Shown piece by piece: positions 1 through 64,000 of a stretch of 64,000 nt of DNA. The stretch spans positions 41,296 through 105,295 of the forward strand of contig CAYTFU010000002.1 of the NCBI GenBank assembly GCA_964437185.1. Reading direction: 5' to 3'. Made by a program: the position numbers and the translations under genes. Source of the stretch: an uncultured Candidatus Saccharibacteria bacterium (GTDB lineage: Bacteria > Patescibacteriota > Minisyncoccia > Phycocordibacterales > UBA2100). The notes below the pieces were generated by a model, which saw nothing but the letters and a program-made list of their open reading frames with translations, was not told where the DNA came from and did not search any database. Position 1 is the stretch's first letter. Each line of letters opens with the position of its first letter.

Positions 1-87
1 CGCGGCGGGATGGAGCGAAAACGCGAACTGCTGAAGAGTGAGGGTGCGCTCTAGCGATGTTGGCGCAAATTTCAGTATACTGGCGAA

Positions 88-810
88 ATGGACGCCGCAG
101 ACAACATTAAGATCGAGCCGTCGTGGAAGCGCGTATTACTGGATGAATTTGGTAAGAACTATTTCAAAGAACTGGCGGAGTTTGTGCGTGGAGAGTATGA
201 ACACGCAATCGTGTATCCGCCGCCAAAAAATATATTTCGAGCGTTCGATCTTTGCCCTTTCGACCAAGTAAATGTCGTAATACTCGGCCAAGATCCCTAC
301 CATGGACCCCGGCAGGCCAATGGCCTCTGTTTCGCTGTCACTGAAGGCTTAGTCTTACCGCCGTCACTCCAGAACATTTTCAAAGAGCTTCAAAATGATC
401 TAAAACTGAGGGTCGGTGGCGGCGACCGAGCGTCGAGCGAGGAAGTCCCTCGGCCAGCAGGACGAGGGAGCGATCTGGAGCATTGGTCCAAACAGGGTGT
501 CCTTTTGCTTAACGCGACACTTACCGTGCGTGCGCATAGTGCCGGTTCGCATCAGAAGAAAGGGTGGGAAGAATTTACGGACGCGGTGATACGAAAACTA
601 TCCGAGGAGCGTGAGCATCTCGTATTCATACTCTGGGGCAACTACGCTAAGGCCAAAGGCGCCCACATCGACCGCTCGAAACACCTCGTGATCGAATCCG
701 CGCACCCGTCGCCACTCTCGGCTCACAATGGCTTTTTTGACTCTAAACCGTTTAGTAGAGCAAACGTATACCTCGCGTCACACGGGATCAGCCCTATTGA
801 TTGGGCCTAA
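88..810 (+). CDS. ung: uracil-DNA glycosylase, family 1
   Basis: GQDPYHGP, PPSLQN, QGVLLLN and HPSPLSA motifs in canonical order. Extra ~20 aa Gly/Arg/Pro-rich segment before GVLLLN. Confidence 0.95.
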   Translation: MDAADNIKIEPSWKRVLLDEFGKNYFKELAEFVRGEYEHAIVYPPPKNIFRAFDLCPFDQVNVVILGQDPYHGPRQANGLCFAVTEGLVLPPSLQNIFKELQNDLKLRVGGGDRASSEEVPRPAGRGSDLEHWSKQGVLLLNATLTVRAHSAGSHQKKGWEEFTDAVIRKLSEEREHLVFILWGNYAKAKGAHIDRSKHLVIESAHPSPLSAHNGFFDSKPFSRANVYLASHGISPIDWA

Positions 811-822
811 CGCAAAAACCAC

Positions 823-1794
823 ATGATACGCGTCGTAAACATCGTTTTAGCTGTCTTCGCGATTGTGCTGACTGCGGCCATTGTTTTGTCAGGTAACACA
901 AAGAATCCCTCGTCACGCATTCTTGCCGGCACGGGCGCAGAATCAAAACGAGCGTTAGTGAATGTTATAAACGATGTTGGTGCGACTAATGCATGGCGCA
1001 TCTTGAAGGAAGCTTATTTGACCGATGGTCAGTTGCAGCATAGAAACATCGACCCGCATACTCTGGCTCATCAGATAGGCCGTGCGATATACAAAGAGCG
1101 TGGGATCAACGGACTCAGTATTTGTGATGATGCGTTTACCGGCGGGTGCTTTCATGGCGTCGTGGAGGAGGTTTTAATACTAGATGGGGTTGGCGCATCT
1201 GCTCGGATCGGCAGACTTTGTTCAACGCTCGATAATCCGTCTGGCTGCGCGCACGGCGCGGGCCACGGTCTAAACGAGGCCTCCGAGAGAAATTTATCGA
1301 ATGCCATGCGCAGCTGCGCTACGTTTCCCGAATCTCTGAAACCAGACTGTATCGAGGGCCTTCTTATGGACAATCTTTGGTCCTGGAAAGAAGCTGACGT
1401 CCGAAGGAAGTTGTGGGCGATTTGCGAAGGTCTGTCTCCGGAGTATCACGTTGCGTGCGCGTCTAGTTTGGGCAACTACTTTAGCGAGCATAAAAGCGTA
1501 GACGTGCATAGTTATGAACCAAGCACAATTGCCGCTGTTTGTGGTACGGCGCCAACCGAAGAGATGTCTAATCGATGCTTACTACGGCTCGGCCAAAGTA
1601 TTACGAGGCGAACCAATGGACACGTGGAGCAGATTATTCTTGAGTGCGGCCGATTGTTCACCGATCAGCAAGACGACTGCTTGAAGAACGCCGTTTCTTT
1701 CGCCATCAGTGCAAAATACATCGATCCCTCGATTTCGCGACTCGACATTTGCGCAAGATATTTTGGAGAAAAAACTCAGCATTGCCCGATCTAA
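823..1794 (+). CDS. hypothetical N-terminally membrane-anchored Cys-rich protein
   Basis: 323 aa ORF with one N-terminal hydrophobic helix (VVNIVLAVFAIVLTAAIVL) and many Cys. No recognisable catalytic motif. Confidence 0.5.
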   Translation: MIRVVNIVLAVFAIVLTAAIVLSGNTKNPSSRILAGTGAESKRALVNVINDVGATNAWRILKEAYLTDGQLQHRNIDPHTLAHQIGRAIYKERGINGLSICDDAFTGGCFHGVVEEVLILDGVGASARIGRLCSTLDNPSGCAHGAGHGLNEASERNLSNAMRSCATFPESLKPDCIEGLLMDNLWSWKEADVRRKLWAICEGLSPEYHVACASSLGNYFSEHKSVDVHSYEPSTIAAVCGTAPTEEMSNRCLLRLGQSITRRTNGHVEQIILECGRLFTDQQDDCLKNAVSFAISAKYIDPSISRLDICARYFGEKTQHCPI

Positions 1795-1830
1795 GGTCGG
1801 TGGCGGACGAGGCGCTTTTGACATGATAGT

Positions 1831-2742
1831 ATGAATAGCATGATTAAATTCACACTCGGATTTTTAGCAGCGGCTGTGCTTGCAATTGGCGCTTATTTCT
1901 ACCTCACTCCTCGGCAAGCTGCGCCTCCGCAACCAGATACGGCATCCGAAAATTCTTTGGCTGGAACGACGGCTACGAATACACAGCCAGTCGCGGATTC
2001 CACAAAAACCGTCATCGGTACGTCAGTAAAGGGAAATGAGATCGTGGCGTACCATTTCGGCGAGGGTTCAAAGAACGTGTTGTTTGTCGGCGGCATACAT
2101 GGCGGATATGAGTGGAACACTGCGCTCCTCGCGTACGAAATCATGGACGAACTGAAGAAAAATCCAAACATCATTCCTACAGGGGTGCGCGTAACGATCA
2201 TACCGGTACTCAATCCCGACGGTCTTGCGATTGTCGCGGGTACGTCGAGTCGATTTGCCGCATCTGATGTTTCTACCTCAAAAAGCGTGCAGGTATCGGG
2301 TCGCTTCAATGCAAACACAGTAGACCTGAATAGAAACTTCGATTGCGACTGGAAGGAGGCCGGGACTTGGCAAAACACCCGCGTAAGTGGTGGTAAATCG
2401 GCGTTCTCAGAACCCGAAAGCATCGCAATGAAATCATACATAGAATCGCTGAAGCCAGATGCTGTTGTCGTGTGGTACAGCGCTGCAGGCGGTGTGTATT
2501 CTTCAAGTTGTCACGACGGCGTATTGCCGCAAACGAGCGCGCTTACCGCCCTGTATGCAAAAGCCGCGTCGTATCCCGCGCATGAGGTGTTCAATTACTA
2601 CGACATCACGGGCGACATGGTAAATTGGCTCGCAAAAATAAAGATCCCCGCTATTAGCGTGCTCCTCACAAATCACACCGACATTGAGTTGAGCAAGAAT
2701 CGTGCGGGCGTACAAGCCGTCTTAGAGTACATTTCGAAATAA
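1831..2742 (+). CDS. M14-like zinc carboxypeptidase paralog, probably catalytically dead
   Basis: GGIHGGYEWN, NPDG and DLNRNFD motifs. Positions aligned to the third Zn ligand and the catalytic Glu read Y216 (VWYS) and L278 (ISVLL). Confidence 0.7.
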   Translation: MNSMIKFTLGFLAAAVLAIGAYFYLTPRQAAPPQPDTASENSLAGTTATNTQPVADSTKTVIGTSVKGNEIVAYHFGEGSKNVLFVGGIHGGYEWNTALLAYEIMDELKKNPNIIPTGVRVTIIPVLNPDGLAIVAGTSSRFAASDVSTSKSVQVSGRFNANTVDLNRNFDCDWKEAGTWQNTRVSGGKSAFSEPESIAMKSYIESLKPDAVVVWYSAAGGVYSSSCHDGVLPQTSALTALYAKAASYPAHEVFNYYDITGDMVNWLAKIKIPAISVLLTNHTDIELSKNRAGVQAVLEYISK

Positions 2743-2743
2743 G

Positions 2744-3619
2744 ATGCGCTTTCTTTCGTCTCGACAACTCGTTATTTCTGTAGCGGTGATTGCGTTGCTC
2801 GCGACGTACGGAGCCTACTTCTATTCACGTGAAGAGCCTCCAGAAGTGCAACAAGAGGTCGTCGCACCTGCTCCCGCCTACACGCGTGCGGTTATCGGCC
2901 ACTCCGTGGAAGGTCGCGCTATCGAAGCGTTTACATACGGCGCCGGTGCGAGGCAACTTTTGTTTGTCGGCGGTATGCATGGGGGATACGAGTGGAACAG
3001 CGTGCTTCTTGCGTACGAAATGATGGATTACCTCGTGCAACATCCGGATTTCGTCCCGAGTGGCATGAGCGTTACCATAATCCCTGTAGCCAATCCCGAT
3101 GGTCTCTATAGAATCGTGAACAAAGAGGGGAGGTTTACGCTCACCGACGTTCCATCGGACACAGATCAATCGCCCGGCCGATTCAATGCCCATGAAGTCG
3201 ATCTCAATCGCAACTTCGACTGCAAATGGCAGCCTGAGAGCATGTGGAAGAGTCGCACTGTGAGCGGCGGCACAGCGGCATTTTCTGAGCCTGAGAGCCG
3301 CGCCCTTCGCGATTTTGTTCTCACGCACAAACCTGTCGCCGTCGTCTTTTGGCACAGTAAGGCAAATGCTGTGTATGCGTCGGAGTGCGAGAATGGGATT
3401 TTGCCCATCACGCGCGACATTATGAGCGCCTACGCAGGCGCCGCTGGTTATCCTGCAGTCGATAGCTTCGATAGCTACTCGGTGACTGGAGACGCAGAAG
3501 GGTGGCTCGCTTCCATTGCGATACCAGCGATAACGGTCGAGCTTAAGACACACGAAGATATCGAGTGGGACAAAAATCTTTTGGGAGTGACTGCGCTCGT
3601 CAAATATTTTTCAAAGTAA
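2744..3619 (+). CDS. M14-like zinc carboxypeptidase (MpaA / gamma-D-Glu-mDAP peptidase-like)
   Basis: Tandem paralog of 1831-2742. GGMHGGYEWN, NPDG and DLNRNFD motifs, and it retains FWHS (His) and ITVEL (Glu). Confidence 0.75.
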   Translation: MRFLSSRQLVISVAVIALLATYGAYFYSREEPPEVQQEVVAPAPAYTRAVIGHSVEGRAIEAFTYGAGARQLLFVGGMHGGYEWNSVLLAYEMMDYLVQHPDFVPSGMSVTIIPVANPDGLYRIVNKEGRFTLTDVPSDTDQSPGRFNAHEVDLNRNFDCKWQPESMWKSRTVSGGTAAFSEPESRALRDFVLTHKPVAVVFWHSKANAVYASECENGILPITRDIMSAYAGAAGYPAVDSFDSYSVTGDAEGWLASIAIPAITVELKTHEDIEWDKNLLGVTALVKYFSK

Positions 3620-3653
3620 TCTTACAGTGAGTGTGACGTGCTATAAATAGCGT

Positions 3654-4604
3654 ATGGACCAGGTAGGCGCTCCTCATCCAAATGCAGTCCACAAAAAACA
3701 TCTGTGGATGTTTGGCGCCATACTAGCGATCGTTGTCGGCGGTGCATTTGTGTTTACGGGGGTGAAAATCGTATCGCTCAACACAGAAATTGCGCGTCTC
3801 ACGTCGGATATCGCCTCAACCACTTCGGTGCTCTACGGGACAGCGGGCACGCTCTCCAAAAATATTTCCGATTTGAGTACCGAAACAAAGGGGATATCGC
3901 AAGATCTCTCGAATACCAAAGAAAATATTGCAACGGTCAAAGATCAGGTAGGCGGCGTGCAGCAGACGCTCGGCTCCGTTTCGGGCACCGTTTCTACACT
4001 TCAAAAGCTTTCTACTATTGATGCTGAGCTTTTGAAAAAATACTCAAAGGTGTATTTTCTCAACGAAAATTACACGCCCGCCCACCTCTCTGTACTGCCG
4101 CAAGACATAATCTACAGTAATACTCGTCCCGAAAGCTTTCTTACCGAAGCCGCGCCTGCACTCGTCCGAATGATGACGGCGGCGAAGGCCGATGGCGTCT
4201 CAATGTATGTATTTTCTGCGTTTCGATCGTTCGCAAAGCAGCAGACTCTAAAATCTCAATACACATTCACCTATGGCGCCGGCACCGCGAGCACTTTTTC
4301 GGCAGATCAGGGCTACTCTGAACACCAACTCGGGACAACGGTCGATGTCATCGCGCCCGGCCTCGGTGGAGAATTGACCGTCGCTTTTGAAAAAACCCCG
4401 GCGTTTGCATGGCTTATGGCCAATGCGCACAAATTCGGATTTCACCTCTCCTATCCGCGCAACAATACATACTACGTGTACGAGCCCTGGCACTGGCGCT
4501 ACGTGGGCGTAAAACTTGCCACGTACCTGCACGAACAAAACCTCAATTTCTACGACATGGATCAACGCACGATTGATACTTATCTGGCAAATCTATTCGA
4601 CTGA
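3654..4604 (+). CDS. VanY/M15B-type D-alanyl-D-alanine carboxypeptidase, membrane anchored with coiled-coil spacer
   Basis: SAFRSFAKQ, SEHQLGTTVD and EPWHWRYVG motifs, plus an N-terminal TM helix. Confidence 0.8.
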   Translation: MDQVGAPHPNAVHKKHLWMFGAILAIVVGGAFVFTGVKIVSLNTEIARLTSDIASTTSVLYGTAGTLSKNISDLSTETKGISQDLSNTKENIATVKDQVGGVQQTLGSVSGTVSTLQKLSTIDAELLKKYSKVYFLNENYTPAHLSVLPQDIIYSNTRPESFLTEAAPALVRMMTAAKADGVSMYVFSAFRSFAKQQTLKSQYTFTYGAGTASTFSADQGYSEHQLGTTVDVIAPGLGGELTVAFEKTPAFAWLMANAHKFGFHLSYPRNNTYYVYEPWHWRYVGVKLATYLHEQNLNFYDMDQRTIDTYLANLFD

Positions 4605-4658
4605 CGAGTACTTTACTGCTGTCCATTAGCGAATCTACCGTATAGTTTCCACATTCTT

Positions 4659-5660
4659 GTGAATACTCAAAATCACGGTATTCTGAGTAGTGTGTTTCCG
4701 CATACACGGCTGCGCCGTTTGAGAAAAACTGAGGCACTGCGAACGCTAACCCGGGAGCAGAGGCTTTCTATCGACGATTTGATTTATCCGATTTTCGTCG
4801 AGGAAAATATACAAGCCCCTATTCCAGTAGAGACGATGCCTGGCGTGTTTCGAATTCCGGAGAGAAATCTAGACGATGAGGTGCGAGCGATCGCATCAGA
4901 TGGAGTGAAAGCAATTATGATGTTCGGTGTCTCGCACAAAAAAGACCCCACGGGAAGCGATTCTTTGAGTCAAAGCGGTCTCATGGCGCGCATGATTAGG
5001 TGCGCAAAAAAAGCGGCTCCAGAGATGATCGTGATTTCCGACAATTGCTTTTGCGAATACACTGATCATGGACATTGCGGCGTAGTTCGTGACGGTTATG
5101 TGGACAACGACCTTTCGATTAAAAACCTAGCGCGTCAGACTGTCGTAGCTGTCGAAGCTGGCGCCGACATGGTGGCGCCCTCTTCGATGTTGGACGGCCA
5201 AGTACAGGCGATTCGGCAGACGCTCGACGCAGCGGGCCATGGCGACATCCCGATTATGGCGTATTCTACGAAATTCGCTTCCTGCTTTTACGGTCCTTTT
5301 CGCAACGCCGCGGGATCAACACTACAAGGCGACCGAAAAACCTATCAGATGGATCCCTCGAACACTCGAGAGGCAATACGAGAATCCTTGCTAGATGAAA
5401 GCGAGGGCGCGGACATTCTTATGGTAAAGCCTGCACTTCCGTATCTCGACATTCTGTCGAAACTGCGAAAACGAAGCCTATTACCAATAGCCGCTTATCA
5501 AGTAAGTGGTGAATACGCAATGATCAAATTTGCTGCCCAAGCTGGTGCCATTGATGAGCGGCGCGCGGTACTTGAAACGCTCGGGGCGATACAAAGAGCT
5601 GGTGCCGATATTATTCTCACATATTTTGCTCGTAGTCTCGCTCGAGAAGGTATCATATGA
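4659..5660 (+). CDS. hemB: porphobilinogen synthase (ALA dehydratase)
   Basis: RLRRLRK N-terminus, [18 protein letters not shown] and [10 protein letters not shown] motifs. GTG start; an alternative GTG lies at 4692. Confidence 0.92.
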
Positions 5661-5706
5661 ATAATGCCCGTTATGTACTGAATGATCGAAGGGAAAAGCA
5701 GCAATA

Positions 5707-6612
5707 ATGAAAACAATTCTGATTAAAATTGGTTCTCGTGGAAGCGAACTTGCACTTAAGCAAACAGATATCGTATTCGCGGCGCTTAAGGCAGCGGACC
5801 CATCTGTTTCCGTCGAGGTGCACGTAGTCCAAACACGCGGCGACGTTGACCAGCAACCGATTCCTCTCGACACCATAGGCAAGGGGTGGTTCACGAGAGA
5901 AATAGAAGATGAGCTTTTGCGGGGTGAAATCGACATCGCTGTGCATAGTCTCAAAGATATGGCGGAAGGCATGCCGCCGGGCCTCATGATTGGAGCATAT
6001 CTTCCGCGTGAAGACGCGCGCGATGTTCTTATTACAAAAAACGGCGTGTCATATCAGGAATTAAAGCGGGGAGCAATAATCGGTACCGACAGTTCGCGCA
6101 GGCAGGTACAAATGCTTGCCCTCCGACCTGACGCACGGATGAAAAGCATACGCGGGAATGTGCCGACGCGTCTCCAAAAGCTACAATCTGAAGAATACGA
6201 CGCAATTATTCTTGCTGCAGCGGGTTTAAAACGTCTTGGAATGGAAAAAAAAATCACTCATTATTTTGCCTTGACGGATATCATTCCAGCGCCCGGGCAG
6301 GGAATTCTTGCCGTACAAACACGAAGGGACGACACCGAGTTGGAACAAATACTCGCGCGAATCAACGATCTTGAGGCGGCGCAAGCGGCAACTTTGGAGA
6401 GATTGTTCTCGCGTACCGTCGGAGGCGGATGCAAAGCTCCGACAGGAGCCTACGCCGTAAAGGGACCAGAAGGATGGACATTGACGGCAATGATTGCTGC
6501 AGCAAATGGCCGAATCATCCGGGGAGAAATGAGTACCCAATTAGATGGCGATTTTCAGATCGGCCAACAGCTCGCGAAGAGTCTTCTTATTACCCGTGAT
6601 GCGGAAAAATAA
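5707..6612 (+). CDS. hemC: hydroxymethylbilane synthase (porphobilinogen deaminase)
   Basis: IGSRGSELALKQT, AVHSLKD, RGNVPTRL and GGGCKAP motifs. Confidence 0.92.
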   Translation: MKTILIKIGSRGSELALKQTDIVFAALKAADPSVSVEVHVVQTRGDVDQQPIPLDTIGKGWFTREIEDELLRGEIDIAVHSLKDMAEGMPPGLMIGAYLPREDARDVLITKNGVSYQELKRGAIIGTDSSRRQVQMLALRPDARMKSIRGNVPTRLQKLQSEEYDAIILAAAGLKRLGMEKKITHYFALTDIIPAPGQGILAVQTRRDDTELEQILARINDLEAAQAATLERLFSRTVGGGCKAPTGAYAVKGPEGWTLTAMIAAANGRIIRGEMSTQLDGDFQIGQQLAKSLLITRDAEK

Positions 6613-6613
6613 A

Positions 6614-7159
6614 ATGGAAATAGGCATAGATATTAAGGCGCTGTCGCTGTCGCGAAGCACAATTAGCGTTCTTCGCAATATTGCTCGATACGACCTCATT
6701 GTTTTTACAAGCAAAAATGCACAAAACTTCTTCAAGAGAGCACTCTCGCGGCTTCAAATAAAGCTGCCGAGGAGCAGCGGGATTGTGCGAGTGGGGCCCC
6801 GAAATGATCTTCTTAAACTTGCCGTGCGGGGGAAGCGGATACTATTTCCGCGCTCCGCTCTAGCTCCGCATGACATTATCAGAGGCTTGCGGTCTAAAGG
6901 ATGCTCGGTACGTGTCATTACTCTATACACAGCACATGGCACAAAATTATCCAAAAAACAAAGACAATTGATACTTAGCGGGAACATTGAGAGATTGTAT
7001 TTCAAAAGCCCTTCTGGCGTACGAGGACTTTTGCAGCAAATGCGGGGACGAAATAAAAAGTTAGTACTTTCAATTCTTGCAGAATGCCTCGGCAAAACTA
7101 CCGCAAGTGCGGCAAAAGCGGAGGGCTTTAAAAAAGTGGTAGTTGCAGGCATACTGTAA
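6614..7159 (+). CDS. hemD: uroporphyrinogen-III synthase, short form
   Basis: IVFTSKNAQNFF and FKSPSGVRGLL (the two FTSxxAV-type motifs) plus RILFPRS. Only 181 aa, so it lacks about 60 N-terminal residues of typical HemD. ATG lies 1 nt after the hemC stop. Confidence 0.7.
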   Translation: MEIGIDIKALSLSRSTISVLRNIARYDLIVFTSKNAQNFFKRALSRLQIKLPRSSGIVRVGPRNDLLKLAVRGKRILFPRSALAPHDIIRGLRSKGCSVRVITLYTAHGTKLSKKQRQLILSGNIERLYFKSPSGVRGLLQQMRGRNKKLVLSILAECLGKTTASAAKAEGFKKVVVAGIL

Positions 7160-7164
7160 GACCT

Positions 7165-7821
7165 ATGCGATACCACAGCTATATTTTTTTCGATGTATGC
7201 CAGAGCTTCCCTGTACCGTCGGCTGCAAAAATCAATACGTACAAAAAGGGTTTTGCTGCGATAGTGGAAAACAATGTCGATGTTGGTGTGCGAGCCTACG
7301 GGACACTAGCACTTAAATCCGGTACGCGATTTATGTTACACATGAATGCAGGTTCTCCCGATGCGATACAGCTTCTTACGCGAAACTTATTGCACTCCGA
7401 GCTCGGGAGGCTTCTCACGATACGCTACACGCTCATGGGCATAACCCGATCATCGCAGTACAATCCAAAATCGGCCCCAAAAGAAAGCGTGCCAGATATG
7501 CCTCATCGCTATCTTGTGGTGTATCCATTCACGAAAACTATCGAATGGTATTTAATGCCGTACGATGAGCGACGGGGTATCATGAAGTCCCACGTTGATG
7601 TCGGCCGCAAATTTAGCAAGAACATATCGCAGCTTCTCTTGTACTCATACGGCATAGACGATCATGAATTCATCGTGTCATACCAAATGAGTGATCTGGA
7701 AGAATTCCAAACCCTCGTGATGGAAATGCGTGAGACCGAAAGCCGTCGTCACACGAAAAATGACCTGCCAATATTCACCTGTATACACATGTCACTTCCC
7801 GAGGCACTCGACATGGTATGA
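7165..7821 (+). CDS. chdC: chlorite dismutase-family coproheme decarboxylase (HemQ/ChdC)
   Basis: YLVVYPFTKTIEWYLMPYDERRGIMKSH...GIDDHEFIVSY pattern typical of HemQ; sits inside the heme cluster. Confidence 0.8.
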   Translation: MRYHSYIFFDVCQSFPVPSAAKINTYKKGFAAIVENNVDVGVRAYGTLALKSGTRFMLHMNAGSPDAIQLLTRNLLHSELGRLLTIRYTLMGITRSSQYNPKSAPKESVPDMPHRYLVVYPFTKTIEWYLMPYDERRGIMKSHVDVGRKFSKNISQLLLYSYGIDDHEFIVSYQMSDLEEFQTLVMEMRETESRRHTKNDLPIFTCIHMSLPEALDMV

Positions 7822-8825
7822 ATGATACATTTCTCCGTGCGGCAAGAGGAGAAAAAACGGAGCAAATCCCGATTTGGTTTATGCGCCAGGCTGGACGATC
7901 GCTTCCTGGCTACCGCAAACTTCGCGAGAAATACAGCGTGCTGGAGCTCGCGCAGACGCCGGAACTCGCAGCGCAGGTCTCAATCGAGCCAGTAGAGCGA
8001 CTGGGAGTGGACGCCGCGATACTCTTTGCAGACATTATGCTTCTGCCTTTGGCGCTCGGTGTAAAACTCGAAATTGTGGATTCTGTGGGCCCTGTTATAG
8101 ACTCACCGATCGAGAGCAGAGCAGATATAGAGCGCCTCCTACCTTTTAAGAAAAGCAATATAACGTACCTGGGAGACACCATTAGACTCCTGCGGCAACG
8201 TCTTGATGTGCCGGTCATCGGTTTTTCTGGCGCTCCTTTCACACTGGCCTCCTACCTCATAGAAGGTAGGCCGACGCGCGACTGGAAGAAGACCAAGAAA
8301 TTCATGCTCGAGGAGCCGGAGTTGTGGGAGCTTTTAATGCGAAAACTTTCGGATTCAGTCATTGGCTACCTAGACGTACAGATACAGGCAGGAGCGCAGG
8401 CAGTGCAACTTTTCGACAGTTGGGCGGGATGTCTTTCGCCAACTGACTACAGGACGCACGTGCTACCGCATGCTCGGAAGATATTTTCCGCCCTGAAAGA
8501 ACGTAAGGTGCCGCGGATACACTTCGGCACGGATACCGGCGCCATGCTGGAGGATTTCGCCGATGTGGACTGCGAAGTCATCGGTGTGGATTGGCGAGTA
8601 GATCTCTCAAAAGCGAGAGAATTGGTCGGCAAGAAAGCGCTGCAAGGCAATCTCGACCCGGCAGTGCTTCTGTGCGATTGGTCTGTAGTCGAAAAGAAGG
8701 TAGACGAGATGCTTTTCAACCTTGGGAACGCGAAAGGTTACATATTCAATCTAGGGCACGGTGTATTGCCTCAAACCGACGACAAGCAGATCAAGCGGCT
8801 TGTCGAATACGTGCATGGTAAATAA
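7818..8825 (+). CDS. hemE: uroporphyrinogen decarboxylase
   Basis: PIWFMRQAGRSLPGY and ILFADI motifs with full-length similarity. ATGA overlap with chdC. Confidence 0.93.
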   Translation: MNDTFLRAARGEKTEQIPIWFMRQAGRSLPGYRKLREKYSVLELAQTPELAAQVSIEPVERLGVDAAILFADIMLLPLALGVKLEIVDSVGPVIDSPIESRADIERLLPFKKSNITYLGDTIRLLRQRLDVPVIGFSGAPFTLASYLIEGRPTRDWKKTKKFMLEEPELWELLMRKLSDSVIGYLDVQIQAGAQAVQLFDSWAGCLSPTDYRTHVLPHARKIFSALKERKVPRIHFGTDTGAMLEDFADVDCEVIGVDWRVDLSKARELVGKKALQGNLDPAVLLCDWSVVEKKVDEMLFNLGNAKGYIFNLGHGVLPQTDDKQIKRLVEYVHGK

Positions 8826-9732
8826 GATCGGCGTGGTTCTGATGACGTACGGTTCCGCTAATACCTCGGCCGGAGTCGAAGCGTATTTCAGGCATATCTA
8901 CGAGAATCCTTCGCCGGAAGCTATTGCAGATTTCAAGAATCGTTATGATCTGGTAGGCGGCTCGCCTCTGGTACGCATCACCAAGCATCAGGCCGTGCTT
9001 CTCCAGAAAAAACTCGGTAAAAAGTACGTAGTGCGCTCCGGGATGCGGCACTCGAAGCCCTTTATCGCCGATGCGGTTGCCAGTCTGAAAAAAGCCAATG
9101 CAAATGAGATTCGCAGCATAATCCTTTCTCCGCAATTCTCATCTTTTATTATGGAGGGCTACAAGAAAGACTTTACGGAGGCCGCAAGAGCAAATGGATT
9201 TACAAACTACATGATCGCAGGGCCATGGCCTGCTGATGAACATTTTGTCAAACTTTTCGCAAAGCGCATAAAGGTAAAGCTCTCCAAACTCGGCAAAGAT
9301 ACACCAGTCGTGTTTACGACTCACAGCTTGCCCCAACGAGTCGTCGATACAGATCCGAGTTATTTAAAACAATTAGACCAGACTATCGTCGCAGTGAGAA
9401 AGCAATTGCCAAAAATAAATTGGTACCAGGGATACCAGAGCGCGGGCCACACGCCCGAGGAATGGCTCAAGCCCGACCTCACCGACATTCTTGCCGACCT
9501 CGCCAAAAAAAGACAAGACAAAGTCCTGATAGTACCGATACAGTTTCTCTCCGACCATTTGGAGATCCTCTATGATCTCGATATTGCTGCACGCGAGCAG
9601 TGCAATGAATTCGGAATAGACTACCATCGTATCGAGTTACCGAATACCGATCCGCTGTTCATACGATCGCTTGAAGAAATCACAAAAAAAGCTGCTCCGC
9701 GATTGCGTGGTGCGCGAGGACGACGCATATAA
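8815..9732 (+). CDS. hemH: ferrochelatase (probably coproporphyrin ferrochelatase)
   Basis: IGVVLMTYGS N-terminus, TTHSLP and IQFLSDHLEILYDLD motifs. Start chosen at the internal ATG overlapping the hemE stop. Confidence 0.88.
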   Translation: MVNKIGVVLMTYGSANTSAGVEAYFRHIYENPSPEAIADFKNRYDLVGGSPLVRITKHQAVLLQKKLGKKYVVRSGMRHSKPFIADAVASLKKANANEIRSIILSPQFSSFIMEGYKKDFTEAARANGFTNYMIAGPWPADEHFVKLFAKRIKVKLSKLGKDTPVVFTTHSLPQRVVDTDPSYLKQLDQTIVAVRKQLPKINWYQGYQSAGHTPEEWLKPDLTDILADLAKKRQDKVLIVPIQFLSDHLEILYDLDIAAREQCNEFGIDYHRIELPNTDPLFIRSLEEITKKAAPRLRGARGRRI

Positions 9733-9810
9733 TGCTCGAGTCCGTGCCGATTATCGTCGGCGAGCGCGATTTGAAACTGCAGGGCTTCTTTGCTCTAAAT
9801 GGCTACGATA

Positions 9811-11094
9811 CTAGATTCGCAGCAGTTTCTGCAAGGCGGCTTTGTGGAGGTGGGGGCCGATGATAGCGAGGTTAAGTGAGGAAGTTTTGAGGATGTCATT
9901 CGCGACGCGCGCTATGTCGTCGGATGTTACTTTGTCCACGCCCTTCAATATTTCATCAAGAGGGCGTATGCGACCGAGGTTTATGAGCGAAGTGGTGGCA
10001 TTTTGAGCAATTTCATCGCTCGTCTCGAGCGAGAGCGTCATGGTGCCCTTAATGTACGACTTGGCTTTGCGAAGCTCCTCCGCCGAAACTTTCCTCTTTT
10101 TGATTTTTCGGAATTCGGCGAGAATCGTTGAAATGGCTTTCTCCAGTTTGCCGTGCTCCACGCCCGCCTGAACGACGAAATACCCTGTATCGGGGTATTT
10201 GTCTGCCCACGCGTGCACGGAGTAGGCGAGGCCGCGTTTTTCACGAACTTCAAGAAAAAGTCGGCTGCTCATGCCGCCACCGAGAATCGTAGAAAGAACC
10301 GCGAGCGCGTATTCATCCTTGTGTGCGTACGGATACGCGGGCACTCCGACCATTAGTTGCGTCTGATCGGTTTTCTTCTCCTTAATCGCGATGCGTGGCG
10401 CAGTCTGTGTGCCAGAGTACGCGGCAAATGTCGGCGCTGGTGCAGGCTTTAGTTGACCGAATTCCTTCTTTATTTTCGCCAAAACCTTTGCGCTGGAAAA
10501 ATTGCCGGCGATACAGACCACCGTGTTTGCGGATACGTAATTGCGTTTCAGATAATCAGCAAAATCTTTGCGTGAAAAGGATCGAATATTTTCCTTGGGT
10601 CCGAGAATAGTCCGACCAAGCGCGTGATTACCAAAAATAAGAGCGTCGAATACGTTGTCGACCGTGCGCATCGGTATATCTTCATACATGTCGATTTCTT
10701 GGATGATTGCGCCACGCTCTTTCTTGATTTCAGCAGCAGGCAGAGTGGAATTGAGAAAAATGTCACCGATCACATCGAGCGCCGTATCGACGTATTGTCG
10801 ACTCACCTTCGCGAAATAGGCAGTGCGATCTTTGGAGGTAAATGCGTTATATACAGCGCCCACGCCATCAAGCTCTTCGCTTACAGCGCGCGCCGACGGG
10901 CGCTTCTTTGTGCCTTTAAAAAACATGTGCTCAAGAAAGTGTGCGAGGCCGTTTTCGCGCTCGTTTTCGTACCGAGAGCCGGTGCCGCTCATCACGACGA
11001 CGGTGGCGGTAGCGCTATCAGGCATCGGCGCAAGGACTACCCTGAGGCCATTTGGCAACGTGTGAAGGTCGTATTTCACCCCGTTAGAAGCCAT
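9811..11094 (-). CDS. M16 (pitrilysin/insulinase) family zinc peptidase
   Basis: HFLEHMFFKGT (HxxEH) motif in a 427 aa ORF with two-domain M16 architecture. Confidence 0.85.
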   Translation of the reverse strand: MASNGVKYDLHTLPNGLRVVLAPMPDSATATVVVMSGTGSRYENERENGLAHFLEHMFFKGTKKRPSARAVSEELDGVGAVYNAFTSKDRTAYFAKVSRQYVDTALDVIGDIFLNSTLPAAEIKKERGAIIQEIDMYEDIPMRTVDNVFDALIFGNHALGRTILGPKENIRSFSRKDFADYLKRNYVSANTVVCIAGNFSSAKVLAKIKKEFGQLKPAPAPTFAAYSGTQTAPRIAIKEKKTDQTQLMVGVPAYPYAHKDEYALAVLSTILGGGMSSRLFLEVREKRGLAYSVHAWADKYPDTGYFVVQAGVEHGKLEKAISTILAEFRKIKKRKVSAEELRKAKSYIKGTMTLSLETSDEIAQNATTSLINLGRIRPLDEILKGVDKVTSDDIARVANDILKTSSLNLAIIGPHLHKAALQKLLRI

Positions 11095-11226
11095 GGCATA
11101 TTGGTCTAGTACTCATATTAAAATATTGTGAATATTAATTAGGCGGCTTCTAACGGGGTTCTTCCGGTGAGCATAGTACCTTTCGCTCTGTTGCACAAAC
11201 GGAGCGGACGCGTTACGCTCTTTTGA

Positions 11227-13152
11227 ATGACTATCAATGAAATTCGAGCAAAATATTTTGAGTACTTTAAGAAAAACGGGCACACCATCATTCCCTCAGC
11301 CTCGGTAGTTCCGCAAAATGATCCGACTACGCTCTTCACCGGTTCGGGCATGCAACCACTCGTGCCATACCTCCTTGGGGAGCCGCATCCCGAAGGTAAC
11401 AGACTTGTAAATAGTCAAAAAAGTTTTCGCGCGGAGGATATAGAGGAGGTCGGCGACAACCGCCACACGACCTTTTTTGAGATGCTCGGCAATTGGTCGC
11501 TCGGAGATTACTTTAAGAGAGAGCAGTTGCCTTTCTTTTTTACATTTCTTACGGAGGAAATTGGTCTCGATCCGCAGAAGCTTTACGTTACGGCCTTTAT
11601 TGGAGACGAAAAAAACAGCGTCCCGCGTGATACTGAATCAGCAGAAGTTTGGACAAAACTCTTTGCGGAAAAAGGCATTGATGCAAAAGTCGTCGCGATA
11701 GGATCTGAGGCAGATGGATATCGTCTCGGAATGCAGGGCGGTCGGATATTCTACTATGAAGCAAGAAAGAATTGGTGGAGCAGAGCAGGAGTGCCAGAAA
11801 ATATGCCACCTGGCGAGCCCGGCGGACCGGATTCGGAAGTATTTTACGACTTCGAGACGCCCCACGATCCCAAATTCGGCGCCGAGTGCCATCCCAATTG
11901 CGATTGCGGCCGATTCTTGGAAATTGGGAATTCGGTATTTATGCAGTACATCAAGAAGCCTGACGGCTCGTTTGCGCTTTTACCGAAACAGAATGTGGAC
12001 TTTGGCGGTGGCCTTGAACGCATCGCGGCCGCAGCGCGAGGGAATCCTGACGTATTTCAAATCGATGTCTTTGCGGACGTCATCGGAATGCTCGAACATT
12101 TCTCGAAAAAAGATTATCTCGACAGCCGCTTCACGCGATCATTCCGTATCATCGCGGATCACATGCGCGCCGCCACCATCATGCTCGAAGCCGGAGTGCG
12201 GCCATCAAATACCGAGCGCGGTTACGTTCTCCGCCGCCTGCTCCGTCGCGCAGCACAGCACGCGCTAAAACTCGGCGTTGCCCGCGGACAAGAGGGAGAC
12301 AGCATGCTGGTGCGTTGCACCGTAAATTACATAGAAAAATACAAACAGGCGTACCCGGAGTTTTCTGGAGACGACGTGTATCAAATGATTTCAGAAGAGA
12401 TCTGGAAGGAAGAGCGACAGTTTGCGCGAACACTCGAAGCGGGCATGAAAGAATTTGAGAAGGTCGCCGAGGGCGGACACATATCGGGCGCGCAAGCTTC
12501 AGTGTTATTTACCACCCACGGTTTCCCGTTTGAGATGACGACTGAATTGGCGCATGAGCGAGGGATCGATGTCGACGAAGACGGCTTCAAAAACGAAATG
12601 AAGAAACACCAAGATCTTTCGCGTGCGGGCAGTGAGCAAAAGTTTAAGGGGGGACTCGCCGATACTTCGGAGCAAACGACGCGACTCCATACAACGCACC
12701 ACATTTTGCTGAAAGCTCTACAAATCGTCCTCGGGCCATCCGTCAAGCAGCGGGGAAGCAACATTACAAAAGAGCGCCTTCGTATCGACTTCTCGCATGG
12801 CGCGAAAATGACACCCGACCAGATTAAAGACGTCGAACGTATTGTGAACGAAAACATTCAAGAGCACCTCCCCATGATCCGCTCCACTCTTCCCAAAGAG
12901 GAGGCCGAAAAACTTGGTGCTGAGCATGAATTTGGTGCTAAGTACCCCGATGTCGTATCGGTGTATTCACTTGGCCCCGTGGGAGCTACCGTGGAGGATC
13001 CGCAGTTTGATCGCGCATTTTCCATCGAGTTCTGCGGAGGACCCCATGTCTCGAACACATCTCAGATCGAAGAAGGGGGGTTATTTAAAATTTTGAAAGA
13101 GGAGGCGGTAGCATCGGGCATCCGCCGCATCAAGGCGGTTTTGATAACATAG
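11227..13152 (+). CDS. alaS: alanyl-tRNA synthetase, short form lacking the C-Ala domain
   Basis: FTGSGMQP and FFEMLGNWSLGDYFK motifs; editing domain HTTHHIL and CGGPHV. The ORF ends right after the editing domain (641 aa). Confidence 0.93.
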   Translation: MTINEIRAKYFEYFKKNGHTIIPSASVVPQNDPTTLFTGSGMQPLVPYLLGEPHPEGNRLVNSQKSFRAEDIEEVGDNRHTTFFEMLGNWSLGDYFKREQLPFFFTFLTEEIGLDPQKLYVTAFIGDEKNSVPRDTESAEVWTKLFAEKGIDAKVVAIGSEADGYRLGMQGGRIFYYEARKNWWSRAGVPENMPPGEPGGPDSEVFYDFETPHDPKFGAECHPNCDCGRFLEIGNSVFMQYIKKPDGSFALLPKQNVDFGGGLERIAAAARGNPDVFQIDVFADVIGMLEHFSKKDYLDSRFTRSFRIIADHMRAATIMLEAGVRPSNTERGYVLRRLLRRAAQHALKLGVARGQEGDSMLVRCTVNYIEKYKQAYPEFSGDDVYQMISEEIWKEERQFARTLEAGMKEFEKVAEGGHISGAQASVLFTTHGFPFEMTTELAHERGIDVDEDGFKNEMKKHQDLSRAGSEQKFKGGLADTSEQTTRLHTTHHILLKALQIVLGPSVKQRGSNITKERLRIDFSHGAKMTPDQIKDVERIVNENIQEHLPMIRSTLPKEEAEKLGAEHEFGAKYPDVVSVYSLGPVGATVEDPQFDRAFSIEFCGGPHVSNTSQIEEGGLFKILKEEAVASGIRRIKAVLIT

Positions 13153-13185
13153 CTACTCACAGACCCGCAGAAATCGCGCACCTAT

Positions 13186-14370
13186 GTGGAGCGTGTTCGC
13201 GATATACTTGAGAGCATGCGAGGCTTGTTTGGAAAGCATTCACACGATAAAACAGTGGGCGTCATCCGGCTCGATGGCGAGGCGAGCGTTGCGATTGTGC
13301 GGCAGAGAGATGAAGTCCCCTCTGAAATTCTTGCTGCCGAGCTCAGTCCCGTCACATTTGAAGAGCGCCCTCCAGAGTCGGTCGCTGCGGGGACGCCCGC
13401 TATTTCTGCGGTCTTTGAGGCGATGCATACCAAGTACGCGGCACTCGTCGCTCGCGGAATTCCACCTGTGAGTGAGGTGCAGGTAACTCTCGGCGATCCA
13501 TGGAGCACATCAAAGGTCGTCCGCGCAACCAAAAAATTTGGTAGCGACGTCATCATTACCGAAAAAATGATTGCCGACCTCGCCAAAGAACTGCTCGCCG
13601 AAAATTCGACTAAAGATCAGGATCTATTCGAGGCCAGCGTCGTAAGAACGGAGTTGAATGGGTACAACTCTGGCAAGCCGGAGAGGAAACGTGCTCGGCA
13701 ACTCTCGCTTTCAGTGCTGATGAGCACATTTCAGAGTGGTTCCCGAGCGTCAGTACAGCGAATCGTTGAAAAACTCTTTCCACATGTCATTCCGACCTTT
13801 CGATCATCTATCCGCGCCAACACGACAGTGATTCAAGAGGTGATTCCTGACTCAAAAGATTACCTTATCGTAACGATCTTAAGCGGGGCCACAGCGTTCA
13901 CCGTAGTCCGCGACGGCACAATGGGTGAATCTTCGATATCAGAGATCGGGATGGCCAGCATCGTAAAAAGAATATCCGCGAGCGGAATGCCTGAAGAGAC
14001 TCTCACAACACTCAAGATGCTTGCACGAGATCAATGTTCAGAGCCCGCATGCGATATAATCCGTGCGTCTATGGGTACGATTGAGCCCGAGCTTGTGCGT
14101 GATTATGGCGAGGCACTCGGTAAGTGCGCATTTGAGCGGCGGGTACCCAACACGCTCGTGTTGTTATCACATCCCGATATATTGCCCTGGATGGCGCGCT
14201 TTTTTGCACGCATCGACTTTGCACAATTTACTCTCACGACACAACCCTTCGATGTGCGCGGGGTCCAAATTGGAGATCTGTCGAAATTGATTTCTCGAGC
14301 CGATGGGGTAGTGGTCGATTCGCCTTTGGCGACGGCATGCGGACTTGTCAACATCGAGGCGAGTCGGTAG
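13186..14370 (+). CDS. hypothetical cytoplasmic protein
   Basis: 394 aa ORF with a GTG start and no recognised motif. Weak resemblance to a degenerate actin/FtsA-PilM-like fold; speculative. Confidence 0.45.
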   Translation: MERVRDILESMRGLFGKHSHDKTVGVIRLDGEASVAIVRQRDEVPSEILAAELSPVTFEERPPESVAAGTPAISAVFEAMHTKYAALVARGIPPVSEVQVTLGDPWSTSKVVRATKKFGSDVIITEKMIADLAKELLAENSTKDQDLFEASVVRTELNGYNSGKPERKRARQLSLSVLMSTFQSGSRASVQRIVEKLFPHVIPTFRSSIRANTTVIQEVIPDSKDYLIVTILSGATAFTVVRDGTMGESSISEIGMASIVKRISASGMPEETLTTLKMLARDQCSEPACDIIRASMGTIEPELVRDYGEALGKCAFERRVPNTLVLLSHPDILPWMARFFARIDFAQFTLTTQPFDVRGVQIGDLSKLISRADGVVVDSPLATACGLVNIEASR

Positions 14371-14402
14371 GCTGGTCCTCGTTGTATACTCTCTTGTACA
14401 AT

Positions 14403-15791
14403 ATGGCCAAAGACTATTTCCAAGACATATTACCGCCTTCCGACGATTCCACGATCAGGTCTTCGGCGACTGGGCATGACGACCCGATCGCGGACACCGG
14501 TGCAGAGCAGGGGCGCAGCATTCGCGATATTCAACCGCCTGTGCGTCGTCCGGCGGCGCGCGTTACCACGATTCCGCCTCGCCCAAGTTCTCGAACTAAT
14601 GAATCGTTCGAAAACGGGGAGCCGATCCACAAAGTCTCGATGGTCAGGCACCTTACGTCGTGGTGGATATGGGTTCTTGCGGCAGTTGCCATTCTGACGA
14701 TCTCTGTTCTTCTTATTTTTGCCTACCGACCCACGACTATCACTCTCACCCCAAAGTCTCGCACCGTGACTCTCAATGAGACCGCATCCTTCACCGCGTT
14801 TCCGACTTCTGAGTCTTTCGATGGGCTTACATACACCACCCACGCTTTCGACATCGAAGATTCGGAAGTTATAGCCGCGCAGGGTACGAGGCATGTCGAA
14901 AGCAAGGCATCGGGCAGCGTGACCGTCTACAACGAGTATTCAGCAACCAGTGTCAAACTCATCAAAAACACGCGCTTCGAGACTCCCGATGGCCTCATTT
15001 TCAGGACTCCCGCAGACGTTGTCATTCCAGGCAAGTCTGGATCAACGCCTGGTCAGATCAGAATTACCGTGATTGCCGATAGTGCGGGAGAGAAATACAA
15101 TGTGGGGCCGATTTCCCGATTCACGCTTCCAGGTCTTAAATCTGGCGATATGTACTCCAAAGTCTACGCGAAATCCACCATCCCCATGAGCGGAGGAATA
15201 ATCGGTGAAGAGCCCGCAACCGCCCCAGGCGTCCTGACGTCTGCAATTTCCGCCGTTCGCGGCCGCCTCGCCGAAAAGGCGCGGGAGATGGCACTCGCGC
15301 AGTCAGGTGATTCAGGTACGACCTTTTTCCCGCAACTCGCACAAGTCACCTATCAGTCTCTTCCCAGCACCACCGAGGCAGGTTCCTCGGTTCGAATCCA
15401 TGAGCGTGCTCATGTAGAAATGCCCGCAATGCCGACCGATCAATTCGCGCATGCCATCGCGCGCGCGAGTGGCGAGGACGTCGCTCCGGGATCTATCCGA
15501 ATGCTTCCCCTCGACGGATTCACCGCGCGCATCGCGACAAGTTCTGCGATCGCGTTTGGTTCGGATGCGATTCCTTTTTCACTCGTAGGCGAAGTGCGCC
15601 TCATCTGGAACATCGACACGGCCGCTCTTTCAGCCGCAATCGCTGGCAGAGAAAGTGCTGCGTTTCAAACAGTGGTTGATGGTTTTTCCGGAATTCAGGA
15701 GGCCCGCGCGCGCATTATGCCCCCGTGGAGTAAATCGTTTCCGAGCAATGCGCTAGACATTCAGATCGTTCTGGCAGAGGTCTCTGAATGA
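14403..15791 (+). CDS. hypothetical single-pass membrane protein with large extracytoplasmic domain
   Basis: 462 aa from the internal ATG (MAKDYFQDILPP). Pro/Arg-rich N-terminus, then TM WWIWVLAAVAILTISVLLIFAY. Confidence 0.5.
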   Translation: MAKDYFQDILPPSDDSTIRSSATGHDDPIADTGAEQGRSIRDIQPPVRRPAARVTTIPPRPSSRTNESFENGEPIHKVSMVRHLTSWWIWVLAAVAILTISVLLIFAYRPTTITLTPKSRTVTLNETASFTAFPTSESFDGLTYTTHAFDIEDSEVIAAQGTRHVESKASGSVTVYNEYSATSVKLIKNTRFETPDGLIFRTPADVVIPGKSGSTPGQIRITVIADSAGEKYNVGPISRFTLPGLKSGDMYSKVYAKSTIPMSGGIIGEEPATAPGVLTSAISAVRGRLAEKAREMALAQSGDSGTTFFPQLAQVTYQSLPSTTEAGSSVRIHERAHVEMPAMPTDQFAHAIARASGEDVAPGSIRMLPLDGFTARIATSSAIAFGSDAIPFSLVGEVRLIWNIDTAALSAAIAGRESAAFQTVVDGFSGIQEARARIMPPWSKSFPSNALDIQIVLAEVSE

Positions 15792-15864
15792 CGCCACACA
15801 ACCCGATCACCCTCTGCCATGCACGCTTTCATTCTTCCGCATTCCCAGTTCGTCACCCAGTGAT

Positions 15865-15893
15865 TTGACTGATTATTGTTAAGCTGCTATATT
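15865..15893 (+). promoter_or_regulatory. sigma70-like promoter for the infA-ribosomal operon
   Basis: TTGACT, 17 nt spacer, TATATT, ending 16 nt upstream of the infA ATG. Confidence 0.45.
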
Positions 15894-15909
15894 TCTGAGC
15901 GCAGATCAT

Positions 15910-16116
15910 ATGTCAGAACCAGTGGTAGTAGGAGGAGTCGTCGATGAGGCGCTCCCCAATACGCTGTTTCGAATAAAGCTCGAAGACGGCGCAAATGTAC
16001 TCGCGTACCTTGCCGGCAAGATGCGACTGCATAGAATTAAAGTACTTGTTGGTGATCGTGTGGAGGTTCGCTTGGATCCATATGGAGGACGAGCGCGCAT
16101 CACAAGGCGCCTATAA
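15910..16116 (+). CDS. infA: translation initiation factor IF-1
   Basis: 68 aa with the S1-like pattern LPNTLFRIKLEDGANVLAYLAGKMR; synteny with rpmJ and rpsM. Confidence 0.93.
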   Translation: MSEPVVVGGVVDEALPNTLFRIKLEDGANVLAYLAGKMRLHRIKVLVGDRVEVRLDPYGGRARITRRL

Positions 16117-16134
16117 AATGTTTGAGATGTTTTC

Positions 16135-16248
16135 ATGAAAATTAAGTCATCCGTTAAAAAAATCTGTCCTCACTGCGAATCGGTGAAGCGAAAGGGTCGC
16201 TTGTGGGTCATCTGCAAGAATCCTCGCCATAAGCAGCGACAAGGATAA
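16135..16248 (+). CDS. rpmJ: 50S ribosomal protein L36
   Basis: Not in the ORF track (37 aa). [37 protein letters not shown] read directly from the DNA; canonical position. Confidence 0.9.
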
Positions 16249-16258
16249 TCACATACTC

Positions 16259-16639
16259 ATGCGCATTGCCGGAATTACAATACCAGAAGAGAAAAGGCTC
16301 GAGATCGGGCTTACCGCGATTTACGGTGTCGGCCGCGCGCGCGCTCAGAGCACCCTTGCCGCTCTTTCTTTAGACTTCGGTATCAGACCAAAAGATCTGA
16401 CCGATAAGCAGGAGGGAGCGCTTCGAGATGCCATCGAGAAGTTCCAGCTGGAAGGGGAGTTGCGCCGCGATATCAGCAGCAACATTCGTCGCCTCAAAGA
16501 CATCAAGTCATACCGAGGCAGCCGCCACGCAAAGCACCTGCCAGCCCGCGGCCAGCGATCCAAGACCAACTCTCGGACAGTTCGCGGGAATGTGCGTAAA
16601 ACCATGACGAGCGGCAGACGTAAGTTGGAGAAGACATGA
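16259..16639 (+). CDS. rpsM: 30S ribosomal protein S13
   Basis: MRIAGITIP...LTAIYGVGR...YRGSRH pattern and synteny. Confidence 0.95.
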   Translation: MRIAGITIPEEKRLEIGLTAIYGVGRARAQSTLAALSLDFGIRPKDLTDKQEGALRDAIEKFQLEGELRRDISSNIRRLKDIKSYRGSRHAKHLPARGQRSKTNSRTVRGNVRKTMTSGRRKLEKT

Positions 16640-16653
16640 TGTAAATAATTTAT

Positions 16654-17088
16654 ATGGGAAAAAAACGAATCATACGAAAAAGCGGGGGCTCCGTAGACCA
16701 GGGACTGAAGTCACGTTCGCTTGCGCGCGTGGCCAAGAAAAACATCGTCGTTGGAACGCTGCATATTAATGCGACCTACAACAACACGAAGGTAATGCTC
16801 ACCGACCGCAACGGCAATGCTGTTGCGTGGTCGTCCTCTGGATCACTGGGATTTGCCGGCGCTAAAAAGGGCACGCCGTTTGCCGCTGCCAAAGTAGGGG
16901 AACTCGTCGGTGACAAAGCTGCGATTATTGGAATAAAAGAGGTGGATGTCATAATCCGCGGCGTAGGAGCTGGACGCGAGTCTGCGCTTCGAGGCTTTGC
17001 GGGAAAGGGCATCGAGGTGGTGCGCATTGCAGACGACACTCCCGTGCCTCACAATGGCCCCCGACCGCCTAAGCCGCGCCGAATATAA
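16654..17088 (+). CDS. rpsK: 30S ribosomal protein S11
   Basis: NNTKVMLTDRNGNAVAWSSSGSLGF...TPFAA...PHNGPRPPKPRR. Confidence 0.95.
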   Translation: MGKKRIIRKSGGSVDQGLKSRSLARVAKKNIVVGTLHINATYNNTKVMLTDRNGNAVAWSSSGSLGFAGAKKGTPFAAAKVGELVGDKAAIIGIKEVDVIIRGVGAGRESALRGFAGKGIEVVRIADDTPVPHNGPRPPKPRRI

Positions 17089-17090
17089 TT

Positions 17091-17705
17091 ATGTTGCTCA
17101 TCAAATCAAAGTACAAAATTGCGAAGCGGCTGGGGGCAGCGATATTTGAAAAAACGCAATCTCAGAAATTCGCACTTTCGGAAGCTCGATCGCCTCGCAA
17201 GACTCGCGGGGGACGCGGCGGAGGAAGTGACTACGGCAGACAATTGTTGGAGAAGCAGCGTGTTCGCTACACCTACGGCCTATCGGAAAAGCAACTCTCG
17301 CGGTATGCGCAGGCCGCGTTTGCCGAGCCGGATCCTTCAAAGAGCCTTCATACGCTACTCGAAATGCGCGCTGATTCGGTGGTGTACCGCGCCGGATTTG
17401 CACCCACTCGACGCGCCGCTCGGCAAATGGTATCGCACGGCCACGTCACGGTGAATGGTCGGAGAACTACCGTTCCGTCTCACCAGGTCCGAAAGGGAGA
17501 TGTGATCGGGGTGCGCGAAGGAAGCCGTGGAAGCGCCCTTTTCACCGTTCTTGCAGAGAAGAATTCTGAATCGCGACCCAACGTGCCCTCGTGGATCAAC
17601 GTTTCGGTTGAGAAACTCACCGCCGAGGTATCGGGCGTGCCGAGCTACAATGCCGTAGAAGCAGGCCTTGATTACGCAACAGTATTTGAGTTTTACAGCA
17701 GGTAG
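17091..17705 (+). CDS. rpsD: 30S ribosomal protein S4
   Basis: YGRQLLEKQ..., S4 domain VSHGHVTVNGRRTTVPSHQV, and synteny. Confidence 0.93.
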   Translation: MLLIKSKYKIAKRLGAAIFEKTQSQKFALSEARSPRKTRGGRGGGSDYGRQLLEKQRVRYTYGLSEKQLSRYAQAAFAEPDPSKSLHTLLEMRADSVVYRAGFAPTRRAARQMVSHGHVTVNGRRTTVPSHQVRKGDVIGVREGSRGSALFTVLAEKNSESRPNVPSWINVSVEKLTAEVSGVPSYNAVEAGLDYATVFEFYSR

Positions 17706-17754
17706 TGTATAATTGCGAACGATTTTTACTAGAACTTGACGAATTTTTAATTCT

Positions 17755-18732
17755 ATGTCCGATTACCACATCGCCCTCCCCAGCAAGCCACGAGTCGTAA
17801 GTGAATCAGAGAGAAATGGTATCTACGAGGTCGATGGCCTCTACCCAGGGTACGGATTCACACTCGGAAATTCGCTTCGTCGCATCATACTTTCGTCCCT
17901 CCCGGGCGCAGCAGTGACGCACGTCAAGATTCCAGGTGTATCTCATGAGTTTTCCACGATCGAAGGCGTGAAGGAGGATGTGGTTACGATTCTGCTCAAT
18001 ATTCGAAAAATACGATTTAAGATTCTGACGGACGAGCCTCAGAACATTACGCTCTCTATCAAGGGCCCGAAGGCGGTGACCGCCGCAGATCTCAAACTCC
18101 CCGGCCAGATAGAAGTCCTCAATCCTGATCAGCACATTGCCGATGTTACGGGCAAGGCCTCGTTTGAACTCGAGCTTCGTGCAGAGCGCGGGCTTGGCTA
18201 CATTCCTAAGGAGGCTCACCAAAAGGAGCGCGTAGAAATCGGCACCATCGCGCTTGATGCAATCTTTTCTCCGATTCGACGAGTGAACTACGAAGTGGAA
18301 AACATGCGCGTCGGTGACCGCACGGACTTCAACAGACTTCGCATTGTCATCGAGACCGACGGAACGCTCGCGCCGCGAACCGCTTTTGAAAACGCCATTG
18401 AAACTATGATTCACCAGCTTCGAGCCATTGTAGGCTTCAAGGAGGAAGAGATATCGGACACCCCATCGTCTGTTGAAATCGGCCGATCGTCGAGCAGAGA
18501 AGACCGTTCTGCGCCCGTGGATTCGGAGCAACTCAAGACTCGTATCACCGAACTCAACCTGCCTCAGCGCGTGGAAATGGCGCTCGATAACGCGTCTATC
18601 CGGACGGTCGGCGGCCTTGTGCGCAAGCGCGAAGACGACCTTCTCAGCATCGAGGGTCTCGGTCAGAAAGGACTTCAAGACATCAAGCGCGCGCTCTCAA
18701 ATATGGGTCTCACGCTTCGCACGGATAAGTAA
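17755..18732 (+). CDS. rpoA: DNA-directed RNA polymerase alpha subunit
   Basis: [23 protein letters not shown], with a C-terminal domain carrying the helix-hairpin-helix [14 protein letters not shown]. Confidence 0.95.
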   Translation: [325 protein letters not shown]

Positions 18733-18743
18733 ACGCTTTTGGT

Positions 18744-19097
18744 ATGCAGCATCACAATAAAAACAGAAAGCTGGGCCGAGAAAAGGGACAGCGCACGGCG
18801 CTTCTCAGAAGCCTCGCGCGATCCCTCGTGCTGCAAGAGGGCATTACGACAACCGTAGCGAAAGCGAAGGAGCTTCGGCCGTTCGTTGAGCGATTGGTGA
18901 CAGCGAGCAAGAATAATTCACTTGCTTCTCGTCGTACCATATCGAGTACGATGGGTGGCGCAGCGGATGTCGTGAAGAAGCTGCACAGCGATCTCGCCGT
19001 TCGGTATGCAGAGCGGGCGGGCGGATACACTCGGATCACACTCTTGGGCAAAGTCGGCAAGCGTGCGGTGGATTCGGCGCGAATTGAACTCGTCTAA
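18744..19097 (+). CDS. rplQ: 50S ribosomal protein L17
   Basis: HHNKNRKLGREKGQRTALLRSLA...GGYTRI. Confidence 0.94.
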   Translation: MQHHNKNRKLGREKGQRTALLRSLARSLVLQEGITTTVAKAKELRPFVERLVTASKNNSLASRRTISSTMGGAADVVKKLHSDLAVRYAERAGGYTRITLLGKVGKRAVDSARIELV

Positions 19098-19104
19098 TAA
19101 TAGT

Positions 19105-19458
19105 ATGGAGAAGCGAACACACACGATCGATGCAGCAGGCCGTACACTTGGCCGCATTGCCTCTGAAGCAGCGAAGGCGCTGATGGGTAAAATGTCTCCC
19201 GACTACACGCCGCACATTGACTCCGATATTAAGGTAACGATTACCAACGCGTCAAAAATGTATGTTCGAGACCGAAAGAGTCTTGCAACCATCTATACTA
19301 CCTACTCCGGTTTTCCTGGCGGACAGAAGCGTGAAAGCATGTCGTCGCTCGCAAAGCGCAAGGGCAGGGGGGAGGTAATTCGCCGCGCCGTCAGCCGAAT
19401 GTTGCCACGCAATACCATGCATACAGCTCGTTTGAAGAATTTATCGATTAGCGAATAG
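19105..19458 (+). CDS. rplM: 50S ribosomal protein L13
   Basis: Internal ATG of ORF 19006-19458. IDAAGRTLGRIASEAAKALMGK...MLPRN. Confidence 0.92.
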   Translation: MEKRTHTIDAAGRTLGRIASEAAKALMGKMSPDYTPHIDSDIKVTITNASKMYVRDRKSLATIYTTYSGFPGGQKRESMSSLAKRKGRGEVIRRAVSRMLPRNTMHTARLKNLSISE

Positions 19459-19501
19459 TTCGACGTGCTCACTATAAATAACTCAATAACCCTACATTTT
19501 T

Positions 19502-19897
19502 ATGGCAAAGGATAAGGAATACCGAGAGGCAGTTGGCCGACGAAAGACGGCCACAGCGCGCGTGCGAGTTGTACCCGCAAAGAGCGCTTCCATGATCGTC
19601 AACGGAAAAGATGCGGCATCGTATTTTCCGCTCGACATAATGGTAAAGACTGCGTATGCGCCGATGAAACTCTTGGGCGCTACCTATGCCGTGTCTGCGC
19701 ACGTGCGGGGCGGAGGCTTGAAAGCGCAAGCTGAGGCGGTGCGACACGGTTTGTCGCGCGTCATGAGCGAGATTGTACCTGAACAGCGCAAAGACCTGAA
19801 GATTAAGGGTTTTTTAAAGCGCGATCCGCGGGCAAAGGAGCGCAAGAAGTTTGGCTTGAAGGCGGCACGACGTGCCCCGCAGTGGTCGAAGCGCTAG
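19502..19897 (+). CDS. rpsI: 30S ribosomal protein S9
   Basis: GRRKTATARV...GGGLKAQAEAVRHGLSRV...KFGLKAARRAPQWSKR. Confidence 0.95.
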   Translation: MAKDKEYREAVGRRKTATARVRVVPAKSASMIVNGKDAASYFPLDIMVKTAYAPMKLLGATYAVSAHVRGGGLKAQAEAVRHGLSRVMSEIVPEQRKDLKIKGFLKRDPRAKERKKFGLKAARRAPQWSKR

Positions 19898-19923
19898 CTT
19901 CGAGCCTGCGTGAGGAGGGGGTC

Positions 19924-19977
19924 GGGGAACCCGCCGGTTCCCCGTGAAGGAAGAAGTGGGAAAACCGTGGGTTTCCC
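19924..19977 (+). terminator. two GC-rich hairpins downstream of rpsI (no clear U-tract)
   Basis: First hairpin is GGGGAACC-cgcc-GGTTCCCC (19924-19943). Second is GGGAAAACC-gtg-GGTTTCCC (19958-19977, one bulge). Confidence 0.3.
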
Positions 19978-19986
19978 AGAACCGCG

Positions 19987-20003
19987 AGTGGTCGAAACGC
20001 TAG
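19987..20003 (+). repeat. second copy of the rpsI 3' terminus
   Basis: agtggtcgaaAcgctag versus agtggtcgaaGcgctag at 19881-19897. Both read WSKR-stop, 106 bp apart. Confidence 0.35.
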
Positions 20004-20046
20004 TCGTTCGTTCCACTTTTAAGAGCGAGTGATATACTCGTTGTCT

Positions 20047-20592
20047 ATGAGTGACTCCGATCATGTAACCGACGACGTCGACTTCGAGTCAGAGGACGAT
20101 CTTGGCGCCGTCGCTGCACTAAAGGTTAAGATTCGGGCACTTCATCAATCGCTTGAACAGTGCAGAAAGGAGCGCCAAGAATACCTCGATGGCTGGCAGC
20201 GATCCAAAGCAGACGGCATAAATGCGCGTAAAGAAGCGATAGCCTCTGCGGATCGTTTGGCTACGCGATCTAAGGAGACGCTTATCGAAGACATTATCCC
20301 TACTCTCGACGCTTTCGACATGGCGATGAATAACGAATCCTGGAGCAAAATGGACTCGCAGTGGCGCTCCGGTATTGAATTTATACGCAATCAACTCTCC
20401 GACGCACTCACGCGCAACGGAGTTGAGGCGTTTGGGAAGGTTGGAGATCCTCTCGATCACAATCTGCATGAGGTAGTGAGTGAAATCGCCGATGATGAAG
20501 GGGATTCCCAGGCGATCGTCCGCGTCGTACGCAAAGGATACAAGGCGAGTGATCGAATCTTGCGTCCCGCTCATGTCGTTATTAAAAAATAG
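20047..20592 (+). CDS. grpE: nucleotide exchange factor GrpE
   Basis: Acidic N-terminus, a coiled coil, and a C-terminal GDPLDHNLHEVV...RPAHVVI pattern. Lies upstream of dnaK. Confidence 0.9.
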   Translation: MSDSDHVTDDVDFESEDDLGAVAALKVKIRALHQSLEQCRKERQEYLDGWQRSKADGINARKEAIASADRLATRSKETLIEDIIPTLDAFDMAMNNESWSKMDSQWRSGIEFIRNQLSDALTRNGVEAFGKVGDPLDHNLHEVVSEIADDEGDSQAIVRVVRKGYKASDRILRPAHVVIKK

Positions 20593-20629
20593 CGCCCGCC
20601 CAACTACCAATTTCTCGCGCAAGCCAGAC

Positions 20630-20657
20630 TTGCACCGAGGCGGGAAAAAAATATAAT
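20630..20657 (+). promoter_or_regulatory. sigma70-like promoter upstream of dnaK
   Basis: TTGCAC, 16 nt spacer, TATAAT, about 40 nt upstream of the dnaK ATG. No CIRCE element seen. Confidence 0.4.
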
Positions 20658-20697
20658 TCGCTTGAAAAGACCAAAGTTATCAAATAATCTAACCACT

Positions 20698-22548
20698 ATG
20701 TCAAAAATACTTGGAATTGACCTCGGTACGACAAATTCCGCTATCGCGATCGTGAGAAGCGGCGAGCCAGAAATACTCGAAAATGCGGAAGGTGCTCGAA
20801 CCACACCATCGGTCGTCGCGGTATCAAAGACGGGCGAGCGCCTTGTGGGCCTTTTGGCAAAGCGCCAGGGCGTCACCAATCCCAAAAACACGGTCTACCA
20901 AATTAAGCGATTCATCGGACACAACTACGACGAAGCCGCAGCGCAGTCCGACAAGGCGGCTGTACCATTTGAGATTCAAAAATCGGCAAACGGTGGCATT
21001 GAGGTAAAGATGGCTGATAAGTGGCACCGACCAGAAGAGATTTCTGCGATGATACTTCAAAAACTGAAGCAGGACGCGGAGGCGCGCATCGGCGAGACCA
21101 TCACCGAGGCCGTCATCACGGTGCCTGCGTACTTCAATGACTCGCAAAGGCAGGCGACCAAAGACGCGGGCAAAATTGCAGGACTCGACGTGAAGCGCAT
21201 CATCAATGAACCAACCGCGGCAGCACTCGCGTACGGTTTCAACAAAAAGAAGAATGAAAAGATCGTCGTGTTTGACTTTGGAGGCGGTACGTTTGATATC
21301 TCGGTCCTTGAGGTAGGCGACGACGTGATCGAGGTACGATCTACCGACGGCGACGCGCACCTCGGCGGCAAGGACATTGATCAGAAGATCATGAACTGGA
21401 TAGCCGATGAGTTTAAGAAGCAATCCGGCGTCGACGTGCGCAACGATTCGCTCGCACGCCAGCGGCTCGATGAGGCGGCGGAAAAGGCCAAAATTGAGCT
21501 TTCAACTGCTCTGGAGACAGAGATCAACATCCCGTTCATCACTTCGACAGACGCAGGCCCGCAACACTTGCTGGTGAAAATGACGCGGGCCAAGCTTGAG
21601 GAACTCACAAGCGAATTTTTGGATCGCGCGATGAATATTACGAAGCGTGCCGTGGCTGCGTCGCCGTTCAAAGTAAGCGACATCAACGAAGTCGTGCTCG
21701 TCGGCGGCCAAACCCGCATGCCGGCAATCCAGAAAGCTGTTGAGACATACTTTGGAAAAAAGCCAAACTTAAGTGTCAATCCAGACGAAGTGGTTGCAAT
21801 CGGTGCTGCGATTCAGGGCGGAATCTTGCAGGGCGACGTGAAGGACGTGCTCTTGCTCGACGTGATTCCACTTTCTCTTGGCATTGAAACAATGGGGGGC
21901 ATTGCGACGAAGCTCATTGAGCGCAATACCACCATTCCGACGTCGCGCTCGCAGACATTTTCAACGGCCTCGGACAATCAGCCGTCGGTCGAGATTCACG
22001 TCGTGCAGGGTGAGCGACCGATGGCGGGAGACAATAAATCGCTTGGTCGCTTTAATCTCGACGGCATTCCACCAGCACCGCGCGGCACTCCGCAGGTCGA
22101 AGTATCGTTCGACATCGACGCCAACGGCATACTTTCTGTGAAGGCAAAAGATAAGTCTTCTGGCAAGGAGCAGTCCATTCGTATAGAAGCCACTTCGGGC
22201 CTTTCGGACGCTGAAGTGGAAAAGATGCGCAAGGATGCCGATCTCAATGCGGAGGCGGATAAAAAGAAACACGATGTAGTGGAGGCACAAAATGCAGCAG
22301 ATCAGGTAATGTACGCCGCCGAAAAAGCGCTCAAAGAACACGGCGACAAGGTTGGTGACGACATAAAGAAAAATGTGCAAGAAAAAATAGATGCACTGAA
22401 GGCGGCTCGCGCCGGCACCGATCTCGAGGCGATCAAATCGGCCTCAGACGCGCTCTCGACAGCTATGAGTGCAATCGGAAATGCAATGGCAAAGGCAAAC
22501 CAGACGCCGCCACCGAGCGAGCCAACGCCGCCCGAAGCAGACAAGTAA
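20698..22548 (+). CDS. dnaK: chaperone DnaK (Hsp70)
   Basis: [19 protein letters not shown] and [10 protein letters not shown] motifs. Start taken at the internal ATG ([10 protein letters not shown]). Confidence 0.97.
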
Positions 22549-22561
22549 TCTGGTGTCAATC

Positions 22562-22593
22562 CAAAGAGCGATCGCACATGCGATCGCTCTTTG
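22562..22593 (+). terminator. perfect 14-bp stem hairpin between dnaK and dnaJ
   Basis: CAAAGAGCGATCGC-acat-GCGATCGCTCTTTG followed by cTTTaca. Could be an attenuator or partial terminator. Confidence 0.4.
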
Positions 22594-22625
22594 CTTTACA
22601 CGTTCTAATCACTATAATGAAAGCG

Positions 22626-23687
22626 ATGAAAGATTATTACGAAATTCTCGGAGTCGCAAAAGGCGCGAGTGAGGAAGAAATCAAGGTTGCATTTCGCAAG
22701 CTTGCGCACAAGTACCACCCCGACAAAAAAGGCGGCAACGAGGCCAAATTCAAAGAGGTGAGCGAGGCGTATTCTGTACTTTCTGATAAAAAGCGACGAG
22801 CGGAGTACGACACCTACGGGAGCGCGCATGCGGGAGGCGGCCACCAAGGTTTCTCCGGATTCGACTTTTCAAATTTCCAAGGCTTCGGACAGGGCGGGGG
22901 TGTCGAATTCGATCTCGGCGATATATTCGGCGAAATGTTTGGCGGGGGCGGCGGCTCGCGAGTACGTCGTGGCCGAGACATTTCTATCGACCTTGAGTTG
23001 TCCTTTCGCGAATCTATCTTCGGAACAGATCGCCGCGTACTTATAGGTAAGGTCGGCGCCTGCGACACCTGCGCCGGAAGCGGCGCGCGCAAGGGCTCGA
23101 AACTTATCACGTGCACCTCGTGCAATGGGAAGGGCGAAATACGCGAGACGAGGAACTCCTTCTTCGGCACATTCGCATCGTCGCGATCCTGTCCAAAATG
23201 CCACGGAAGAGGGCAAATACCGGAAGCGTCGTGCGACGCATGCAGGGGAGAGGGCGTGCGCAAACGACAGGAGGAAGTGCATATCGTCGTACCAGCTGGT
23301 GTCTCTGACGGCGAAATGATACGGATGCCCGCACGGGGCGAGGCGCTCGCGGGCGGCACGGCGGGAGACCTCTACGTAAAGCTTCACGTTAAGACTGATC
23401 CCAAGTTTTCCCGAGAAGGCAACAATCTCGCTACCATACTCTCAATCAAGCTTTCCGACGCGCTCTTAGGCGGTGAATTCCGAGTGACGTCGCTTGATGG
23501 AGAAGAGGCGATCAGTATTGAAAGTGGCGTGGTCCACGGCGATATTCTGCGCATTCGCGGCAAGGGCGTACCGCACGGGCGCGGCACTCGCGGCGATCTG
23601 CTCGTAAAGGTCAACATCCAGTTCCCAAAAAAGCTCTCTCGCCAAGCGCGAGAATTGGTAGAAAAATTACGCACAGAGGGTGTGTAG
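22626..23687 (+). CDS. dnaJ: co-chaperone DnaJ
   Basis: J-domain ([12 protein letters not shown]), a G/F-rich region and four CxxCxGxG repeats. Confidence 0.95.
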
Positions 23688-23727
23688 CAATCAATTGCCG
23701 CTTGCAAAAGCGTAGTAGAATTACCGC

Positions 23728-24216
23728 ATGGACCTCAATGCGTGGTCAAGCGTTCTTTCGTCGTGGCCGCACGACTGGATTCTTATCGGCGGCATCGCAA
23801 TTTTCGTCTCGCTCGACGCGATGCGCTCTGGCTCTGCCCGCGCGGCGTCGATCGCGCTAGCCTTGCCTGCAACTCTTTTTGCCTTCAACGCAATTCCTCA
23901 GGCTTATTTTTTGGGGCCATTGCTCGCTGAATACACCGCACCAATTGTCCACATTGTTTTATTTGTCGTGTTCTTCGCACTCATTTTTTTCACTACATAT
24001 CGTACCGTCTTTGGCGCATCGGATGGGGGGCGGGTCTTACAATCGCTCCTCATCGGCCTCGCGGCCACGGCCGCTATTGTGCTCGTATGGATTCAGGTGC
24101 CAGCTCTTGAATACGCATGGCATTTTGGCGACCAAGTGCAGGCCGTCTTCGCCCCTGCGCTTAGGCTGTGGTGGTATGTCGCAATTTTCACTTCGCTTGC
24201 GTTTGCGCGGAGTTAA
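23728..24216 (+). CDS. hypothetical polytopic membrane protein
   Basis: 162 aa with 4-5 hydrophobic helices. Its last 19 codons are repeated at 25775-25834. Confidence 0.6.
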   Translation: MDLNAWSSVLSSWPHDWILIGGIAIFVSLDAMRSGSARAASIALALPATLFAFNAIPQAYFLGPLLAEYTAPIVHIVLFVVFFALIFFTTYRTVFGASDGGRVLQSLLIGLAATAAIVLVWIQVPALEYAWHFGDQVQAVFAPALRLWWYVAIFTSLAFARS

Positions 24217-24222
24217 AAGGTA

Positions 24223-24251
24223 TTGGTAAATCCGCGCGAATGTGGCATAAT
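24223..24251 (+). promoter_or_regulatory. sigma70-like promoter at the island's left edge
   Basis: TTGGTA, 17 nt spacer, CATAAT with an upstream TGg, 8 nt before the MNT ATG. Confidence 0.35.
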
Positions 24252-24259
24252 GCGATCGT

Positions 24260-24667
24260 ATGGTAGCCAATTTTACACTCACAGAAACTCAACGATCGGC
24301 TATTGAAAAGCTTGGCGTTGTCCTTTTGTATCTACATGGCTCGGTGGCTGCTGGCACCGCGCGCGCAAACAGTGATGTAGACATTGCTGTTTTATTTGAA
24401 ACTACGCCGCGGGACTCGATTAGCGCGACGACCGCGGTCACGGAGGCTCTACGCGGATTGGTACCGCAACGTGAGATGGATATCGCCATACTCAATGAAG
24501 CAAATCCGCTGCTGAAACAAATAGTCGCCTCGACCGGCAATCTCCTGTACGCGCGTACAACTGACGACGCATTGAAATTTGAGCTGCGCGCCATGCACGA
24601 TTACGAATATTCTCGCCATGTCGTCCGTCTGGGGCAGGAACTTATTTTGCGCAACGTGAGCGTATGA
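24260..24667 (+). CDS. minimal nucleotidyltransferase (MNT-type antitoxin)
   Basis: LYLHGSVAAGTARANSDVDIAVLF (GSx10-ish DxD pol-beta NTase motif). ATGA overlap with the downstream HEPN gene. Confidence 0.8.
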   Translation: MVANFTLTETQRSAIEKLGVVLLYLHGSVAAGTARANSDVDIAVLFETTPRDSISATTAVTEALRGLVPQREMDIAILNEANPLLKQIVASTGNLLYARTTDDALKFELRAMHDYEYSRHVVRLGQELILRNVSV

Positions 24668-25095
24668 CCGAATTTTCTCGAGAATTACTCATGGGCAAAT
24701 TGGTGCAGTGCAGCGAGGCACTCACCGATCTGCAGCGATACCGCGAGGTCGGAACTTTGGATTACCTGCGCGACCACCAGGACATATATTACGCTGTATG
24801 TTATCGGTTTATCGGTGGCATCGAAGCCTTATTTGATGCTGGCCAAATAATTCTGGCGAGCCACGGACAGCATGCAGCCGGTGACGGCGACATACCCGTA
24901 CTTCTTGGGCGAAGGAAAATTATATCTGACGAGCTGGCTAGTGCATTCACCAATATGTACGGTTTTCGCAATCGGCTGGTGCACGCCTACGGCACGCTCG
25001 ATGATTCCAAGGTGGCCGAGTACCTTCAGAGGCATCTTGTAGATATCGAGGAGCTTATCAGTGTATTTCGAGACACGGTGACAAGCTCGGAGTGA
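24664..25095 (+). CDS. HEPN/DUF86 domain protein (HepT-like toxin)
   Basis: RNRLVHAYGTLD (Rx4-6H HEPN motif) near the C-terminus; paired with MNT. Confidence 0.8.
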   Translation: MTEFSRELLMGKLVQCSEALTDLQRYREVGTLDYLRDHQDIYYAVCYRFIGGIEALFDAGQIILASHGQHAAGDGDIPVLLGRRKIISDELASAFTNMYGFRNRLVHAYGTLDDSKVAEYLQRHLVDIEELISVFRDTVTSSE

Positions 25096-25128
25096 AGGCG
25101 AATGAGGATCAGATAGTAAATAGTCATT

Positions 25129-25608
25129 ATGGGGGAGATCGAGATACAGTCCTTGGTGGCTGAGGTCGATCGGGAGGCGGTAGAGTTTTGCCGCGAGATT
25201 TATTCTGAAATGGGATGGCCTGAACATGCCCTAGGTTCAAGCGTCGCGGCACTATTCAGTGAACCTGGTGATGCTTTTGTGACCATCAAGCAGGCCGGAA
25301 AAATTATCGGTACCGGTGGTTTTCTACGACTCTCAAAAGAAGAAGCGGTATTAAAAAGGTTTTACCTCGCAAAACATGTACGCGGTAGTGATCTCGCGCC
25401 GCGATTATTTGCCGATCTCGTAGATAGGGCGCGAGTCATTGGGTACTCCGTGCTCCTTGTGGATGTTTCTTCAACCAACGTACGTGCGATACGATTCTAT
25501 GAGAAGGAGGGTATGAAGGAGTTTTTTGGTGTCTCACCCCACCCGCGCTGGGAAGGATCCTCACCCGAAAGGCAGAAAACTGACCGATATTTTCGCTTAA
25601 AACTCTAA
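25129..25608 (+). CDS. GNAT family N-acetyltransferase
   Basis: 159 aa with the pattern LAKHVRGSDLAPRLFADLVDRARVIGYSVLLVDVSSTNVRAIRFYEKEGM (acetyl-CoA binding motif A region). Confidence 0.75.
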   Translation: MGEIEIQSLVAEVDREAVEFCREIYSEMGWPEHALGSSVAALFSEPGDAFVTIKQAGKIIGTGGFLRLSKEEAVLKRFYLAKHVRGSDLAPRLFADLVDRARVIGYSVLLVDVSSTNVRAIRFYEKEGMKEFFGVSPHPRWEGSSPERQKTDRYFRLKL

Positions 25609-25774
25609 TTCAACCTGAGGTGATCCATGCTTCATTTTCACATTGTCGCCCGCAAGAGAGCGGAGTAGTTCCGTCAGAGAAACAGAGAATTTACCACAGC
25701 CCTCTCTTGCCTTATCGACAGCAAGGTTTAGAGTACACCCTATGGGTGCGTTTTCATGGAGACTTCTCGAGGAC

Positions 25775-25834
25775 GCACTAAGACGGTGGTGGTATGTCGC
25801 AATCTTCACTTCGCTTGCGTTTGCAAGAAGCTGA
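25775..25834 (+). pseudogene. orphan 3' fragment of a diverged allele of the 23728-24216 membrane-protein gene
   Basis: Encodes ALRRWWYVAIFTSLAFARS-stop versus ALRLWWYVAIFTSLAFARS-stop. Of 10 nt differences, 9 are synonymous or stop-to-stop. Confidence 0.6.
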
Positions 25835-25856
25835 GAAAATCAGCGCCTCCATACCT

Positions 25857-25884
25857 TTGCACTGGCTGATTTACGTGTTATAAT
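25857..25884 (+). promoter_or_regulatory. strong sigma70-like promoter, possibly giving a leaderless transcript
   Basis: TTGCAC, 16 nt spacer, (TGt)TATAAT. The ATG of the DMT transporter lies only 6 nt after the -10 box. Confidence 0.45.
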
Positions 25885-25890
25885 CTGAAT

Positions 25891-26787
25891 ATGCATGCTG
25901 AGCTTATCGTCGCAGTACTCGCAGGAATGGGCGGCATGTTCGGATGGGGATTTTCAGAATTTGGAGCAAAAAAATCCGTTGATGACATAGGAGCAATTTC
26001 CAGCCTCGTGTGGGCGCATGTCTTTGGCACGGTGATTCTTTTTGCGCTGCTTATAGCCCGGTCCTCCTTCACGCATGAATCCGTTTATTTCCCGACAGAT
26101 TCCGGTGTATGGCTGGGTCTTATTTTTTTTGGAGCTCTCCAAGCTGCCGTATATTATTTTGCTTATAAAGGTTTCGGAGAGGGTGAGGTTTCCATTTTGA
26201 GTCCTATTTTTGCATCGTTTGCCGGTCTCGTCGCACTGCTATCTGTCTTGGTATTTGGGGAGATTTTGAGTGTAGGTATGGTGCCCGCTTTAGTAATTAT
26301 TTTTGGGGGCGTGATACTGATGAATCTTGATCTAGGAAGATTCCGAACGGCGGGTGTTCGTATCAAAGCTGTCGCCGGATTGAAAGCAATCCTAGTAGCT
26401 ACGGCACTTGCGACGATTTGGACCTTGGGGTGGAACACATTTTCGGGAACTCAGGACTGGATAGTTTACACGACCTTCATGTTTGTATTTATGACACTTG
26501 CAGCATTTGGTATGGCACGGTTGGCAAAAGTTAATTTAATGGAGGTTAAACCACGAGCATGGAAATTCTTATGGCTCATAGCTGTGGGAGAGGTTGTTGC
26601 GTATTTGGCAATAACGTTGGGTTATGCAAATACCTCGTATACCAGTGTCGTTGCAATATTGAGCGGTGCCTCTTCTTTACCGACCATACTGCTCGCTCGT
26701 ATCTTTCTAAAGGAACAAATGACGAAGACGCAAGCGGTTAGCTGCGTCGTCATCATCGCAGGTATCGTCATCTTGGCTGTATCATAA
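25891..26787 (+). CDS. EamA/DMT superfamily transporter
   Basis: 298 aa with about 10 TM helices in two EamA-like halves. Confidence 0.8.
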   Translation: MHAELIVAVLAGMGGMFGWGFSEFGAKKSVDDIGAISSLVWAHVFGTVILFALLIARSSFTHESVYFPTDSGVWLGLIFFGALQAAVYYFAYKGFGEGEVSILSPIFASFAGLVALLSVLVFGEILSVGMVPALVIIFGGVILMNLDLGRFRTAGVRIKAVAGLKAILVATALATIWTLGWNTFSGTQDWIVYTTFMFVFMTLAAFGMARLAKVNLMEVKPRAWKFLWLIAVGEVVAYLAITLGYANTSYTSVVAILSGASSLPTILLARIFLKEQMTKTQAVSCVVIIAGIVILAVS

Positions 26788-26789
26788 AT

Positions 26790-28247
26790 ATGCAGCCAAA
26801 ACACCCAAAATCCCATCTTACGCACGCGCTTAATCACGTGACGCATAAAGCGATTCGCTGGTGCACCCCCTCGATTGATCTGACATTCGCTCAGGTTAAA
26901 AACCCCTATGCGAGCGACACGTCGACATCTTTCGAATCGCTGGGGTATCCTTCTGACCCATCCGGCGTTTTTAAAAAAGTGTACGAGCATGCTGCTAGCG
27001 CATATGGGGCGCAGCACACTCTGTTCTCCGTGAATGGCACTACCGGTAGCAATTTCATGGTTTTGCGAGCTTTAAGCAAACAAATTCCAAATCTTCGGAT
27101 GCTCGCCCAAAGAAATGTGCATAGATCAATTGTCGCGGCATGTGAGGATTATGGAATAAATCTTTTCTTTCTGGAACCCAATATCGATCAAACTCACCAA
27201 CTTTTTCTTCCAAACACGGTAGAGCAAATATGTGAGGGGATTGAGCGGATCAAGCCGCAAGTGCTGCTTCTTACTAATCCTACCTACGAGGGACTTTGTC
27301 TCGACTTGAAACACGTCATTGCGACTGTGCGGGAAAAATCCCAAGAAATGATAATGTACGTCGATGAGGCGTGGGGCGCTCACTTGCATTTTTCCGATAA
27401 GCTGCCCATCTCTGCTATGGATGCCGGAGCGGACATTTGTGTTCAAAGTACTCATAAGCAAGGCGGGTCTCTTCAGCAGTCAGGCATGATTCATTGGAGA
27501 GAAGGGAGAATTAACAACGACCTGCTCGTCGAGTCCTATCGAAGCCTAGGAACCAGTAGTCCGTCCTACTTGCTTCTTGCGTCTTTGGATGCCGCGAGGG
27601 AAACTATGCAAAAAAAGGGCAAGAAAAAGATAGACCACATACTGACAACCGCAAAGCATTTGTCCGACGAGACAAGTAAAATCTCCGGTTTGCATGTGAT
27701 CTCAGTAGACGACCTGACGACAAACTATTCATCAGTGCGCGATAGAGATAATTCAAAAGTAATTGTTGACGTTACCGGTACGGGGTTTAACGGATACGAT
27801 GTGGCAAATATTTTGGACAGTAAGTATAAAATTTTAGTTGAATCGTACAACCTAAAAACGATTCTTTTTCTTGTCCCATTTAGGGCAACGGCCGCTGATG
27901 TCCATACGACGGTAGCGGCCCTTAAAGAAATAGTTCGTAAACCTAAAAAGAACGGCGTCGCGATGGAATACAATTTAATAATCCCGACAAATATTCCTAA
28001 AATTTTGGACTTACATGAAATGACAAAACTGCAGGTCGATCAAATTGAGCGCGTGCCGTTGGACAGGGCTGTCGGACGAATAGCGGCAGAGCATATTACT
28101 CCATTTCCACCAGGTATTCCAATCACTATTAAGGGCGAGGAATTGACGAGGGAAATTATCGAATATTATATTGCATTAAAGGCGTACCCCAATGTCCACA
28201 TAGCGGCGCGCGACAAATCAGTAGAATATGTATGGGTTGTAAAGTAG
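26790..28247 (+). CDS. PLP-dependent Orn/Lys/Arg decarboxylase (fold type I)
   Basis: SVNGTTGSNFMV and STHKQGGSLQQSGMIH (PLP-Lys region). Starts 2 nt after the transporter stop. Confidence 0.8.
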   Translation: MQPKHPKSHLTHALNHVTHKAIRWCTPSIDLTFAQVKNPYASDTSTSFESLGYPSDPSGVFKKVYEHAASAYGAQHTLFSVNGTTGSNFMVLRALSKQIPNLRMLAQRNVHRSIVAACEDYGINLFFLEPNIDQTHQLFLPNTVEQICEGIERIKPQVLLLTNPTYEGLCLDLKHVIATVREKSQEMIMYVDEAWGAHLHFSDKLPISAMDAGADICVQSTHKQGGSLQQSGMIHWREGRINNDLLVESYRSLGTSSPSYLLLASLDAARETMQKKGKKKIDHILTTAKHLSDETSKISGLHVISVDDLTTNYSSVRDRDNSKVIVDVTGTGFNGYDVANILDSKYKILVESYNLKTILFLVPFRATAADVHTTVAALKEIVRKPKKNGVAMEYNLIIPTNIPKILDLHEMTKLQVDQIERVPLDRAVGRIAAEHITPFPPGIPITIKGEELTREIIEYYIALKAYPNVHIAARDKSVEYVWVVK

Positions 28248-28274
28248 CCTTACGTTTTGTTGTATAATGATTGC

Positions 28275-29792
28275 ATGAGGAAATTCAAAACGGTCTTCGA
28301 GCAGTTGCCCACGCCCGTTAGCATCGCCGTTTTGCTCGTCATAATTGTGATTGTTATTACCACCTCGTGGACGCTATACAATCACACGGTCGACATTCTC
28401 ACGCAGAATTTAAGAGACCGTTTGCAGACTATCTCTGTTACCCAAGCGGCCAATGTCGATGCCTCGGATATTGAGGCACTTCAGGTAGAGGAGGATTGGA
28501 AAAAACCAGAGTGGGAACATCTGGTAAGTAAATTGCACAAAGCAAAGTACAGTAATGGTCAAATTGTTTTTATATACATTTTCCGAAAAACCAAGGATGA
28601 CCCGACCAAAATGGAATTCGTTGCAGACGCTGATTCAATTGACCCATATGCAAACATTAACAATAATCCAACCGGAGAAATAGTTTCCGCATCAACATGC
28701 CCTTTGTGCGTTGACTCCAACAGAGATGGAAAAATCGACAGAGAACATGCTGATAGGCTGCAGTGGCCCGGCATGCTGTTCCCCGAAATAGAAGGTGTGC
28801 CGGAAGCTTTTGCGGCATATAACGGCCCGATTACTGTGCCGGATATTTACACGGACGAATACGGCTCAGTTCTTACGGGCTTTGCTCCCATCACAAACGC
28901 AAGCGGGACTGTCGTAGCGATTCTGGGAACCGACATAAAAGCCGACGACTTTCTCACAATCACAAGGCAGACGCTGTATCCGTTTCTTGCGTTTATCGCC
29001 GCGCTGACGCTGATTATCGCCGTTTTGGCGGCATCGCTCATTTATATTTGGTCTCGACGTGCAAACATGTTAGCAAGACTTTCGCGTAGCCTAGAAATAG
29101 CTAATGCCCAGCAGGAAGGCCTTTTGCACTTTATTAGTCATGAGATCAAGGGCTACCTTACCAACAGCGAAGCAGGGTTTGCTTCCATCGCGGAGGGGGA
29201 TTACGGAGAGGTTACCCCTCAATTGAAAACCATGGCCACAAGCGCCCTCGCGAATGTCCGCAGGGGAGTGAGCACGGTGGTCGACATACTTCGTGCGGCG
29301 GATATGAAGCGAGGCACGGTCTCGTACAGAAAAGACCCTGTCGACGTGCGAGCGGTCGTCGAGAATGTTATCAACACACTTCGACCAAACGTCACAGAAA
29401 AAGGCCTAACTCTCGAGACCAACATCGCAGATGGGTCGTACACCACCTCGGGCGATGAGGAGAAACTTCGCAACAACGTCCTCCGCAACCTCATCGACAA
29501 CGCCATCCGATACACGCCGACCGGAACGATTACCATCAGCCTTTCCAACGCTGGCGGTACAATACGTTTTTCGGTAAAGGACAGCGGTGTCGGAATTACT
29601 GAGGAGGATAAGAAGCGATTATTTACTGAGGGTGGGCACGGCAAAGAATCCATAAAAACCAACGTCCATTCCACCGGCTACGGCCTCTTTATCGCAAAGC
29701 AAGTAGTAGACGCCCACGGCGGCAAAATCTGGGCCGAATCGGAAGGGGAGGGCAAAGGCTCCACGTTTGTTGTAGAGCTCCCCACTGCATAG
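28275..29792 (+). CDS. sensor histidine kinase with periplasmic Cache-like sensor; no adjacent response regulator
   Basis: Two TM helices, H-box FISHEIKGYL, N-box NLIDNAIRYTP, and DSGVGI...GYGLFIAKQVVDAHGG. TATAAT at 28264-28269. Confidence 0.9.
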   Translation: MRKFKTVFEQLPTPVSIAVLLVIIVIVITTSWTLYNHTVDILTQNLRDRLQTISVTQAANVDASDIEALQVEEDWKKPEWEHLVSKLHKAKYSNGQIVFIYIFRKTKDDPTKMEFVADADSIDPYANINNNPTGEIVSASTCPLCVDSNRDGKIDREHADRLQWPGMLFPEIEGVPEAFAAYNGPITVPDIYTDEYGSVLTGFAPITNASGTVVAILGTDIKADDFLTITRQTLYPFLAFIAALTLIIAVLAASLIYIWSRRANMLARLSRSLEIANAQQEGLLHFISHEIKGYLTNSEAGFASIAEGDYGEVTPQLKTMATSALANVRRGVSTVVDILRAADMKRGTVSYRKDPVDVRAVVENVINTLRPNVTEKGLTLETNIADGSYTTSGDEEKLRNNVLRNLIDNAIRYTPTGTITISLSNAGGTIRFSVKDSGVGITEEDKKRLFTEGGHGKESIKTNVHSTGYGLFIAKQVVDAHGGKIWAESEGEGKGSTFVVELPTA

Positions 29793-29806
29793 TAGAATGC
29801 GTTGGT

Positions 29807-30055
29807 ATGTTGACGAACAAAGATATAGACAAGATGATAAAGGTTTTCGCTACTAAGGAAGACATCCGGAGCGTCACCGATAGACTCGACAGGCTGGAAT
29901 CCTTGGTTCGCGGTCTTCTAACTGGGGTGGACAAACTCGCGACGAGTGTCGACAAATTGCTTTTGGAGTATGCGGCAGTCAGCGAACAACTTACGCGCCA
30001 CGAGAGGTGGATCAAACAAATCGCAAAAAAGTCTGGCGTGATGCTCGCGGACTAG
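29807..30055 (+). CDS. small coiled-coil protein, family member A
   Basis: 82 aa. The C-terminal EYAAVSEQLTRHERWIKQIAKKSGVMLAD aligns with the ORF at 60378-60653. Confidence 0.65.
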   Translation: MLTNKDIDKMIKVFATKEDIRSVTDRLDRLESLVRGLLTGVDKLATSVDKLLLEYAAVSEQLTRHERWIKQIAKKSGVMLAD

Positions 30056-30085
30056 CAGTGCATTAGACTTGATTCTTTTCTATAA

Positions 30086-30175
30086 AAAGTAGACACTCGC
30101 AAGTGCAAAATCTGGGCCGAATCGGAAGGGGAGGGCAAAGGCTCCACCTTCATTGTCGAACTTCCCGCAGCTTAA
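30086..30175 (+). pseudogene. orphan 3' fragment of a diverged histidine-kinase allele
   Basis: Reads KVDTRKCKIWAESEGEGKGSTFIVELPAA-stop versus the HK C-terminus VVDAHGGKIWAESEGEGKGSTFVVELPTA-stop. A 43-bp core is identical (30105-30147 = 29722-29764). Confidence 0.65.
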
Positions 30176-30207
30176 AATATCGACGATTTTCTGCTATCAT
30201 AGGTCGC

Positions 30208-31143
30208 ATGACACGCCTTTTTACTGGCCTCCAGCCATCTGGATCGCTTCATATTGGCAACTATTTTGGCGCACTGAAGCAGACCGTCGAGCTTCTTCGA
30301 GACGCGGACGGATTGGTGATGATTGCGGATTACCATGCCCTCACGAGCCTCAAAGATGTACCCGCGCTTCGAAAAAATATTGGAGATGTGGTGCGCGATT
30401 ACGTGGCGGTGGGAGTTGATCCAAAGAAGGCGGTGATCTTTCAGCAGTCCTCCGTTTCGGCGCACACTGAGCTCGCATGGATTTTTGATTGCCTCGTCAC
30501 AGTTCCATTTCTCATGCAGGCCCACGCATACAAAGATAAAGTAGCAAAAGGATTGGAGGCCAACGCCGGCCTCTTCACATATCCCATGCTCATGGCTGCG
30601 GATATATTGCTCTACGACACCGACGTCGTACCCGTGGGCGCCGACCAGAGGCAGCACGTCGAGTACGCGCGCGAGGCCGCGACAAAGTTTAACAACGCAT
30701 TTGGCGAGACGTTTAGAATTCCGCAAGAAAAGATTCTTGACTCAGTCGCAATTGTGCCTGGTACCGATGGCAAAAAAATGAGCAAGAGCTATGGCAACAC
30801 TATCCCGCTGTTCGGTACTAAGGACGAAATCCAAAAAGCGGTGATGAGCATCGTTACCGACTCAAATGCAGAGAGCCCTGAAAACGTATACAACATTCAC
30901 CGACTTTTTAGGAGGAGGGAGGAGCTTTCCGTACTTTACACAGAGAACAAAGGGAAATATAAGGCTCTAAAAGACGCGCTCGTCGAGGATATTGAAGGCA
31001 TGATCGCCCCGATGCGCGCGCGACGCGAGAGTCTTACCGATGAGGATGTGCGGGCGATTCTTAAGGATGGGGGCGATAGGGCGCGTGAGCAAGCCGACAA
31101 AAAAATGTCTATTATTCGCCAAGCGGTCGGCGTGGCAATATAA
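30208..31143 (+). CDS. trpS: tryptophanyl-tRNA synthetase
   Basis: TGLQPSGSLHIGNYFGA (HIGH) and KKMSKS motifs. The ORF-track GTG start at 30103 runs through the HK remnant in another frame and is rejected. Confidence 0.93.
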   Translation: MTRLFTGLQPSGSLHIGNYFGALKQTVELLRDADGLVMIADYHALTSLKDVPALRKNIGDVVRDYVAVGVDPKKAVIFQQSSVSAHTELAWIFDCLVTVPFLMQAHAYKDKVAKGLEANAGLFTYPMLMAADILLYDTDVVPVGADQRQHVEYAREAATKFNNAFGETFRIPQEKILDSVAIVPGTDGKKMSKSYGNTIPLFGTKDEIQKAVMSIVTDSNAESPENVYNIHRLFRRREELSVLYTENKGKYKALKDALVEDIEGMIAPMRARRESLTDEDVRAILKDGGDRAREQADKKMSIIRQAVGVAI

Positions 31144-31166
31144 CGATTTACGAAACCACTAATTTT

Positions 31167-32573
31167 ATGGCAAGAACGTTCATCAAGGATTTGCAAAACG
31201 CTGTCGACACGACGGTACTCATCAAGGGCTGGGTGTCGGTGCGGCGAGATCAAGGCAAGATGGTCTTTTTCGATTTTCGCGATATGACAGGCACGGTACA
31301 GGGCGTCGTCCTGCCGGGAAGCGCAGCGATAGAGATTGCAAAAAACACGAGCCGCGAGAGCGTGGTCTACGTGACGGCTGAGGTCAAACAACGGCCTGAA
31401 AAGAATAGACAACACGGTAAACAAAACGGCGACATTGAACTGGTCGTTACCGAACTTACCGTGGAGAGTCCGTCGGCGGTCCTGCCGTTTGAGGTTAATG
31501 AAGATACGTTTGGCATCGGGGAAGAAACTCGGCTCGAACACCGCTACCTTGATCTCCGAAGCGAGCGCATGCAGCGCAATCTGCGCCTGCGCAGCGAATT
31601 CGTGCGACGCTGTCGAGACTTTCTTTTTGAAAATTTATTTACAGAAATCGAGACGCCGCTTCTTACCGAATCTACTCCCGAAGGCTCTCGAGATTTCGTG
31701 GTGCCCTCGCGCCTTCATCCAGGCAAATTTTATGCGCTGCCGCAGTCGCCGCAACAATACAAACAATTGCTTATGGTAGGCGGCTTCGAGCGCTATTTTC
31801 AAATCGCGCGAGCAGTGCGTGACGAAGACCTGCGGGCGGATCGAGGATTTGAGCACACCCAGGTAGACATTGAGATGTCTTTTGTCGACCAGGAAGAGGT
31901 CATGCAGACGATAGAAGCGATGATCACGACCTCGGTGGAGGCGATGGGATTTACTGTGAAGCAAAAACCATTTCCTCGCCTTACTCACGCCGAATCAATG
32001 GAACGATATGGAGCCGACAAATTTGATTCGCGCACAGAGGAGGAAAAGAAAGAGGGGATACTTGCATTTGCGTGGGTCTATAAGTTTCCTTTCTTTGAAA
32101 AAACTCCTGAGGGCGGATGGACCTTTACACACAATCCGTTTTCAATGCCTATTGCCGAGCACATAGACAATGTCTTGCAAAAGAAAGACATTGGGGAAAT
32201 CTTAACGACGCAATACGATCTTGTGTGCAATGGATTCGAATCGGGTGGGGGCAGCATACGATCACATCGAGCCGATATACTGCGCGCGACCTACGAGATT
32301 ATGGGGTATTCGGAGAGCGAGACGGACGAGCGCATCGGGCACATGCTTCGCGCGTTTGAGTACGGCACGCCGCCACACGGCGGCATTGCGATTGGCGTCG
32401 AGCGCATTATCATGAATCTGACAGGGGAGTCGTACCTGCGAGAAGTGCAGGCATTTCCGATGACGCGCGGCGGCCAAACGGCCGTTATGAGCGCCCCGAA
32501 GCCGCTCACGAAAGAGCAGCTCGCAGAATTGCATATCTCAATTCAACCAGATAAGAAGCATGGAACGATTTGA
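31167..32573 (+). CDS. aspS: aspartyl-tRNA synthetase, bacterial-type but lacking the GAD insertion domain
   Basis: FYALPQSPQQYKQLLM, FQIARAVRDEDLRADR and GGGSIR motifs. 468 aa; YGADKFD is followed almost directly by the motif-3 half. Confidence 0.92.
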   Translation: MARTFIKDLQNAVDTTVLIKGWVSVRRDQGKMVFFDFRDMTGTVQGVVLPGSAAIEIAKNTSRESVVYVTAEVKQRPEKNRQHGKQNGDIELVVTELTVESPSAVLPFEVNEDTFGIGEETRLEHRYLDLRSERMQRNLRLRSEFVRRCRDFLFENLFTEIETPLLTESTPEGSRDFVVPSRLHPGKFYALPQSPQQYKQLLMVGGFERYFQIARAVRDEDLRADRGFEHTQVDIEMSFVDQEEVMQTIEAMITTSVEAMGFTVKQKPFPRLTHAESMERYGADKFDSRTEEEKKEGILAFAWVYKFPFFEKTPEGGWTFTHNPFSMPIAEHIDNVLQKKDIGEILTTQYDLVCNGFESGGGSIRSHRADILRATYEIMGYSESETDERIGHMLRAFEYGTPPHGGIAIGVERIIMNLTGESYLREVQAFPMTRGGQTAVMSAPKPLTKEQLAELHISIQPDKKHGTI

Positions 32574-33285
32574 GGTTGCTACGCCTACATTTGCAGGCCC
32601 CTTAGAGGCGCTGCTCAATCTGATCGAGGATCGGAAGATGGCGGTATCAGACATATCACTTGCCGAAGTCGCCAATTCGTATCTTTCCTACGTCGAAAAA
32701 CTCCCGGAACTACCGCTTGCCGAGACTTCGCAATTTATCCTCGTCGCATCGACACTGCTCCTCATTAAATCGAGATCACTTCTTCCAACGCTTGAACTTT
32801 CCGAAAGCGAGCGAGAAAGCGTGGAAGAGCTCGAACGAAGGCTCGCGCGCTACGCGCTGTACCGCAATGCCGCAAAGACTCTGCGGCAGCATTGGATGAA
32901 GCGACCCTTTCTTTTCGCGCAACGAGCTCCTGCGCGCAGCGCTGTATTTAGTCCGGCCAACGCGGCGCGTGATACGATACGTGCGGCGGCCGAGCGGTTG
33001 ATCCACGTACTTCCAAAGCCAGAATCGCTTGCCCGAGCCGCCGTAGCACCTGTGCTCGCGCTGGAGGAAGTAGTGACGCATCTCAAGCAACGACTTTCCG
33101 CCGCGTTTAAAGCTCGATTTAGCGAGCTTACAGGATCGCGGCCGAAAGCCGAAGTGATCGTATACTTTTTGGGAATTCTCGAACTCGTACGATCGGGTTC
33201 TGCAAGCGTTACGCAGGATGCACTTTTTGAAGATATGATGATCGAAGTCGAGGGAATGGCTTCTACGCCACAATATGGGATCTGA
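32560..33285 (+). CDS. scpA: segregation and condensation protein A
   Basis: FAGPLEALLNLIEDRKMAVSDISLAEV N-terminus typical of ScpA; followed by scpB. Confidence 0.88.
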   Translation: MERFEVATPTFAGPLEALLNLIEDRKMAVSDISLAEVANSYLSYVEKLPELPLAETSQFILVASTLLLIKSRSLLPTLELSESERESVEELERRLARYALYRNAAKTLRQHWMKRPFLFAQRAPARSAVFSPANAARDTIRAAAERLIHVLPKPESLARAAVAPVLALEEVVTHLKQRLSAAFKARFSELTGSRPKAEVIVYFLGILELVRSGSASVTQDALFEDMMIEVEGMASTPQYGI

Positions 33286-33865
33286 CGAGACGCGCACACT
33301 ATCCAACAAAATTCACGCCTTTTTGTTTAATGAAGGCGGGACTTTGACATTAAAAAAACTCATCCGGCTTACGAATGCGAGTGAGGCGGCGGTGCAGCAG
33401 GCGCTCGCAGCGCTCGCAGCGCAACTCGAAGGGACTGGATTAGCCCTCGTTCGCACCGACATGGAAGTAACACTCGCAATCGACGGCGCGACATCGCTGA
33501 GCGTTACGGAGGCGCTTGGCCGCGAGCAGAGCAGCGACATCGGCGATGCCGGACTCGAAGTTCTCGCAATACTGCTCTACCGCGGGCCTTCTACCCGTGC
33601 GCAGGTGGATTATATTCGCGGCGTCAACACGAGCTCAACAATGCGCGCGCTTCTTTCGCGCGGTCTGATCGAGCGCAGCGGAAATCCCGAGGATGGCCGC
33701 GAGTATCTCTACAGACCGACTGTCGATCTTCTTACGCACCTTGGCGTTCGCCATACAAGCGAACTTCCCGAACGCGAACGCTTTGCTGCAGAGATTGCCC
33801 TTTTTGAATCATCACAGCCCGCAATCAGCGATTCGTCAGGGACTGAAAATGCAGATACTGCCTAA
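33275..33865 (+). CDS. scpB: segregation and condensation protein B
   Basis: Double winged-helix pattern. AGLEVLAILLYRGPSTRAQVDYIRGVNTSSTMRALLSRGLIE. Confidence 0.88.
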   Translation: MGSDETRTLSNKIHAFLFNEGGTLTLKKLIRLTNASEAAVQQALAALAAQLEGTGLALVRTDMEVTLAIDGATSLSVTEALGREQSSDIGDAGLEVLAILLYRGPSTRAQVDYIRGVNTSSTMRALLSRGLIERSGNPEDGREYLYRPTVDLLTHLGVRHTSELPERERFAAEIALFESSQPAISDSSGTENADTA

Positions 33866-33868
33866 TCT

Positions 33869-34858
33869 ATGCCACCTCAAGACACCGAATCACCAGCATC
33901 GCCCGAAGATCCAATAGTTGCGCCTGGCGTTCGACCAATCCACAAGTATGCCGGTCTCGTGCTGATCTTTTTGCTATTCATCGCGAGTGCATGGTTTACC
34001 GCGACGTTTCTTTCGGATTCGCCAGGACCGATTCAACAAGTCGCCGCAGCGGCGATCCCCGATCCGTTTGATTCGGTAATGATAGAGGCCGAAAGTGCGT
34101 ATGTGCTCGACCTGAAGACCGGACGAGTGCTGTTTTCAAAAAACGCCGACGCTCAGCTTCCGCTCGCCTCGCTCACCAAGGTCGCGCTCGTCCTTGCGGT
34201 GCGCGACGCGCTCGCGGACACATCTCTTTTGATTCCTGAGCACGTTACTCCCGACGGCGCCCCGATCCGCCTTCCCTCACAGTGGCGCTTTGATGCGAAG
34301 GACGTCATGGACTTTACGCTTGTCGCATCGTCCAACGAAGGAGCGGAAATTCTTGCGAGCGCGGCTCGCGAGAGCGTGCGGCTCCGTTACCCACAGGCGT
34401 CACCACTACAGCCGGTCCTCTGGAGAATGAATGATATTGCTCAAAATCTAGGGCTTGCACATACGTACTTCTTGAACGTCACGGGCCTCGATCTGAGCGC
34501 CACGCAAGCGGGAGCGTACGGTTCAGCACATGATATGGCACTTCTCTTTGGGCATGCGGCATCCACCTCGGCGCATACGTTTGAACCCACGACCAAAGAC
34601 GAGTTGCAAATCAGGGCACTTTCGGGGCAATTGGTAACCGCGGAAAACACCGATTCTGCCTTGCCAGTCATACCTGGGATGATAGTGGGAAAGACGGGGT
34701 ACACTGATCTTGCGGGAGGGAACCTCGCCGTCGTGTTTGAGATAGGTCCCGCGCACCCTATTGCCGCTGTGGTGCTGCGCTCGACGCAAGAAGGTCGTTT
34801 TTCCGACATTGAGAAACTTATTACCAAAGCACAAGAAGCCATTGCCCTTGGCCACTAA
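33869..34858 (+). CDS. serine-type D-Ala-D-Ala carboxypeptidase (S11 PBP)
   Basis: SLTK, SSN and KTG active-site triad motifs in order, plus an N-terminal TM helix. Confidence 0.85.
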   Translation: MPPQDTESPASPEDPIVAPGVRPIHKYAGLVLIFLLFIASAWFTATFLSDSPGPIQQVAAAAIPDPFDSVMIEAESAYVLDLKTGRVLFSKNADAQLPLASLTKVALVLAVRDALADTSLLIPEHVTPDGAPIRLPSQWRFDAKDVMDFTLVASSNEGAEILASAARESVRLRYPQASPLQPVLWRMNDIAQNLGLAHTYFLNVTGLDLSATQAGAYGSAHDMALLFGHAASTSAHTFEPTTKDELQIRALSGQLVTAENTDSALPVIPGMIVGKTGYTDLAGGNLAVVFEIGPAHPIAAVVLRSTQEGRFSDIEKLITKAQEAIALGH

Positions 34859-34863
34859 ATTTT

Positions 34864-35928
34864 ATGCTGACCACATCGATCGTAATTATCCTCATTCCCG
34901 CTACAATCGCATTTATCGCGGGCATGCTTGGCGCGCCGATACTCATTAATTACCTCTACGCACAGAAGGCGTGGAAAAAAAAGGCGGGTAAGCAAGCGCT
35001 TGATGGCAACATTGCGCACGAATTTAATAAACTTCACATCCACAATGAGGTACGAGCGCCTCGCATGGGCGGGATTGTAGTGTGGGCGAGCGCGACCGTG
35101 ACGATCATGATGCTCTCGCTGCTTTCATACCTTTTTCCAAGCCCCGTCACAAAAGAACTCGATTTCTTAAGTCGCGGACAGACCTGGATCCCGCTCGCGA
35201 CCCTCCTAATCGGCGCGTTCGTGGGACTTATCGACGACCTGCTGGTGATACGGCCGTCGGGCGAGGGCTTGCGGCTGCGATATCGGCTGATAACCGTCGT
35301 TGTGTTATCTACCTGCATCGCATGGTGGTTTTGGGCGAAGCTCGGGGTGACGGCGATCAACATTCCTTTTTCTTCACCTCTCGAAATTGGCTGGCTGTTG
35401 ATACCATTTTTTGTTTTTGTGTCTCTCTGCCTCTACGCCTCAGGGGTTATTGATGGGGTTGATGGCCTTTCGGGGGGCGTATTCGCGACTATTTTTGCTT
35501 CTTACACGATTATTGCATTTGCTCAAAATCAAATCGACCTCGCGGCGTTCACGGCGTCGATCGCGGGTGGTCTCCTCGCGTTTTTGTGGTTTAACGTTCC
35601 TCCCGCGCGATTCTACATGAGCGACACCGGCACGATGGCCCTCACCCTCACGCTCGGGGTTGTCGCGCTGATGACAGACAATCTCGGGGAAGGGATCGGT
35701 ATTGCGGTGCTCCCGATTATCGGGATGCTCCTTGTCATCACCGTGCTTTCAGATATCGCCCAAGTTATTTCCAAAACATTTTTTGGGACCAAGCTGTTTC
35801 GCATCGCTCCGCTCCACCACCATTTCGAGGCGATCGGTTGGTCGAGCGCCAAGGTGACCATGCGATACTGGATTCTTTCCGTTATGTTTTCGTTTCTTGG
35901 CGTAATCCTCGCACTGCTCGCCATCTAA
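34864..35928 (+). CDS. mraY: phospho-N-acetylmuramoyl-pentapeptide transferase
   Basis: PRMGGI, IDDLL, VDGLDGL, MSDTGTMALT and APLHHHFE motifs. Confidence 0.95.
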   Translation: MLTTSIVIILIPATIAFIAGMLGAPILINYLYAQKAWKKKAGKQALDGNIAHEFNKLHIHNEVRAPRMGGIVVWASATVTIMMLSLLSYLFPSPVTKELDFLSRGQTWIPLATLLIGAFVGLIDDLLVIRPSGEGLRLRYRLITVVVLSTCIAWWFWAKLGVTAINIPFSSPLEIGWLLIPFFVFVSLCLYASGVIDGVDGLSGGVFATIFASYTIIAFAQNQIDLAAFTASIAGGLLAFLWFNVPPARFYMSDTGTMALTLTLGVVALMTDNLGEGIGIAVLPIIGMLLVITVLSDIAQVISKTFFGTKLFRIAPLHHHFEAIGWSSAKVTMRYWILSVMFSFLGVILALLAI

Positions 35929-35955
35929 GCGCAACGGGGGTGGTACTATTTCGGC

Positions 35956-37053
35956 ATGCGTCAGGGGAAAATCGATAAACCACTACTTCTTCTTCTCATT
36001 GTACTGGTACTTGGGGGCGTCGCTATTTTTGCTTCTGCCGCGTTTGGACTTCTCGCGAGAGGTCAAGACGGAATGAGTTCGGTGGCCTTCAACCACCTCG
36101 TGCTGGGCGTGGGCCTCGGCATGGCTGGACTCGCCGTATTCGCGCACGTGAATTACCGCCACTCCAAACCATACGCGCTACACCTCTTTGCGTTCACCAT
36201 CTTCGGCACCGCGCTCGTATTCATTCCGCAAATAGGCTTCTCTCATGGCGGTGGCACGCGCTGGCTCGACATCTTCGGACTCTCAGTTCAACCCTCTGAG
36301 GCACTCAAGCTCGGGGCAATTATCTTCACTGCGGCGTATTTTTCAGGAGCCAAGGGCCGTGCGGAGTCGCTCACGTGGGGACTCGGCGGTTTTTTTGCAA
36401 TCATTTCACTTCCGACCCTCATACTACTGTTACAGCCCGACATCGGTACGCTCATAATCGTGTGCATGCCTATTTTTGTTATGTACCTTCTCGCTGGCGC
36501 TCGCCTTCGACATGTGGCGATTGCGATTATTGTGGCGCTTTTGTGCTTCGGCGCCATCTTGATTGTAAAACCGCACGCACGCGCCCGCGTCACGACATTT
36601 CTCAACCCTGCCCAAAATCAACTTGCCTCGGGATACCAAATACGGCAATCCCTCATCGCCATCGGATCGGGTGAATTTCTCGGCCGTGGGCTCGGGCAGG
36701 GCGTGCAGAAATTTACTTACCTACCGGAGCCAATGGGGGATTCAATTTTTGCCGTTGCGGGTGAGGAATTTGGGTTTGTGGGCGCTACCACCATCGTGCT
36801 GCTTTTCTTGGGGTTTGGACTTCGCGGCTTCGGAATCGCAGCCCGCACGAGCGACCTCTTCGGGGCGCTGCTCGCTGTCGGCATTTCGACCTACCTTGTC
36901 GGTGAGGCGTTCATCAATATCGCCGCAATGCTCGGCCTTGCACCCCTTACAGGAGTCCCACTAACCTTCGTGAGCCAGGGAGGGAGCGCCATGCTCGTTT
37001 CCCTTGCCAGCGCGGGTATTCTTCTGAGCATCTCTCGAAATCAGAGAAAATGA
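35956..37053 (+). CDS. ftsW: SEDS-family peptidoglycan glycosyltransferase FtsW/RodA
   Basis: 10-TM protein with QPSEALK, GYQIRQSLIAIGSG, LPEPMGDSIFA and PLTGVPLTFVSQGGSAM motifs. Confidence 0.9.
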   Translation: MRQGKIDKPLLLLLIVLVLGGVAIFASAAFGLLARGQDGMSSVAFNHLVLGVGLGMAGLAVFAHVNYRHSKPYALHLFAFTIFGTALVFIPQIGFSHGGGTRWLDIFGLSVQPSEALKLGAIIFTAAYFSGAKGRAESLTWGLGGFFAIISLPTLILLLQPDIGTLIIVCMPIFVMYLLAGARLRHVAIAIIVALLCFGAILIVKPHARARVTTFLNPAQNQLASGYQIRQSLIAIGSGEFLGRGLGQGVQKFTYLPEPMGDSIFAVAGEEFGFVGATTIVLLFLGFGLRGFGIAARTSDLFGALLAVGISTYLVGEAFINIAAMLGLAPLTGVPLTFVSQGGSAMLVSLASAGILLSISRNQRK

Positions 37054-37079
37054 GCCAACAGGTTGTGCACCGTACAAGC

Positions 37080-37108
37080 TTGACGATATGACATACAATG
37101 TATATCAT
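37080..37108 (+). promoter_or_regulatory. promoter with overlapping imperfect palindrome (candidate BrnA operator)
   Basis: TTGACG, 17 nt spacer, TATCAT. A 21-bp near-palindrome ATGACATACAATGTATATCAT (37088-37108) spans the spacer and the -10 box. Confidence 0.4.
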
Positions 37109-37118
37109 ACAGACATCC

Positions 37119-37382
37119 ATGAAGTTCTTTGAATGGGACACCCGAAAGAACGAGTGGCTTATTAAAAATCGTGGGATCTCGTTTGAGATGTGCATCACGT
37201 GCATAGAGCAAGGGCACCTGTTGGCCGACACCTACAACGAACCGGCCCGTCCGCTCCAAAGGGTGTTTATTATCAACATTGAGGGATATGCGTATAAGGT
37301 GCCATACGTAGAGGATGAGGAGAAGATCTTTCTCAAAACAGCCTTCCCAAGTCGAGACGCAACGAGACAGTATCTGCGCTAA
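37119..37382 (+). CDS. brnT: BrnT-family (DUF497) ribonuclease toxin
   Basis: MKFFEWDTRKNEWLIKNRGISFE N-terminus characteristic of BrnT. An alternative ATG lies at 37098. Confidence 0.8.
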   Translation: MKFFEWDTRKNEWLIKNRGISFEMCITCIEQGHLLADTYNEPARPLQRVFIINIEGYAYKVPYVEDEEKIFLKTAFPSRDATRQYLR

Positions 37383-37400
37383 ACATCGCATAACACAAAT

Positions 37401-37664
37401 ATGAAGCCAAAAAATAACGTGCGACTAACCAAAGAAGAGCGGGAGATGGAGGCCGCATTTGCACGCGGAGAGTACAAGTCCATGCCGAATTTTAAAGCAG
37501 CGAAGACGCAGTATGAGGCTGCGGCACGTTATACGCTCACAAAAACACGCACCATCACGGTACGCATGACCGAGCGTGACATGATGCGACTCAAAGCAGC
37601 TGCCGCCCGCGAAGGCCTGCCGTATCAGACGCTCATTACCTCCATCCTGCATAAGCATGTGTAG
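37401..37664 (+). CDS. brnA: BrnA-like antitoxin with C-terminal ribbon-helix-helix
   Basis: 87 aa. ITVRMTERDMMRLKAAAAREGLPYQTLITSILHKHV is a CopG/RHH pattern; lies immediately after brnT. Confidence 0.78.
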   Translation: MKPKNNVRLTKEEREMEAAFARGEYKSMPNFKAAKTQYEAAARYTLTKTRTITVRMTERDMMRLKAAAAREGLPYQTLITSILHKHV

Positions 37665-37697
37665 GATTTAAGCTCTCGCTCGTGATAAAATGACCCG

Positions 37698-38840
37698 ATG
37701 CGTATAGCACTTGTCGGCGGGGGATCAGGGGGGCATTTTTACCCCCTCATAGCGGTCGCTGAGGCGATAGAAGACATTTCTAAAGAGAGGACACTCCTCG
37801 AACCCGACCTTGTGTACATTGGCCCGCCCGCTTTCGACCCGCAATCCCTCCTTGAACACGACATCCAATACGTGGCTGGAAGCGCCGGACCCATCCGAAG
37901 GTACTTTAGCGTGCTCAATGTTTTTAGCGTATTTTTGAATGCTTTTGGCATCATTAGATCGACGATGACCCTTTTCCGACTCTATCCGGATGTTATTTTC
38001 TCAACAGGGGGATTCGCAGCGTTCCCCACGCTTTACGCTGCACGCCTCCTCCAAATACCGGTCGTTATTTACGATGCCGATGCCTCGCCCGGGAGAGTTT
38101 CCCTCTGGTCGGCGAAATTTGCGCAATGGATTGCAGTGGCGCATCCTGATGCCGCAAAGCAATTTCCAGAAAAGACGCGATCAAAGGTTGCTCGCACGGG
38201 CCATCCGATCCGCAAAGAGATTGTTGAACCATCCAAGCAGGGAGGTCACGAGTTTTTAAAACTTGATCCCGCCGCCCCGACCATCTTCATCATGGGCGGC
38301 TCGCAGGGCGCGCGCGCGATCAACGAAGCGGTGCTCGACGCACTCCCGCAACTCGTGACGCGGTACAACGTCGTCCACCAAGTGGGATCCGCGAATCTCG
38401 AAGAGGTGAGCGGCATCTCCTCCGTTTCGCTCAAAAATTCAAACTTTGCCAACCGCTACAAAGTCTTTGGGCTACTCAACGTCCTCGCGATGCGCATGAC
38501 TGCGGGCATCACTTCCGTCGTCGTGGCTCGCGCGGGGTCCGGAACAATTTTTGAAATTGCGAGCTGGGGCATACCCGCGATCATTATTCCGATTCCAAAA
38601 GACGTGTCACACGATCAGCTGGACAACGCGTTTTCTTATGCACGCGCAGGAGGTGCGGTGGTTATCGAACAAAATAACCTTTCGCCTCATCTTCTCATTT
38701 CCGAGATCGACCGCCTGATGAGCGATCCCGAGCAGCGGAGCTCTATGACAAACGCTGCTCGCGCCTACGCGCGCCCCGACGCAGCTCGCGCCATTGCGAC
38801 CGCGCTTCTTGAGATTTCTATTGAGCACGAACCGGCCTGA
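37698..38840 (+). CDS. murG: UDP-N-acetylglucosamine--N-acetylmuramyl-(pentapeptide) pyrophosphoryl-undecaprenol GlcNAc transferase
   Basis: GGGSGGHFYP N-terminus, GGSQGA, and ARAGSGTIFEIA...P motifs. Confidence 0.93.
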   Translation: MRIALVGGGSGGHFYPLIAVAEAIEDISKERTLLEPDLVYIGPPAFDPQSLLEHDIQYVAGSAGPIRRYFSVLNVFSVFLNAFGIIRSTMTLFRLYPDVIFSTGGFAAFPTLYAARLLQIPVVIYDADASPGRVSLWSAKFAQWIAVAHPDAAKQFPEKTRSKVARTGHPIRKEIVEPSKQGGHEFLKLDPAAPTIFIMGGSQGARAINEAVLDALPQLVTRYNVVHQVGSANLEEVSGISSVSLKNSNFANRYKVFGLLNVLAMRMTAGITSVVVARAGSGTIFEIASWGIPAIIIPIPKDVSHDQLDNAFSYARAGGAVVIEQNNLSPHLLISEIDRLMSDPEQRSSMTNAARAYARPDAARAIATALLEISIEHEPA

Positions 38841-38928
38841 TCCGCGACAAAACTGACATGAACCTTTCCTCACATATCATCTCTACAAACCACAACATGT
38901 ACATCCGAGCAAGCATATGGAGCGGGTT

Positions 38929-40272
38929 ATGAGTATCGTTAAGGTGCGTTTCCCACCGAGCCCGACGGGCTATTGCCATGTCGGCACCGCTCGAATGGCG
39001 ATTCTTAATTATTTATTTGCGCGAAAACACGGCGGGAGCATTGTATTTCGCAGCGAGGACACCGACAAGGAGCGCAGCCGCGCGGAGTACGAAGACGACA
39101 TTCGAGAAAGTCTTAGCTGGCTCGGACTTTCGTGGGACGAGTTTTATCGCCAGTCTGAGCGCACCCACGTATACACTACCGCGCTTCTACAACTCATCCG
39201 CGAGGGGAAAGCATACGTCTCCGAGGAGGAGAGTAAAAAAGAACCTGGCGTACGCGTGCGTCCGGTACGACTCAAAAACCCGGGCACCGTTATCACGTTT
39301 GCAGATGAGATCCGCGGTGAGATTACGTTTGATACGGCAGAACTCAAAGATTTTGTCATTGCGCGCTCGATCAACGATCCGCTGTATCACCTTGCAGTGG
39401 TCGTCGACGATCACGATATGGGGATCACGCACGTGATTCGCGGCGAAGATCACATCTCAAACACACCTCGGCAAATTCTGATTCAGGAGGCGCTTGGATA
39501 TTCGCGGCCCGTGTACGCGCACTACCCGCTGCACCTTTCAGCAGACAGAGCGAAGCTCTCTAAACGCACGGGCGATGTGGCCGTCCGATCGTATCGAGAA
39601 AAAGGATACCTGTCCGGAGCACTACTCAATTACCTCGCGACACTTGGCTGGACGCCACCATCGGGTAGGGAGATATTGAGTCTTGATGATATGGTCAGCG
39701 AATTTGAACTCAAAGACGTGCACAAAAGCGGGGCAATTTTCGATCTCGAAAAGTTGCGCTGGTACAACAGACACTACTTGCACGAACTTTCACCCGGAGA
39801 ATTTGCCGCAGAAGCGTCGATTATCCTCTCCGAAGAAATGCACACTCGCGGTATTACGGTCACAGACGACCTTGTACTAAAATTATGGCCGATTATACGC
39901 GAGCGAATAGGCGTGTGGGAGGATTTGCGTGAGGCGATTCGCGATGCCGAGTTTGATTTCTTTTTCAAAGACCCGGTATTGGATTCCGCCCGTATATCGC
40001 AAAAAGGAGTCGAGCCAAACGTGACGCTGAAGCACCTCGCCGCTTGTGCGGAGATGCTGACCTCTGTCACCGAGGAGGATTTTACCGAGTCACACATCAA
40101 GGATCGGCTGTGGCCCTACGCAACATCAGAGGGTCGCGGGGCTGTTTTATGGCCGCTACGATACGCGCTCTCGGGCCTCGAAAAATCACCGGACCCCTTT
40201 GTAATCCTCGGGATCATAGGGAAAGAGACGGCACTGAGGCGTATTGAGGCAGCTCGATCGCAGCTTGTATGA
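38929..40272 (+). CDS. gltX: glutamyl-tRNA synthetase
   Basis: RFPPSPTGYCHVGTAR (HIGH), THVIRGEDHISNTPRQ and KLSKR motifs. Confidence 0.93.
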   Translation: MSIVKVRFPPSPTGYCHVGTARMAILNYLFARKHGGSIVFRSEDTDKERSRAEYEDDIRESLSWLGLSWDEFYRQSERTHVYTTALLQLIREGKAYVSEEESKKEPGVRVRPVRLKNPGTVITFADEIRGEITFDTAELKDFVIARSINDPLYHLAVVVDDHDMGITHVIRGEDHISNTPRQILIQEALGYSRPVYAHYPLHLSADRAKLSKRTGDVAVRSYREKGYLSGALLNYLATLGWTPPSGREILSLDDMVSEFELKDVHKSGAIFDLEKLRWYNRHYLHELSPGEFAAEASIILSEEMHTRGITVTDDLVLKLWPIIRERIGVWEDLREAIRDAEFDFFFKDPVLDSARISQKGVEPNVTLKHLAACAEMLTSVTEEDFTESHIKDRLWPYATSEGRGAVLWPLRYALSGLEKSPDPFVILGIIGKETALRRIEAARSQLV

Positions 40273-41564
40273 ATAGAGGACTCGCCGTTATCTCGGTACT
40301 CTGCGTACTGCTGTGCTTACCGTCCAATTCCTTCGCCCAAAATGCGCCTGCCTCAGAGGAGCGCATCAACTCCTTACAATCGCAGATTGACACCCACAAA
40401 TCTGAGATCGAAAAAATTGACCGGGAAATTGCGCAATATCAACAGCAGCTTGACGCTGTCGGGACCAAAAAGAAAACACTTCAAAACACACTTTCGCAGC
40501 TGGATCTTCAGATAAAAAAAGCGACTGCGTCGATAAACGTCACAAAAAATAAAATTAGTGCAACGCAGCTCGAAATTCTCCAGCTTGAGAAGGGAATTGC
40601 AGGCAAAGAAGTTTCTATCGAAACGGGGAACCAGGGCCTGCGAGAGTCCCTGCGTCGACTCAATGAGATTGGAACCAATCCTCTTGCAGTGCAAGTGCTT
40701 TCCTCAATCGACATCTCCGAAGCGTGGGAAGACGCGGACGCTATTCAAGAACTCCAAGTGGCAGTGCGCGATCAAATCGCACGACTCGCTTCGGAGAAAC
40801 AATCACTCACGGAGACAAAAAACCAGACCGAGGCGAAGCGCGCGCAATTGGTGAAGCAAAAGGATACTCTGCTTGCGCAGCAAGGCTCGCTCACGGCTCA
40901 AAAAAAGGCGCAGAACGAGCTTCTCGTTCAGACCAAATCACAGGAATCCACCTACCAATCAATTTTGAAACAAAAACAGGCGGCAAAAGCCACGTTTGAA
41001 GCAGCGCTTGGTGATCTTAAAATCCAGTTCCAGAGAGCTATTAGGCCCTCGGAAATTTTGGCCGCCGGAAAGGGGATATTGCGCTGGCCGCTCGACAACG
41101 TGCGCATCACACAGCAATTTGGAAACACCGCCTTCGCGGCTTCTGGTGCATATAATGGCAAGGGACACAACGGCATCGACCTCGCCGCTCCCGTCGGCAC
41201 ACCGCTGAGAGCGGCTCTTAATGGCGTAGTTTTGGGGACGGGCAACACGGATAGCATAAAGGGCTGCTACTCATTTGGACGGTGGGTGATGATTAAGCAC
41301 CCCAATGGGATCAACACCATGTACTCGCACCTCTCCCAAATCAACGTTGCAGAGGGCCAAAACGTCGATACAGGGCACATAATCGGCTACAGCGGGGAAA
41401 CGGGCTATGCCACAGGCCCACACCTTCACTTCGGCGTGTACGTCAGCTCGGCAACGGCAATCATTCGCCTCGGCGCCGCGAGCAATTCGACCACCCCGTG
41501 CTCAAACGCCGTCATGCCCGTCGCACCCCTATCGGGATACTTAAATCCGATGAATTATCTCTAG
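40269..41564 (+). CDS. M23 family metallopeptidase with long N-terminal coiled coil (EnvC-like)
   Basis: Signal peptide, about 250 aa coiled coil, then HNGIDLAAPVGTPL and GYATGPHLHFGV. Confidence 0.88.
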   Translation: MNRGLAVISVLCVLLCLPSNSFAQNAPASEERINSLQSQIDTHKSEIEKIDREIAQYQQQLDAVGTKKKTLQNTLSQLDLQIKKATASINVTKNKISATQLEILQLEKGIAGKEVSIETGNQGLRESLRRLNEIGTNPLAVQVLSSIDISEAWEDADAIQELQVAVRDQIARLASEKQSLTETKNQTEAKRAQLVKQKDTLLAQQGSLTAQKKAQNELLVQTKSQESTYQSILKQKQAAKATFEAALGDLKIQFQRAIRPSEILAAGKGILRWPLDNVRITQQFGNTAFAASGAYNGKGHNGIDLAAPVGTPLRAALNGVVLGTGNTDSIKGCYSFGRWVMIKHPNGINTMYSHLSQINVAEGQNVDTGHIIGYSGETGYATGPHLHFGVYVSSATAIIRLGAASNSTTPCSNAVMPVAPLSGYLNPMNYL

Positions 41565-41597
41565 TACCGAGATACTCCTAACCTGAAATGAGTCTAG

Positions 41598-41620
41598 CCC
41601 CGTGGTGAAAACGCACGGGG
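41598..41620 (+). terminator. hairpin in the 55-bp spacer between the two M23 3'-end copies
   Basis: CCCCGTG-gtgaaaacg-CACGGGG. No U-tract. Confidence 0.3.
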
Positions 41621-41664
41621 TCGCACCCCTATCGGGATATCTAAATCCGATGAACTATCTCTAG
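41620..41664 (+). pseudogene. orphan second copy of the M23 peptidase 3' terminus
   Basis: 45 bp, 42/45 identical to 41520-41564 and exactly 100 bp downstream. All 3 differences are synonymous; both encode VAPLSGYLNPMNYL-stop. Confidence 0.6.
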
Positions 41665-41695
41665 TGGGGCGGAGCCTGCTTGTAATACAGTTCGC

Positions 41696-41735
41696 CTGAC
41701 ACTAACTCTAGCCGATGGCGTGAAGTTAGTGTCAG
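41696..41735. repeat. perfect 12-bp inverted repeat with 16-nt loop
   Basis: CTGACACTAACT...AGTTAGTGTCAG in a noncoding stretch. Confidence 0.6.
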
Positions 41736-41765
41736 TGTGCACCAAGTATAAGATGTGAAATAGAT

Positions 41766-41790
41766 GAGGCGGCACCGCGGGTGCCGCCTC
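41766..41790 (-). terminator. GC-rich 11-bp stem hairpin downstream of the 75-aa ORF
   Basis: GAGGCGGCACC-gcg-GGTGCCGCCTC. On the minus strand it is followed by atctaTTTcac. Confidence 0.45.
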
Positions 41791-41802
41791 ATTGAGGGAA
41801 GA

Positions 41803-42030
41803 TCAGCCATCAGATATGGACTTCAGCGCACCAAGATTGATTGGACCTCGGTGACCTTCTATCCACGCTGAATCATTTTGAATTTTGGTGATTTTCCCCC
41901 TTACGCCTGGATCGTATATGGATTGCACCAGCATTCCAATAGCAAACTTCTCACCGAGCTGACCAGTAGATTGAAGACCCGGAATTCTGCCGCCAACGTT
42001 GACTGGTGCCCACGGTCGAAATGTAGACAT
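41803..42030 (-). CDS. hypothetical small protein (75 aa)
   Basis: ORF with a downstream hairpin; no recognisable motif. Confidence 0.4.
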   Translation of the reverse strand: MSTFRPWAPVNVGGRIPGLQSTGQLGEKFAIGMLVQSIYDPGVRGKITKIQNDSAWIEGHRGPINLGALKSISDG

Positions 42031-42089
42031 GCGTTACCCCCAAAAGAACAAGTGACGATTATCACACAGGCAAGTGGATTTTTCGAGGG

Positions 42090-42740
42090 TCATATTTTCT
42101 TTCCACGCTTGGACCACTCAGTTGTTTTCATGGCGCGCAACTCGACAGGCGCTGCGCGACGTAATGTGCGTAGATTTTTTTTGGGAGCGACAGGGAAGTG
42201 GCGCGAATCGTCAAGAGCCTGTACGAGCCAAGTCAGTTCTTTGTCAGACGTAACCCAACGACTGGGTGTAAATTTTGAGAGATCATACGGTGCCGAATAT
42301 TCCCGCAGCGACTTCTTTCCATTCCACTCTAAATATTCGTGAAAATATGACATCGCAAGCTCGCGCGGCGACGCGTACACTGGATCTCTGTACCGAAGAA
42401 TCGAGTGATTGGTCTTCGATATCGCGCCCCAGCGACCGCCTTGCATAAATAATGCGACGACGTGATCCTCGTCTGTCGGCGCTGTTCGAAAATCCATTAA
42501 CAACGGCGGGGCACCATGGTACGCGAGTGCTGCGGCAGCCAAAAGGGCACCCTCAAAGCAGTGAGCAGTATTTTGCTCGATAACTCGTCTCGGCGACATG
42601 TATGTCTCGCCCGAGATCTCGAAGTTTATTGGGAGCGTGTCCAAGAAATCCTGAATTTTAGTGGGTGTCGACAATTTCGATAGCAGCGAGCGCTCGAGGG
42701 GAAGAAGGATAGACCGCAGGGTGTCACGATACGTGGCCAT
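42090..42740 (-). CDS. hypothetical protein with papain/transglutaminase-like Cys-His signature
   Basis: 216 aa with QNTAHCFEGALLAAAALAYHG (Gln-x4-Cys) followed by DEDHVVALF. Fold assignment is tentative. Confidence 0.4.
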   Translation of the reverse strand: MATYRDTLRSILLPLERSLLSKLSTPTKIQDFLDTLPINFEISGETYMSPRRVIEQNTAHCFEGALLAAAALAYHGAPPLLMDFRTAPTDEDHVVALFMQGGRWGAISKTNHSILRYRDPVYASPRELAMSYFHEYLEWNGKKSLREYSAPYDLSKFTPSRWVTSDKELTWLVQALDDSRHFPVAPKKNLRTLRRAAPVELRAMKTTEWSKRGKKI

Positions 42741-43056
42741 ACAAGCATTCTAGCGCCTTGTGGGGCACAATGCGCGCCTCAGACGGTTGCCCTGGTCATG
42801 AGAGCTGCTCAGGCGTCTTGACGAAGGCATACGTCGCAAAAGATATATTGTGCGACGTTGCCATTCTCGGCCACCCTATGCGGGTAAATATTAGACAACA
42901 AAAATGCGAAAGAATACAAGCGTTAGAAAGTGTTACAGAAAAATCTCAAGTCGCTTGATCTGTCTTGCCGCTCGTCATAAATGTCTTGCATAAATATTGC
43001 CGCATTTACTCGCCCCAAAAGGCCCTACCCTATCGGGGGAGACCTCGATGCTATTT

Positions 43057-43659
43057 TTAGACGACCTTCCACGGAATATCGAACTCTGTAAATTCTGGTA
43101 GAAGTTTTCTTCCGTACAAAAGTCGCGACACAACTTCTGCGTGCGAAAGTGCGCCAGTAAGTGCGTTGTGCGGCTGCGGCTCTTCTGGTATTCCGCAATA
43201 GTTGAGCACGGCGTCGAGGTCAAGTGCGCTTCGGCGATGTCGCACAGGCGGCTGAAGACCCCTGTTGATCATATGCATGTAGCAGAGCGTGTGAGTGTCG
43301 ATAGTTCGGTATGCAAAGGGCCACTCCGTATGCCCTGCTCGCTCTGCGGCGGCCTTCAAAAAATCACGATCAAAGGAAACATTCTGTCCCACGAGCGTCC
43401 GCTCCCCTAATGAATCGCTCCAATGCAAAAACGATTTTACGAGATCGGCCTCGGTCTGCTTTTTCGGGTCGAGTAATTCCTTTTTTGTAAAGCCGTTGAC
43501 TGCAAGCGCACCATCCATAATATGTGCTCCATCCCATACCCTGCACTCTTCATAAAATCTATTGGAAGGTTGAGAAAAATCGAGCGCGCCGACACTCACT
43601 ATGGAATGCTTCTTCGCCTCTGTCCCCGAGGCCTCAACATCTACGATCAGCATGCTCAC
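43057..43659 (-). CDS. DEDD-family 3'-5' exonuclease (DnaQ/epsilon-like, stand-alone)
   Basis: LIVDVEASG (Exo I), LVGQNVSFDRDFL (Exo II) and HNALTGALSHAEV (Exo III-like) motifs. Confidence 0.7.
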   Translation of the reverse strand: MSMLIVDVEASGTEAKKHSIVSVGALDFSQPSNRFYEECRVWDGAHIMDGALAVNGFTKKELLDPKKQTEADLVKSFLHWSDSLGERTLVGQNVSFDRDFLKAAAERAGHTEWPFAYRTIDTHTLCYMHMINRGLQPPVRHRRSALDLDAVLNYCGIPEEPQPHNALTGALSHAEVVSRLLYGRKLLPEFTEFDIPWKVV

Positions 43660-43689
43660 AGTATAGCGCGGGTCCCACTCAGTGAGAAA

Positions 43690-44052
43690 TCATTCAAGCC
43701 CTGTGCAATTCTTTGCTGGCTCGTACCCTGCAGCACGAGCTTGATCCGCCGTCGAATACCACACGCGATTCGCCGGCAAAATTCTGTTCACGCCCGAACA
43801 CCAAGGATAACTATAGGTCTTCCCCTCGCGAGAGGCCACGTACATGCCGCCTAGGCTCCTCGGTACGACTTTGCTCGCAGAAATCCTTTCTGAAACGATC
43901 ACGGCGGTTTTTGAGTCCTCTAGGGCCGAATACCTGCCGAGACCGAAGGACGCGAGGCAGGCGGCGATGACAATGGCCGCCATCCCCCACTCTGCGAGCC
44001 ATCCGTCAAGACCTCCCTTGATTCCGTGCCAACTTTCAGGTATAGTGGCCAT
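43690..44052 (-). CDS. membrane-anchored protein with Ada-like (sunset) Zn-binding C-terminal motif
   Basis: N-terminal TM helix. C-terminal YSYPWCSGVNRILPANRVWYSTADQARAAGYEPAKNC. Confidence 0.55.
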   Translation of the reverse strand: MATIPESWHGIKGGLDGWLAEWGMAAIVIAACLASFGLGRYSALEDSKTAVIVSERISASKVVPRSLGGMYVASREGKTYSYPWCSGVNRILPANRVWYSTADQARAAGYEPAKNCTGLE

Positions 44053-44081
44053 GTTAAATCATCATACATTGAGTAACCACT

Positions 44082-44354
44082 ATGGCCCATACAAAAGCAG
44101 GCGGAACAGCGCGCAACCTAAACGACTCTAATCCCAAGTACCTTGGGGTTAAGCGAGCGGATGGTCAGAAGGTAGGCGTTGGAGAAATTATCGTTCGACA
44201 GCGCGGTACCGCCATCATGGCCGGAAAAAATATCGGTGTTGGCGTTGACCATACCCTCTTCGCGCAGACTGCTGGCACCGTAAAATTTCGAAGCACTCGC
44301 AAGACTAACTTCGACGGTCGTTCGACCACGCGTCGCATCGTAGACGTTGTATAG
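44082..44354 (+). CDS. rpmA: 50S ribosomal protein L27
   Basis: [24 protein letters not shown]...RQRGT. Confidence 0.95.
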
Positions 44355-44364
44355 TTGACTGCGC

Positions 44365-44808
44365 CTAGGCAGCAATTATCGCGAGCGTAATTTTGCTTTG
44401 CGCGCCTCCTGCACGAATACTGAGCACGTGCTCCCCTACCTCTTTGAGAGGTTTTTCGAGTGTTATCAAATCTTCGTCAATTGCAACATTTCTTTGAGAT
44501 GCGATCGCTCGCACGATATCCGCGGCCGTTATTGATTTAAAGAGGCCGCCCTTCTCCGTCGCGCGCGCTTGTATCTCAACACGCGCACCCTCAAGACTCT
44601 GAATGCTTTTTGCGCGAGCCGCATCATCCCTTGCGCGCGCCTCCATGTGCTTCTTTTGCTCAGCCTCCCACGCAGTGATCTTCTCGGGAGTCGCCTGCAC
44701 CGCAAGCCCTCGTGCGATCAGAAAATTGAGCGCGTAGCCATCGGCAACGTCTTTGATTGTCCCGTGTTGTCCCACCTTTGCCACGTCTTTCAGAAGAATG
44801 ACTTTCAT
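44365..44808 (-). CDS. rplI: 50S ribosomal protein L9
   Basis: Internal ATG gives [31 protein letters not shown]. The longer track ORF would overlap ctpA. Confidence 0.9.
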
Positions 44809-44818
44809 TGCTATGAGA

Positions 44819-46066
44819 CTACTCCGTACCGCGCAAAATCGCAACTGCCTTTTCAAGCTGCACATCTTTACCAGCGGCACGATCTTCGTCGGTAACTTCA
44901 ACCACAACATCGGGAACGATTCCGTCGAGCGGAATTTGCTTGCCGCTCGGGTCGAGCCAGCGCGCCACCGTAACCTTTAGAGACGTCTCTGGGGTGATCT
45001 CGACGAGCTCCTGCACAGAACCCTTACCAAACGTATTGGTACCCACAAGTTGCGCGATTCCGTGCGCGCGCAGCGCACCCGCAAGAATCTCCGAAGCAGA
45101 CGCCGATCCCCCATCGACGAGAATAATCATTTTGAGATCATCGCTGAAGACATTGCGTCCCGTGGAGCGATGAACGATGTTGCGCGTATGACCCGCATAA
45201 TCCTCAGTGACAACGATTTTGCCCGACGGCAAAAACCAACTCGCCATATCTACGGCCGCTTCGAGATATCCGCCCGGATTCCCTCGCACGTCAAGAATCA
45301 ACATGGAGTTCCCTGATTCCGCAAATTCCCGCAATGCGCCGCGAAAGAGATCCGGCGAATTCGAAGTAAAGCTTGCGAGATGAATGACGAACACTCCGTC
45401 AGGCCGCGCTTTCGTAATGAGTATGGGGACGTTGATGACATCGCGAACGACTCGTATTTCCTTCGGTTTATCCCAGCCTTTCCGCGCAATGAGAAACACC
45501 ACTTCCGTCCCCTTCGGGCCGCGGATCTTTCGCACCGCGCTCGCCACATCGAGGCCAGCCGTATCAAGGTCATCAATCTTGAGAATAAGATCCTGCGCTT
45601 TGAGCCCCGCCTTCTCAGCGGGTGTCCCCTTGAGCGGGGATACTACCGTGAGCACTTGGTCACGCACCGCGACCTCCATTCCCACTCCCTCAAAACTCCC
45701 GCTCATGTCTGCTGCAAATTCCTCATTTTCAACCGGAGGAAGAAAGAAGGTGTACGGATCCTTCATAGACGCCGCAAGGCCCCCGATCATTCCCCATACG
45801 CGCTCCTGATTCTTCGCAAGCGTGGTGGTGGCCTGCTCGGTCGATGTGGCGACGGCGGCCGGAACAAATTTTTCATCGAGCACTTGCCACGCCTTCCAGA
45901 CGGGAGAGAAATCTACACCTTCAGGCCCGCTCGTTGATGCGGCAGCGCCCGCGACGGTTCGTGACCCGACCACATATCCGCCGGAAAACGCCGCAAAAAG
46001 AAACGCGAGACCGAGCGCCGCGAGTGTTACAAAATGGAGTGGTCGATGCTCTGCAGCTGTGGGCAT
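44819..46066 (-). CDS. ctpA: S41 carboxy-terminal processing peptidase with PDZ domain
   Basis: PDZ motif [15 protein letters not shown], then DVRGNPGG and [13 protein letters not shown]. Confidence 0.88.
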
Positions 46067-46140
46067 TATGGGATTATCGCATACCAGCGCTCCCCCTCAA
46101 ACCATTCCCCGTTCTCCACAGCCATATTTGTTGCGCTATA

Positions 46141-47061
46141 ATGTTCTCTATGCGGTCACAATATCAGCACGAGGGCCTCGTATGGATAGATCTGGAATCT
46201 CCCAGCCAGGACGATGTACGTGGAATTATTGAAACCTATCATATCGCGCCACTTATCGCCGAAGAGCTTCTCGTGCCATCGTCGAAGCCGAGAGTCGTGT
46301 TTGAAAGCGATTATGTATATCTCGTCCTTCACTTTCCTGCGCTCCGGCACAGCCACAGCAGCACGGAACAGGAGATTGATTTTATCATCGGCAAAAATTT
46401 TCTCATTACGACGCACTACGAGACAATTGATCCCCTTCATAATTTTTCTAAGGTATTTGAAGTGCATAGCGTGCTTGAAAAAAGTCGCTTCGGAGAACAC
46501 GCGGGTTTTATGTTTTATTACATGCTAAAGAGCCTGTATCAAGCGGTCGAAAACGAGGTCGAATACGTTTTGCGAGAGCTGCGTCATATTGAAGAAGATA
46601 TTTTTGCCGGTCACGAAGTACACATGGTTGAGAGTATATCGAACAGTTCGCGCGACCTCCTTACGCTTCGCCAGCGCATGGAGCCTCACCGAGAAGTTTT
46701 GCGTGATTTTGAGTCAGTCGCCACGCAACTTTTCGGTTCTGATTTCGCACCTTTTGTTCGATCGCTTACCGACGACTACTACCGCGTTCACAACCACATC
46801 ATGCGAGCTACCGAGTCTCTCCACGAGCTTCGCGAAACCAACAATTCTCTACTCACGACAAAACAGAACGAGACGATGCGGGTGCTTACACTCATGGCGC
46901 TCCTCACCTTTCCCCTCGCGCTTCTCGTCGCCGTTCTCGATAGCAATACTATATCGAACCCCATTGTCGGTCATCCATACGACTTCTGGATTATTCTTGC
47001 GCTCATTCTTGCTCTCGGAGGCGCAATGCTTTGGTATTTTAAGTACAAGCGGTGGATGTAG
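46141..47061 (+). CDS. CorA-like divalent cation transporter lacking the GMN motif
   Basis: CorA architecture: cytoplasmic domain, NETMRVLTLMALLTFPL, two C-terminal TM helices and a KYKRWM tail. The loop reads VLDSNTISNP instead of YGMNF. Confidence 0.7.
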   Translation: MFSMRSQYQHEGLVWIDLESPSQDDVRGIIETYHIAPLIAEELLVPSSKPRVVFESDYVYLVLHFPALRHSHSSTEQEIDFIIGKNFLITTHYETIDPLHNFSKVFEVHSVLEKSRFGEHAGFMFYYMLKSLYQAVENEVEYVLRELRHIEEDIFAGHEVHMVESISNSSRDLLTLRQRMEPHREVLRDFESVATQLFGSDFAPFVRSLTDDYYRVHNHIMRATESLHELRETNNSLLTTKQNETMRVLTLMALLTFPLALLVAVLDSNTISNPIVGHPYDFWIILALILALGGAMLWYFKYKRWM

Positions 47062-47082
47062 GTTCGGCGAGCACGGTTCTAT

Positions 47083-48609
47083 ATGTCTGATTTATTTGAA
47101 CTCATAGGGACCATGTACGTTGGGGCAGTCGATGTCGTATCTGCGCTTATACCGAGATCTTCGCGAAAATCCGCTGCCCACCCTCTGCGGCTTTACAACA
47201 CAATGAGTGGTGCCATTGAGCTATTTAAGCCACTTCGAAAGGATGCGGTCAAAATGTACAACTGCGGTCCGACTGTCTACGGCAGGCAGCATATCGGCAA
47301 CCTTTCGATGTTTATCTTTACGGATACGCTTCGCAAGGTACTTCTGTACAACCACTTCACCGTTAAGCAGGTCATTAATTTTACCGACTTCGGCCACCTA
47401 TCATCCGACAACGACGAGGGCGAGGACAAAATGACGAAAGGCTTAAAGCGCGAAGGAATGGCGCTTTCTATAGAGAACATGCGCGTGCTCGGAGAGAAGT
47501 ACGCGAATATCTTTCTCGAAGACCTTCGCCAGCTCAACGTTGACGTTGATCACGTTACCTTTCCGCGCGCGAGTGACTTTGTATCCGAGCAAATAGCGAT
47601 GATCCGAACCCTGGAAGAAAAGGGCTACACCTACCAGTCGCACGGGTGCGTGTATTTTGATACTTCCCTCTTACCGGACTATGGCAAGCTCGGCAATATC
47701 AATCTGGAGGGATTAATATCGGGCGCTCGCGTCAAAGATAGCCACAAAAAACACCCCACGGATTTTTTGCTCTGGAAAGCGAGTAGGCGCGTGGGATGGA
47801 TGAGCCCGTGGGGCAAAGGATTTCCCGGGTGGCACATTGAGTGCTCTGCGATGATTAGAGCGACGCTCGGCACTCAAATCGATATTCATACGGGGGGAAT
47901 CGAGCACATACCCATCCATCACAACAACGAAATAGCGCAATCTGAATCTGCGACCGGCAAAAAACCCTTTGCTCAGTATTGGCTGCACCGCGCGCATATT
48001 CAACTCGAGGGTTCAAAAATTGCGAAATCTGGCGGCAACGTTATTTACCTCAGCGATGTTATCGAGCGCGGTTTTCACCCACTTGCACTTCGCTACCTTT
48101 TTTTGACCGCTCATTACCGCACTCCCTCAAACTTTACTTGGGAAGCACTCGGGGCCGCTCAAACCGCGTTCGCGAAGCTCGTCGGCTTCCGATTGTCACT
48201 CGCAGACGCTGAAAAAGACGCTGTATCAACCCATTGGAGATCGGCATTTGTGAGTCGACTTAACGACGATCTCGAAACTCCGGCAGCCATCGCGGTGGTA
48301 TGGGAAATGGTTTCGGATAAGTTGCTTAGTAGTGCACAAAAACTTGCTACGCTCCTTGACTTTGATTCTGTACTTGGGCTTAACCTCGCGGAACCCGATG
48401 AGCACGCTCTCCGGCTCGCGCGTGAACACACGAGAGAAGAGGTAGTGGCCGGCGATCTACCCGACGCTATCGCCCACCTCGTCAGAGAGCGCGAAGAGGC
48501 GCGAGATGCGAAAGATTGGTCCAGGGCAGATGAACTGCGGATCCGAATTCAGTCCGAAGGATACGCGCTCGAAGACAAAGATGGCGCTACAAAAATACTC
48601 AAAATCTAG
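47083..48609 (+). CDS. cysS: cysteinyl-tRNA synthetase (with ~30 aa N-terminal extension or uncertain start)
   Basis: CGPTVYGRQHIGN (HIGH), GWHIECSAM and KIAKSGGN (KMSKS variant) motifs. Confidence 0.9.
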   Translation: MSDLFELIGTMYVGAVDVVSALIPRSSRKSAAHPLRLYNTMSGAIELFKPLRKDAVKMYNCGPTVYGRQHIGNLSMFIFTDTLRKVLLYNHFTVKQVINFTDFGHLSSDNDEGEDKMTKGLKREGMALSIENMRVLGEKYANIFLEDLRQLNVDVDHVTFPRASDFVSEQIAMIRTLEEKGYTYQSHGCVYFDTSLLPDYGKLGNINLEGLISGARVKDSHKKHPTDFLLWKASRRVGWMSPWGKGFPGWHIECSAMIRATLGTQIDIHTGGIEHIPIHHNNEIAQSESATGKKPFAQYWLHRAHIQLEGSKIAKSGGNVIYLSDVIERGFHPLALRYLFLTAHYRTPSNFTWEALGAAQTAFAKLVGFRLSLADAEKDAVSTHWRSAFVSRLNDDLETPAAIAVVWEMVSDKLLSSAQKLATLLDFDSVLGLNLAEPDEHALRLAREHTREEVVAGDLPDAIAHLVREREEARDAKDWSRADELRIRIQSEGYALEDKDGATKILKI

Positions 48610-48614
48610 CCTTC

Positions 48615-51600
48615 TTATTCCTTCACAACGAAATTGACCAAGCGGCCTGGCACGAGGATAGTACGTACAATTTCTCTTCCAGCAACGCGCTCGCTCACTG
48701 CCTTCCTCGCTTCCCCTTCTATTGCTGTCTTATCCGCATCAGACGCAACATCGATCTGCGCGCGTGTTTTGCCGTTGACTTGCACTGCAATTGTCATCGT
48801 CTCAGATTTAAGATATTCCGCTTTGTAAACGGGCCACGTTTGTAAGTGGACGGACGACTTGTGGCGCTCCGACCAGAGTTCTTCCGCCATGTGAGGGGCA
48901 AACGGCGCCAGGATTTTCAAGAACGTGTCCCACTGTACTGCGCCAATTTTACCCTCTGACTCAATGGCATTGAGTAGTATCATGAGCTGACTAATGGCGG
49001 TGTTAAATTTTAGCGCCGCGATGTCCTCCCCTACTTTCTTTATCGCTTTGTGCAGAACATTCTGGAGCGCATCAACCTCCCCTTTCGCAACCATAAACTG
49101 GATTTTCCACGCACGCTCCAAAAATCGCCTCACCCCCACCACCCCATCGGGATTCCATGGATAGCTCGACACTTCGTTGTATGGCCCGATAAACGCGAGA
49201 TACATGCGCACCGTATCCGATCCGAGCTGCGCGACTACGGCATCTGGATCGATCACATTCCCGCGTGATTTACTCATCTTTTGACCGTCGGGGCCCATGA
49301 TGAGGGATCGGTTCATGCGACGCGTATACGGCTCTTTGTCTTTCACCAAGCCGAGATCGTACATGGCCTTCTGCCAAAAACGGCTATACAGCACGTGCAT
49401 AGTCGTATGTTCAGCGCCTCCCGAATACAAATCTATCGGCATCCACTTCGCAAGTTTTTTCGGATCTGCAAATTTCGATCTGTTTTTTGGATCACAGTAG
49501 CGCAAAAAATACCACGAAGAGTCTATGAATGTATCGAACGTATCAGTCTCTCGCTCCGCCGGCTTTTTACATTGCGGGCACTTTACCTTCACCCACTTCG
49601 TAGCCTTCGCAAGCGGCGACTTGCCACTCCCCTCCGGTAGATAGTCTTTGACCTCCGGCAACTTCACAGGCAAATCTTTATTCGGCACCGCGACAGGCCC
49701 GCACACGGCGCAGTGAATAATCGGTATGGGCACTCCCCAATATCTCTGACGCGACACGATCCAGTCACGAAGTTTGTAAGTCGTCTTTACTCGTCCATAC
49801 TTTGCCGTAATTCTTCCGATTGCTTCGCGATTCATGAGGCCAGTAAACTCTCCGGAGTCAACAAGTATTCCCTCCTCTGTATATGGCTGGTATCCGGTCA
49901 CGCGCTTCCAAGCAATCATCACATCGGGACGATTGATAAACCGAGAAAATTCTTCGGGCCCGTACCAACCCACATCATGACGTGACTTTTCGTGCTCGGA
50001 AACAATATCTTGCTCGCCGTTTTCTAGACTGTACAAAAGCGGCGTAAAATCTACGAGACGATTTACCTTTTTCTCTACGCTGTAATATTTTCCCCATATA
50101 TGACCGCCGAGAGATCGCACAAGCTTTGCGCTCCGATATCCAGTCTCCTCGCGAATTTCGCGTATGCCAGCCTCCACGGCATCTTCTCCTTCTTCAATAC
50201 CACCCGAGACGCACTCATTGACCTTCGTCGGTTTGAAGTGCACTCCGAGGTATTTGTCCTCCGACCAGTGCTTTACAATCGCAAACACAGATTTTCGGCG
50301 CTCAAGCGGTTCTCCTTCGCGTACCGCATCAAGCCCGCCCTTGAAAAGCGAGAGTGGTTCAACCACCTCCTTAATTGGTAGTTTAAACTTAGTAGCAAAC
50401 TCATGGTCGCGCTCGTCGTGCGCAGGGACTGCCATAATCGCGCCTGTACCGTAGTGGGCAAGCACATAATCTGCTATCCAAACGGGGATCTTCTCTCCTG
50501 TCGCCGGATTGATGGCTCTCACACCCTTCAACTCCACTCCCGTTTTCTCTTTCTGGTCTGCCATCCTCTCCAGCTCCGTCTTTCGCTTTGATGCCTCAAC
50601 GTATGTTTTTATTTCGTCAGCGTTTGCGCACAGACCACTCCGTATAAAATCCGAGACCCAACGGTGCTCAGGAGCCAATACCAGGTACGTCGCGCCGAAA
50701 AGCGTGTCCGCGCGCGTGGTAAAGACTCGCATAGTAGGCCTGAGCCACATAAGCACGTCTGGCTCAGTGTCACCTGTAAAGTGCGTCGCATTCGATACAC
50801 CTAGCTCAACGCGCGTACCGAGCAAATCCGCAAGGGCTTGCGCCTGTTGATCTGAGATGGCGTGATCGCGTGGATCGTGCAAAACCGTAAATGAACCAAC
50901 GTTTCGCTTAATAGCTTCAGAATCAAATTTCCACGACCACGTTTTTTCAAACAGTCTCTTTTTGTCTTTAAACTTCGTATCCACAAAGCCCCCGATGGTT
51001 ACCAGCCGCGCAACGGGCTTCGTAAGTTGCTCCGCCACTTTGAGCGCGAGCACGGCCCCGAGACTGTGGCCAACGATCACAGTGCGTTCATCGTACGTCG
51101 TCGCGCTTATTGCGTACTCGACCTGCTCGCGCTCCGTGGGATTATCAGTGTTGGGAAGGCGCGGAATAACTACTTCGTGACCCATTTTTTCCAGCTCCGC
51201 CTTCACCCACTTCCACCGCGGCGCATCAGGAGTTCCGCCAAATCCGTGAAAAATCACAAACTTGTACTTCTGACCAAGATCGAGGACAAAATCTATCTCG
51301 GCTCCTTCACTTCGACCAATCCAATTTCTCTGAGATTCTTTGATCTGCTCCGGCCAGTCCAGTCCATCGAGGTCGTCGATCAGTCGGTCTGCATAATCAG
51401 TAATCTTTATATTCCACTGCAACATTTTCCTCTGCACGACTTCGCTGTCGCATCGCTCACATCTTCCAGAAACCACTTGTTCATTTGCGAGTACCGTCTT
51501 GTCCTTCGGGCACCAGTTTACCGCGGTCTCTTTACGATATGCGAGCCCCTTTTTGAAAAATTCGAGAAAAAGCCATTGCGTCCATTTGTAGTACGCCGGA

Positions 51601-51986
51601 TCACACGTAATCACTTCTCTCGACCAATCAAAGGATGTGCCCATGGAGCGGATCTGCTTCTTCATGAACTCGATATTCCTGTACGTCCATGTACGCGGAT
51701 TTATGTTGTTCTTTATGGCAGCGTTTTCGGCGGGCAAACCAAACGCATCGAAGCCGATCGGATAAAGCACATTTTTCCCCTGCATCCGCTCCGCGCGCGC
51801 AAAAATATCTGGTACAGCAAATGCGTACCAGTGACCGACGTGCAGATTTCCCGAGGGGTATGGAAACTCGACGAGTAGGTAGGAATTTTTCTTCCCTTTT
51901 ACTGAATCTCGGGTCCTGTAAAGTTTCGATTTATCCCATCGCGCTTGCCACTTTCGTTCAATTGCCCGATGATCATATTTTTTCAT
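48615..51986 (-). CDS. leuS: leucyl-tRNA synthetase carrying two inserted hydrolase domains (Ser-hydrolase and Nudix)
   Basis: PYPSGNLHVGH, Zn finger CERCD, editing TTRADT and GTGAIMAVPAHDERD, KMSKS and the C-terminal tRNA-binding domain are all present. 1123 aa because of inserts at about aa 236-416 and 545-700. Confidence 0.93.
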   Translation of the reverse strand: MKKYDHRAIERKWQARWDKSKLYRTRDSVKGKKNSYLLVEFPYPSGNLHVGHWYAFAVPDIFARAERMQGKNVLYPIGFDAFGLPAENAAIKNNINPRTWTYRNIEFMKKQIRSMGTSFDWSREVITCDPAYYKWTQWLFLEFFKKGLAYRKETAVNWCPKDKTVLANEQVVSGRCERCDSEVVQRKMLQWNIKITDYADRLIDDLDGLDWPEQIKESQRNWIGRSEGAEIDFVLDLGQKYKFVIFHGFGGTPDAPRWKWVKAELEKMGHEVVIPRLPNTDNPTEREQVEYAISATTYDERTVIVGHSLGAVLALKVAEQLTKPVARLVTIGGFVDTKFKDKKRLFEKTWSWKFDSEAIKRNVGSFTVLHDPRDHAISDQQAQALADLLGTRVELGVSNATHFTGDTEPDVLMWLRPTMRVFTTRADTLFGATYLVLAPEHRWVSDFIRSGLCANADEIKTYVEASKRKTELERMADQKEKTGVELKGVRAINPATGEKIPVWIADYVLAHYGTGAIMAVPAHDERDHEFATKFKLPIKEVVEPLSLFKGGLDAVREGEPLERRKSVFAIVKHWSEDKYLGVHFKPTKVNECVSGGIEEGEDAVEAGIREIREETGYRSAKLVRSLGGHIWGKYYSVEKKVNRLVDFTPLLYSLENGEQDIVSEHEKSRHDVGWYGPEEFSRFINRPDVMIAWKRVTGYQPYTEEGILVDSGEFTGLMNREAIGRITAKYGRVKTTYKLRDWIVSRQRYWGVPIPIIHCAVCGPVAVPNKDLPVKLPEVKDYLPEGSGKSPLAKATKWVKVKCPQCKKPAERETDTFDTFIDSSWYFLRYCDPKNRSKFADPKKLAKWMPIDLYSGGAEHTTMHVLYSRFWQKAMYDLGLVKDKEPYTRRMNRSLIMGPDGQKMSKSRGNVIDPDAVVAQLGSDTVRMYLAFIGPYNEVSSYPWNPDGVVGVRRFLERAWKIQFMVAKGEVDALQNVLHKAIKKVGEDIAALKFNTAISQLMILLNAIESEGKIGAVQWDTFLKILAPFAPHMAEELWSERHKSSVHLQTWPVYKAEYLKSETMTIAVQVNGKTRAQIDVASDADKTAIEGEARKAVSERVAGREIVRTILVPGRLVNFVVKE

Positions 51987-52096
51987 ACGATTTCTGCTTG
52001 CCCGTCCGAAGCTTTCCTGACCTTCGTAGCTTTAGCGAAGTAGGTAGCGAAGGAGGGCCACTTTTTCTCAATTTTGGTATGGTCGTACTTCTTCAT
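51983..52096 (-). pseudogene. 37-codon upstream ORF starting with a diverged copy of the LeuRS N-terminus
   Basis: MKKYDHTKIEKKW... versus LeuRS MKKYDHRAIERKW... The DNA differs mainly at synonymous sites, and its TGA overlaps the leuS ATG (ATGA). Confidence 0.5.
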
Positions 52097-52166
52097 TGGA
52101 TGAGCGTATCATATCCCTCCGCAAAGGAAAAACCTCTGCACCAACGGTCCTCTCGCCTCTGCAGCC

Positions 52167-53132
52167 TTACAAATTCTTCATTTTAGAGTACGGAGGGTAC
52201 CGCTCCGGGTCTATGGTACGTTCAAAACATACTCGGCCTGCGGCATGATGCCATACGTCGTTTTCAAGGCTCGCTGCCTTCCCCTCAATCATCGGTGCTG
52301 AGACTGGGCGCGCTCCCATGTAACTATTCAACTGACCCTCGGCATTGAACACTGCGCAGAGCTCGAAGATCATGCTACCTTTTGCCGAGTACTCATAACT
52401 TTCTCCCGTCTGCGGGTCGCGCGGTACAATTGTGCCGCTGATAGGATCGTGCAGGTCGCTAAGTAACGAGGGCATTCTTTCTTTACTCTGCCAGTAATTT
52501 ACGATCATGGATTGTATCGAGACAAGATCATTCAACTTCTGATCATCAAGACGCTGCAAGCGAGCCTGAGCCGGAGATCCTACAATAAAGAAACCAGCGA
52601 TAACAGTGCAGAAAACCAGAAGCAACGTAGCGACACTGACATAGCGATTGCGCTCAGGGTACTCACTCCAGTAGTTCCAAATATCTGCCAAGAAGTGCAT
52701 GAGGCCAACCGCGGCCACGAGCAGCACAACGAGCGCCTTAAGAATAAACCGAGTCGTTATCTCTTCTCCATTCAGAAATGTATAAAGAACAAAAATCAAA
52801 TCACCGACAATCGCGGCGCCGGCTACGAATACGGTCAGGTAGAGCGCCCACCTACGAACCCATATCTCCTTACGTGACTGATCCTTTCTCATATCGCGGC
52901 GTATGAGGTACATCAGCGCCAAAAAGGCTGGAGTGAGGACAATAAGTGCAGCCATCTCCCAGCTTATCCCGCTCTGGTACGGGTCCGAGGGATAGTAATC
53001 CAGAGGATCCGGCATTGCATAATCCACGTAGTTCCACACGAGCGCGATGTAATTAAAAACCGCCACGTAGAGCGCTATAACAGCCCCGGCCCACAGGAAG
53101 AAATCCTTTGGTGTTACTTTTGAGGTATTCAT
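52167..53132 (-). CDS. DUF5671-like polytopic membrane protein
   Basis: N-terminal PKDFFLWAGAVIALYVAVFNYIALVWNYVDY, about 6 TM helices and a C-terminal soluble domain. The pattern is common in CPR genomes. Confidence 0.6.
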   Translation of the reverse strand: MNTSKVTPKDFFLWAGAVIALYVAVFNYIALVWNYVDYAMPDPLDYYPSDPYQSGISWEMAALIVLTPAFLALMYLIRRDMRKDQSRKEIWVRRWALYLTVFVAGAAIVGDLIFVLYTFLNGEEITTRFILKALVVLLVAAVGLMHFLADIWNYWSEYPERNRYVSVATLLLVFCTVIAGFFIVGSPAQARLQRLDDQKLNDLVSIQSMIVNYWQSKERMPSLLSDLHDPISGTIVPRDPQTGESYEYSAKGSMIFELCAVFNAEGQLNSYMGARPVSAPMIEGKAASLENDVWHHAAGRVCFERTIDPERYPPYSKMKNL

Positions 53133-53138
53133 GTTCGT

Positions 53139-53426
53139 TTATTTAATTGTTAAACGTGCCTCTATGCGAGATATCCGCTTATCGTGTTGAAAAACTGCTT
53201 CTGCATCCTTATCGACAGCCTTCGAAATAATCTTTACTTCACGAACAATCTCGTCAATCTTTTTTAACTGACCATTAGTACTAAAAGCCCTTTCAATCAT
53301 CCTCTCAACATCATTTTTTGTTGGCAACTCTGCCACCTGCTCTCCCAGAGAAACAACCGCCTTCAATACCGACCCTAGCGATGCCTTCGGCTTTACCATA
53401 AAGGAATGGTATATCGCCCGAAACAA
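53139..53426 (-). CDS. small coiled-coil protein, distant family member B
   Basis: 95 aa (or 86 aa from the internal Met). Heptad-rich, and ...AVDKDAEAVFQHDKRISRIEARL resembles the A/C core. Confidence 0.5.
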   Translation of the reverse strand: MFRAIYHSFMVKPKASLGSVLKAVVSLGEQVAELPTKNDVERMIERAFSTNGQLKKIDEIVREVKIISKAVDKDAEAVFQHDKRISRIEARLTIK

Positions 53427-53471
53427 AAGTCAAAGTGCAGACTGCGCGTGCAGGCATGAGCACTACAGACA

Positions 53472-54572
53472 CTAACTATGCAAGAACTCCATCACGTCGC
53501 CGTCCTGTACGATGTATTCTTTACCCTCGGTACGCAAGACTCCCTTATCCCGCGCCTTTGACCACGATCCGGCTCCGAGCAAAACGTCCCATTGCACCAC
53601 CTCGGCGCGGATAAACCTGTCTCGAAAATCGCTGTGTATCGCTGCGCCAGCCTCTGGCGCGGTCGAGCCTCGATGTATCGTCCAGGCGCGCGTCTCTTTC
53701 TCTCCTGTCGTAAAGAATGAGATAAGATCGAGAAGTGCGTACCCTCCCTTGATGAGCGCATCAAGTCCATCGTCGGCCACTCCGAGCTCGCGACGAAAAT
53801 CCCCCTTTTCGTCTTCATGCACATCCGAGAGATCATTTTCAACACCCGCGTCCACGACAACGTATCCCGCGCCCTCGCCATCAAGAAATTCTTTCAGCTC
53901 ACGCCAACGAGGTCCGCCTTCCGCATCCACATTGACCGTTCCACTTTTTCTGTTGAGCACGTACAAAATCGGTTTCATAGTGAGTAACTGAAAACTCTTA
54001 GCGACCTCTCCCTCACGCTCATCAAGCAATACCGTTCGCGCAGCCTTACCCGCCTTAAGTGAAGGCACAATTTTTCGGAGCACGTCGCGCTCGGTAATTA
54101 ATTCTTTATCTCCCCCCTTGGAATCGCGCTCCAGACGATCGAGCCGCTTTTCGGCGCTCTGGAGGTCGGCGAGCACGAGCTCCATGTTGATGATTTCGAT
54201 ATCGTGCCGTGGATCTACTTCACCTGCGACATGATGCACGTCTTCGTCATCGAACATCCGCACCACCTGCGCAATTGCATCAACCTCTCGAATGTGTGTG
54301 AGAAATTGATTACCGAGTCCCTCCCCCTCCGAAGCCCCCTTTACGAGCCCCGCAATATCCACGAACTCAACTATAGCGGGGACAATTTTCTGAGTGTTAG
54401 ACATCTTTGAGAGAGCCTGCAATCGATGATCCGGCACAGCAACAACACCCACCGAAGGATCAATGGTGCAAAAAGGGTAATTCTCGGCAGGTACGCCCTT
54501 GCGCGTGAGCGCATTAAAAAGGGTCGATTTGCCAACGTTTGGCAATCCCACAATTCCAATTGAAAGCCCCAT
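53472..54572 (-). CDS. ychF: ribosome-binding ATPase YchF
   Basis: GIVGLPNVGKSTLFNALT, DIAGLVKGAS and a C-terminal TGS-like domain. Confidence 0.95.
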   Translation of the reverse strand: MGLSIGIVGLPNVGKSTLFNALTRKGVPAENYPFCTIDPSVGVVAVPDHRLQALSKMSNTQKIVPAIVEFVDIAGLVKGASEGEGLGNQFLTHIREVDAIAQVVRMFDDEDVHHVAGEVDPRHDIEIINMELVLADLQSAEKRLDRLERDSKGGDKELITERDVLRKIVPSLKAGKAARTVLLDEREGEVAKSFQLLTMKPILYVLNRKSGTVNVDAEGGPRWRELKEFLDGEGAGYVVVDAGVENDLSDVHEDEKGDFRRELGVADDGLDALIKGGYALLDLISFFTTGEKETRAWTIHRGSTAPEAGAAIHSDFRDRFIRAEVVQWDVLLGAGSWSKARDKGVLRTEGKEYIVQDGDVMEFLHS

Positions 54573-54617
54573 AATCGGCTCATCCTAACAGTTTTCCGGG
54601 ATTTTTCTATGTCGGCG

Positions 54618-55211
54618 CTATCGGCCGAGACGACCGAGCTCCTGGACTTCAGCGAGCCAACGAGCCTTCCGAGAAGCTGGAATATTTTCTGAAGGGCCAA
54701 ACCAGGTAGATCGGACGGAAAATCCCGCAAACCAAAGAATCCCCCACCGTAGCTGCGCGTTTACATTGCCCGGCAGAAAACGAACAAGCCAGGGGGGCGT
54801 ACCACTCGTGAGAATAGTCCGAGCCGTCTTGCCTCTGAAAAGACGATGCCAAAAAATTGTTCGTCGACCCGCCGGCGTTTTGATGTATCGAAATGCCGAT
54901 CCGGGAAGCCACGCGCGGTCAAACAATCCCTTCAAGAGTGCAGGCATCCCCACCCACCAGACAGGGTAAATGATTACAAAGTGATCCGCCTCGACAAGAA
55001 GACGTTGAAATTTTTGCAGATCAGGTTCGAGCGCTTGCATCGCACGGTAACCCTTGTGCAGTACGGGATCAAACTGCATATCGCCGAGGTTGAGTCGATT
55101 TACCGTGTGGCCCGATTTTAGAGCGGCCGCACAATACTCATTCGCAATTTCTCCGCAAAATCCAGACGAATCCGAGTGCCCGAGAAGCACGAATATTTTC
55201 TTATGATTCAT
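54618..55211 (-). CDS. flavodoxin-like fold NAD(P)H oxidoreductase (Flavodoxin_2 / KefG-like)
   Basis: KIFVLLGHSDSSGFCGEIA N-terminus and YPVWWVGMPALLKG motif. Confidence 0.7.
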   Translation of the reverse strand: MNHKKIFVLLGHSDSSGFCGEIANEYCAAALKSGHTVNRLNLGDMQFDPVLHKGYRAMQALEPDLQKFQRLLVEADHFVIIYPVWWVGMPALLKGLFDRAWLPGSAFRYIKTPAGRRTIFWHRLFRGKTARTILTSGTPPWLVRFLPGNVNAQLRWGILWFAGFSVRSTWFGPSENIPASRKARWLAEVQELGRLGR

Positions 55212-55214
55212 GGG

Positions 55215-55742
55215 TCAGAGTGTATCACGCCGCACCATGGTCTCTCGCTCTAACTTTTCCGCACGCTCTTTCTCTGCTTCTGTTTCAAATTCATCCACAA
55301 CATCATGCTTTCCGATCTGGCCGAGCCGGAACGCTCGCACTGTTTTTAAGCTGAAATAAAAGGAAGACAAAAATATTATTGCAATGGTGAGTCGGAGGAT
55401 AAAGGATATTGGGCTAGATGTATCGTACTGCAAAATGCCCCACGTGCCGTACACGAGGACTCCCACTCCAGAAGCAATAGTACTTCCCATAGAAACAGCC
55501 GGATCCTTTGGACTGGTTAACGCTGCAAGAGCGACAATAACCAACGCGCCCACCACCATGAAAGGAAACTCGACGCGCAAGTTACTTCCGTAGAGAGGCG
55601 CGCCGATAAGCATAAGCGTCGCGGCCCCGATCAAAAGTTGCCGAGCGTATGAACCGTAGTAGTGAGGAATATGCTCAAAGTGCCCAAGGCCTGGCATGTT
55701 CCATATCGAATCAACACGGCCGCCGTCTCCACCTTCTGACAT
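55215..55742 (-). CDS. hypothetical membrane protein (4 TM)
   Basis: Start moved to the internal ATG (MSEGGDGG) to avoid overlapping the upstream gene; hydrophobic helices. Confidence 0.5.
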   Translation of the reverse strand: MSEGGDGGRVDSIWNMPGLGHFEHIPHYYGSYARQLLIGAATLMLIGAPLYGSNLRVEFPFMVVGALVIVALAALTSPKDPAVSMGSTIASGVGVLVYGTWGILQYDTSSPISFILRLTIAIIFLSSFYFSLKTVRAFRLGQIGKHDVVDEFETEAEKERAEKLERETMVRRDTL

Positions 55743-55759
55743 GTCACAATGATGACACG

Positions 55760-56053
55760 CTATTGTTTTCCCGCAAGTGCGAGTATTGCCTTTGTATCGT
55801 CTTCGCCTTTCACCGCATTGCGGTGGGTGTATCCACAGCTCTCGCATAGGTGGATAATCCGATATTGATTCGTTGAGCCCTCTATTCTCAAAGGCTTCAT
55901 CATTCCCCCACAGGTAGCCGCTCTGTCGCCAGGATGAACGTCTACGTGCTTACTCCAAAGGCATCGTGGGCAATGATTTGTGTATCCGCTCCCCTTCACT
56001 TGCGCGCCACAATGTTCGCACGCAAAATTCTCGACCGTTTTCGTAAAACTCAT
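55760..56053 (-). CDS. RNHCP domain zinc-ribbon protein
   Basis: CEHCG...TNHCPRCLWSKHVD...CGGMM...CESCG. Confidence 0.7.
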   Translation of the reverse strand: MSFTKTVENFACEHCGAQVKGSGYTNHCPRCLWSKHVDVHPGDRAATCGGMMKPLRIEGSTNQYRIIHLCESCGYTHRNAVKGEDDTKAILALAGKQ

Positions 56054-56088
56054 TGGTAGAAAGTACCCCGATATCGGGCGGCCCGCAA

Positions 56089-57312
56089 CTACTGAATCGT
56101 TACCACCGTATTTTTACTCGTCGCGGTGCCTGCGGAGTTGGTGCATTGCAACGCGAGAGAAATAGTGCCCGCGATTGACGTGAGTGGCGCACCCAATACC
56201 TTCGCCCCTTCACCCCCTATCGCAAACGGCTGCCCGTTTTGCGACACAGTGCAAGACCCCGCTTGCATTCCGACGGATGACCAAACGATAAGCGTGCTGC
56301 CATTTCTCGTAACGGTCGGTGATTGCGCAATGATGAGCGATGCAGACGACATTGCAATTTGGGGAGTCGTACTCGATGTTTGACCGACTCCAGGAGAACT
56401 TGTCGCGCCCGTAGATATTCCACTACCTGTTCCAGTCTGCGAACCACTATTGGTACCTGATCCCTGCGTCGAGCCGCCCGTTCCACCCCCGCCGCTTGCA
56501 CCAGACCCCCCACTTGTACTTGTGCTACCAAGGCCAGCCAACCACTGAGCTAGCCCTGCGGCAATACTAGGCGTGGCGGATGTGTTGTAATTTGTTTGAA
56601 AAGTTCGGTATGGATCGGCCGTTGGCGGAATGAAGGTAGGAGGATAGTACTCGTTCATGCCCACATCCGCATCACTGAACGCCAGCGAGATTCCGGATGC
56701 ATCTACATAGTTACCAGGCACGTTCACCGCAACCCCCGCCACTTTCAATTTCGCTGCAAAAGAATTCAAAATATCCGTGTACGTTTTTCCAGCAAAGATT
56801 TTTGGATTGTACAGCGTTTCTTTCACAAACACCGTCGAAGCGAGTGCATTTGGAGTCTGCATGTAGCCAGCAATAAACCTCACCGACCCGGCTTGGCCTA
56901 GGAAATGGCCTAAGTAAAGACCGAGGGATGGGTCAATTTTTGCCTGAATAAAAAGTTTTTCATTTCTGTCTAATGTTTCTCTCAGTGCAAAGGCGGTTAC
57001 CTTGGCGGAGGTCACGGGATCTCGTCGGCTTTCCAATCTAAGCGAGCTACCGTACAGAGCTTTAGTAGCGCGCAACCATGAATCCTCAGTCCATTGGAAC
57101 ATTCCGACAGCGGTCGAAGTAGTATTCGCGATGGTTGCGTTACCGTTACTCTCTATATTTGCAATTTTTCCCAAAATACCTACAGGCAACCGATACTGTT
57201 TTGTTTCCAGTTCAAAAAAGATTTGATTCAGAGATACGGTGATGAGGGCGTTCGCAGACCCGAAAAGAAAAAGAACTACGAGCGCTCCTAAAATAACCGG
57301 TCGCCTTAGCAT
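56089..57312 (-). CDS. secreted lytic-transglycosylase-like protein with G/S/T-rich linker and C-terminal beta domain
   Basis: Signal peptide and SLT-like IESNGN...AVGMFQWT. A low-complexity GSTSTSGGSGASGGGG linker precedes a C-terminal ~88 aa shared with the next gene. Confidence 0.6.
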   Translation of the reverse strand: MLRRPVILGALVVLFLFGSANALITVSLNQIFFELETKQYRLPVGILGKIANIESNGNATIANTTSTAVGMFQWTEDSWLRATKALYGSSLRLESRRDPVTSAKVTAFALRETLDRNEKLFIQAKIDPSLGLYLGHFLGQAGSVRFIAGYMQTPNALASTVFVKETLYNPKIFAGKTYTDILNSFAAKLKVAGVAVNVPGNYVDASGISLAFSDADVGMNEYYPPTFIPPTADPYRTFQTNYNTSATPSIAAGLAQWLAGLGSTSTSGGSGASGGGGTGGSTQGSGTNSGSQTGTGSGISTGATSSPGVGQTSSTTPQIAMSSASLIIAQSPTVTRNGSTLIVWSSVGMQAGSCTVSQNGQPFAIGGEGAKVLGAPLTSIAGTISLALQCTNSAGTATSKNTVVTIQ

Positions 57313-57381
57313 TTGATCATTATATACTCACTCCTTAATGAAGGATGGAATTGTGTTGAAAACCTTTAGCGATGCGTCGTG

Positions 57382-58689
57382 TTATTGGACGACTATATCA
57401 ACGACACGGCGATTCAAAACGCCACCGAAATCGGTGCAGTCGAACTTAATCGTGGTCGTACCGGATTGTGAAGTGTGTGGGACACTAAGAACCGAACTCC
57501 CCTCCGAACCGACTCCAAAAGGAATGTCGTTTTGGGTAATGGTGCACGATGTAGGGATCATACCGACAGAGGTCCACGCAATAACGGTGCTTCCATTGCG
57601 CGGAATGCTGCGAGTTTGCGCAATGATGAGCGAGGCAGCGGGAATTGACCTCGTTGACGTGGAGTAAATCGGGGTAACCGAGACCGCGGGAGGTTGAGTG
57701 GTTGGCTGAGTCTGCATCGGGGTCCCGCCAGTTGTGTACCCCTGATTTGTCGTCATTGGGTTAAACGCTTGCATCGGCGGCATCGGCGGTGGAGGCGGCA
57801 TAAACGGTGTCGGAGAAAACATCGGCTGGGACATGTATGGCATCGATTGTCCGCATGGCATAAGCATCATCGGGGCAGTGCTCACCATACACATCTGATT
57901 TTGCTGAGTCGGGTTATAGGGATTTCCAAAAGGATTTCCACCCATTACGTTGTTTCCAACGGCCGAATACGCAGTGCCCGTTTCGTCGGATACCCATATT
58001 CCGTTCGGAGGGACGGGTGGCTGCATGCCGCCGATGGTGCCGGAAGGCTCAATGTGCCACGGCTCAACAACCATTGGGTAGCGAAGCCCAAAACCCGAGT
58101 AATTCCGGTGTGCCCATGCACACGAAGATATTTGTGCGATACAATCGGCAGTTGCTTGCGATCCGACTCCCGAACCTTTCAATTTTCCCTCGTAGTGAAG
58201 ATCGGCGGCGAGGCCATAATTGTGTTTTGATTGCCCTGGCGGCGCAACGGGAGCTCCCGTCCTTCCTGCAGCAACATACGTTGCGTACATTTGTTTTTGG
58301 CGTTCAACGGATCTGTATCCCGATACAATAGTGATATTTTTTCCCTCTGCGGCCGCCAGTTTCGTCAACCCATACAGTCTGCAGGCAAATATAGGATTCA
58401 AACCGCTTACATCGGTGGGATAACCGGATCTGTTGATTTGTTGCAGGTACAAAAACGGATTTTCGGTGCAGCCGCCATAGATGAGCGGTTTATCTCTATC
58501 GCAAAACTGCCCACCTGCTGGAATGGTCACGCCCGCCGCCTTCAGGCCTTCTTTTTCTTCCGGAGTAATCTCGTGGCAGCCAGGATCTATCTCCCCATAC
58601 GACGCCGAGGGCAAAATTATTACTACAAGCAGCACCAGACCTGAGAGGACTTTTGCCAAGTTCACGATTAAAAGTGTAGCACACAGCAA
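57382..58689 (-). CDS. secreted M15-family (VanY-like) peptidase with Pro/Met-rich linker and shared C-terminal beta domain
   Basis: VSGYRSVERQ, SKHNYGLAADL and EPWHIEP motifs. The start is uncertain: TTG at 58689 or GTG at 58665 (MNLAKVLSGLVLL signal peptide). Confidence 0.75.
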   Translation of the reverse strand: MLCATLLIVNLAKVLSGLVLLVVIILPSASYGEIDPGCHEITPEEKEGLKAAGVTIPAGGQFCDRDKPLIYGGCTENPFLYLQQINRSGYPTDVSGLNPIFACRLYGLTKLAAAEGKNITIVSGYRSVERQKQMYATYVAAGRTGAPVAPPGQSKHNYGLAADLHYEGKLKGSGVGSQATADCIAQISSCAWAHRNYSGFGLRYPMVVEPWHIEPSGTIGGMQPPVPPNGIWVSDETGTAYSAVGNNVMGGNPFGNPYNPTQQNQMCMVSTAPMMLMPCGQSMPYMSQPMFSPTPFMPPPPPMPPMQAFNPMTTNQGYTTGGTPMQTQPTTQPPAVSVTPIYSTSTRSIPAASLIIAQTRSIPRNGSTVIAWTSVGMIPTSCTITQNDIPFGVGSEGSSVLSVPHTSQSGTTTIKFDCTDFGGVLNRRVVDIVVQ

Positions 58690-58694
58690 AAGCT

Positions 58695-58710
58695 CGACGA
58701 CGGCTCGTCG
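58695..58710 (-). terminator. candidate intrinsic terminator after atpC
   Basis: CGACGA-gccg-TCGTCG on the minus strand, followed by agcTTTTgc. Confidence 0.4.
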
Positions 58711-58748
58711 GTTGAAATTGTGAACTACGCTCCGACTCGTGGGTTCGG

Positions 58749-59000
58749 TTACAACAACACAACCGCCTTGTTACTTGAGCACTCCACAACACCGGATTCG
58801 ATTTGAAATTCCCGCGTTTCGCCCGCAGCGTTGAGCACGCGAATCGTTCCTTTCTTCAGCGTCGTCACGATCGGTTCATGGTGCGGAAGAATGGTGAACA
58901 CACCCGCAGCGCCCGGGAGCGTTGCCGATCGTGCTTGGCTGTCGAAACGCGTCTCGCCGACACTTGCGATCGTAAGCAAAAAAGTGTTTGGCTGATGCAT
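58749..59000 (-). CDS. atpC: F-type ATP synthase epsilon subunit, beta-sandwich only
   Basis: 83 aa. GVFTILPHHEPIVTTLKKG pattern; lies directly downstream of atpD. Confidence 0.85.
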   Translation of the reverse strand: MHQPNTFLLTIASVGETRFDSQARSATLPGAAGVFTILPHHEPIVTTLKKGTIRVLNAAGETREFQIESGVVECSSNKAVVLL

Positions 59001-59001
59001 A

Positions 59002-60653
<1,652 letters not shown>

Positions 60654-60702
60654 AAATGACGATTATACGCGGTCTTAACAAAATTCCTAGTAGCTCCTTA
60701 CT

Positions 60703-61626
60703 CTATCTCATCGCTTCGATGCCGCTCGTAATCTCCGACACCTCCCGCGTAATCGCCGCTTGGCGAACTTTGTTGAAGGTGCGTGTGAGGTTGTGCGCCA
60801 TCTCCTTGGCCTTGTCGGTTGCATTTTTCATCGCGACCATGCGTGCCGAGTGCTCGGAAGCCTTGGACTCAAGGAGGGCATGGAAAATGCTGATATTAAC
60901 GAGCTTAGGAAGGAGTACACGAAGTATGCTGTCCGCATCGGGTTCTATCGTATACGCCGAAACGCGATGAGATGTCATCTCATCGTGAAGCGGAGCGTAT
61001 TTACCTCGTGCGGGTCTGATGCCAGCGACCATGGATCGTATGATTTCGGGCGTAATAGGGACGATCTGCCGCACTACGGGCTCTTGCTCGAAGGTCGATA
61101 TAAAGTTCTGGTACGCGACAAACACGCTCCCCACCTCGCCGCTTTCGTGCCAGCCAAGAATCTTTCGCGTTACATCCGACATATCCCCTTCAGCGATAGC
61201 GTCCGATTTGTTGTCGGCGCGTTCTCGCACATCGTACCCCCGCGAAGCGAAGTAATCGCTCCCGCGCCGGCCGTACCCCACGATAATTACATCCTCTTTC
61301 TTGAGATCCTTTTCGCGAATCATCTGCTCAACCGCACGTATAACCCCGCTGTTGAGCGCACCCGCGAGTCCTTTGTCGCTCGTGATAACGATGATGCTAG
61401 TTTTTGCTCCGCTGCGATCATGCATGAGCGGATGCTGCGCGGCATCAACAGTGCCCGAGAGTTTCTCCAAAATCGAAAGCGCCGCAGCAGCATACGCACG
61501 GCCTGAGAGCGCTCGTTCTTGCCCTTTGCGCATCTTCACCGCAGAGACAGCCTCCATCGCATGAGTCACCGTGCCCGTCTTTTTATACGAGAGGATTTTC
61601 AGCTTGATGTTTTTCAGCGAGGCCAT
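60703..61626 (-). CDS. atpG: F-type ATP synthase gamma subunit
   Basis: MASLKNIKLKI...TGTVTHAMEAVSAVKMRK N-terminus and ...QAAITREVSEITSG C-terminus. Confidence 0.93.
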   Translation of the reverse strand: MASLKNIKLKILSYKKTGTVTHAMEAVSAVKMRKGQERALSGRAYAAAALSILEKLSGTVDAAQHPLMHDRSGAKTSIIVITSDKGLAGALNSGVIRAVEQMIREKDLKKEDVIIVGYGRRGSDYFASRGYDVRERADNKSDAIAEGDMSDVTRKILGWHESGEVGSVFVAYQNFISTFEQEPVVRQIVPITPEIIRSMVAGIRPARGKYAPLHDEMTSHRVSAYTIEPDADSILRVLLPKLVNISIFHALLESKASEHSARMVAMKNATDKAKEMAHNLTRTFNKVRQAAITREVSEITSGIEAMR

Positions 61627-61692
61627 GTTAGATTTTGTTGTGAGCGTTAGCGAACTAGAAAATCTTACATCCTGAGCAAAGTCGAGGGATTA

Positions 61693-63264
61693 TTATTTCG
61701 ATGAGGAGAAAAATTCCGAATGGGCCAGCCTAAACGACTCAAATGCGGCGTTGAGTTCCTTTTTCAAATCGTCGGAGACTGCACCAGCATCTTTAATGCT
61801 TTTGAGCGTCTTCGCGTGTTGATCCTCCAAGTACGCCACGAGCTTTGCTTCCACGTGCGTCACCTGTGCGACGGGCACCTCCAGAAAGAATTTATGATTG
61901 GCAGCGTAGAGCACTGCGACTTGCATCTCCACGGGAATAGGCGCTCCGTTCTTCTGCTTCAGCACCTCCACCATTCGCTGACCCGACGCGATACGATCTG
62001 CCGTCACCTTATCGAGATCTTGCGCAAATTGCATGAACGCCTCCAGCTCTCGAAACTGAGCGAGCTCGAGCTTGAGTCCGCCTGCTACGGATTTCATCGC
62101 CTTCGTCTGAGCCGCAGATCCTACGCGCGAGACAGAAATACCGACATCGATCGCGGGTCGCACGCCTTTGTTGAAGAGTTCTGCGATCAAGAAGATCTGA
62201 CCATCTGTGATCGAAATGACGTTGGTCGGAATGTAGGCCGAAACGTCCCCTTCCTGCGTCTCAATAATCGGGAGTGCAGTGATAGAGCCTCCGCCCTTTT
62301 CCTCACTCAAGCGACACGCGCGCTCAAGCAGTCGAGAATGTAAGTAGAAAATATCTCCTGGATACGCCTCGCGTCCCGGCGGACGTCGCAGAAGGAGCGA
62401 GAGTTCGCGGTACGCAACCGCCTGCTTGGAGAGGTCGTCGTAAATAATGAGTACATCTTTCCCCGCGTCCATGAAGTACTCGCCGATAGCGACGCCTGAA
62501 AACGGCGCGATGAATTGAAGCGCGGCAGGCGCGGATGCTGGAGCGTCCACAATGATCGTGTATTCGAGCGCACCCTCCTTGCGCAATTGCTCGACGATTC
62601 GCGCAGTCTTGGATTCCTTCTGGCCGATCGCGACGTAAATACAGATGGGTCGTTTCTCTTTTGGCTCGTTGCGCTGGTTGATTATCGTGTCGATGGCCAC
62701 GGTCGTCTTGCCGATAGATCGATCGCCAATGATCAGCTCGCGCTGCCCTCGACCGATTGGAATCATCGAGTCGATTGCTTTGATACCGGTTTGCAATGGC
62801 ACCGACACCGACTTTCGATCAATAACACCGCTTGCCTGTCGCTCGACAGGCATCATTTTCGTATTTTTGAAAGGCCCCTTTCCGTCGATCGGCTCGCCAA
62901 GCGCATTCACCACACGCCCGAGCAAATCTTCACCCGATGGGACCGAAAGGATTTTGCCCGTCGATTTCACCGTCATGCCTTCTGCCACGCGCGAGGTCTC
63001 TCCCAAAATCGTTGCGCGCACCCCATCCTCTTCAAGGTTCAAGATGAGACCATAGAGCGGTCCATGTGTTTCCAAGGAGTCCGCGAGCTTTTTACCTTTC
63101 CCTTCTTCAAAATGGATGATTTCGCTCATCACTGCCTTCGACAAGCCATCGATCGCGACCACGCCGTCCCCGACCGAGGTCACGCGCCCCACATGCTCAC
63201 TCTCGTGCGTGGGCACAAAGTGCTCGATCTCGCGTATGATTTTTTCAACTACTGAGTTATCCAT
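61693..63264 (-). CDS. atpA: F-type ATP synthase alpha subunit
   Basis: [15 protein letters not shown] (P-loop), [14 protein letters not shown] and PGREAYPGD motifs. Confidence 0.97.
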
Positions 63265-63267
63265 AAA

Positions 63268-63654
63268 TTATTGAGTGGTCCGATTATACAGTGTAAGCAG
63301 CTGTTTCTTAAAACTTGCATCGACGAGAACTTCGCGGCCCTCAAGTCGCCACCCCCCGATAAGGGATTCATCGACGATGGTAACGAGGTCTTTTGCAGAT
63401 ACGCTGAGCTCTGAAAGTACTGCGCGAATTTCTTTTTCTGCGACATCACGGTCACCGGCGTGAGCAACACTGACCGTCATTCGACTCTTCTCACGCGCAC
63501 GTTCTGCCGCTTGAGCAAATGCCCGCCCAATTTTCGGAATGAGCATTATTCGGCCGGTACGTTCGAGTGATTTCCGTACCGACGCCACCGCATCAGTAGG
63601 ACTTACGCCTTTTGAAAGAAGTCTCAACAGTGCTTGTGCGTATGCGTTTTCCAT
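63268..63654 (-). CDS. atpH: F-type ATP synthase delta (OSCP) subunit, short
   Basis: 128 aa between atpF and atpA. C-terminal IGGWRLEGREVLVDASFKKQL pattern. Confidence 0.75.
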   Translation of the reverse strand: MENAYAQALLRLLSKGVSPTDAVASVRKSLERTGRIMLIPKIGRAFAQAAERAREKSRMTVSVAHAGDRDVAEKEIRAVLSELSVSAKDLVTIVDESLIGGWRLEGREVLVDASFKKQLLTLYNRTTQ

Positions 63655-63702
63655 AGTTATTTTATAGTGAGTTGCCTGTGGTGAGCGTATCGAACCATCG
63701 AA

Positions 63703-64000
63703 CTATGCGGATTTCTGCCTCAGTATTTTCTCAGCTGCCAAGACAGCAGCCCGCGCAATTTCCTTTTCGCTCTTTTTCAACGCCTCTCTTTGCGCCTCCT
63801 CGGCTCGCTCAGCGGCGTCCTTGAGGGTTGCCGCAGCTCGCGCCTCTGCACTTTGGACAATTTCAACCCCCCTTTCCTCCGCGCGCACTCGCGCTGTGGC
63901 GATAATCCCCTCCGCCTCTCTCCCCGCCTCGCCTTTCATGGAGTCGCTTGTGGTTTTAGCCTCTGCAAGACTTCTTGCTGCGGCTTCCGCATCACGTACC
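63703..64000 (-). CDS. atpF: F-type ATP synthase b subunit, 5'-truncated by the window edge
   Basis: Charged Ala/Glu/Arg-rich helix. The reading frame stays open upstream of the annotated Met to position 64000. Confidence 0.7.
   Translation of the reverse strand, partial: VRDAEAAARSLAEAKTTSDSMKGEAGREAEGIIATARVRAEERGVEIVQSAEARAAATLKDAAERAEEAQREALKKSEKEIARAAVLAAEKILRQKSA

Follow-up and report, generated by a model that had tools for sequence, protein, structure and literature searches.

Whether a tiny, host-dependent, Kaiserbacteria-like CPR bacterium can make heme, and from which precursor, is the question raised by six abutting genes at 4659–9732 of the window, the whole 64 kb stretch of DNA that was analysed. 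All on the + strand, these genes encode HemB, HemC, HemD, a ChdC/HemQ-type protein, HemE and a Bacillus-type coproporphyrin ferrochelatase, at the coordinates given in a first-pass annotation. The placement of the source in the CPR made there was also borne out. RpoA was found to be 82–87% identical to >120 protein clusters, and the matches with names were all from Kaiserbacteria, Paceibacterota, Parcubacteria or Patescibacteria. Judged from its sequence, the source of the window is a Kaiserbacteria-like bacterium within the Paceibacteria (CPR/Patescibacteria). The locus is probably an operon through which 5-aminolevulinate (ALA) is turned into heme b along the coproporphyrin-dependent route, with a CPR-type core that lies on an insertion and an acquired hemB. 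The cluster represents a known pathway with variant features; what is new here is the conserved CPR module, the ~9 kb insertion and the foreign hemB.

Families were assigned with Pfam gathering cut-offs and NCBIfam equivalog cut-offs; the latter were exceeded by hemB, hemC, hemE and hemH, while HemD and the ChdC-type protein (HemQ_actino) scored below them. The hemB gene (4659..5660) encodes a porphobilinogen synthase of 333 aa (Pfam ALAD 451 bits; NCBIfam PRK13384 548 bits, cut-off 507) with a Zn-type Cys motif of 14 residues. After a spacing of 46 nt follows hemC (5707..6612), encoding a hydroxymethylbilane synthase of 301 aa (TIGR00212 324 bits, cut-off 164; Pfam Porphobil_deam 256 bits and C-terminal domain 40 bits). 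The gene for a miniaturised uroporphyrinogen-III synthase, hemD (6599..7159; Pfam HEM4 93 bits, cut-off 27.5), overlaps hemC by 14 nt when started at 6599, or is otherwise separated from it by 1 nt. A gap of 5 nt precedes chdC (hemQ; 7165..7821), whose product is a coproheme decarboxylase-type protein of 218 aa (Pfam Chlor_dismutase 162 bits). It overlaps by 4 nt with hemE (7818..8825), encoding a uroporphyrinogen decarboxylase of 335 aa (TIGR01464 416 bits, cut-off 303; Pfam URO-D 413 bits), which in turn overlaps by 11 nt with cpfC (hemH; 8815..9732), encoding a coproporphyrin-type ferrochelatase of 305 aa (TIGR00109 188 bits, cut-off 125; Pfam Ferrochelatase 219 bits). The reading frame of cpfC is open from 8761. 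HemH was closest to CpfC of B. subtilis and Listeria (169–171 bits), whereas the protoporphyrin ferrochelatases of human and yeast reached only ~70 bits, and it retained the HSLP and DHLE motifs as well as Tyr12, which corresponds to BsCpfC Tyr13. The ChdC-type protein retained the catalytic Tyr and the proximal His. On these two grounds the earlier assignment of the cluster to the coproporphyrin branch was upheld.

What had looked like a one-off in the CPR was found to recur there. The order hemC-hemD-chdC-hemE-hemH was syntenic in 13 GTDB Paceibacteria species (L009–L021), and the five-gene core was present in rearranged form in Saccharimonadia, Microgenomates, Levyibacteriota and Doudnabacteria. 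The module was represented by >500 protein clusters; ChdC gave 562 clusters at E <= 1e-5, and the best 120 of these were 59–72% identical and mostly 218 aa long. The identity of hemC was 56–65% to 12 of the 13 Paceibacteria modules and 47% to that of L020. In the ChdC+HemE tree (all trees were neighbour-joining, without support values), the CPR-type modules grouped together, apart from Chloroflexota, Acetothermia and others. On sequence grounds, these five genes form a module that recurs and is specific to the CPR. The idea that relatives commonly carry the cluster thus held in part, although the nearest relatives are without it.

In the two closest relatives examined (L175 and L176, RpoA 87% identical), the uracil-DNA glycosylase (UDG) gene directly adjoins M16-AlaRS, and blastn collinearity breaks at window positions 773/9842. 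Collinearity with L175 and L176 defined a lineage-specific insertion of ~9 kb (about 811..9810) between the UDG gene (88..810, + strand) and the M16 peptidase gene (9811..11094, – strand) of the right flank, which AlaRS follows, both flanks being syntenic with relatives. Besides the six heme genes, it contained cargo at 823..4604 on the + strand, described by precomputed Pfam hits and absent from L175 and L176: a hypothetical protein of 323 aa (823–1794), two M14 carboxypeptidases in tandem (1831–2742 and 2744–3619; tandem repeat D1) and a VanY D,D-carboxypeptidase (3654–4604). The GC3 of hemB, hemC and hemD was 0.43–0.48, compared with 0.55–0.65 for housekeeping genes. Because the cluster lies on an insertion missing from the two closest relatives examined, its horizontal acquisition, as previously proposed, is supported by the gene order; alternatively, L175 and L176 could have lost the insertion. 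The core likely came from another Paceibacteria-type genome and not from Firmicutes or Actinobacteria.

The nearest homologs of hemB were 66–73% identical and stood in non-CPR contexts, the named ones belonging to Alphaproteobacteria/Pseudomonadota. The identity to the alphaproteobacterial type was 72%, versus 51–55% to CPR hemB, and the neighbour-joining tree placed the window HemB apart from the CPR-module HemB. No hemB was found within 8–10 kb of any of the 14 Paceibacteria-type modules. By these comparisons, hemB is a separate acquisition of alphaproteobacterial type, and the only foreign gene among the six.

In the proposed route, HemB would form porphobilinogen, HemC would form hydroxymethylbilane, and the miniaturised HemD would close the latter to uroporphyrinogen III. 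HemE would then yield coproporphyrinogen III, which would be oxidised to coproporphyrin III before the Bacillus-type CpfC puts in iron, and the ChdC-type protein with H2O2 would decarboxylate coproheme to heme b. ALA might be supplied by unlinked genes or by uptake from the host or environment, and coproporphyrinogen might be oxidised by an unlinked CgoX or non-enzymatically in oxic habitats. The order of the chemistry is the same as in the coproporphyrin-dependent pathway of Firmicutes and Actinobacteria (hemE-hemY/cgoX-hemH/cpfC plus hemQ/chdC), with which UroD, a CpfC with the Tyr13 equivalent and a ChdC with catalytic Tyr and proximal His are shared. The window cluster differs in having no CgoX in it or nearby, in its reduced CPR host genome, and in that its genes fall in a CPR-specific clade nested in neither phylum in the neighbour-joining tree.

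A search of the 64 kb window confirmed the reported absence of hemA, hemL and CgoX, and likewise yielded no CgoN (DUF1444) or heme-copper oxidase. The ~10 kb upstream and the ~2–3 kb recovered downstream of the window had none of these genes either. For hemA, hemL, CgoX and CgoN, this negative result thus covers about 78 kb surrounding the cluster, and it extends to ±10 kb in each of about 20 CPR loci. It therefore may be that the heme pathway is incomplete. In non-CPR loci, the same search found such genes linked to chdC in 22, 22 and 8 loci. One explanation is that hemA, hemL and cgoX lie elsewhere in the genome, and that this CPR host performs ordinary de novo coproporphyrin-dependent synthesis. 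Heme genes in bacteria are often scattered, the genome is likely close to 1 Mb in size, of which about 78 kb were inspected, and K00231 is present in a few CPR MAGs. On the other hand, linked genes occurred in 0 of about 20 CPR loci compared with about half of the non-CPR loci, and large-scale surveys scored the heme pathway as uniformly absent in Patescibacteria (10.1101/2021.01.11.426183). A complete pathway is a serious possibility that nevertheless falls short of being probable.

It is quite possible, though less likely than not, that the module is instead a deliberately partial 'completion' pathway, without ALA synthesis or a coproporphyrinogen oxidase, which depends on a host precursor and on non-enzymatic oxidation by O2. 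Most Paceibacteria would then also make no porphobilinogen and would take up an early precursor that the host supplies; in this lineage, the gain of the proteobacterial hemB would have let the pathway start at ALA instead of porphobilinogen. To our knowledge, porphobilinogen uptake is not an established bacterial trait. The absence of HemA, HemL and CgoX from every CPR locus examined, when they are common near chdC in other phyla, is consistent with such a pathway, as are the lack of hemB beside the Paceibacteria-type modules and the position of the foreign hemB at the 5' end of the module. Coproporphyrinogen III is documented to autoxidise in air (PMC10965808), and in a published survey of CPR MAGs one class, which we infer to be Saccharimonadia, had cyo genes in 7/11 MAGs and hemY in 0/11. 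However, the same survey recorded hemY (K00231) in 2/372 MAGs of another class, apparently Parcubacteria, equal to the count of cyoABCD, which hints that some genomes have CgoX; moreover, a view of ±10 kb per locus leaves room for unlinked genes.

The proposed operon also requires that HemD and the ChdC-type protein work. HemD comprised 181 aa from the ATG at 6614 (the gene callers' start) or 186 aa from the ATG at 6599. A reading of 204 aa from 6545 was rejected, as it had no counterpart among relatives. The HemD proteins of relatives were 183–186 aa long, and this form was found in 7 GTDB species with the TS, FPRS, SPSG and IGPTT motifs conserved; within the clade, sizes formed a series of 250, 208–218 and 183–186 aa. 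The first-pass annotation had described HemD as lacking roughly its first 60 residues. Its shortness was confirmed, but alignment A2 distributed the losses over three deletions of about 30–35 N-terminal, about 23–27 internal and about 15 C-terminal residues, with the motifs kept and a total shortfall of about 70 residues relative to the canonical enzyme. A full-length hemD from another start or a corrected frameshift was excluded by the conservation of the 181–186 aa form in the clade; the shortness is a conserved clade trait, and no annotation artefact, frameshift or mis-start. The AF2 model (pLDDT 95.3) was that of a two-domain uroporphyrinogen-III synthase (UROS), for which the top 13 Foldseek matches in the PDB were all UROS and only UROS was retrieved at E < 1e-5. 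HemD shares Pfam HEM4, the predicted two-domain alpha/beta fold and the loop motifs with UROS (for example PDB 4es6, 3re1, 1jr2), but its N-terminal beta-alpha unit is missing, as are the C-terminal helix and, in the other domain, one alpha/beta unit; the shortest solved UROS, H. pylori 3p9z, has 213 residues. Because the 183–186 aa form recurs with its motifs and the model matches only UROS, the miniaturised HemD is predicted to be likely functional.

The best PDB matches of ChdC were the Streptomyces and Corynebacterium coproheme decarboxylases, actinobacterial ChdC being nearest in sequence, and its score against HemQ_actino was 119 bits (cut-off 235). Y120, H143 and Q156 were invariant across the clade. 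Position 103, equivalent to distal His118 in Corynebacterium ChdC, is occupied by Ser in this protein; only about half of the clade has His there. Position 156, 13 residues past the proximal His, corresponds to the site of the chlorite dismutase catalytic Arg in published residue numbering; its Gln is the distal Gln of Firmicutes ChdC, while the distal His position varies. A decaying, non-functional acquisition, or a Cld-family protein with another role such as peroxidase or chlorite dismutase, would fit the residues lost from HemD, the scores of both proteins below the equivalog cut-offs and the Ser at position 103. Yet this is very improbable: the six ORFs were intact and identical between samples, the short HemD and ChdC were kept in at least 13 species at 40–70% identity with invariant active-site motifs, both proteins gave confident structure models, Gln stands where chlorite dismutases carry Arg, and chdC was always placed between hemD and hemE. 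That assembly or binning joined the heme cluster of another organism to a CPR contig is scarcely credible despite a slight GC/GC3 dip across hemB to hemD, since the junctions UDG...VanY-hemB and hemH-M16-AlaRS were identical in independent assemblies from several runs, 5 of the 6 heme genes were closest to Paceibacteria homologs, and the cluster with identical ChdC recurred in at least 8 assembled contigs from several runs and is therefore no chimera.

No hemoprotein consumer was found in the 64 kb window, and the heme would serve hemoproteins whose genes lie in other parts of the genome, be it a heme-copper oxidase or another. Among heme-scavenging bacteria, Porphyromonas gingivalis, with HemD/HemN/HemG/HemH (PMC13096392), likewise has a reduced pathway of late steps only and needs external precursors; it uses the protoporphyrin branch, whereas the window cluster follows the coproporphyrin branch and covers a long stretch, from ALA or porphobilinogen to heme, in one operon. 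The bo3-type cyoABCDE operons of soil and groundwater Parcubacteria, Doudnabacteria and Saccharibacteria come from shared lineages and habitats (PMC8407418, PMC10413278, PMC12577380), with those of soil Parcubacteria and Saccharibacteria published in the first two. These papers are silent on the origin of the heme, whereas the window has a heme module and no oxidase. In four CPR loci (L012, L018, L036 and L177), cyoABCDE, a quinol-oxidase/heme O synthase operon, was located within a few kb of the module, so the earlier statement that Patescibacteria lack respiratory chains was too strong. The oxygen-reducing cytochrome oxidase encoded beside the module in these related CPR genomes needs heme.

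ORF calling of the window gave six plus-strand ORFs at 4659–9732, which matched the ALAD, porphobilinogen deaminase, HEM4, chlorite-dismutase family, URO-D and ferrochelatase models far above the Pfam gathering scores, so the six heme genes recognised in the first-pass annotation (hemB-hemC-hemD-chdC-hemE-hemH) were confirmed. Adjacent genes abut or overlap, by 4 nt at chdC/hemE and by 11 nt at hemE/hemH. The NCBIfam equivalog cut-offs were passed by hemB, hemC, hemE and hemH (HemE, UroD, reached 416 bits with TIGR01464 against a cut-off of 303) and were failed by HemD and HemQ, the ChdC-type protein. A promoter and terminator scan showed no signal above shuffled expectation. Because the identical ChdC-type protein, with the same cluster and flanking genes, was found in at least 8 contigs from several sequencing runs, the cluster was considered real and non-chimeric. 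The pathway is a known one; its occurrence here is new and has essentially not been described. Variant features are a minimal uroporphyrinogen-III synthase (UROS), a divergent ChdC, and the lack of a linked coproporphyrinogen oxidase CgoX and of linked genes for ALA synthesis.

The tRNA and Rfam scans of the window found no tRNA, no 16S rRNA and no Rfam match. The window encodes ribosomal proteins, RpoA, DnaK/DnaJ/GrpE, several tRNA synthetases, MraY/FtsW/MurG and a full F1Fo ATPase, and it is syntenic with a Hainich groundwater CPR contig. The flanks of the comparison loci from GTDB genomes shared too few genes for taxonomy, and a protein search with RpoA was used instead. RpoA matched more than 120 protein clusters at 82–87% identity, and all the named ones were Candidatus Kaiserbacteria, Paceibacterota, Parcubacteria group or Patescibacteria group, which bears out the CPR membership first assumed for the contig. 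Several other features of these genes were observed. The LeuRS at 48615–51986 (minus strand) has 1123 aa, far above the usual length, with weak Abhydrolase and NUDIX matches within the synthetase domains. Two small paralogous ORFs of 82 and 91 aa, at 29807–30055 (plus strand) and 60378–60653 (minus strand), have 46% identity and no Pfam match, and carry EYAAV..QL.RHE.WIK.IAKKSGV as a common C-terminal motif; the latter lies in the F1Fo operon, flanked by atpG and atpD. In the assembly of another sample of the same population, dnaK was found as two ORFs of 347 and 276 aa (L089:5262–7110), owing either to a frameshift variant or to an error of assembly.

Two close relatives, L175 and L176, have RpoA proteins 87% identical to that of the window. 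L176 is a Hainich groundwater contig, and L175 is probably from the same study as the contigs of the window because their ERZ accessions are adjacent. Both show the gene order UDG, M16 peptidase, AlaRS, two hypothetical genes, IF1, S13, S11, S4 and RpoA, with no heme gene. UDG abuts the M16 peptidase gene in both relatives, and 9 kb lies between these genes in the window; collinearity of the DNA with the relatives ends at 773 and resumes at 9842. The ∼9 kb cargo comprises a hypothetical gene (323 aa), two tandem M14 peptidase genes, VanY and the six heme genes. The GC3 of hemB, hemC and hemD was 0.43–0.48, compared with 0.55–0.65 for housekeeping genes. As to mobility hallmarks, no tRNA was found, and no integrase among the annotated genes, and the repeats flanking its edges were short and at chance level only. 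The presence or absence of the island at this conserved locus corroborates the horizontal acquisition suspected earlier, and a gain in this lineage is more likely than a parallel loss from L175 and L176. It was also observed that the tandem M14 carboxypeptidase genes (1831–3619) contain a 185 nt repeat of 70% identity. A second segment variable with respect to L176, at 24260–28247, carries a MNT/HepT toxin-antitoxin pair, a GNAT acetyltransferase, an EamA transporter and an Orn/Lys/Arg decarboxylase, and has the lowest GC of the window (0.458).

A search with ChdC returned 562 clusters at E ≤ 1e-5; the best 120 of these were 59–72% identical and mostly 218 aa long, with the named ones belonging to Parcubacteria or Paceibacterota. 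Among GTDB species genomes, the order hemC-hemD-chdC-hemE-hemH was found at 13 loci of Paceibacteria type (L009–L021). The order hemC-(hemD)-chdC-hemE-hemH was also found, at lower identity, in a Saccharimonadia locus (L023), a Doudnabacteria locus (L071) and a complete Parcubacteria chromosome (L041). A second arrangement, with hemH and hemB on the minus strand followed by hemC, hemD, chdC and hemE, was present in Microgenomates, Levyibacteriota, two Saccharimonadales (L030, L036) and some doubtfully labelled MAGs. In a neighbour-joining (NJ) tree of ChdC and HemE, built without support values, all of these modules clustered together, separately from those of Chloroflexota, Acetothermia, Gemmatimonadota and others, and the window sequence nested among Paceibacteria. 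The core hemC-hemD-chdC-hemE-hemH is thus a recurrent module of CPR type, and not one recently imported from Firmicutes or Actinobacteria. Whether relatives commonly carry the cluster, a point raised in the first-pass annotation, thus has two answers: the core recurs across CPR, but the nearest relatives L175 and L176 lack heme genes. The cluster is horizontally mobile within CPR.

Several features of the neighbourhoods were recorded in these loci. A MASE1-HisKA-HATPase-receiver hybrid sensor kinase adjoins the heme module in ∼11 loci (L016:13968–16046, L017:3716–5824, L177:6243–8315 and others) and may be its regulator. An FTR1-like iron permease lies directly 3′ of hemE in the second arrangement (L024:11675–12493, L026:11679–12506, L027:11679–12509), suggesting a linked iron supply. 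A single ORF of 546–564 aa covers hemC and hemD in L024, L025, L027–L031, L033 and L035 (for example L027:8332–9993), which may be a HemC-HemD fusion. CPR-type modules also occur in MAGs labelled Gammaproteobacteria, Methylomirabilota or Bacteroidetes (L024–L026, L028, L029, L032, L033, L037–L039); they group with Saccharimonadia and Microgenomates, and these labels, or the binning, may be wrong.

The origin of hemB appeared to be different from that of the core. No hemB was found within 8–10 kb of the module in any of 14 Paceibacteria-type modules. HemB of the window shared 66–73% identity with proteins under names such as Alphaproteobacteria, Acetobacteraceae and Telmatospirillum, and only 51–55% (tblastn) with the HemB of CPR modules; an NJ tree placed it with the proteobacterial sequences. 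Some of its homologs lie beside CheA, EAL-domain proteins and class I LysRS, and others are on high-GC metagenome contigs without further heme genes. A HemB-based metagenome scan for CPR contexts with the ALA-forming genes hemA/hemL gave only high-GC non-CPR contigs, by which hemB was recognised as foreign. Because HemB is of proteobacterial type and the Paceibacteria-type modules have no hemB nearby, the operon is a mosaic of a CPR core and a captured proteobacterial hemB.

The assignment of the cluster to the coproporphyrin branch was examined through its ferrochelatase and ChdC. The best PDB matches of the ferrochelatase were the coproporphyrin ferrochelatases (CpfC) of B. subtilis and Listeria with 169–171 bits, while protoporphyrin ferrochelatases (PpfC) scored ∼70 bits. 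It retains the HSLP and DHLE motifs and the Tyr equivalent to BsCpfC Tyr13, its 'MTYGS' aligning with 'MAYGT'. CpfC is a soluble enzyme in which this Tyr binds the propionates of coproporphyrin. The nearest relatives of the ChdC-type protein were coproheme decarboxylases of Streptomyces and Corynebacterium. Its Y120 aligns with the catalytic Tyr (CdChdC Y135/LmChdC Y147) and its H143 with the proximal His (CdChdC H158/LmChdC H174), and both are invariant among 28 clade members. Together with the CpfC-type scores and the Tyr13 equivalent, these residues uphold the branch assignment. Position 103, equivalent to the distal His118 of the actinobacterial type, holds Ser in this protein; about half of the clade has His. 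The NCBIfam scores were 119 bits for HemQ_actino (cut-off 235) and 64 bits for PRK12276 (cut-off 253), and an AF2 model (pLDDT 86.8) showed the full two-domain fold; as expected, the structure comparison did not separate ChdC from chlorite dismutase (Cld) by fold alone. Q156 lies 13 residues beyond the proximal His and does not vary within the clade. By published residue spacing, not superposition, we take its site to be that of the catalytic Arg of Cld (NdCld R173/DaCld R183) and of the Gln of Firmicutes ChdC. A functional chlorite dismutase is unlikely, as this Gln stands at that spacing in place of the catalytic distal Arg. As its gene also keeps a constant place between hemD and hemE, the assignment of this Cld-family protein as a ChdC is well supported, although it forms a divergent subfamily.

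HemD scored 93 bits with HEM4 (Pfam cut-off 27.5), but its best NCBIfam score was 50 bits, below the cut-off of 275; with 181–186 aa it lacks the full canonical architecture of ∼240–260 aa. Its relatives among 1.8 billion representative proteins numbered 1274 and comprised 4–5 representative clusters of 182–185 aa, a group of 204–216 aa and canonical forms of 245–270 aa. A size series was also seen among the Paceibacteria loci: 250 aa in L020, 208–218 aa in L177 and L011, and 183–186 aa in seven species. The longest hemD ORFs of the relatives were 183–186 aa, leaving no room for an N-terminal extension, and the alignment suggests ATG 6599 (186 aa) or 6614 (181 aa) as the start in the window. 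A longer HemD, whether from an earlier start codon or by frameshift, was dismissed, since the extra residues of the 204 aa reading from 6545 have no counterpart in relatives. The short form had been described as 181 aa and missing roughly the first 60 residues; its reality stood, but the alignment placed the losses in three segments, namely ∼30–35 N-terminal residues (the first beta-alpha unit), ∼23–27 internal residues and ∼15 C-terminal residues. The TS, FPRS, SPSG and IGPTT motifs and Tyr105 are retained. The AF2 model had a pLDDT of 95.3 and the two-domain UROS fold, and the top 13 Foldseek matches were all UROS (TMq 0.47–0.74), the shortest solved one being that of H. pylori with 213 residues; there was no other strong structural match. 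The recurrent short ORFs, the retained motifs and the confident UROS-like model indicate that the truncation is genuine and conserved, and that it is probably compatible with function.

The reported absence of hemA, hemL and CgoX from the window held under tblastn and Pfam searches: HemA, HemL, CgoX and the alternative oxidase CgoN (DUF1444) were not found in the window and ∼14 kb of its flanks (∼78 kb in total), and tblastn with the CgoX of comparison locus L070 was negative. No heme or respiratory genes were found in ∼10 kb upstream and ∼2–3 kb downstream of the window. HemA, HemL and CgoX lie beside chdC in 22, 22 and 8 non-CPR loci, respectively, and near chdC in none of the ∼20 CPR loci. 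No CgoX, CgoN, HemG or HemJ substitute was recognised in the window, which has no Amino_oxidase, DUF1444 or Flavodoxin_5 match and whose unannotated ORFs have no Pfam matches. Among conserved neighbours of the module, the MASE1 hybrid kinase, FTR1-like permease, ABC/MacB components and cyo were considered, and none is a plausible oxidase. A flavodoxin-like protein (54618–55211, minus strand, 197 aa) was rejected as HemG, being of the Flavodoxin_2/FMN_red quinone-reductase type and 45 kb away; an NAD(P)H:quinone reductase-like protein is in itself odd here, as no quinone-dependent enzyme is visible.

The pathway may be complete, with hemA, hemL and cgoX unlinked and elsewhere in the genome. In a published table of CPR MAGs, one class of 372 MAGs has 2 with hemY (K00231) and equally 2 with cyoABCD, and another class of 11 MAGs has none with hemY and 7 with cyo genes; from the MAG counts, these classes would be Parcubacteria (372) and Saccharimonadia (11). 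Alternatively, the pathway may be truly partial, relying on host precursors and non-enzymatic oxidation; the non-enzymatic oxidation of coproporphyrinogen is measurable in air (PMC10965808). We tentatively suggest, as a rather doubtful possibility, that CPR have their own pathway lineage: a five-gene 'completion' module with a ∼185 aa UROS, without coproporphyrinogen oxidase and ALA synthesis, would use host precursors and ambient O2/H2O2 to make heme for a cyo-type oxidase, and the alphaproteobacterial hemB would have added one upstream step here.

A possible consumer of the heme was found in four loci, in which a cyoA-cyoB-cyoC-cyoD-cyoE operon lies within a few kb of the module: L012, L018 (Paceibacterota), L036 (Saccharimonadales, additionally with a type-2 NADH dehydrogenase) and L177, which holds the closest ChdC homolog (72% identity). 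Cyo operons are known in soil and groundwater Parcubacteria, Doudnabacteria and Saccharibacteria, in reports that do not treat heme supply (PMC8407418, PMC10413278, PMC12577380), and a large survey scored Patescibacteria as uniformly without heme synthesis genes (10.1101/2021.01.11.426183). A literature search of limited coverage found no described CPR heme cluster. The module beside cyoABCDE offers a concrete answer to the question of where oxidase-bearing CPR obtain heme, and the main interest of the variant features is that they would explain this supply. Two biochemical questions are posed, namely whether a ∼185 aa UROS can work and whether the coproporphyrin route can run without CgoX and endogenous ALA. 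The polymorphism of the island among populations of apparently one sampling campaign, together with the foreign hemB, illustrates how pathways of reduced symbionts can be reassembled bit by bit through gene transfer, and the module singles out some CPR as likely oxygen users, as opposed to strict fermenters.

Follow-up and report, generated by a model that had tools for sequence, protein, structure and literature searches.

Gene content of the locus

Within the window (the whole 64,000-nt stretch of DNA that was analysed), a gene for a membrane protein without a Pfam family, here called mem162, is followed by a toxin-antitoxin gene pair, a GNAT acetyltransferase gene, a non-coding tail and then a second copy of the mem162 3' end, after which come genes for a transporter, a decarboxylase and a histidine kinase (Table 1). 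At 162 aa, mem162 has the length of most of the 30 homologs found; the closest non-self homolog in a search of 5.8 billion proteins is 68% identical, and the contig that carries it stops 56 nt past the gene.

Table 1. Positions of the features discussed, in window coordinates
Feature	Position	Strand	Remarks
Ribosomal protein S9 end duplication	19880-19897 / 19986-20003	+	88-nt insert
mem162 membrane-protein gene	23728-24216	+	Adjoins DnaJ in Kaiserbacteria and other Parcubacteria
mem162 terminus, copy 1	24157-24216	+	Functional mem162 end: final 19 codons and TAA
Promoter-like TTGGTA-17-CATAAT	24223-24251	+	Upstream of mntA; consensus match only
MntA, nucleotidyltransferase antitoxin of a type VII toxin-antitoxin system	24260-24667	+	PF18765, E = 1e-15
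HepT RNase toxin	24664-25095	+	PF01934, E = 6.5e-22
GNAT acetyltransferase	25129-25608	+	Habitual resident of the relatives' hotspot downstream of DnaJ
Unique non-coding tail, from end of GNAT homology to copy 2	25628-25774	+	No homolog found
Weak terminator-like hairpin in the tail	25736-25748	+	
mem162 terminus, copy 2	25775-25834	+	Apparent displaced relic: final 19 codons and TGA, probably of a related lineage's mem162 allele
Promoter-like TTTGCA-17-TATAAT	25856-25884	+	Upstream of EamA gene
EamA-family transporter	25891-26787	+	GC3 0.441
Orn/Lys/Arg decarboxylase	26790-28247	+	GC3 0.477
Histidine kinase	28257-29792	+	In most relatives, the conserved gene that bounds the hotspot downstream
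Histidine-kinase end, copy 1 of second terminus duplication	29705-29791	+	Last 87 nt
orf82, small coiled-coil gene	29807-30055	+	Cargo between the kinase-end copies
Kinase-terminus relic	30088-30174	+	VDTRKCKIWAESEGEGKGSTFIVELPAA and stop; immediately 5' of TrpRS; E = 5e-17
M23 peptidase end duplication	41520-41565 / 41620-41665	+	54-nt insert
LeuRS gene start	51986 down to 51948	-	MKKYDHRAIERKW
Diverged second LeuRS start	52096 down to 52058	-	MKKYDHTKIEKKW; 110 nt upstream

The Pfam and NCBIfam assignments agree with the initial annotation, which had described an MNT/HEPN pair and a GNAT gene in the insert with no integrase or transposase. MntA scores 78.6 bits against NF047752 (cutoff 60) and has a GSx10DxD motif in its translation, HepT scores 69.9 bits against NF047751 (cutoff 60) and has an RNRLVH motif, and the two genes overlap by 4 nt (ATGA) in one operon. 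By equivalog cutoffs, operon structure and catalytic motifs, the pair belongs to the type VII toxin-antitoxin systems; as such it is ordinary, and its genomic setting is the sole point of interest. The promoter previously proposed upstream of mntA does match the consensus, but such sites are no commoner in the region than in shuffled sequence.

The tail that follows the GNAT gene has a fold z-score of -0.27, so its structure is not unusual, and the same holds for the inserts and the 25640-25774 part of the tail (z between -0.05 and -1.4). A search of the window against Rfam gave no RNA family. The idea that the tail is a remnant of the 317-aa gene found downstream of GNAT in relatives was ruled out.

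A diverged direct repeat of the mem162 terminus

The final 19 codons and stop codon of mem162 recur in the same orientation at a spacing of 1618 nt, with 50 of 60 nt identical and 1558 nt in between, exactly as the initial annotation had reported. Comparing the window against itself by BLAST, a check proposed there, recovered the repeat (E = 1.4e-11), which reaches 90% identity over 50 nt (24157-24206 / 25775-25824). When each gene end was compared at the protein level with its own 3 kb downstream, the mem162 pair ranked first (score 94 against a background maximum of 38; z = 24.7). The 57 coding nucleotides contain nine differences, of which eight are synonymous and one changes L to R, and the stop codons are TAA and TGA; our recount thus returns the ten differences listed earlier, nine of them synonymous or stop-to-stop. 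For the pair, dS is about 1.05 and dN is 0.024. The divergence is unevenly spread, affecting 8 of 8 edge codons versus 1 of 12 central codons (p = 2e-4), so that a near-identical core of 39 nt lies between saturated arms. Codon choice is consistent across both arms of each copy (GCG...GCG in copy 1; GCA/AGA...GCA/AGA in copy 2). Both copies carry ALR.WWYVAIFTSLAFARS, the rest of the family having AYRFWWL..., and the residues that are common to the two copies and absent from every database relative are lineage-specific. That the copies share this segment points to a source in a close relative and not in a distant donor.

Since the source is a metagenome-assembled genome and a co-occurring strain is distinguished by clustered SNPs, an assembly artefact, with strain haplotypes collapsed (the alternative raised in the initial annotation) or contig overlaps left unmerged, has to be weighed. 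We consider it exceedingly improbable. Contigs that two assemblers, MEGAHIT (k141) and Logan, built from at least six sequencing runs extend over both mem162 copies with the structure unchanged, and at the junctions their identity to the window is 99.93-100%. The longest identical run common to the copies is 20 nt, which leaves no path ambiguity in a de Bruijn graph at k = 31 to 141. The structure is present in all strains sampled of this population, with the insert on every contig, so that nothing points to recent mobility.

Two alleles and not decay in place

The bias toward synonymous differences in the mem162 pair (8 of 9) has a probability of 1e-4 if both copies were neutral and of 0.004 if one copy was unconstrained. 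Pooled over six such pairs, 42 of 61 differences are synonymous (p = 2e-13 against neutrality; p = 2e-6 if one of the two copies is taken to be neutral). Judged by this substitution pattern, the two mem162 copies each evolved as functional gene ends under protein-level constraint, in separate lineages, and their divergence (83% identity, not near-identity) is one between alleles. The earlier view of copy 2 as the end of a once-functional, diverged allele is thus upheld by the single pair, by the pooled pairs and by the lineage-specific residues.

A target duplication produced in place at insertion, in the manner of a transposon or a staggered cut, with the displaced copy then left to decay neutrally, would not be without precedent: long target duplications lacking mobility genes are documented (PMC2853133), and at one related locus (L023), where a kinase, a small ORF and then a kinase-end relic follow one another, the relic shows greater degradation of its protein sequence. 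The synonymous bias, which persists even when copy 1 is treated as constrained and again in the pooled pairs, leads us to reject decay in place, as does a dS of about 1 beside a dN of 0.02, and we regard this origin as very improbable. A diversity-generating retroelement was also considered and rejected: the window ORFs scanned include no reverse transcriptase, and only 6 of the 10 differences fall at an A of copy 2.

An insertion hotspot with separable occupants

The window comes from a Kaiserbacteria-like genome (Patescibacteria). In relatives the gene order runs DnaJ, mem162, 0-8 kb of variable genes, kinase, TrpRS, AspRS, ScpA and ScpB. The interval between mem162 and TrpRS is, by this comparison of gene orders, evidently a gene-insertion hotspot, and the conserved order places positions 24217 to about 30200 of the window within it. 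An alignment of the mem162 family, used as the query, found 32 loci in the genome collection. Two Kaiserbacteria relatives (L020 and L021) have a single mem162 terminus followed directly by EamA, which is the arrangement seen in the window from copy 2 onward, although these are distant relatives with only 51% protein identity. The initial annotation had suggested a search for the empty site; this gave an arrangement that resembles one, the adjacency of mem162 and EamA, and no precise empty site at close range. Exact-protein look-ups with mem162, EamA and GNAT returned the same population only, always with the insert; the genome collection scanned with the mem162 sequence alone gave no match; and a metagenome scan for the lineage-specific terminus (WWYVAIFT coding pattern) gave two chance matches only.

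The MntA/HepT/GNAT 'island' is a composite and not one unit, as judged from the distribution of its genes. Relatives of MntA/HepT sit in unrelated contexts, and at one locus (L041) the pair is inserted without any duplication. The GNAT gene is 77-80% identical at the nucleotide level to those of L017 and L058-L061, with homology that stops at 25624-25627, and in the relatives' hotspot its downstream partner differs from that in the window. Among the relatives examined, neither MntA-HepT-GNAT recurring as a unit nor a precise empty site was found. The architecture of the mem162 locus itself recurs in other genomes: at L027 a ParD/RelE-like pair lies between diverged copies of the end of the upstream gene, which are about 130-145 nt long, differ at 15 synonymous and 5 non-synonymous sites and share a 50-nt identical block, and at L023 a small ORF separates the kinase from its end relic.

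Other duplicated gene ends and a duplicated gene start

Besides that of mem162, the window contains three robust duplications and one short one. The initial annotation had listed the same terminus signature at four further loci; all four duplications are real, but that at 51983-52096 is a gene start (LeuRS; z = 8.4 in the duplication scan) and that of ribosomal protein S9 is just 18 nt long, with 16 of 18 positions matching and a chance expectation of about 8e-4 across all gene ends. The M23 peptidase pair matches at 43 of 46 nt, and all three differences are synonymous. The two kinase ends have an identical core of 43 nt, and orf82 between them has a paralog at 60378-60653 on the minus strand and homologs in L027 and L046. 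Neither orf82 nor orf91, which has no surrounding duplication, matched anything in Pfam, NCBIfam or PHROGs. Three of the five duplications in the window hold no cargo, with 54-88 nt between the copies, and a comparison of the duplicated segments across loci revealed no common motif.

Phage e14 integrates at icd, and other elements target tRNA or tmRNA genes. The initial annotation had read the mem162 repeat in such terms, as the trace of an integrative element that targets a gene's 3' end and brings a replacement terminus, and the locus does resemble e14 at icd in several respects: the insert is flanked by attL/attR-like direct repeats that take in the end and stop codon of the target gene, mem162 stays intact at the usual length of its family, the differences are synonymous and a near-identical core lies between diverged arms. 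Unlike e14, the locus has no integrase among the window ORFs scanned and no conserved element unit, and many distinct sequences have been duplicated in one 64-kb window, some of them without cargo. A Pfam search for recombinases, integrases and transposases found none in the three insert genes or in 47 other window ORFs (50 of 68 ORFs in all), and no terminal inverted repeats were found flanking the insert. With no motif shared by the five duplicated sequences, one of which is a gene start, and with MntA/HepT inserted at L041 without a duplication, we judge a site-specific element that relies on a tyrosine or serine recombinase from elsewhere to be improbable.

Proposed one-sided recombination with DNA of a relative

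The repeat is most likely a one-sided recombination junction in an insertion hotspot, and not a self-mobile integrating element. As the particular origin of the mem162 scar, we give a slightly better than even chance to one-sided homologous plus illegitimate recombination with the DNA of a relative, which is the best reading we have. DNA of the relative would have recombined in with usable homology at one side only, and the other end would have been joined out of register, at a point a few dozen bases within the resident or the incoming copy of the flanking gene; such an out-of-register joint would keep both alleles of the gene end side by side. Copy 2 would then be a homeologous mem162 3' end at an illegitimate joint (25774/25775) that connects gene blocks of different history, and the same process would have left the scars at the genes for ribosomal protein S9, the histidine kinase, the M23 peptidase and LeuRS. 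The process would be homology-facilitated illegitimate recombination, with an outcome equal to an 'insertion with long target duplication'; it was reportedly described by de Vries and Wackernagel (2002) and by Prudhomme et al. (2002). RecA-type recombination is inefficient at about 15-20% divergence, which counts against this explanation. A plain out-of-register joint also does not predict the near-identical core of the mem162 pair or the identical cores of the kinase and L027 pairs, which suggest a crossover or gene conversion within the core.

Near-identical cores between saturated arms, 39 nt long for mem162, 43 nt for the kinase and 50 nt for L027, are what one would predict from a crossover that requires a minimal identical segment, and this speaks for a recombinase-independent cassette cycle, a Campbell-type form of long target duplication. 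A repeat-flanked cassette would loop out by homologous recombination with one repeat and enter a related cell, where one crossover, within the longest stretch of identity in the homologous gene end, would regenerate hybrid repeats with arms from two hosts. Such a cycle would parallel the life cycle proposed for restriction-modification modules (PMC2853133), and the cargo is a toxin-antitoxin pair in two cases (the window and L027). Three of the duplications, however, flank just 54-88 nt, and circles of about 100 bp are implausible; the same codon choices in both arms of each mem162 copy argue for a single allele and not a hybrid; neither tandem amplification nor a second cassette copy was seen; and GNAT and MntA/HepT are distributed separately. 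We therefore hold this cycle to be rather unlikely.

Under one-sided recombination, the incoming DNA could lie on either side of the joint, and we infer both the type of junction and its direction, the databases searched having yielded neither a donor nor a recipient sequence. Either the 3' part of mem162 with MntA, HepT and GNAT would have arrived ahead of a resident relic and EamA, or the relic, EamA and the decarboxylase would have arrived behind resident mem162, MntA, HepT and GNAT. Base composition leans somewhat toward the second direction. EamA has the lowest GC3 among genes of at least 200 aa (window mean 0.556, sd 0.055), AGA makes up 22% of Arg codons compared with 9% in core genes, and the EamA genes of relatives diverge much less from their neighbours in composition. 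The variant codons of copy 2 (2 AGA, 2 GCA and 1 CTA) match the codon usage of EamA and the decarboxylase, with a log-likelihood ratio of 2.5 nats. A composition break at the insert, which the initial annotation had put forward as a test, was not borne out: the drop in GC spans GNAT, EamA and the decarboxylase, an extent that differs from the segment between the copies, so that the block after copy 2 may be the newcomer. The toxin-antitoxin pair, for its part, may persist because addiction modules resist loss via recombination between flanking repeats.

Relation to known systems and implications

Addiction-type modules that lack mobility genes are known to be flanked by long duplications over start or stop codons, and most of the bacteria concerned are naturally competent (PMC2853133). 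The mem162 locus, with a 1558-nt insert, a 60-nt repeat and no mobility genes, falls within the size limits of these insertions with long target duplication (Nobusato et al. 2000, Gene 259:99; Furuta et al. 2010, PMC2853133), in which inserts are <20 kb and repeats >30 bp, and resembles them further in that the repeats often cover a start or stop codon, the target gene remains intact and the cargo is of the addiction type. It differs from them in cargo (restriction-modification there, type VII toxin-antitoxin and GNAT here), in the repeats, which are near-identical there (e.g. 417/423 nt) whereas the pair described here is 83% identical with a synonymous, two-allele pattern, and in its host, a Patescibacteria genome.

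In Vibrio cholerae, the displaced 3' gene ends seen at type VI secretion loci were ascribed to the same type of recombination (PMC5361080). Rhs, CDI and type VI secretion effector loci share with our reading of the window a one-sided homologous anchor and an illegitimate joint, with the old 3' end pushed downstream and kept as an orphan, and arrays arising by successive events (PMC5361080). The duplicated ends in the window, in contrast, belong to ordinary housekeeping and membrane genes and not to polymorphic toxins, are short (18-87 nt) and nearly synonymous, and involve no swap to a new C-terminal function.

Little is documented about how toxin-antitoxin modules and other small accessory genes enter compact genomes when no transposase or integrase is involved, and recombination in candidate-phyla-radiation bacteria has seldom been shown directly. 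Diverged gene-end duplicates preserve both parental alleles at a junction, and a genome-wide census of them could gauge the uptake of DNA from related species and the genes that travel along. For the single locus, the lesson would be a recombination scar in a hotspot and no new mobile element. A wider and doubtful possibility, suggested by the window as a whole, is that this lineage routinely gains small cassettes (toxin-antitoxin or orf82-type) and swaps operon-boundary DNA with related species, independently of recombinases and via short identical cores, each event leaving a scar of homeologous gene ends or starts. If so, the history of inter-species recombination in uncultured bacteria with reduced genomes could be read from such scars, and toxin-antitoxin modules would have a general means to move without mobile-element genes. 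The density of such scars is 4-5 per 64 kb in the window, compared with about 2 in 530 kb of relatives.

Duplicated terminus of the mem162 gene

The last 19 codons and the stop of mem162, a gene for a 162-aa membrane protein, are repeated in the same orientation 1618 nt downstream (see table). As the initial annotation had reported, the two copies are identical at 50 of 60 nt across their full length (90% over 50 nt in a repeat search); they pair with E = 1.4e-11 when the window is BLASTed against itself, and rank first when 36 residues from either end of each ORF are compared with the translated 3 kb beyond (score 94, background maximum 38, z = 24.7). The coding differences reported there were also upheld, with eight synonymous changes, one L-to-R replacement, and the stops TAA and TGA. 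Contigs made by two assemblers from six or more sequencing runs span both junctions at 99.93-100% identity to the window, which rules out an assembly artefact. Moreover, the longest identical run common to the copies, 20 nt, is too short to make the route through the assembly graph ambiguous.

Features of the window and of compared loci (window coordinates unless a locus is named)
Feature	Position	Strand	Remarks
mem162 gene	23728-24216
mem162 end	24157-24216, again at 25775-25834		copies 1 and 2
MntA			in insert; PF18765; NF047752 at 78.6 bits (cutoff 60)
HepT			in insert; PF01934; NF047751 at 69.9 bits (cutoff 60)
GNAT acetyltransferase			third protein of the 1558-nt insert
Promoter-like site after copy 1	24223-24251
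Promoter-like site after copy 2	25856-25884
Histidine-kinase end	29705-29791, again at 30088-30174		E = 5e-17; copies flank an 82-aa ORF (orf82)
M23 peptidase end	41520-41565, again at 41620-41665		43/46 nt match; 3/3 differences synonymous; insert 54 nt
S9 end	19880-19897, again at 19986-20003		16/18 nt match; insert 88 nt
LeuRS start	51983-52096	-	MKKYDHRAIERKW matched by MKKYDHTKIEKKW 110 nt upstream
orf82/orf91 family	60378-60653	-
orf82/orf91 family	29807-30055	+
orf82/orf91 family	L027 18178-18420
orf82/orf91 family	L046 13316-13648

Origin of the second copy

The mem162 pair has a dS of about 1.05 and a dN of 0.024. Eight synonymous changes among nine would be rare under neutral drift of both copies (p = 1e-4), or with copy 1 constrained and copy 2 drifting (p = 0.004). 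When the five window pairs were pooled with one from a Parcubacteria genome (L027), 42 of 61 differences were synonymous (p = 2e-13 against neutrality, p = 2e-6 against the one-neutral-copy model). The residues ALR.WWYVAIFTSLAFARS are common to copies 1 and 2 and occur in no database relative. Taken together, the synonymous bias and these lineage-only residues indicate that copy 2 was derived from a closely related lineage, with about 5% divergence in protein sequence, and rule out in-place decay of a target duplication. Judged from their sequences, both copies were working gene ends, in support of the earlier proposal that copy 2 is the displaced end of a diverged allele.

An insertion hotspot in related genomes

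Searching the mem162 family alignment against species-representative genomes retrieved 32 loci, all from Patescibacteria and mostly from Candidatus Kaiserbacteria. Their common order is S9, GrpE, DnaK, DnaJ, mem162, 0-8 kb of variable genes, histidine kinase, TrpRS, AspRS, ScpA and ScpB, which places window positions 24217 to about 30200 in an insertion hotspot. Directly after mem162 we found TrpRS in one relative (L006), and others have an inverted kinase and response regulator (L005) or an aldo-keto reductase (L049) after it. Two more (L020 and L021) have EamA directly after mem162 and then a decarboxylase, the window order from copy 2 on. Among database genomes, this mem162-EamA junction is the nearest thing to the empty site that the initial annotation proposed to look for; the databases contain no close relative (best non-self mem162 homolog 68% identical), and a metagenome scan for the lineage-specific terminus gave two chance matches only.

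Upstream of the hotspot, between dnaK and dnaJ, lies a 32-nt near-perfect palindrome (22562-22593, CAAAGAGCGATCGC-ACAT-GCGATCGCTCTTTG), probably a terminator or attenuator; it is not CIRCE-like. The window also carries a heme-pathway block (4659-9732: HemB, HemC, HemD, a chlorite-dismutase-like HemQ, HemE and ferrochelatase), unexpected for Patescibacteria genomes as reduced as these, with low third-position GC (GC3) in HemB and HemC (about 0.47).

Separate histories of the inserted genes

Relatives of MntA and HepT (56-77% identity) occur in unrelated genomic settings, including a polysaccharide gene cluster (L052), a site between GreA and PRPP synthase, a site adjoining a RelB/YafQ pair (L057) and, as a clean insertion without duplication, a site between the kinase and TrpRS (L041). 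GNAT relatives (74-80% identity) occupy the same hotspot downstream of DnaJ (L017, L058/L059, L060/L061), normally with a 317-aa gene next. Nucleotide homology to all of these GNAT relatives ends at 25624-25627, and a unique 147-nt tail separates this point from copy 2. By these homologies, the MntA-HepT-GNAT insert is not one unit. Promoter-like sites such as those after either copy are no more numerous than in shuffled sequence. In L057, just downstream of an MntA-HepT-DUF1697 group, a 47-aa phosphoribosyltransferase fragment (2385-2528) may be another displaced gene fragment; in a different relative, MntA-HepT adjoins a complete PRPP synthase gene.

The insert had been attributed to an integrative element that targets a gene's 3' end and brings a replacement terminus. 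The composite insert does not support this mechanism, and neither do the searches for mobility features: Pfam scans covering 50 of the window's 68 ORFs returned no integrase or transposase, the insert has no flanking inverted repeats, and no motif beyond chance 7-mers is common to the duplicated segments.

Composition also bears on which block is the newcomer. The GC3 of EamA (0.441) is the lowest among genes of at least 200 aa (window mean 0.556, sd 0.055), with the decarboxylase at 0.477 and MntA and HepT at typical values (0.52 and 0.56). Of the Arg codons, 22% are AGA in the block that follows copy 2, compared with 9% in core genes and 0% in the insert; AGA occurs twice in copy 2, whose variant codons are closer to the usage of the downstream block than to that of the core (log-likelihood ratio 2.5 nats). 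In L020 and L021, EamA departs from its neighbors far less than it does in the window. Rather than MntA-HepT-GNAT, the block first taken as newcomer, this thin evidence mildly favors the relic having come in together with EamA and the decarboxylase. A donor piece arranged as mem162'-EamA would then have joined behind the resident mem162-MntA-HepT-GNAT.

Other duplications in the window and in relatives

All four further loci named in the initial annotation proved real by scan and direct reading, except that the one at LeuRS duplicates the gene start and not a terminus. The S9 duplication has a chance expectation of about 8e-4 over all gene ends. Three of the five window duplications lack cargo; no significant structure was found in the duplication inserts, and an Rfam search of the window returned no matches. 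The LeuRS gene itself (48615-51986, minus strand) encodes 1123 aa with extra internal domains around the editing domain, an alpha/beta hydrolase (about aa 243-449) and a NUDIX domain (aa 591-684), an unusual synthetase architecture.

Applied to about 530 kb of related loci, the scan of ORF ends and starts gave two cases, both within the hotspot, compared with 4-5 scars per 64 kb in the window. In L027 (17387-18175), diverged copies of the end of the upstream gene lie on either side of a ParD/RelE-like toxin-antitoxin pair. The duplicated stretch, about 130-145 nt, continues past the stop codon and across the intergenic region as far as the next ATG, with 15 synonymous and 5 non-synonymous differences. 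In L023 (15405-15860), a 102-aa coiled-coil ORF separates the kinase from a degraded kinase-end relic with its stop at the homologous position, the same layout as at the window kinase. The orf82/orf91 family, small coiled-coil proteins of no known family with the conserved tail EYAAV..QL.RHE.WIK.IAKKSGV, is found at insertion junctions, with one copy in the ATP synthase operon between atpG and atpD, and behaves like a small insertable gene.

A possible recombination mechanism

We lean towards a single recombination process for all cases, with or without cargo and at 3' or 5' ends. DNA of a related lineage would recombine on one side only, by means of homology within a conserved coding region, while its other end, in diverged intergenic or accessory sequence, would be joined illegitimately; with the joint slightly out of register, resident and incoming alleles of the bordering gene end would both be retained. 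The repeat is detectable only to the ORF boundary because intergenic DNA is not alignable at a dS of 0.5-1. Two described phenomena come closest. One is insertion with long target duplication of restriction-modification modules, where the repeats frequently extend across a start or stop codon and hosts are mostly naturally competent (Furuta et al., PMC2853133); the other is the displaced 3' gene ends of type VI secretion effector arrays, which have been ascribed to homology-facilitated illegitimate recombination (PMC5361080).

One-sided joining leaves the patchy divergence within repeats unexplained. All 8 edge codons of the mem162 pair differ, compared with 1 of 12 central codons (p = 2e-4); a 43-nt core is identical in the kinase pair, as is a 3' block of 50 nt in the L027 pair. 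This pattern points to a crossover or gene conversion in the core, as a Campbell-type, RecA-dependent cassette cycle might produce. Such a cycle is a less likely rival, given the cargo-free inserts of 54-88 nt and the same codon choices in both arms of each mem162 copy (GCG/GCG in copy 1; GCA, AGA / GCA, AGA in copy 2), which make each copy look single-allele.

The window scars are best read as known recombination outcomes in an unusual host and at unusual density; that they reflect a recurrent recombinase-free route by which Patescibacteria gain cassettes and exchange DNA between species is a speculative extension. Elsewhere in the window, 11 SNPs between another sample's contig (L001) and positions 17273-22320 are clustered at 17273/17300, 17850/17862 and 21864-21939, and resemble short tracts of recombination between strains that occur together.

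Follow-up and report, generated by a model that had tools for sequence, protein, structure and literature searches.

Why should the 3' end of an intact histidine kinase (HK) gene recur, as a non-coding copy, directly in front of trpS, with a single small gene between the two copies? The locus lies in the 64,000-nt stretch of DNA analysed here (the window), and a preliminary description had read it as the trace of a small gene, or a cassette carrying it, that inserts at gene termini while restoring them. The duplicated HK end is, in our judgement, rather likely to be the scar of one lateral acquisition, anchored by homology in a conserved core, in which the old gene end was displaced. The locus resembles neither a self-mobile cassette nor an integrase-driven element. 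The features are listed in Table 1.

Table 1. Features of the HK-trpS locus and of related loci in the window
Feature	Coordinates	Strand	Description
Second scar, copy 1	24168..24216	+	3' end of 162-aa membrane-protein gene
Second scar, displaced copy (ALRRWWYVAIFTSLAFARS-stop)	25775..25834	+	3' of inserted genes 24260-25608
HK gene	28257..29792	+	Intact; Pfam HATPase_c, residues 400-510
Core copy 1	29722..29764	+	Identity block of 43 nt; encodes (G)KIWAESEGEGKGST
Replacement HK terminus (FVVELPTA-stop)	29765..29792	+	Differs from copy 2 and is contiguous with TAG/TAGAAT
-10-like hexamer TAGAAT	29793..29798	+	Abuts HK stop; 8 nt 5' of small-gene ATG
Small gene	29807..30055	+	82 aa, predicted single long helix; Patescibacteria family without characterised member
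AT-rich spacer and junction	30056..30104	+	30062-30087 spacer-like; 30088-30104 junction
Displaced original HK terminus, non-coding	30105..30175	+	Core copy 2 (30105-30147) and tail FIVELPAA-stop (30148-30175)
trpS promoter-like site	30172..30200	+	-35 TTAAAA; TG-extended -10 TATCAT, 7 nt before ATG
trpS	30208..31143	+	311 aa; Pfam tRNA-synt_1b; full-length alignment to relatives
Third scar, M23 peptidase gene end	41520..41664	+	Final 45 nt again 100 nt downstream
Small-gene paralogue	60378..60653	-	Between atpG and atpD; TATAAT 8 nt 5' of ATG

The repeated kinase terminus

The C-terminal end of the HK reads ...VVDAHGGKIWAESEGEGKGSTFVVELPTA-stop, and approximately the final 88 nt of the gene occur twice: positions 29705-29791 were found again at 30088-30174, with 82% identity over 87 nt and a spacing of 383. 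The two core copies are identical at 43 of 43 positions, and the 28-nt tail on their 3' side differs at 10. These differences amount to seven synonymous codon changes (the stop codon included), one V to I and one T to A replacement; with seven of the nine differing codons synonymous, both tails are judged, from the pattern of substitution, to have evolved as coding sequence. To the left of the core, four codons are radically changed in copy 2 (AHGG to TRKC), so that the remnant in effect begins at the core. The sole gene in the 293 nt between the copies is the 82-aa ORF. The repeat, its 43-bp core, the tail differences and the lone ORF are thus as they had been described.

An unbroken run of 43 nt, given 17 differences in 88 nt, has a probability of 5e-5 under random placement. 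General conservation fails to explain this core, because in a comparison of the window core with 44 distinct HK 3' ends of relatives the other lineages reached at most 39/43, and a perfect core was found in none of 755 lineage pairs of comparable tail divergence.

No start codon is present in the remnant, and in the HK frame a TAA lies just upstream of it. Its stop codon, which the -35 of the trpS promoter-like site overlaps, lies 32 nt 5' of trpS and is followed by a TTTTCTGCTAT-type -10, the same as in relatives with nothing between HK and trpS (empty-site relatives), where this spacer is 20-43 nt. The promoter-like site was flagged by the promoter scan, and the motif TTTTCTG(C/G)TAT(A/T)AT is kept 5' of trpS in relatives. 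A mechanical ORF (30103-31143) makes trpS too long; the gene truly starts with the ATG at 30208, as called in contigs L011 and L012, and the N-terminal extension suspected earlier is indeed spurious. A foreign replacement of trpS was ruled out, since from this start the protein is 70-86% identical to those of relatives. We likewise rejected the possibility that the remnant contains a T-box or other regulatory RNA: positions 30056-30210 gave no relevant Rfam match at E <= 1 and a folding z-score of 0.01.

Between the small gene and the remnant, positions 30062-30087 have a loose likeness to the spacer (ATTAGA.TT...TTTTCT) that separates the small gene from trpS in donor-type lineages. Positions 30088-30104 open with AGTAGAC, and their other 10 nt belong to a 12-nt patch of non-HK sequence, which extends to 30106. 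The 19-nt junction AGTAGACACTCGCAAGTGC had no meaningful match in 0.94 Mb of related sequence, its two near-matches being at chance level. The idea that 30056-30104 is a copy of the trpS promoter and first codons was discarded, as the local alignment was non-significant (P = 0.08).

The same junctions were found base for base in L011 and L012, which are MEGAHIT contigs from two other samples, and the duplicated HK end is therefore real and no assembly artefact. Collapse, during assembly, of two strains that occur together and differ in the presence of the small gene would fit the resemblance of the copies to alleles of two strains, the fact that both contigs begin inside HK, and the clustering of three SNPs of L011 in copy 1. 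It is nevertheless barely credible: identical junctions stand in three assemblies from different samples, the junction 30056-30104 running into the core is present in neither hypothetical parental arrangement, and a shared block of 43 nt should be unable to make a de Bruijn cycle at k = 141.

A local origin, namely tandem duplication of the HK 3' end followed by divergence, with gene conversion keeping the core identical and the small gene already present or arriving independently, is very unlikely. Gene conversion could in principle hold the core identical, and the repeat of 100-nt period at 41520-41664, with almost nothing between its copies, resembles such an event. However, the structure is A-B-A and not A-B-A-B, and the linkage of the tail to TAGAAT matches that in other lineages. 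Moreover, the remnant is non-coding, yet its tail differs from copy 1 mainly by synonymous changes, as do the copies in the other two scars of the window. This pattern means that the tails diverged while both were functional, that is, in different genomes.

Transposon hallmarks were limited to one weak, distant inverted repeat, with no transposase; the repeat itself, 88 nt long, non-identical and allelic in character, is unlike a short identical target-site duplication. A diversity-generating retroelement was rejected, as the differences involve all four bases and no reverse transcriptase occurs among the neighbours. A search for a compositional signal of foreign DNA found none.

The small gene and its family

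The AlphaFold2 model of the 82-aa protein has helices 4-13 and 17-76 (mean pLDDT 89), and the product, a predicted single helix, is probably a coiled-coil protein. Searches against Pfam, PHROG and NCBIfam gave nothing above threshold; the best Pfam match was DUF2730 at 19.3 bits (cut-off 24.9), the rest being weaker coiled-coil noise. The family comprises 1337 cluster representatives at E <= 1e-3. No relative of it was found among IMG/VR viral contigs, and a phage origin was rejected on this result and the lack of a PHROG match.

The hexamer TAGAAT in front of the gene scores 5/6 against TATAAT, and TAGAAT or TACAAT is kept 6-9 nt 5' of the small-gene ATG in all HK-linked relatives. The site was not flagged by the promoter scan because its candidate -35 (TTGTAG, 29770-29775, 17-nt spacer) scores 3/6 only. 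The conservation of the predicted -10 site implies that the transcript would be leaderless or near-leaderless.

The existence of the paralogue in the ATP synthase operon, noted before, was confirmed, with 46-47% aa identity and an E value near 1e-15. Family members occupy the same atpG-small gene-atpD position in L050, L061 and L156, and in L158, where atpG is absent, one lies directly 5' of atpD. In the window, no flanking repeat surrounds this paralogue. Elsewhere, the 55 family loci in other Patescibacteria stand in varied contexts, and a repeat of the upstream gene's terminus was detected at one of them (L014, at recA).

These comparisons divide the earlier proposal. An insertion relative to an ancestral HK-trpS arrangement stands, as does a functional replacement terminus; a mobile element that targets termini does not. 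The subfamily to which the small gene belongs is elsewhere always arranged as HK-small gene-trpS without a repeat, and the flanks of the 55 family loci share no boundary sequence, an outcome that the preliminary description itself had named as speaking against mobility. Targeting of termini is likewise contradicted by the repeat-free ATP-operon paralogue, kept at the same position in other lineages, by other cargo at the HK-trpS junction, which is mostly repeat-free, and by other scars in the window, which are unrelated in core and cargo. That no recombinase is linked to the locus was upheld: no recombinase domain was found in the 30 window proteins scanned (of ~68 ORFs), which included all neighbours on both sides from 23.7 to 32.6 kb.

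Comparison with related loci

The comparison set consisted of about 100 Candidatus Kaiserbacteria loci. Junctions lacking the insert, for which a search had been proposed, were found in 14 related lineages, where the HK stop lies 20-43 nt 5' of trpS with nothing between. Such empty-site lineages are the closest relatives of the window by trpS, aspS and scpB, and L068, L071 and L074 are among the closest by trpS (84-86%). Identities to lineages without and with the small gene were, respectively, 84-86% and 68-77% for trpS, 76-79% and about 70% for aspS, and 60-64% and 48-56% for scpB. The window also shares OKR decarboxylase-HK synteny with the empty-site lineage L085, and the best matches of the remnant tail are from empty-site lineages (L068 and L127, 21/25). 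The empty site aligns colinearly with copy 2 and the 32-nt spacer behind it, for which reason copy 2 is taken as the original HK end. The earlier view of the second copy as a diverged functional allele was correct in that it was once functional; it is in fact the displaced original end. Within the species, all five contigs with identical trpS carry the small gene, the empty sites being in related lineages.

The incoming 3' end has another affinity than this backbone, as the small gene and its junction are closest to a clade that is more distant by trpS, aspS and scpB. The 82-aa protein is 83-84% identical to that of L001/L148/L149 and 59-84% identical across the other subfamily lineages, all of which have the order HK-small gene-trpS and no terminus repeat. 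In vertical comparisons, the small protein diverges faster than trpS (59 vs 74%, 46 vs 71%). The best match has 84% aa identity, and the lineages sampled include no donor. The junction TAG-TA(G/C)AAT-N6-9-ATG occurs in all small-gene lineages and no others, and the unit of copy 1 tail, TAGAAT -10 box and small gene is standard only in this more distant clade. With small-gene-linked termini the copy 1 tail shared a mean of 16.8 of 25 positions, against 15.1, which is no clearly closer match. HK body identity was 60-67% to all lineages, with no discrimination between clades, and binned identities along HK, examined for the left crossover, likewise failed to separate them.

The opposite polarity, in which HK-small gene-trpS was resident and an empty-site fragment (HK core into trpS-aspS) came in, with a homologous anchor on its trpS side and an illegitimate joint at its left end 3' of the small gene, would give an identical final structure. 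It agrees with the closeness of trpS and aspS to empty-site lineages and with the lack of separation in the HK body. We regard it as quite unlikely: scpB, which lies a further ~3 kb downstream, likewise groups with empty-site lineages, and the upstream OKR decarboxylase-HK order is common to empty-site L085, so that the foreign tract would have to exceed 4 kb and include the upstream side. Furthermore, the small gene alone has its nearest relatives in the other clade, and the perfect 43-nt core would be left without reason.

In other lineages, the HK-trpS junction carries MazEF, a PIN toxin, an amidase, a HAD hydrolase, DUF4258, membrane proteins and unknown genes; judged from these loci, it is an insertion hot spot with varied, mostly repeat-free cargo. 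By blastn, a repeat of the locus's own HK end was detected in one of 21 occupied loci checked (L097), and in L134 such a repeat was found at the protein level only; L097 and L128/L134 are the only occupied loci of relatives with HK-end repeats. Each has two HK 3' fragments, and no intact HK was detected upstream.

Two further scars of the same anatomy were found in the window. The second carries an MNT/HepT toxin-antitoxin pair and GNAT genes (Pfam), and the 20 codons compared show eight synonymous differences and one non-synonymous difference; the one relative context for it, L164, has a different downstream neighbourhood. In the third, the copies are separated by a 54-nt insert with a hairpin, and all three differences are synonymous. 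These two scars and the recA scar of L014 have unrelated cores and unrelated cargo, and in each the homology ends 0-19 nt from the identity block's left edge. The recurrence of one anatomy with unrelated cores and cargo points to a general homology-driven process. The scar at HK is of a known kind, unusually frequent in this genome (three in 64 kb).

Homology-anchored insertion and its known counterparts

In the event that we favour, lateral insertion with displacement of the gene end, the ancestral state, judged by comparison, would have had the HK stop ~32 nt 5' of trpS, with the trpS promoter within the spacer. The incoming DNA would have come from another Kaiserbacteria lineage with the normal HK-small gene-trpS order, and would have carried the donor HK 3' end, the small gene with its -10 box abutting the HK stop, and the following spacer. 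Strand exchange is placed in the 43-nt core encoding KIWAESEGEGKGS, shared by the diverged HK alleles, since this is the only stretch between them that is long and identical enough; core copy 1 is the presumed region of exchange. At its other end, the insert was presumably joined without homology, just 5' of the resident core. Either integration of a circularised fragment by a single (Campbell-type) crossover or an equivalent homology-facilitated illegitimate event could have served as the route.

As the outcome of such an insertion, the HK would keep its reading frame, with two conservative changes within the final nine residues, and the small gene would be expressed from its own predicted promoter. 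The resident HK end would now lie 383 nt downstream as a non-coding remnant, whose final bases would still provide the -35 region of the trpS promoter-like site. That the terminus would travel with the small gene follows from the overlap of the small-gene promoter with the HK stop and from the use of the HK core as recombination homology. Host recombination functions should suffice, both the small gene and a dedicated integrase being dispensable. Some points weigh against this model. Its simple versions leave the 19 nt to the left of core 2 (AGTAGAC and the scrambled 12 nt) unexplained, and an identity block of 43 nt is short for RecA-dependent recombination.

Part of the anatomy recalls site-specific integration. 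In E. coli, e14 and phage 21 restore the 3' end of icd; there, too, the repeat opens with an identity block that is followed by a synonymously diverged gene end to the stop, and the target gene stays functional. By analogy with these or with cis-mobilisable elements, the insert could be a miniature integrase-less element mobilised in trans, with the 43-nt core as att site and a substitute HK 3' end carried along, so that the target gene is not inactivated. The arrangement is that of classical attL/attR: direct repeats of an identity block at the repeat's 5' edge, a coding-preserving diverged remainder to the stop, and a restored target 3' end, as this reading expects. In copy 2, homology hardly extends beyond the core on the left, as is the case, within the 0-19 nt given above, in the other scars and L014, and the HK-trpS junction has been reused by different cargo. 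We consider integration at an att site unlikely. The 30 window proteins scanned include no recombinase and, unlike in e14 and phage 21, there are no phage genes; the inserts are only 0.05-1.6 kb, and the small-gene family has no IMG/VR relative. No core sequence is common to the three window scars and L014, so that a single recombinase cannot serve all of them. Most occupied HK-trpS sites are repeat-free, whereas att-type integration always leaves a repeat, and the tail and small gene sit without an attR in all small-gene-clade lineages examined.

Closer counterparts to the favoured insertion are known from polymorphic toxin loci. For the displacement of Rhs C-terminal regions, homologous recombination with circular intermediates and without a dedicated recombinase has been proposed, and the displaced 3' fragment keeps a partial conserved core identical to that of the upstream gene (Jackson et al., 2009, PMC2935791). 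Similarly to that system and to orphan CdiA-CT/Rhs-CT arrays, a lateral 3' end with a downstream gene has been joined here to a conserved upstream part, and the incumbent 3' end, with a partial core identical to the upstream one (30105-30147 = 29722-29764), has been pushed downstream. In contrast to Rhs, the exchanged HK tip is nine codons of a functionally equivalent HATPase_c end and no variable toxin domain; in place of an immunity gene, the cargo codes for a small helical protein; and the recipient gene, in a member of the Patescibacteria, is a signalling kinase with a housekeeping gene beside it. The window holds one displaced HK end, unlike the Rhs arrays, while L097 and L128/L134 hold two HK 3' fragments each.

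Homology-facilitated illegitimate recombination was put forward for T6SS effector-immunity arrays of Vibrio cholerae, where clean homologous replacement is commoner than scar-leaving events at the same locus (Kirchberger et al., 2017, PMC5361080). As in those arrays, a conserved incoming stretch would serve as a one-sided anchor with an illegitimate far end, the old 3' end and its following gene being shifted back, and the mostly repeat-free occupied HK-trpS sites match the predominance of clean replacement. A perfect identity block between the two copies, as seen at HK, is not predicted by that mechanism for an upstream anchor; and the HK-site junction lies upstream of the anchor's end, giving a duplication and not a deletion. 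Alternative cargo between conserved flanks also recalls flexible genomic islets, which are exchanged by homologous recombination in the flanks; ordinary islet replacement leaves no duplication, and the window would represent a rarer, aberrant outcome.

A bolder extension, which we hold improbable, is a recombinase-free cassette cycle in Kaiserbacteria, perhaps in Patescibacteria, with conserved 3'-end cores as att-like handles for routine gene gain. An A-B-A structure could loop out between its cores to give a circle of core and cargo, which could re-enter any core-sharing genome, on each occasion with a replacement gene end and also, at loci whose promoters overlap stop codons, the promoter of the cargo. 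If so, the scar density in the window and the fragments in L097 and L128/L134 would be traces of active gene flow and not accidents.

Under the favoured insertion, the locus provides a dated, polarised example of gene acquisition from a relative by an uncultivated, small-genome bacterium, in which a 43-nt identity patch in a conserved domain would have spared both the kinase and the promoter of an essential tRNA synthetase. Neither a new mobile element nor a new enzyme is revealed here. The two further scars in 64 kb and the Kaiserbacteria-wide hot spot suggest that gene ends are displaced by homology-anchored insertion outside polymorphic toxin loci as well, and Kaiserbacteria lineages may commonly gain genes in this way. 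For annotation, the remnant is a pseudogene fragment over which the trpS ORF should not extend, and the HK gene is intact.

The repeat at the histidine kinase 3' end

The histidine kinase gene (HK) encodes a protein ending in ...VVDAHGGKIWAESEGEGKGSTFVVELPTA*, and its last 87-88 nt (copy 1) were found again 383 nt downstream (copy 2, or the remnant), with an 82-aa ORF (hereinafter the small gene) as the sole gene between the copies. Coordinates of these and other features are listed in the table. The copies share a perfect 43-nt core. To the right of it, in the tail running to the stop codon, 10 of 28 nt differ, corresponding to seven synonymous codon changes (TAG/TAA counted) plus V to I and T to A. 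To the left, four successive codons are radically different (AHGG versus TRKC), and the 19 nt preceding the core of copy 2 comprise AGTAGAC, seven bases identical to HK, and 12 scrambled bases. If the 17 differences were randomly placed in 88 nt, a run of at least 43 nt would be expected with P = 5e-5. The best match to the core in any other lineage reached no more than 39/43, and a perfect core was present in none of 755 lineage pairs of similar tail divergence. These comparisons show the core to be an exceptional block of identity.

The pattern of differences shows that the two HK ends were each constrained as coding sequence while they evolved, in different genomes. The preliminary description had regarded the second copy as a diverged functional allele, and the mostly synonymous tail changes agree that it was once functional. 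Local duplication of the HK end with later divergence is a rival origin of the two copies, but it cannot yield synonymous-only differences in a dead copy. The remnant had also been said to create a false N-terminal extension of trpS; this was borne out, the longer ORF called mechanically from a GTG at 30103 being spurious.

L011 and L012, contigs from assemblies of other samples, match the window base for base in this structure, except for SNPs in L011; therefore the repeat, with its core and the enclosed small gene, was confirmed as described and is not an assembly artefact. The same HK-small gene-remnant-trpS order in three independent assemblies also speaks against the collapse of two strains, named beforehand as a possible refutation, and the junction sequence is not present in either putative parent. 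In L011, a single strain, three SNPs fall within 48 nt of copy 1 (436-483, corresponding to window 29749-29796): one in the core, one in the tail and one changing TAGAAT to TAGCAT. The remaining approximately 560 aligned nt, including copy 2, showed no differences.

Location of the features in the window and in related loci
Feature	Location	Strand	Description
HK gene	28257-29792		511 aa; HATPase_c domain at residues 400-510
Copy 1	29705-29792		present 3' end of HK
Core in copy 1	29722-29764		
Small gene	29807-30055		82-aa ORF
Copy 2	30088-30175		remnant
Core in copy 2	30105-30147		
trpS start	30208		
Small-gene paralogue	60378-60653	(-)	between atpG and atpD; 46-47% aa identity, E about 1e-15
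Second scar	23728-25890		3' end of 162-aa membrane-protein gene (24168-24216) repeated at 25775-25834
Cargo of second scar	24260-25608		MNT (Polbeta)/HepT toxin-antitoxin pair and GNAT acetyltransferase
Third scar	41520-41664		last 45 nt of M23 peptidase gene (40269-41564) repeated 100 nt downstream
HK-trpS gap cargo	L072, L077, L082, L086		recurrent 201-222-aa protein, no Pfam match
HK-trpS gap cargo	L086		MazE and PemK/MazF
HK-trpS gap cargo	L092		82-aa ORF and PIN toxin
HK-trpS gap cargo	L147		Amidase_3 with peptidoglycan-binding domain
HK-trpS gap cargo	L128, L134		HAD hydrolase
HK-trpS gap cargo	L097		DUF4258 protein
HK-trpS gap cargo	several other lineages		unknown ORFs
HK 3' fragments bracketing cargo	L097 1639-2413; L128 1292-2967; L134 1311-2967		

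Empty sites and the HK-trpS junction

In other lineages carrying the window's small-gene subfamily, the small protein was 59-84% identical. In all of them TAGAAT or TACAAT comes after the HK stop, with the small-gene ATG 6-9 nt further on, and the small-gene stop lies 11-62 nt before trpS in every lineage except L005, in which other genes follow. No second HK end was found in any of these lineages. By itself, synteny within this clade would point to simple ancestry of the small gene.

We retrieved 80 metagenome loci whose trpS was 70-86% identical to that of the window. An empty site, with the HK stop 20-43 nt before trpS and no gene between, was found in 14 lineages, including L068, L071 and L074, which have some of the closest trpS genes (84-86%). 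The empty-site spacer contains a conserved TTTTCTG(C/G)TAT(A/T)AT element just before the trpS ATG. In the window, too, copy 2 ends 32 nt upstream of trpS, with the same element after it, and thus copy 2 with its spacer is colinear with the empty site. In the promoter-like site called before the window trpS, the -35 box (TTAAAA) overlaps the remnant stop codon and the -10 box is TG-extended. The copy 2 tail best matched the HK ends of two empty-site lineages, L068 and L127 (21/25). The flanking genes place the window backbone with lineages lacking the small gene (identity of trpS 84-86%, aspS 76-79% and scpB 60-64%, versus 68-77%, about 70% and 48-56% in small-gene lineages), and the upstream OKR decarboxylase-HK synteny also occurs in the empty-site lineage L085. 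The small protein is an outlier, being 83-84% identical to the version in L001, L148 and L149, and it diverges faster than trpS in vertical comparisons (59 versus 74%, 46 versus 71%). Colinearity, tail, backbone, synteny and the outlying small protein together indicate, therefore, that the foreign part runs from the core through the small gene and that HK originally ended with copy 2. The opposite polarity, with the trpS side foreign, requires a tract longer than 4 kb and leaves the OKR decarboxylase-HK synteny unaccounted for.

These alignments show that, compared with an ancestral empty site, the window has gained an insert; this brings a substitute gene end, and the original end is displaced and non-coding. 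That an insertion had restored the HK end was proposed beforehand, together with a search of metagenome data for junctions lacking the insert; the 14 empty-site lineages and the colinear copy 2 uphold it.

Two types of aspS were observed among relatives (L001, L007 and L092 compared) at the syntenic position of window 31167-32573, one of about 468 aa (70-79% identical to that of the window) and one of about 436 aa (only 32-34%), which suggests in-place xenologous replacement in some lineages.

Named homologues were from Candidatus Kaiserbacteria, and in Kaiserbacteria relatives (L068-L147) the HK-trpS junction is an insertion hot spot. Most inserts of other lineages lacked the HK-end repeat. 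L097 contains one of 101-105 nt at 88% (blastn), and L128 and L134 each contain two HK 3' fragments, the second 33 nt before trpS. Intact HK was not detected upstream of the fragments in these three lineages, which suggests repeated insertion rounds and loss of the kinase itself. In L105 (2020-2070), the HK stop runs directly into the final 18 nt (TTGCCTGCGTCTTCATAA) of a terminus of the type found with L072/L077-type cargo; these two gene ends, back to back, are another variant of terminus displacement. Cargo modules thus travel with their own HK termini, and a duplication left behind at such inserts is the exception.

The small-gene family

The small protein matched no family above threshold in Pfam, NCBIfam or PHROG. 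In an AlphaFold2 model from a 17-sequence alignment (mean pLDDT 89), a short helix at the N-terminus precedes a single long one spanning residues 17-76, and the protein showed no apparent sign of being an enzyme or recombinase. A family profile search recovered 1337 cluster representatives at E <= 1e-3, mostly of 70-150 aa, with the conserved motif EYAA..QL.RHE.WIKQIA.K.G. In GTDB (one genome per species), 55 family loci were found, almost all labelled Patescibacteria; no relatives were found in the viral contigs searched.

The preliminary description suggested that the small gene, or a cassette with it, is or was mobile and aimed at gene termini, which was not supported: a terminus repeat occurred at just one of the 55 family loci, versus 3 of about 68 window gene ends, giving no sign of a specific association with scars. 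Nor does the ATP-operon paralogue stand as a mark of mobility, as a family member lies beside atpD in several other lineages too. The initial interpretation is right in part and wrong in part.

Family members directly upstream of atpD were seen in the window (60378-60705), L050, L061, L156 and L158. An extra 117-aa ORF separates atpG from the small gene in L156, and in L158, which has no atpG, the upstream neighbour is topA. The L050 member is only 43% identical while atpD is 93% identical, suggesting fast evolution or allele replacement at this site. Tandem arrays occur in L015 (3249-4318), L049 (3449-4218), L052 (112-832) and L054 (158-1220); in L015, L049 and L054, near-exact repeats of promoter-like segments and/or hairpins surround family members, as if duplication had copied promoter, gene and terminator as one unit. 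In the window, -10-like boxes lie only 7-8 nt ahead of three start codons, those of the small gene (29793-29809), trpS (30195-30210) and the paralogue (60654-60670), and no ribosome-binding site was visible at these starts, which implies leaderless or near-leaderless transcripts.

Other scars and the possible mechanism

Three of the four internal repeats of the window (E < 1e-3) were terminus scars. In the second scar, 20 homologous codons contained eight synonymous differences and one non-synonymous; the one context retrieved from relatives (L164) was uninformative. In the third, 54 nt with a 7-bp-stem hairpin (CCCCGTG...CACGGGG) separate the copies, and all three differences are synonymous (TAC/TAT, TTA/CTA, AAT/AAC). 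L014 (Candidatus Taylorbacteria; 2934-3854) has a second copy of the final 95 nt of recA, 99% identical to the first, and between the two lie a 124-aa ORF and a small-gene family member; the 9-nt CGTTAAGCT is common to the 3' end of that small gene and to recA immediately left of the repeated block, which could reflect microhomology or coincidence.

For the HK scar, strand exchange would have occurred in the core, because this is the sole stretch long and identical enough between the diverged alleles, and the right end of the insert was probably attached independently of homology, either at the resident core or immediately to its left. The A-B-A arrangement could have formed via a circularised fragment and a single crossover, or via a homology-facilitated illegitimate event. 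Terminus and small gene would move together because the small-gene -10 box directly adjoins the HK stop codon and because the core in HK offers a handle for homology. A recent date of the event, and the inclusion of the final bases of the remnant in the trpS promoter, may explain why the remnant persists. In the model proposed for Rhs C-terminal displacement, part of the core stays with the displaced tip and is identical to its upstream counterpart (PMC2935791); the HK scar would fit this model, and also the displacement of T6SS effector ends (PMC5361080). It is a known type of recombination scar, unusual here in its setting and density.

A trans-mobilised, integrase-less att element would produce the same local anatomy and accounts for homology ending at the left edge of the core, but most occupied HK-trpS sites lack repeats, the cores of the HK scar, the two other window scars and L014 have no sequence in common, and the unit of HK terminus and small gene is repeat-free throughout the small-gene clade. 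Further, as stated beforehand, no recombinase is linked; none was present among the 30 window proteins scanned.

The genes of a paralogous tandem pair (303 and 291 aa; 1831-3619) share 68 nt at 85% identity (2080-2147 / 2960-3027), an ordinary tandem gene duplication rather than a terminus scar. The window also contains a haem-biosynthesis cluster (4659-8825) encoding ALAD, porphobilinogen deaminase, a chlorite-dismutase-like (HemQ-type) protein and uroporphyrinogen decarboxylase, a capacity that is, to our knowledge, unusual for a Patescibacteria genome.

Follow-up and report, generated by a model that had tools for sequence, protein, structure and literature searches.

A second, untranslated copy of an M23 peptidase gene end, most likely a recombination scar, in a Kaiserbacteria-like genome

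The stretch of 64,000 nucleotides analysed here (hereafter the window) carries an intact M23 peptidase gene of 431 amino acids on the + strand (40269-41564; ORF list, with Pfam PF01551 on the identical protein). The last 45 nt of this gene (tail copy 1, 41520-41564, + strand) comprise its functional last 14 codons and the TAG stop codon, and by repeat search and translation they recur just downstream as tail copy 2 (41620-41664, + strand), a displaced and non-translated relic of the gene end. An earlier note on this DNA had described the two segments as 42/45 identical, with their starts exactly 100 nt apart, and as encoding the same peptide; both descriptions are borne out, since each copy translates to VAPLSGYLNPMNYL and a stop, and the differences (tac/tat, tta/cta and aat/aac) are all synonymous and all C/T transitions. 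The match runs one base past the stop to reach 46 nt, its longest identical run is 20 nt, copy 2 is free of indels relative to copy 1, and about 3e-12 such matches would be expected by chance anywhere in 64 kb. Relatives keep the C-terminal motif of the protein, which ends in MPVAPLSGYLNPMNYL before the stop. Upstream of copy 2 there is an in-frame TGA at a distance of 12 codons and no convincing start in that frame. Taken alone, the M23 locus, with 3/3 differences synonymous (P 0.015), gives weak evidence for selection, there being only three differences.

Between the two copies lies a 55-nt spacer (41565-41619, + strand), unique in the window, which contains no gene, as previously reported, and which we read, from weak collinear similarities, as the putative truncated 3'UTR of one haplotype. 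The hairpin CCCCGTG-N9-CACGGGG noted in it earlier is present at 41598-41620 (+ strand), its last G being the first base of copy 2; it marks the junction, occurs once in the window, has a folding energy of -16.9 kcal/mol (z -3.8) and is followed by no T-run. The remainder of the spacer (41565-41597) ends in the rare TCTAG, which is found four times within 152 nt here in a genome that avoids CTAG; TCTAGCC has three occurrences on the + strand. A composite pattern search for CCTGA-N5-9-TCTAGCC-N4-8-GTGAA returned only two sites in the 64 kb, at 41582 and 41695, one after each tail copy: CCTGAAATGAGTCTAGCCCCGTGGTGAA (41582-41609, + strand) after the first, and CCTGACACTAACTCTAGCCGATGGCGTGAA (41695-41724, + strand) after the second, within a hairpin at 41696-41735 that folds at -25.6 kcal/mol. 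Each M23 tail is followed by a diverged copy of one 3'UTR motif and then by a stem-loop, and the repeat is longer than first noted, its unit extending weakly into the 3'UTR. Across the coding part identity is 93% and every change is synonymous, and past the stop codon strong similarity is lost: identity in the non-coding part is about 70%, with 12/41 aligned positions different and indels besides, as against 3/45 in the tail (Fisher p 0.009). Such a level of divergence outside the coding sequence agrees with that at synonymous sites of the tail (pS 0.27). The spacer looks like a diverged counterpart of the 3'UTR after copy 2, a homology that is weak by alignment (p 0.03-0.06) and that rests mainly on rare-motif counts noticed post hoc. 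Judged from these alignments, what lies at the M23 end is two diverged copies of "tail plus 3'UTR" in tandem. Further to the right, a perfect 13-bp stem with a 3-nt loop (41764-41792; -27.0 kcal/mol, z -7.0) stands between the M23 gene and a convergent open reading frame, ORF75, and looks like a terminator serving both directions.

The duplication was recovered in the same form elsewhere. The segment 41400-41900 (501 bases) is identical in an ENA MEGAHIT k141 contig (L001, assembly ERZ27247830) and in a single-run Logan contig (L002), both from other data sets, and all three tail-duplication loci of the window (the other two are described below) recur with identical structure in graph assemblies made independently from different runs and samples. 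Among the contigs listed by exact-protein look-ups with the M23 protein, the neighbouring 216-aa protein, EamA and TrpRS, all share this structure. A de Bruijn assembler should be unable to invent the M23 junction, because the k-mers that cross from the spacer into copy 2 must exist in reads.

On comparison with related loci, the duplication sits at the left edge of a region of about 537 nt (41565-42101) that is present in this strain and absent from relatives. The region holds ORF75 (41803-42030, - strand), a lineage-specific ORFan right of copy 2 that matched only itself among 5.8 billion proteins and has no homologue in about 65 related loci, while showing weak HEAT-repeat-like matches and a codon-usage score (0.134) resembling that of real genes. 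In relatives, none of them a close sister strain, the M23 gene stands tail to tail with the convergent 216-aa gene (here at 42090-42740, - strand), with a 10-nt overlap in the closest and overlapping or abutting ends overall, the overlapping arrangement being the ancestral one. In the present genome the last codons of the 216-aa gene have been rewritten, reading RGKKI before the stop where relatives read RGTFYK or GGKLYK. No second M23 tail occurs in the roughly 65 related loci, no third tail remnant was found at the right end of the strain-specific region, and neither a donor nor an empty-site strain was found, the closest relative having only 80% protein identity. The M23 tails of relatives have diverged too far to tell the native from the imported copy, and sliding identity of the gene against three related loci (L062, L063 and L066) stays at 70-78% at the nucleotide level, uninformative on mosaic breakpoints. 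Related strains do co-occur, as an M23 allele 74% identical to this one (L064) comes from the same assembly as L001 (ERZ27247830). The M23 locus also lies at a switch in gene strand from + to -, near the cumulative GC-skew maximum. A dif/Xer site was considered and rejected, as a search for ATAA-N6-TTATG found nothing nearby and no excess over chance.

The M23 repeat had been viewed in the earlier note as a minimal or decayed version of two larger terminus-flanked insertions, at 24157-25834 and 29703-30175. The kinship survives in the shared architecture (a functional tail, other DNA, then a displaced tail) and in a common synonymous and stop-codon signature, but "terminus-flanked insertion" misfits 29703-30175. 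At the first of these (locus A), tail 1 of a gene for a 162-aa membrane protein (24157-24216, + strand) has its relic copy at 25775-25834, with MNT, HepT and GNAT genes between the two; the tails differ by nine synonymous changes, including cgg/aga and taa/tga, and one non-synonymous change. At the second (locus B), tail 1 of a histidine kinase gene (29722-29792, + strand) has its relic at 30105-30175, and the pair combines a core with 0/43 differences and a diverged end with 10/27 (p 2e-5), a pattern that, on these base differences, points to a crossover within an identical stretch common to both. The presumed cargo of locus B, ORF82 (29807-30055), was rejected as mobile cargo: it is a conserved syntenic gene without viral relatives. 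Relatives at 83% and 71% identity carry it flanked by the histidine kinase gene and trpS, and in one at 68% it immediately follows the kinase gene. The extra DNA there is a second kinase tail together with a second, diverged trpS upstream region. At loci A and B, alignment of the DNA on either side of the tails gave no significant homology (p 0.09-0.5). Against three tail duplications in the 64-kb window, none of the same kind was found in about 480 kb of related CPR DNA.

Pooled over the three loci, 20 differences are synonymous and 3 non-synonymous (pS 0.48 versus pN 0.023; P 3.6e-10), a strong statistic that comes from pooling the M23 tails with those of loci A and B, whose origins may differ. 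Because the differences divide in this way, the copies would have diverged as working gene ends in separate lineages, and for the M23 tails we regard it as shown, at the level of sequence comparison, that this preceded their joining. At each of the three loci strong similarity reaches no further than the stop codon, as would be expected had coding sequence been conserved while the flanks drifted in separate genomes, and as would not be expected of a mechanical duplication. The M23 copies differ as orthologues do, with a synonymous bias and with similarity lost outside the coding sequence.

We infer that the M23 gene received DNA at its 3' end by recombination from a related Kaiserbacteria-like strain, and copy 2 is most likely a dead relic left by this entry of related foreign DNA, an ordinary scar. 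The specific reading that we favour, and to which we give about even confidence, is that the scar joins two diverged haplotypes through a single-crossover or one-sided illegitimate integration. Two diverged versions of the same locus would have been joined out of register, with copy 2 marking the junction. From the first haplotype would come 41520-41619, which holds the functional gene end and 55 nt of that haplotype's 3'UTR, as far as a point just beyond its stem-loop; the second would account for copy 2, the 3'UTR and stem-loops that follow it, ORF75 and all sequence farther right. The joint would then lie 45 nt before the second haplotype's stop codon, for which reason 45 nt of coding sequence would be present twice. 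Under this model, the single-copy types would be an M23 gene followed by TACCGAG...CACGGGG and an M23 gene followed by TGGGGCGG....

Two routes could lead to such a joint. In the first, a circularised fragment would have entered the conserved tail by a Campbell-type single crossover, and most of the inserted DNA would later have been lost; this extra deletion is needed because a 100-bp circle is too small. In the second, homology would have guided the exchange on the gene side, and the opposite end would have been joined illegitimately at the hairpin's foot, by homology-facilitated illegitimate recombination or over-copied break repair. At the 3' foot of the hairpin the joint offers at most 1-4 nt (G/GGG) of possible microhomology, and for the backward illegitimate joint that the one-sided route needs we know of no clear bacterial precedent. 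The same process would account for both larger tail duplications in the window.

Among the alternatives, a tandem duplication in situ strikes us as unlikely. It would have copied some 100-104 nt, the M23 tail and the start of the 3'UTR, by slippage or unequal crossing-over between the CCCCGTG.T..AAACGC repeats at 41494 and 41598, the non-coding part then decaying while gene conversion kept copy 2 similar. The units do lie head to tail, 41494-41597 and 41598-41711 aligning across the tail and its flanks, with imperfect 17-nt direct repeats at the predicted unit borders, and the clustering of TCTAG in a CTAG-avoiding genome speaks for it as well. The spacer is weakly collinear with the M23 gene end (p 0.002 and 0.01); the 22 nt that precede copy 2 are also similar to gene sequence 26 nt ahead of copy 1 (15/17, p 0.01), a resemblance that could point to a longer, decayed in-situ duplicate. 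Set against this, divergence is uneven between the indel-free tail and the 3'UTR with its many indels, the tail differences are all synonymous despite the neutrality that copy 2 would have had from the start, and Tandem Repeats Finder sees no array. The junction should moreover continue as the gene sequence CGTCATGCCC, but ACGGG mismatches, and loci A and B are not simple tandem duplications, their second unit lacking the genes of the first.

Distinctly unlikely, in our view, is the att scar of an integrative element. An element with its own M23-tail att site would have been integrated by a tyrosine or serine recombinase, with copy 1 as attL and copy 2 as attR, and would have decayed to 55 nt, leaving a footprint like that of a CIME. 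The footprint after cargo loss proposed in the earlier note is conceivable, though nothing in the data calls for it. Integrase-less remnants bounded by attL and attR, and tandem accretion at one site, are documented for IMEs and CIMEs (PMC5704250). The M23 locus shares with these the 45-nt direct repeats, of which copy 1 completes the M23 reading frame, and a pair of direct repeats in which one member completes the target's 3' end is a hallmark of such elements; synonymous differences would fit an element carrying a former host's tail, and locus A holds typical accessory cargo in its MNT/HepT toxin-antitoxin pair and GNAT gene. Accretion would also give further strain-specific DNA directly right of copy 2, as is seen, but that DNA is not bounded by a third tail copy. 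Unlike for an IME or CIME, no recombinase, no conserved element and no recurrent site use in relatives were found for the M23 locus. With Pfam, neither the sister-locus cargo nor any of ten unannotated window ORFs gave an integrase, transposase or recombinase, and no integrase was found at the three loci; about 65 related M23 loci show no insertion bearing a tail repeat, nor any element in the M23 tail. By inspection, the three targets have no common motif, which would require at least three specificities, and the three repeat borders gave no convincing recombinase motif, a shared GTCGCA hexamer being within an estimate of chance. The 55-nt interior resembles a resident-type host 3'UTR rather than element DNA, and the "cargo" of locus B is a conserved resident gene.

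The MITE-like behaviour suggested earlier finds no counterpart in the data: the spacer (allowing up to 3 mismatches) and the hairpin are single-copy in the 64-kb window, with no extra copies in about 480 kb of related CPR loci, viral contigs, and phage and plasmid records. The ends of the spacer carry no terminal inverted repeats, there is one hairpin only, and the "duplication" is 45 nt long and diverged.

We consider it very improbable that the arrangement is a functional element, whether a regulatory 3'UTR or small RNA, or a copy 2 kept as template or decoy (a DGR-like repeat, an alternative gene end or a small ORF). The 300-nt region does fold far better than its shuffles (z -4.2), and copy 2 has been kept without indels. 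Yet the tail copies by themselves fold no better than shuffles, the arrangement is absent from all relatives, and the frame before copy 2 has its in-frame stop and lacks a convincing start. An RNA element was rejected after Rfam searches at the gathering threshold (whole window) and at E up to 5 (41450-42150, with no family matched even there) and a tRNA/tmRNA scan all came back empty. A DGR was rejected too, the C/T synonymous differences being unlike the adenine-specific, protein-changing pattern of such systems and no reverse transcriptase appearing among the ORFs scanned. The relic has no apparent function of its own and sits in what is now a long, structured 3'UTR.

That an assembler or scaffolder joined alleles of two co-occurring strains is scarcely credible and was rejected: the copies do differ by synonymous changes of the kind seen between strains, these samples do contain related strains together and one Logan contig breaks within the 43-nt identical core of the kinase tails, but the same M23 sequence stands in independent de Bruijn assemblies of several samples, with the structure identical at all three loci, and identical runs in the M23 tails of at most 20 nt are below any k used, so that the junction k-mers should have been in the reads.

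The reading of copy 2 as a recombination scar between two haplotypes has partial parallels in well-described systems. In E. coli, most integrations of constructs with one-sided homology came about when a circular molecule underwent a single crossover, which doubled 109-950 bp of homology at the lacZ gene end (PMC3240628). The M23 locus is like this Campbell-type integration in that the gene end is doubled in direct orientation with foreign DNA between and the gene left intact; unlike it, the M23 unit is only 100 nt, too small for a circle, so that a later deletion has to be assumed, the donor would be a diverged natural relative and not a plasmid, and the M23 case is known from sequence. Displacement of Rhs C termini and of T6SS effectors by homology-facilitated illegitimate recombination leaves the old end surviving downstream, unexpressed (PMC5361080). 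Here too a new gene end would have been installed through a conserved anchor, with the old end pushed downstream as a vestige. The displaced Rhs and T6SS ends encode different toxins, the shared segment lying upstream of the variable part, whereas the two M23 ends specify one and the same peptide, what they share is the gene end itself, and there is no obvious selective payload. For natural transformation in S. pneumoniae, donor DNA bridging non-allelic positions is described as able to create tandem duplications (PMC3784515). The merodiploids of that study are partial chromosome duplications, whereas the M23 locus would reflect a 100-nt event with a diverged donor. The S. pneumoniae duplications are reportedly far larger and formed between long repeats.

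On its own the M23 relic is a minor scar without evident function, most likely of an ordinary kind and not a new mobile element, and its value is that of a marker. It would indicate that a Kaiserbacteria-like genome recombined with fairly diverged relatives (synonymous divergence 0.27-0.6) at conserved gene ends three times in 64 kb, one of these events having brought in a toxin-antitoxin pair and an acetyltransferase. Annotators should be aware that such tail relics may be misread as miniature transposons, as DGR template repeats or as assembly errors. The genomes of CPR bacteria, which are thought to take up DNA, are tiny and contain few recognisable mobile elements, so that a simple signature by which DNA imports are dated and located could aid studies of gene flow in these bacteria. 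A more speculative possibility, which we regard as quite doubtful, is that this CPR lineage may have unusually active, integrase-independent DNA uptake anchored in the last 15-25 codons of conserved genes; fragments taken up by competence would be circularised and integrated by a single crossover, each leaving a "gene-tail repeat", and the M23 locus would be the smallest product. If this were true, tail repeats would form a readable record of horizontal transfer where recognisable mobile elements are few.

The final 45 nt of an M23 peptidase gene (40269–41564, plus strand, in the ORF list), at 41520–41564, are found again at 41620–41664 with 42 of 45 positions identical, one extra identical base past the stop codon and a start-to-start distance of exactly 100; chance alone would give some 3e-12 matches this good in 64 kb. 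All three mismatches are synonymous transitions (tac/tat, tta/cta and aat/aac), and each copy encodes VAPLSGYLNPMNYL-stop; the tail identity, silent differences and 100-bp spacing claimed in an earlier note were thus all reproduced. The hairpin described there, CCCCGTG-N9-CACGGGG, is likewise present at 41598–41620 (plus strand; single occurrence in the window; −16.9 kcal/mol, z −3.8), with its final G serving as the first base of the second copy and no T-run after it. Because the hairpin end adjoins this copy, the joint creates GGGGTGCGACCCC then GTGCGTTTTC on the minus strand (41617–41629), a terminator-like arrangement that may be fortuitous.

The duplication is real. The interval 41400–41900 is identical in contigs of ENA ERZ27247830 (MEGAHIT k141) and Logan ERR3094293, and since the two copies share identical runs of at most 20 nt, graph assemblers should keep them apart and, by the same run length, reads should contain k-mers across the joint of the 55-nt spacer and second copy; on these grounds an assembly artefact is rejected. 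Two other gene-tail duplications of the window, locus A and locus B, are reproduced at 100% in ERR3094292, ERR3094294 and ERZ27247820/30.

At locus A, the tail of a 162-aa membrane protein gene occurs at 24157–24216 and 25775–25834, flanking genes (24260–25608, plus strand) for an MNT nucleotidyltransferase and HepT RNase, which form a toxin–antitoxin pair, and a GNAT acetyltransferase, the only clearly accessory cargo among the three loci. The copies differ by nine synonymous changes (including cgg/aga and taa/tga) and one non-synonymous change. Two further small ORFs (37098–37382 and 37401–37664, plus strand) lie between ftsW and murG, genes that are adjacent in two related contigs (L063 and L066); by eye they look like a BrnT/BrnA toxin–antitoxin pair. 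No gene-tail duplication accompanies this insertion in the window, so accessory genes also arrive without the tail-repeat signature.

Locus B repeats a histidine kinase gene tail (29722–29792 and 30105–30175); an identical core of 43 nt gives way to a 27-nt stretch holding 10 differences, most of them synonymous, a contrast with P = 2e-5. The intervening ORF82 (29807–30055, plus strand) had been taken for inserted cargo, a view refuted by the kinase–ORF82–TrpRS order, which relatives share (83% and 71% identity); ORF82 also lies directly 3′ of the kinase gene in one relative at 68% identity. The window's actual additions are a second kinase tail and, after it, a second, diverged trpS upstream motif (ttttctgctat..). 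The first such motif and an apparent decayed trpS start precede the kinase-tail relic, which suggests, with weak statistics (P ~0.09), that the first unit reaches a few codons into trpS. Across 30056–30207, a ttttct..tat motif stands on either side of the relic and a trpS-start-like TAGACAC before it.

ORF82 has a paralog, 40% identical, in ORF91 (60378–60653, minus strand), a 91-aa coiled-coil ORF between atpG and atpD of the ATP synthase operon. A Kaiserbacteria relative carries ORF91 at the equivalent place (L082, 3001–3276; atpA-atpG-117aa-ORF91-atpD-atpC), and this conserved small protein may be ATP synthase-associated. The family comprises ~70 clusters, all from Kaiserbacteria or Parcubacteria, with nothing above threshold in Pfam. 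A 95-aa ORF (53139–53426, minus strand) with a coiled-coil pattern like theirs, plus the motif H-[DE]-x-[RW]-I, may, at only 15% identity, be a distant third member.

Strong similarity ends at the stop codon in all three loci. Pooled over them, the copies differ by 20 synonymous and 3 non-synonymous changes (pS 0.48, pN 0.023, P = 3.6e-10). A copy dead since an in-situ duplication should show mostly protein-changing differences, so these copies appear to have diverged as working gene ends; the substitution pattern argues that they evolved in separate lineages as functional gene ends and were joined later.

The M23 repeat unit itself apparently exceeds 45 nt and reaches into the 3′UTR. One alignment pairs 41494–41597 with 41598–41711, spanning the tail and both flanks, and the composite motif CCTGA-N5-9-TCTAGCC-N4-8-GTGAA occurs in the window only at 41582 and 41695; together these indicate that each tail precedes a diverged copy of one 3′UTR. 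A stem-loop also follows each tail ~32–34 nt past the stop. Of three TCTAGCC occurrences, two lie 3′ of the M23 tails, and TCTAG is found 16 times on the plus strand of the window (including 41560, 41593, 41660 and 41707). The window holds about five times fewer CTAG sites than expected (46 observed, 250 expected), which may reflect a restriction–modification system or avoidance of the very-short-patch-repair type. The coding tail diverges at 3 of 45 positions without indels, as against 12 of 41 aligned 3′UTR positions plus many gaps (Fisher P = 0.009); the latter is near the tail synonymous divergence (pS 0.27). The exact register of the repeat is uncertain, as flank-only alignments are weak (P = 0.03–0.06) and the spacer halves also weakly resemble the M23 gene end (P = 0.002 and 0.01).

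The source genome belongs to the CPR/Patescibacteria, near Kaiserbacteria, and its closest M23 proteins are 80% (L062), 75% (L066) and 74% (L063) identical. A convergent homolog of the 216-aa ORF (42090–42740) overlaps the M23 gene by 10 nt, tail to tail, in both L062 and L063; most other relatives separate the two genes by a few to tens of bases, and two related loci by ~140–190 nt. A second M23 tail is absent from all ~65 related loci. Alignment to L062 restarts only at ~42102, and the 216-aa protein ends in RGKKI*, versus RGTFYK* or GGKLYK* in relatives, so ~537 nt (41565–42101) are strain-specific: the spacer, second copy, stem-loops at 41696–41735 (−25.6 kcal/mol) and 41764–41792 (−27.0 kcal/mol), ORF75 and a new 216-aa gene end. 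ORF75 (41803–42030, minus strand) is an ORFan: among 5.8 billion proteins it has no homolog, and its only matches, all weak, give it a faint likeness to the HEAT repeats found in giant proteins. Its codon usage is nevertheless gene-like, and it may represent either a fragment or a small gene specific to the lineage. L066 lacks the 216-aa gene and has ~477 nt without a called gene instead (5279–5755); the junction is thus unstable in other lineages too. Near ~41.6 kb the coding strand switches from almost always plus, on the left, to mostly minus; the maximum of cumulative GC skew is at ~32–34 kb, and the M23/216-aa junction may lie close to the replication terminus.

We give about an even chance to recombination between two haplotypes of one locus, joined out of register. 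The first would run from the gene end into its own 3′UTR, ending at the hairpin foot, and the second would begin 45 nt upstream of its own stop codon. Related strains are found together in the same samples, and relatives are too diverged to assign the resident and imported copies. A single crossover in the conserved tail, between chromosome and a circular molecule, would duplicate the homology around inserted DNA; in E. coli with one-sided-homology constructs this was the main outcome, duplicating 109–950 bp of the lacZ end (PMC3240628). Such a product directly matches loci A (1618-nt unit) and B (383-nt unit), whereas at M23, a 100-bp circle being implausible, the interior would have been lost afterwards. 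Alternatively, recombination could have been homologous within the gene and illegitimate at the opposite end, a mechanism put forward (PMC5361080) for how resident 3′ ends are displaced at T6SS and Rhs loci; speculatively, stalling or pairing at the hairpin may have made the end at its foot.

In-situ tandem duplication, an unlikely alternative, would explain the head-to-tail layout and could have been mediated by short repeats (CCCCGTG.T..AAACGC at 41494 and 41598), but Tandem Repeats Finder sees no array, and the uneven divergence and synonymous bias would need added gene conversion. Slightly more doubtful still is a scar of a site-specific integrative element: the topology fits, and integrase-less remnants and accretion are documented (PMC5704250), yet no recombinase was found in the locus cargo or scanned ORFs of the window, no motif is common to the three targets, relatives leave the M23 site unused and the spacer looks like host 3′UTR. 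Rejected outright were the MITE-like behaviour raised earlier for the spacer and hairpin (no terminal inverted repeats, and no other copies in the window, related loci, viral contigs or phage and plasmid records), a DGR (differences are C/T and silent), an RNA family in the tail region and, despite the gene-strand switch, a dif site, none being recognised.

The best reading of the M23 relic, then, is a minor recombination scar without function, whose general type is already known. What makes it somewhat notable is that ~480 kb of related CPR DNA scanned yielded no such tail duplication, versus three within 64 kb of this CPR genome.
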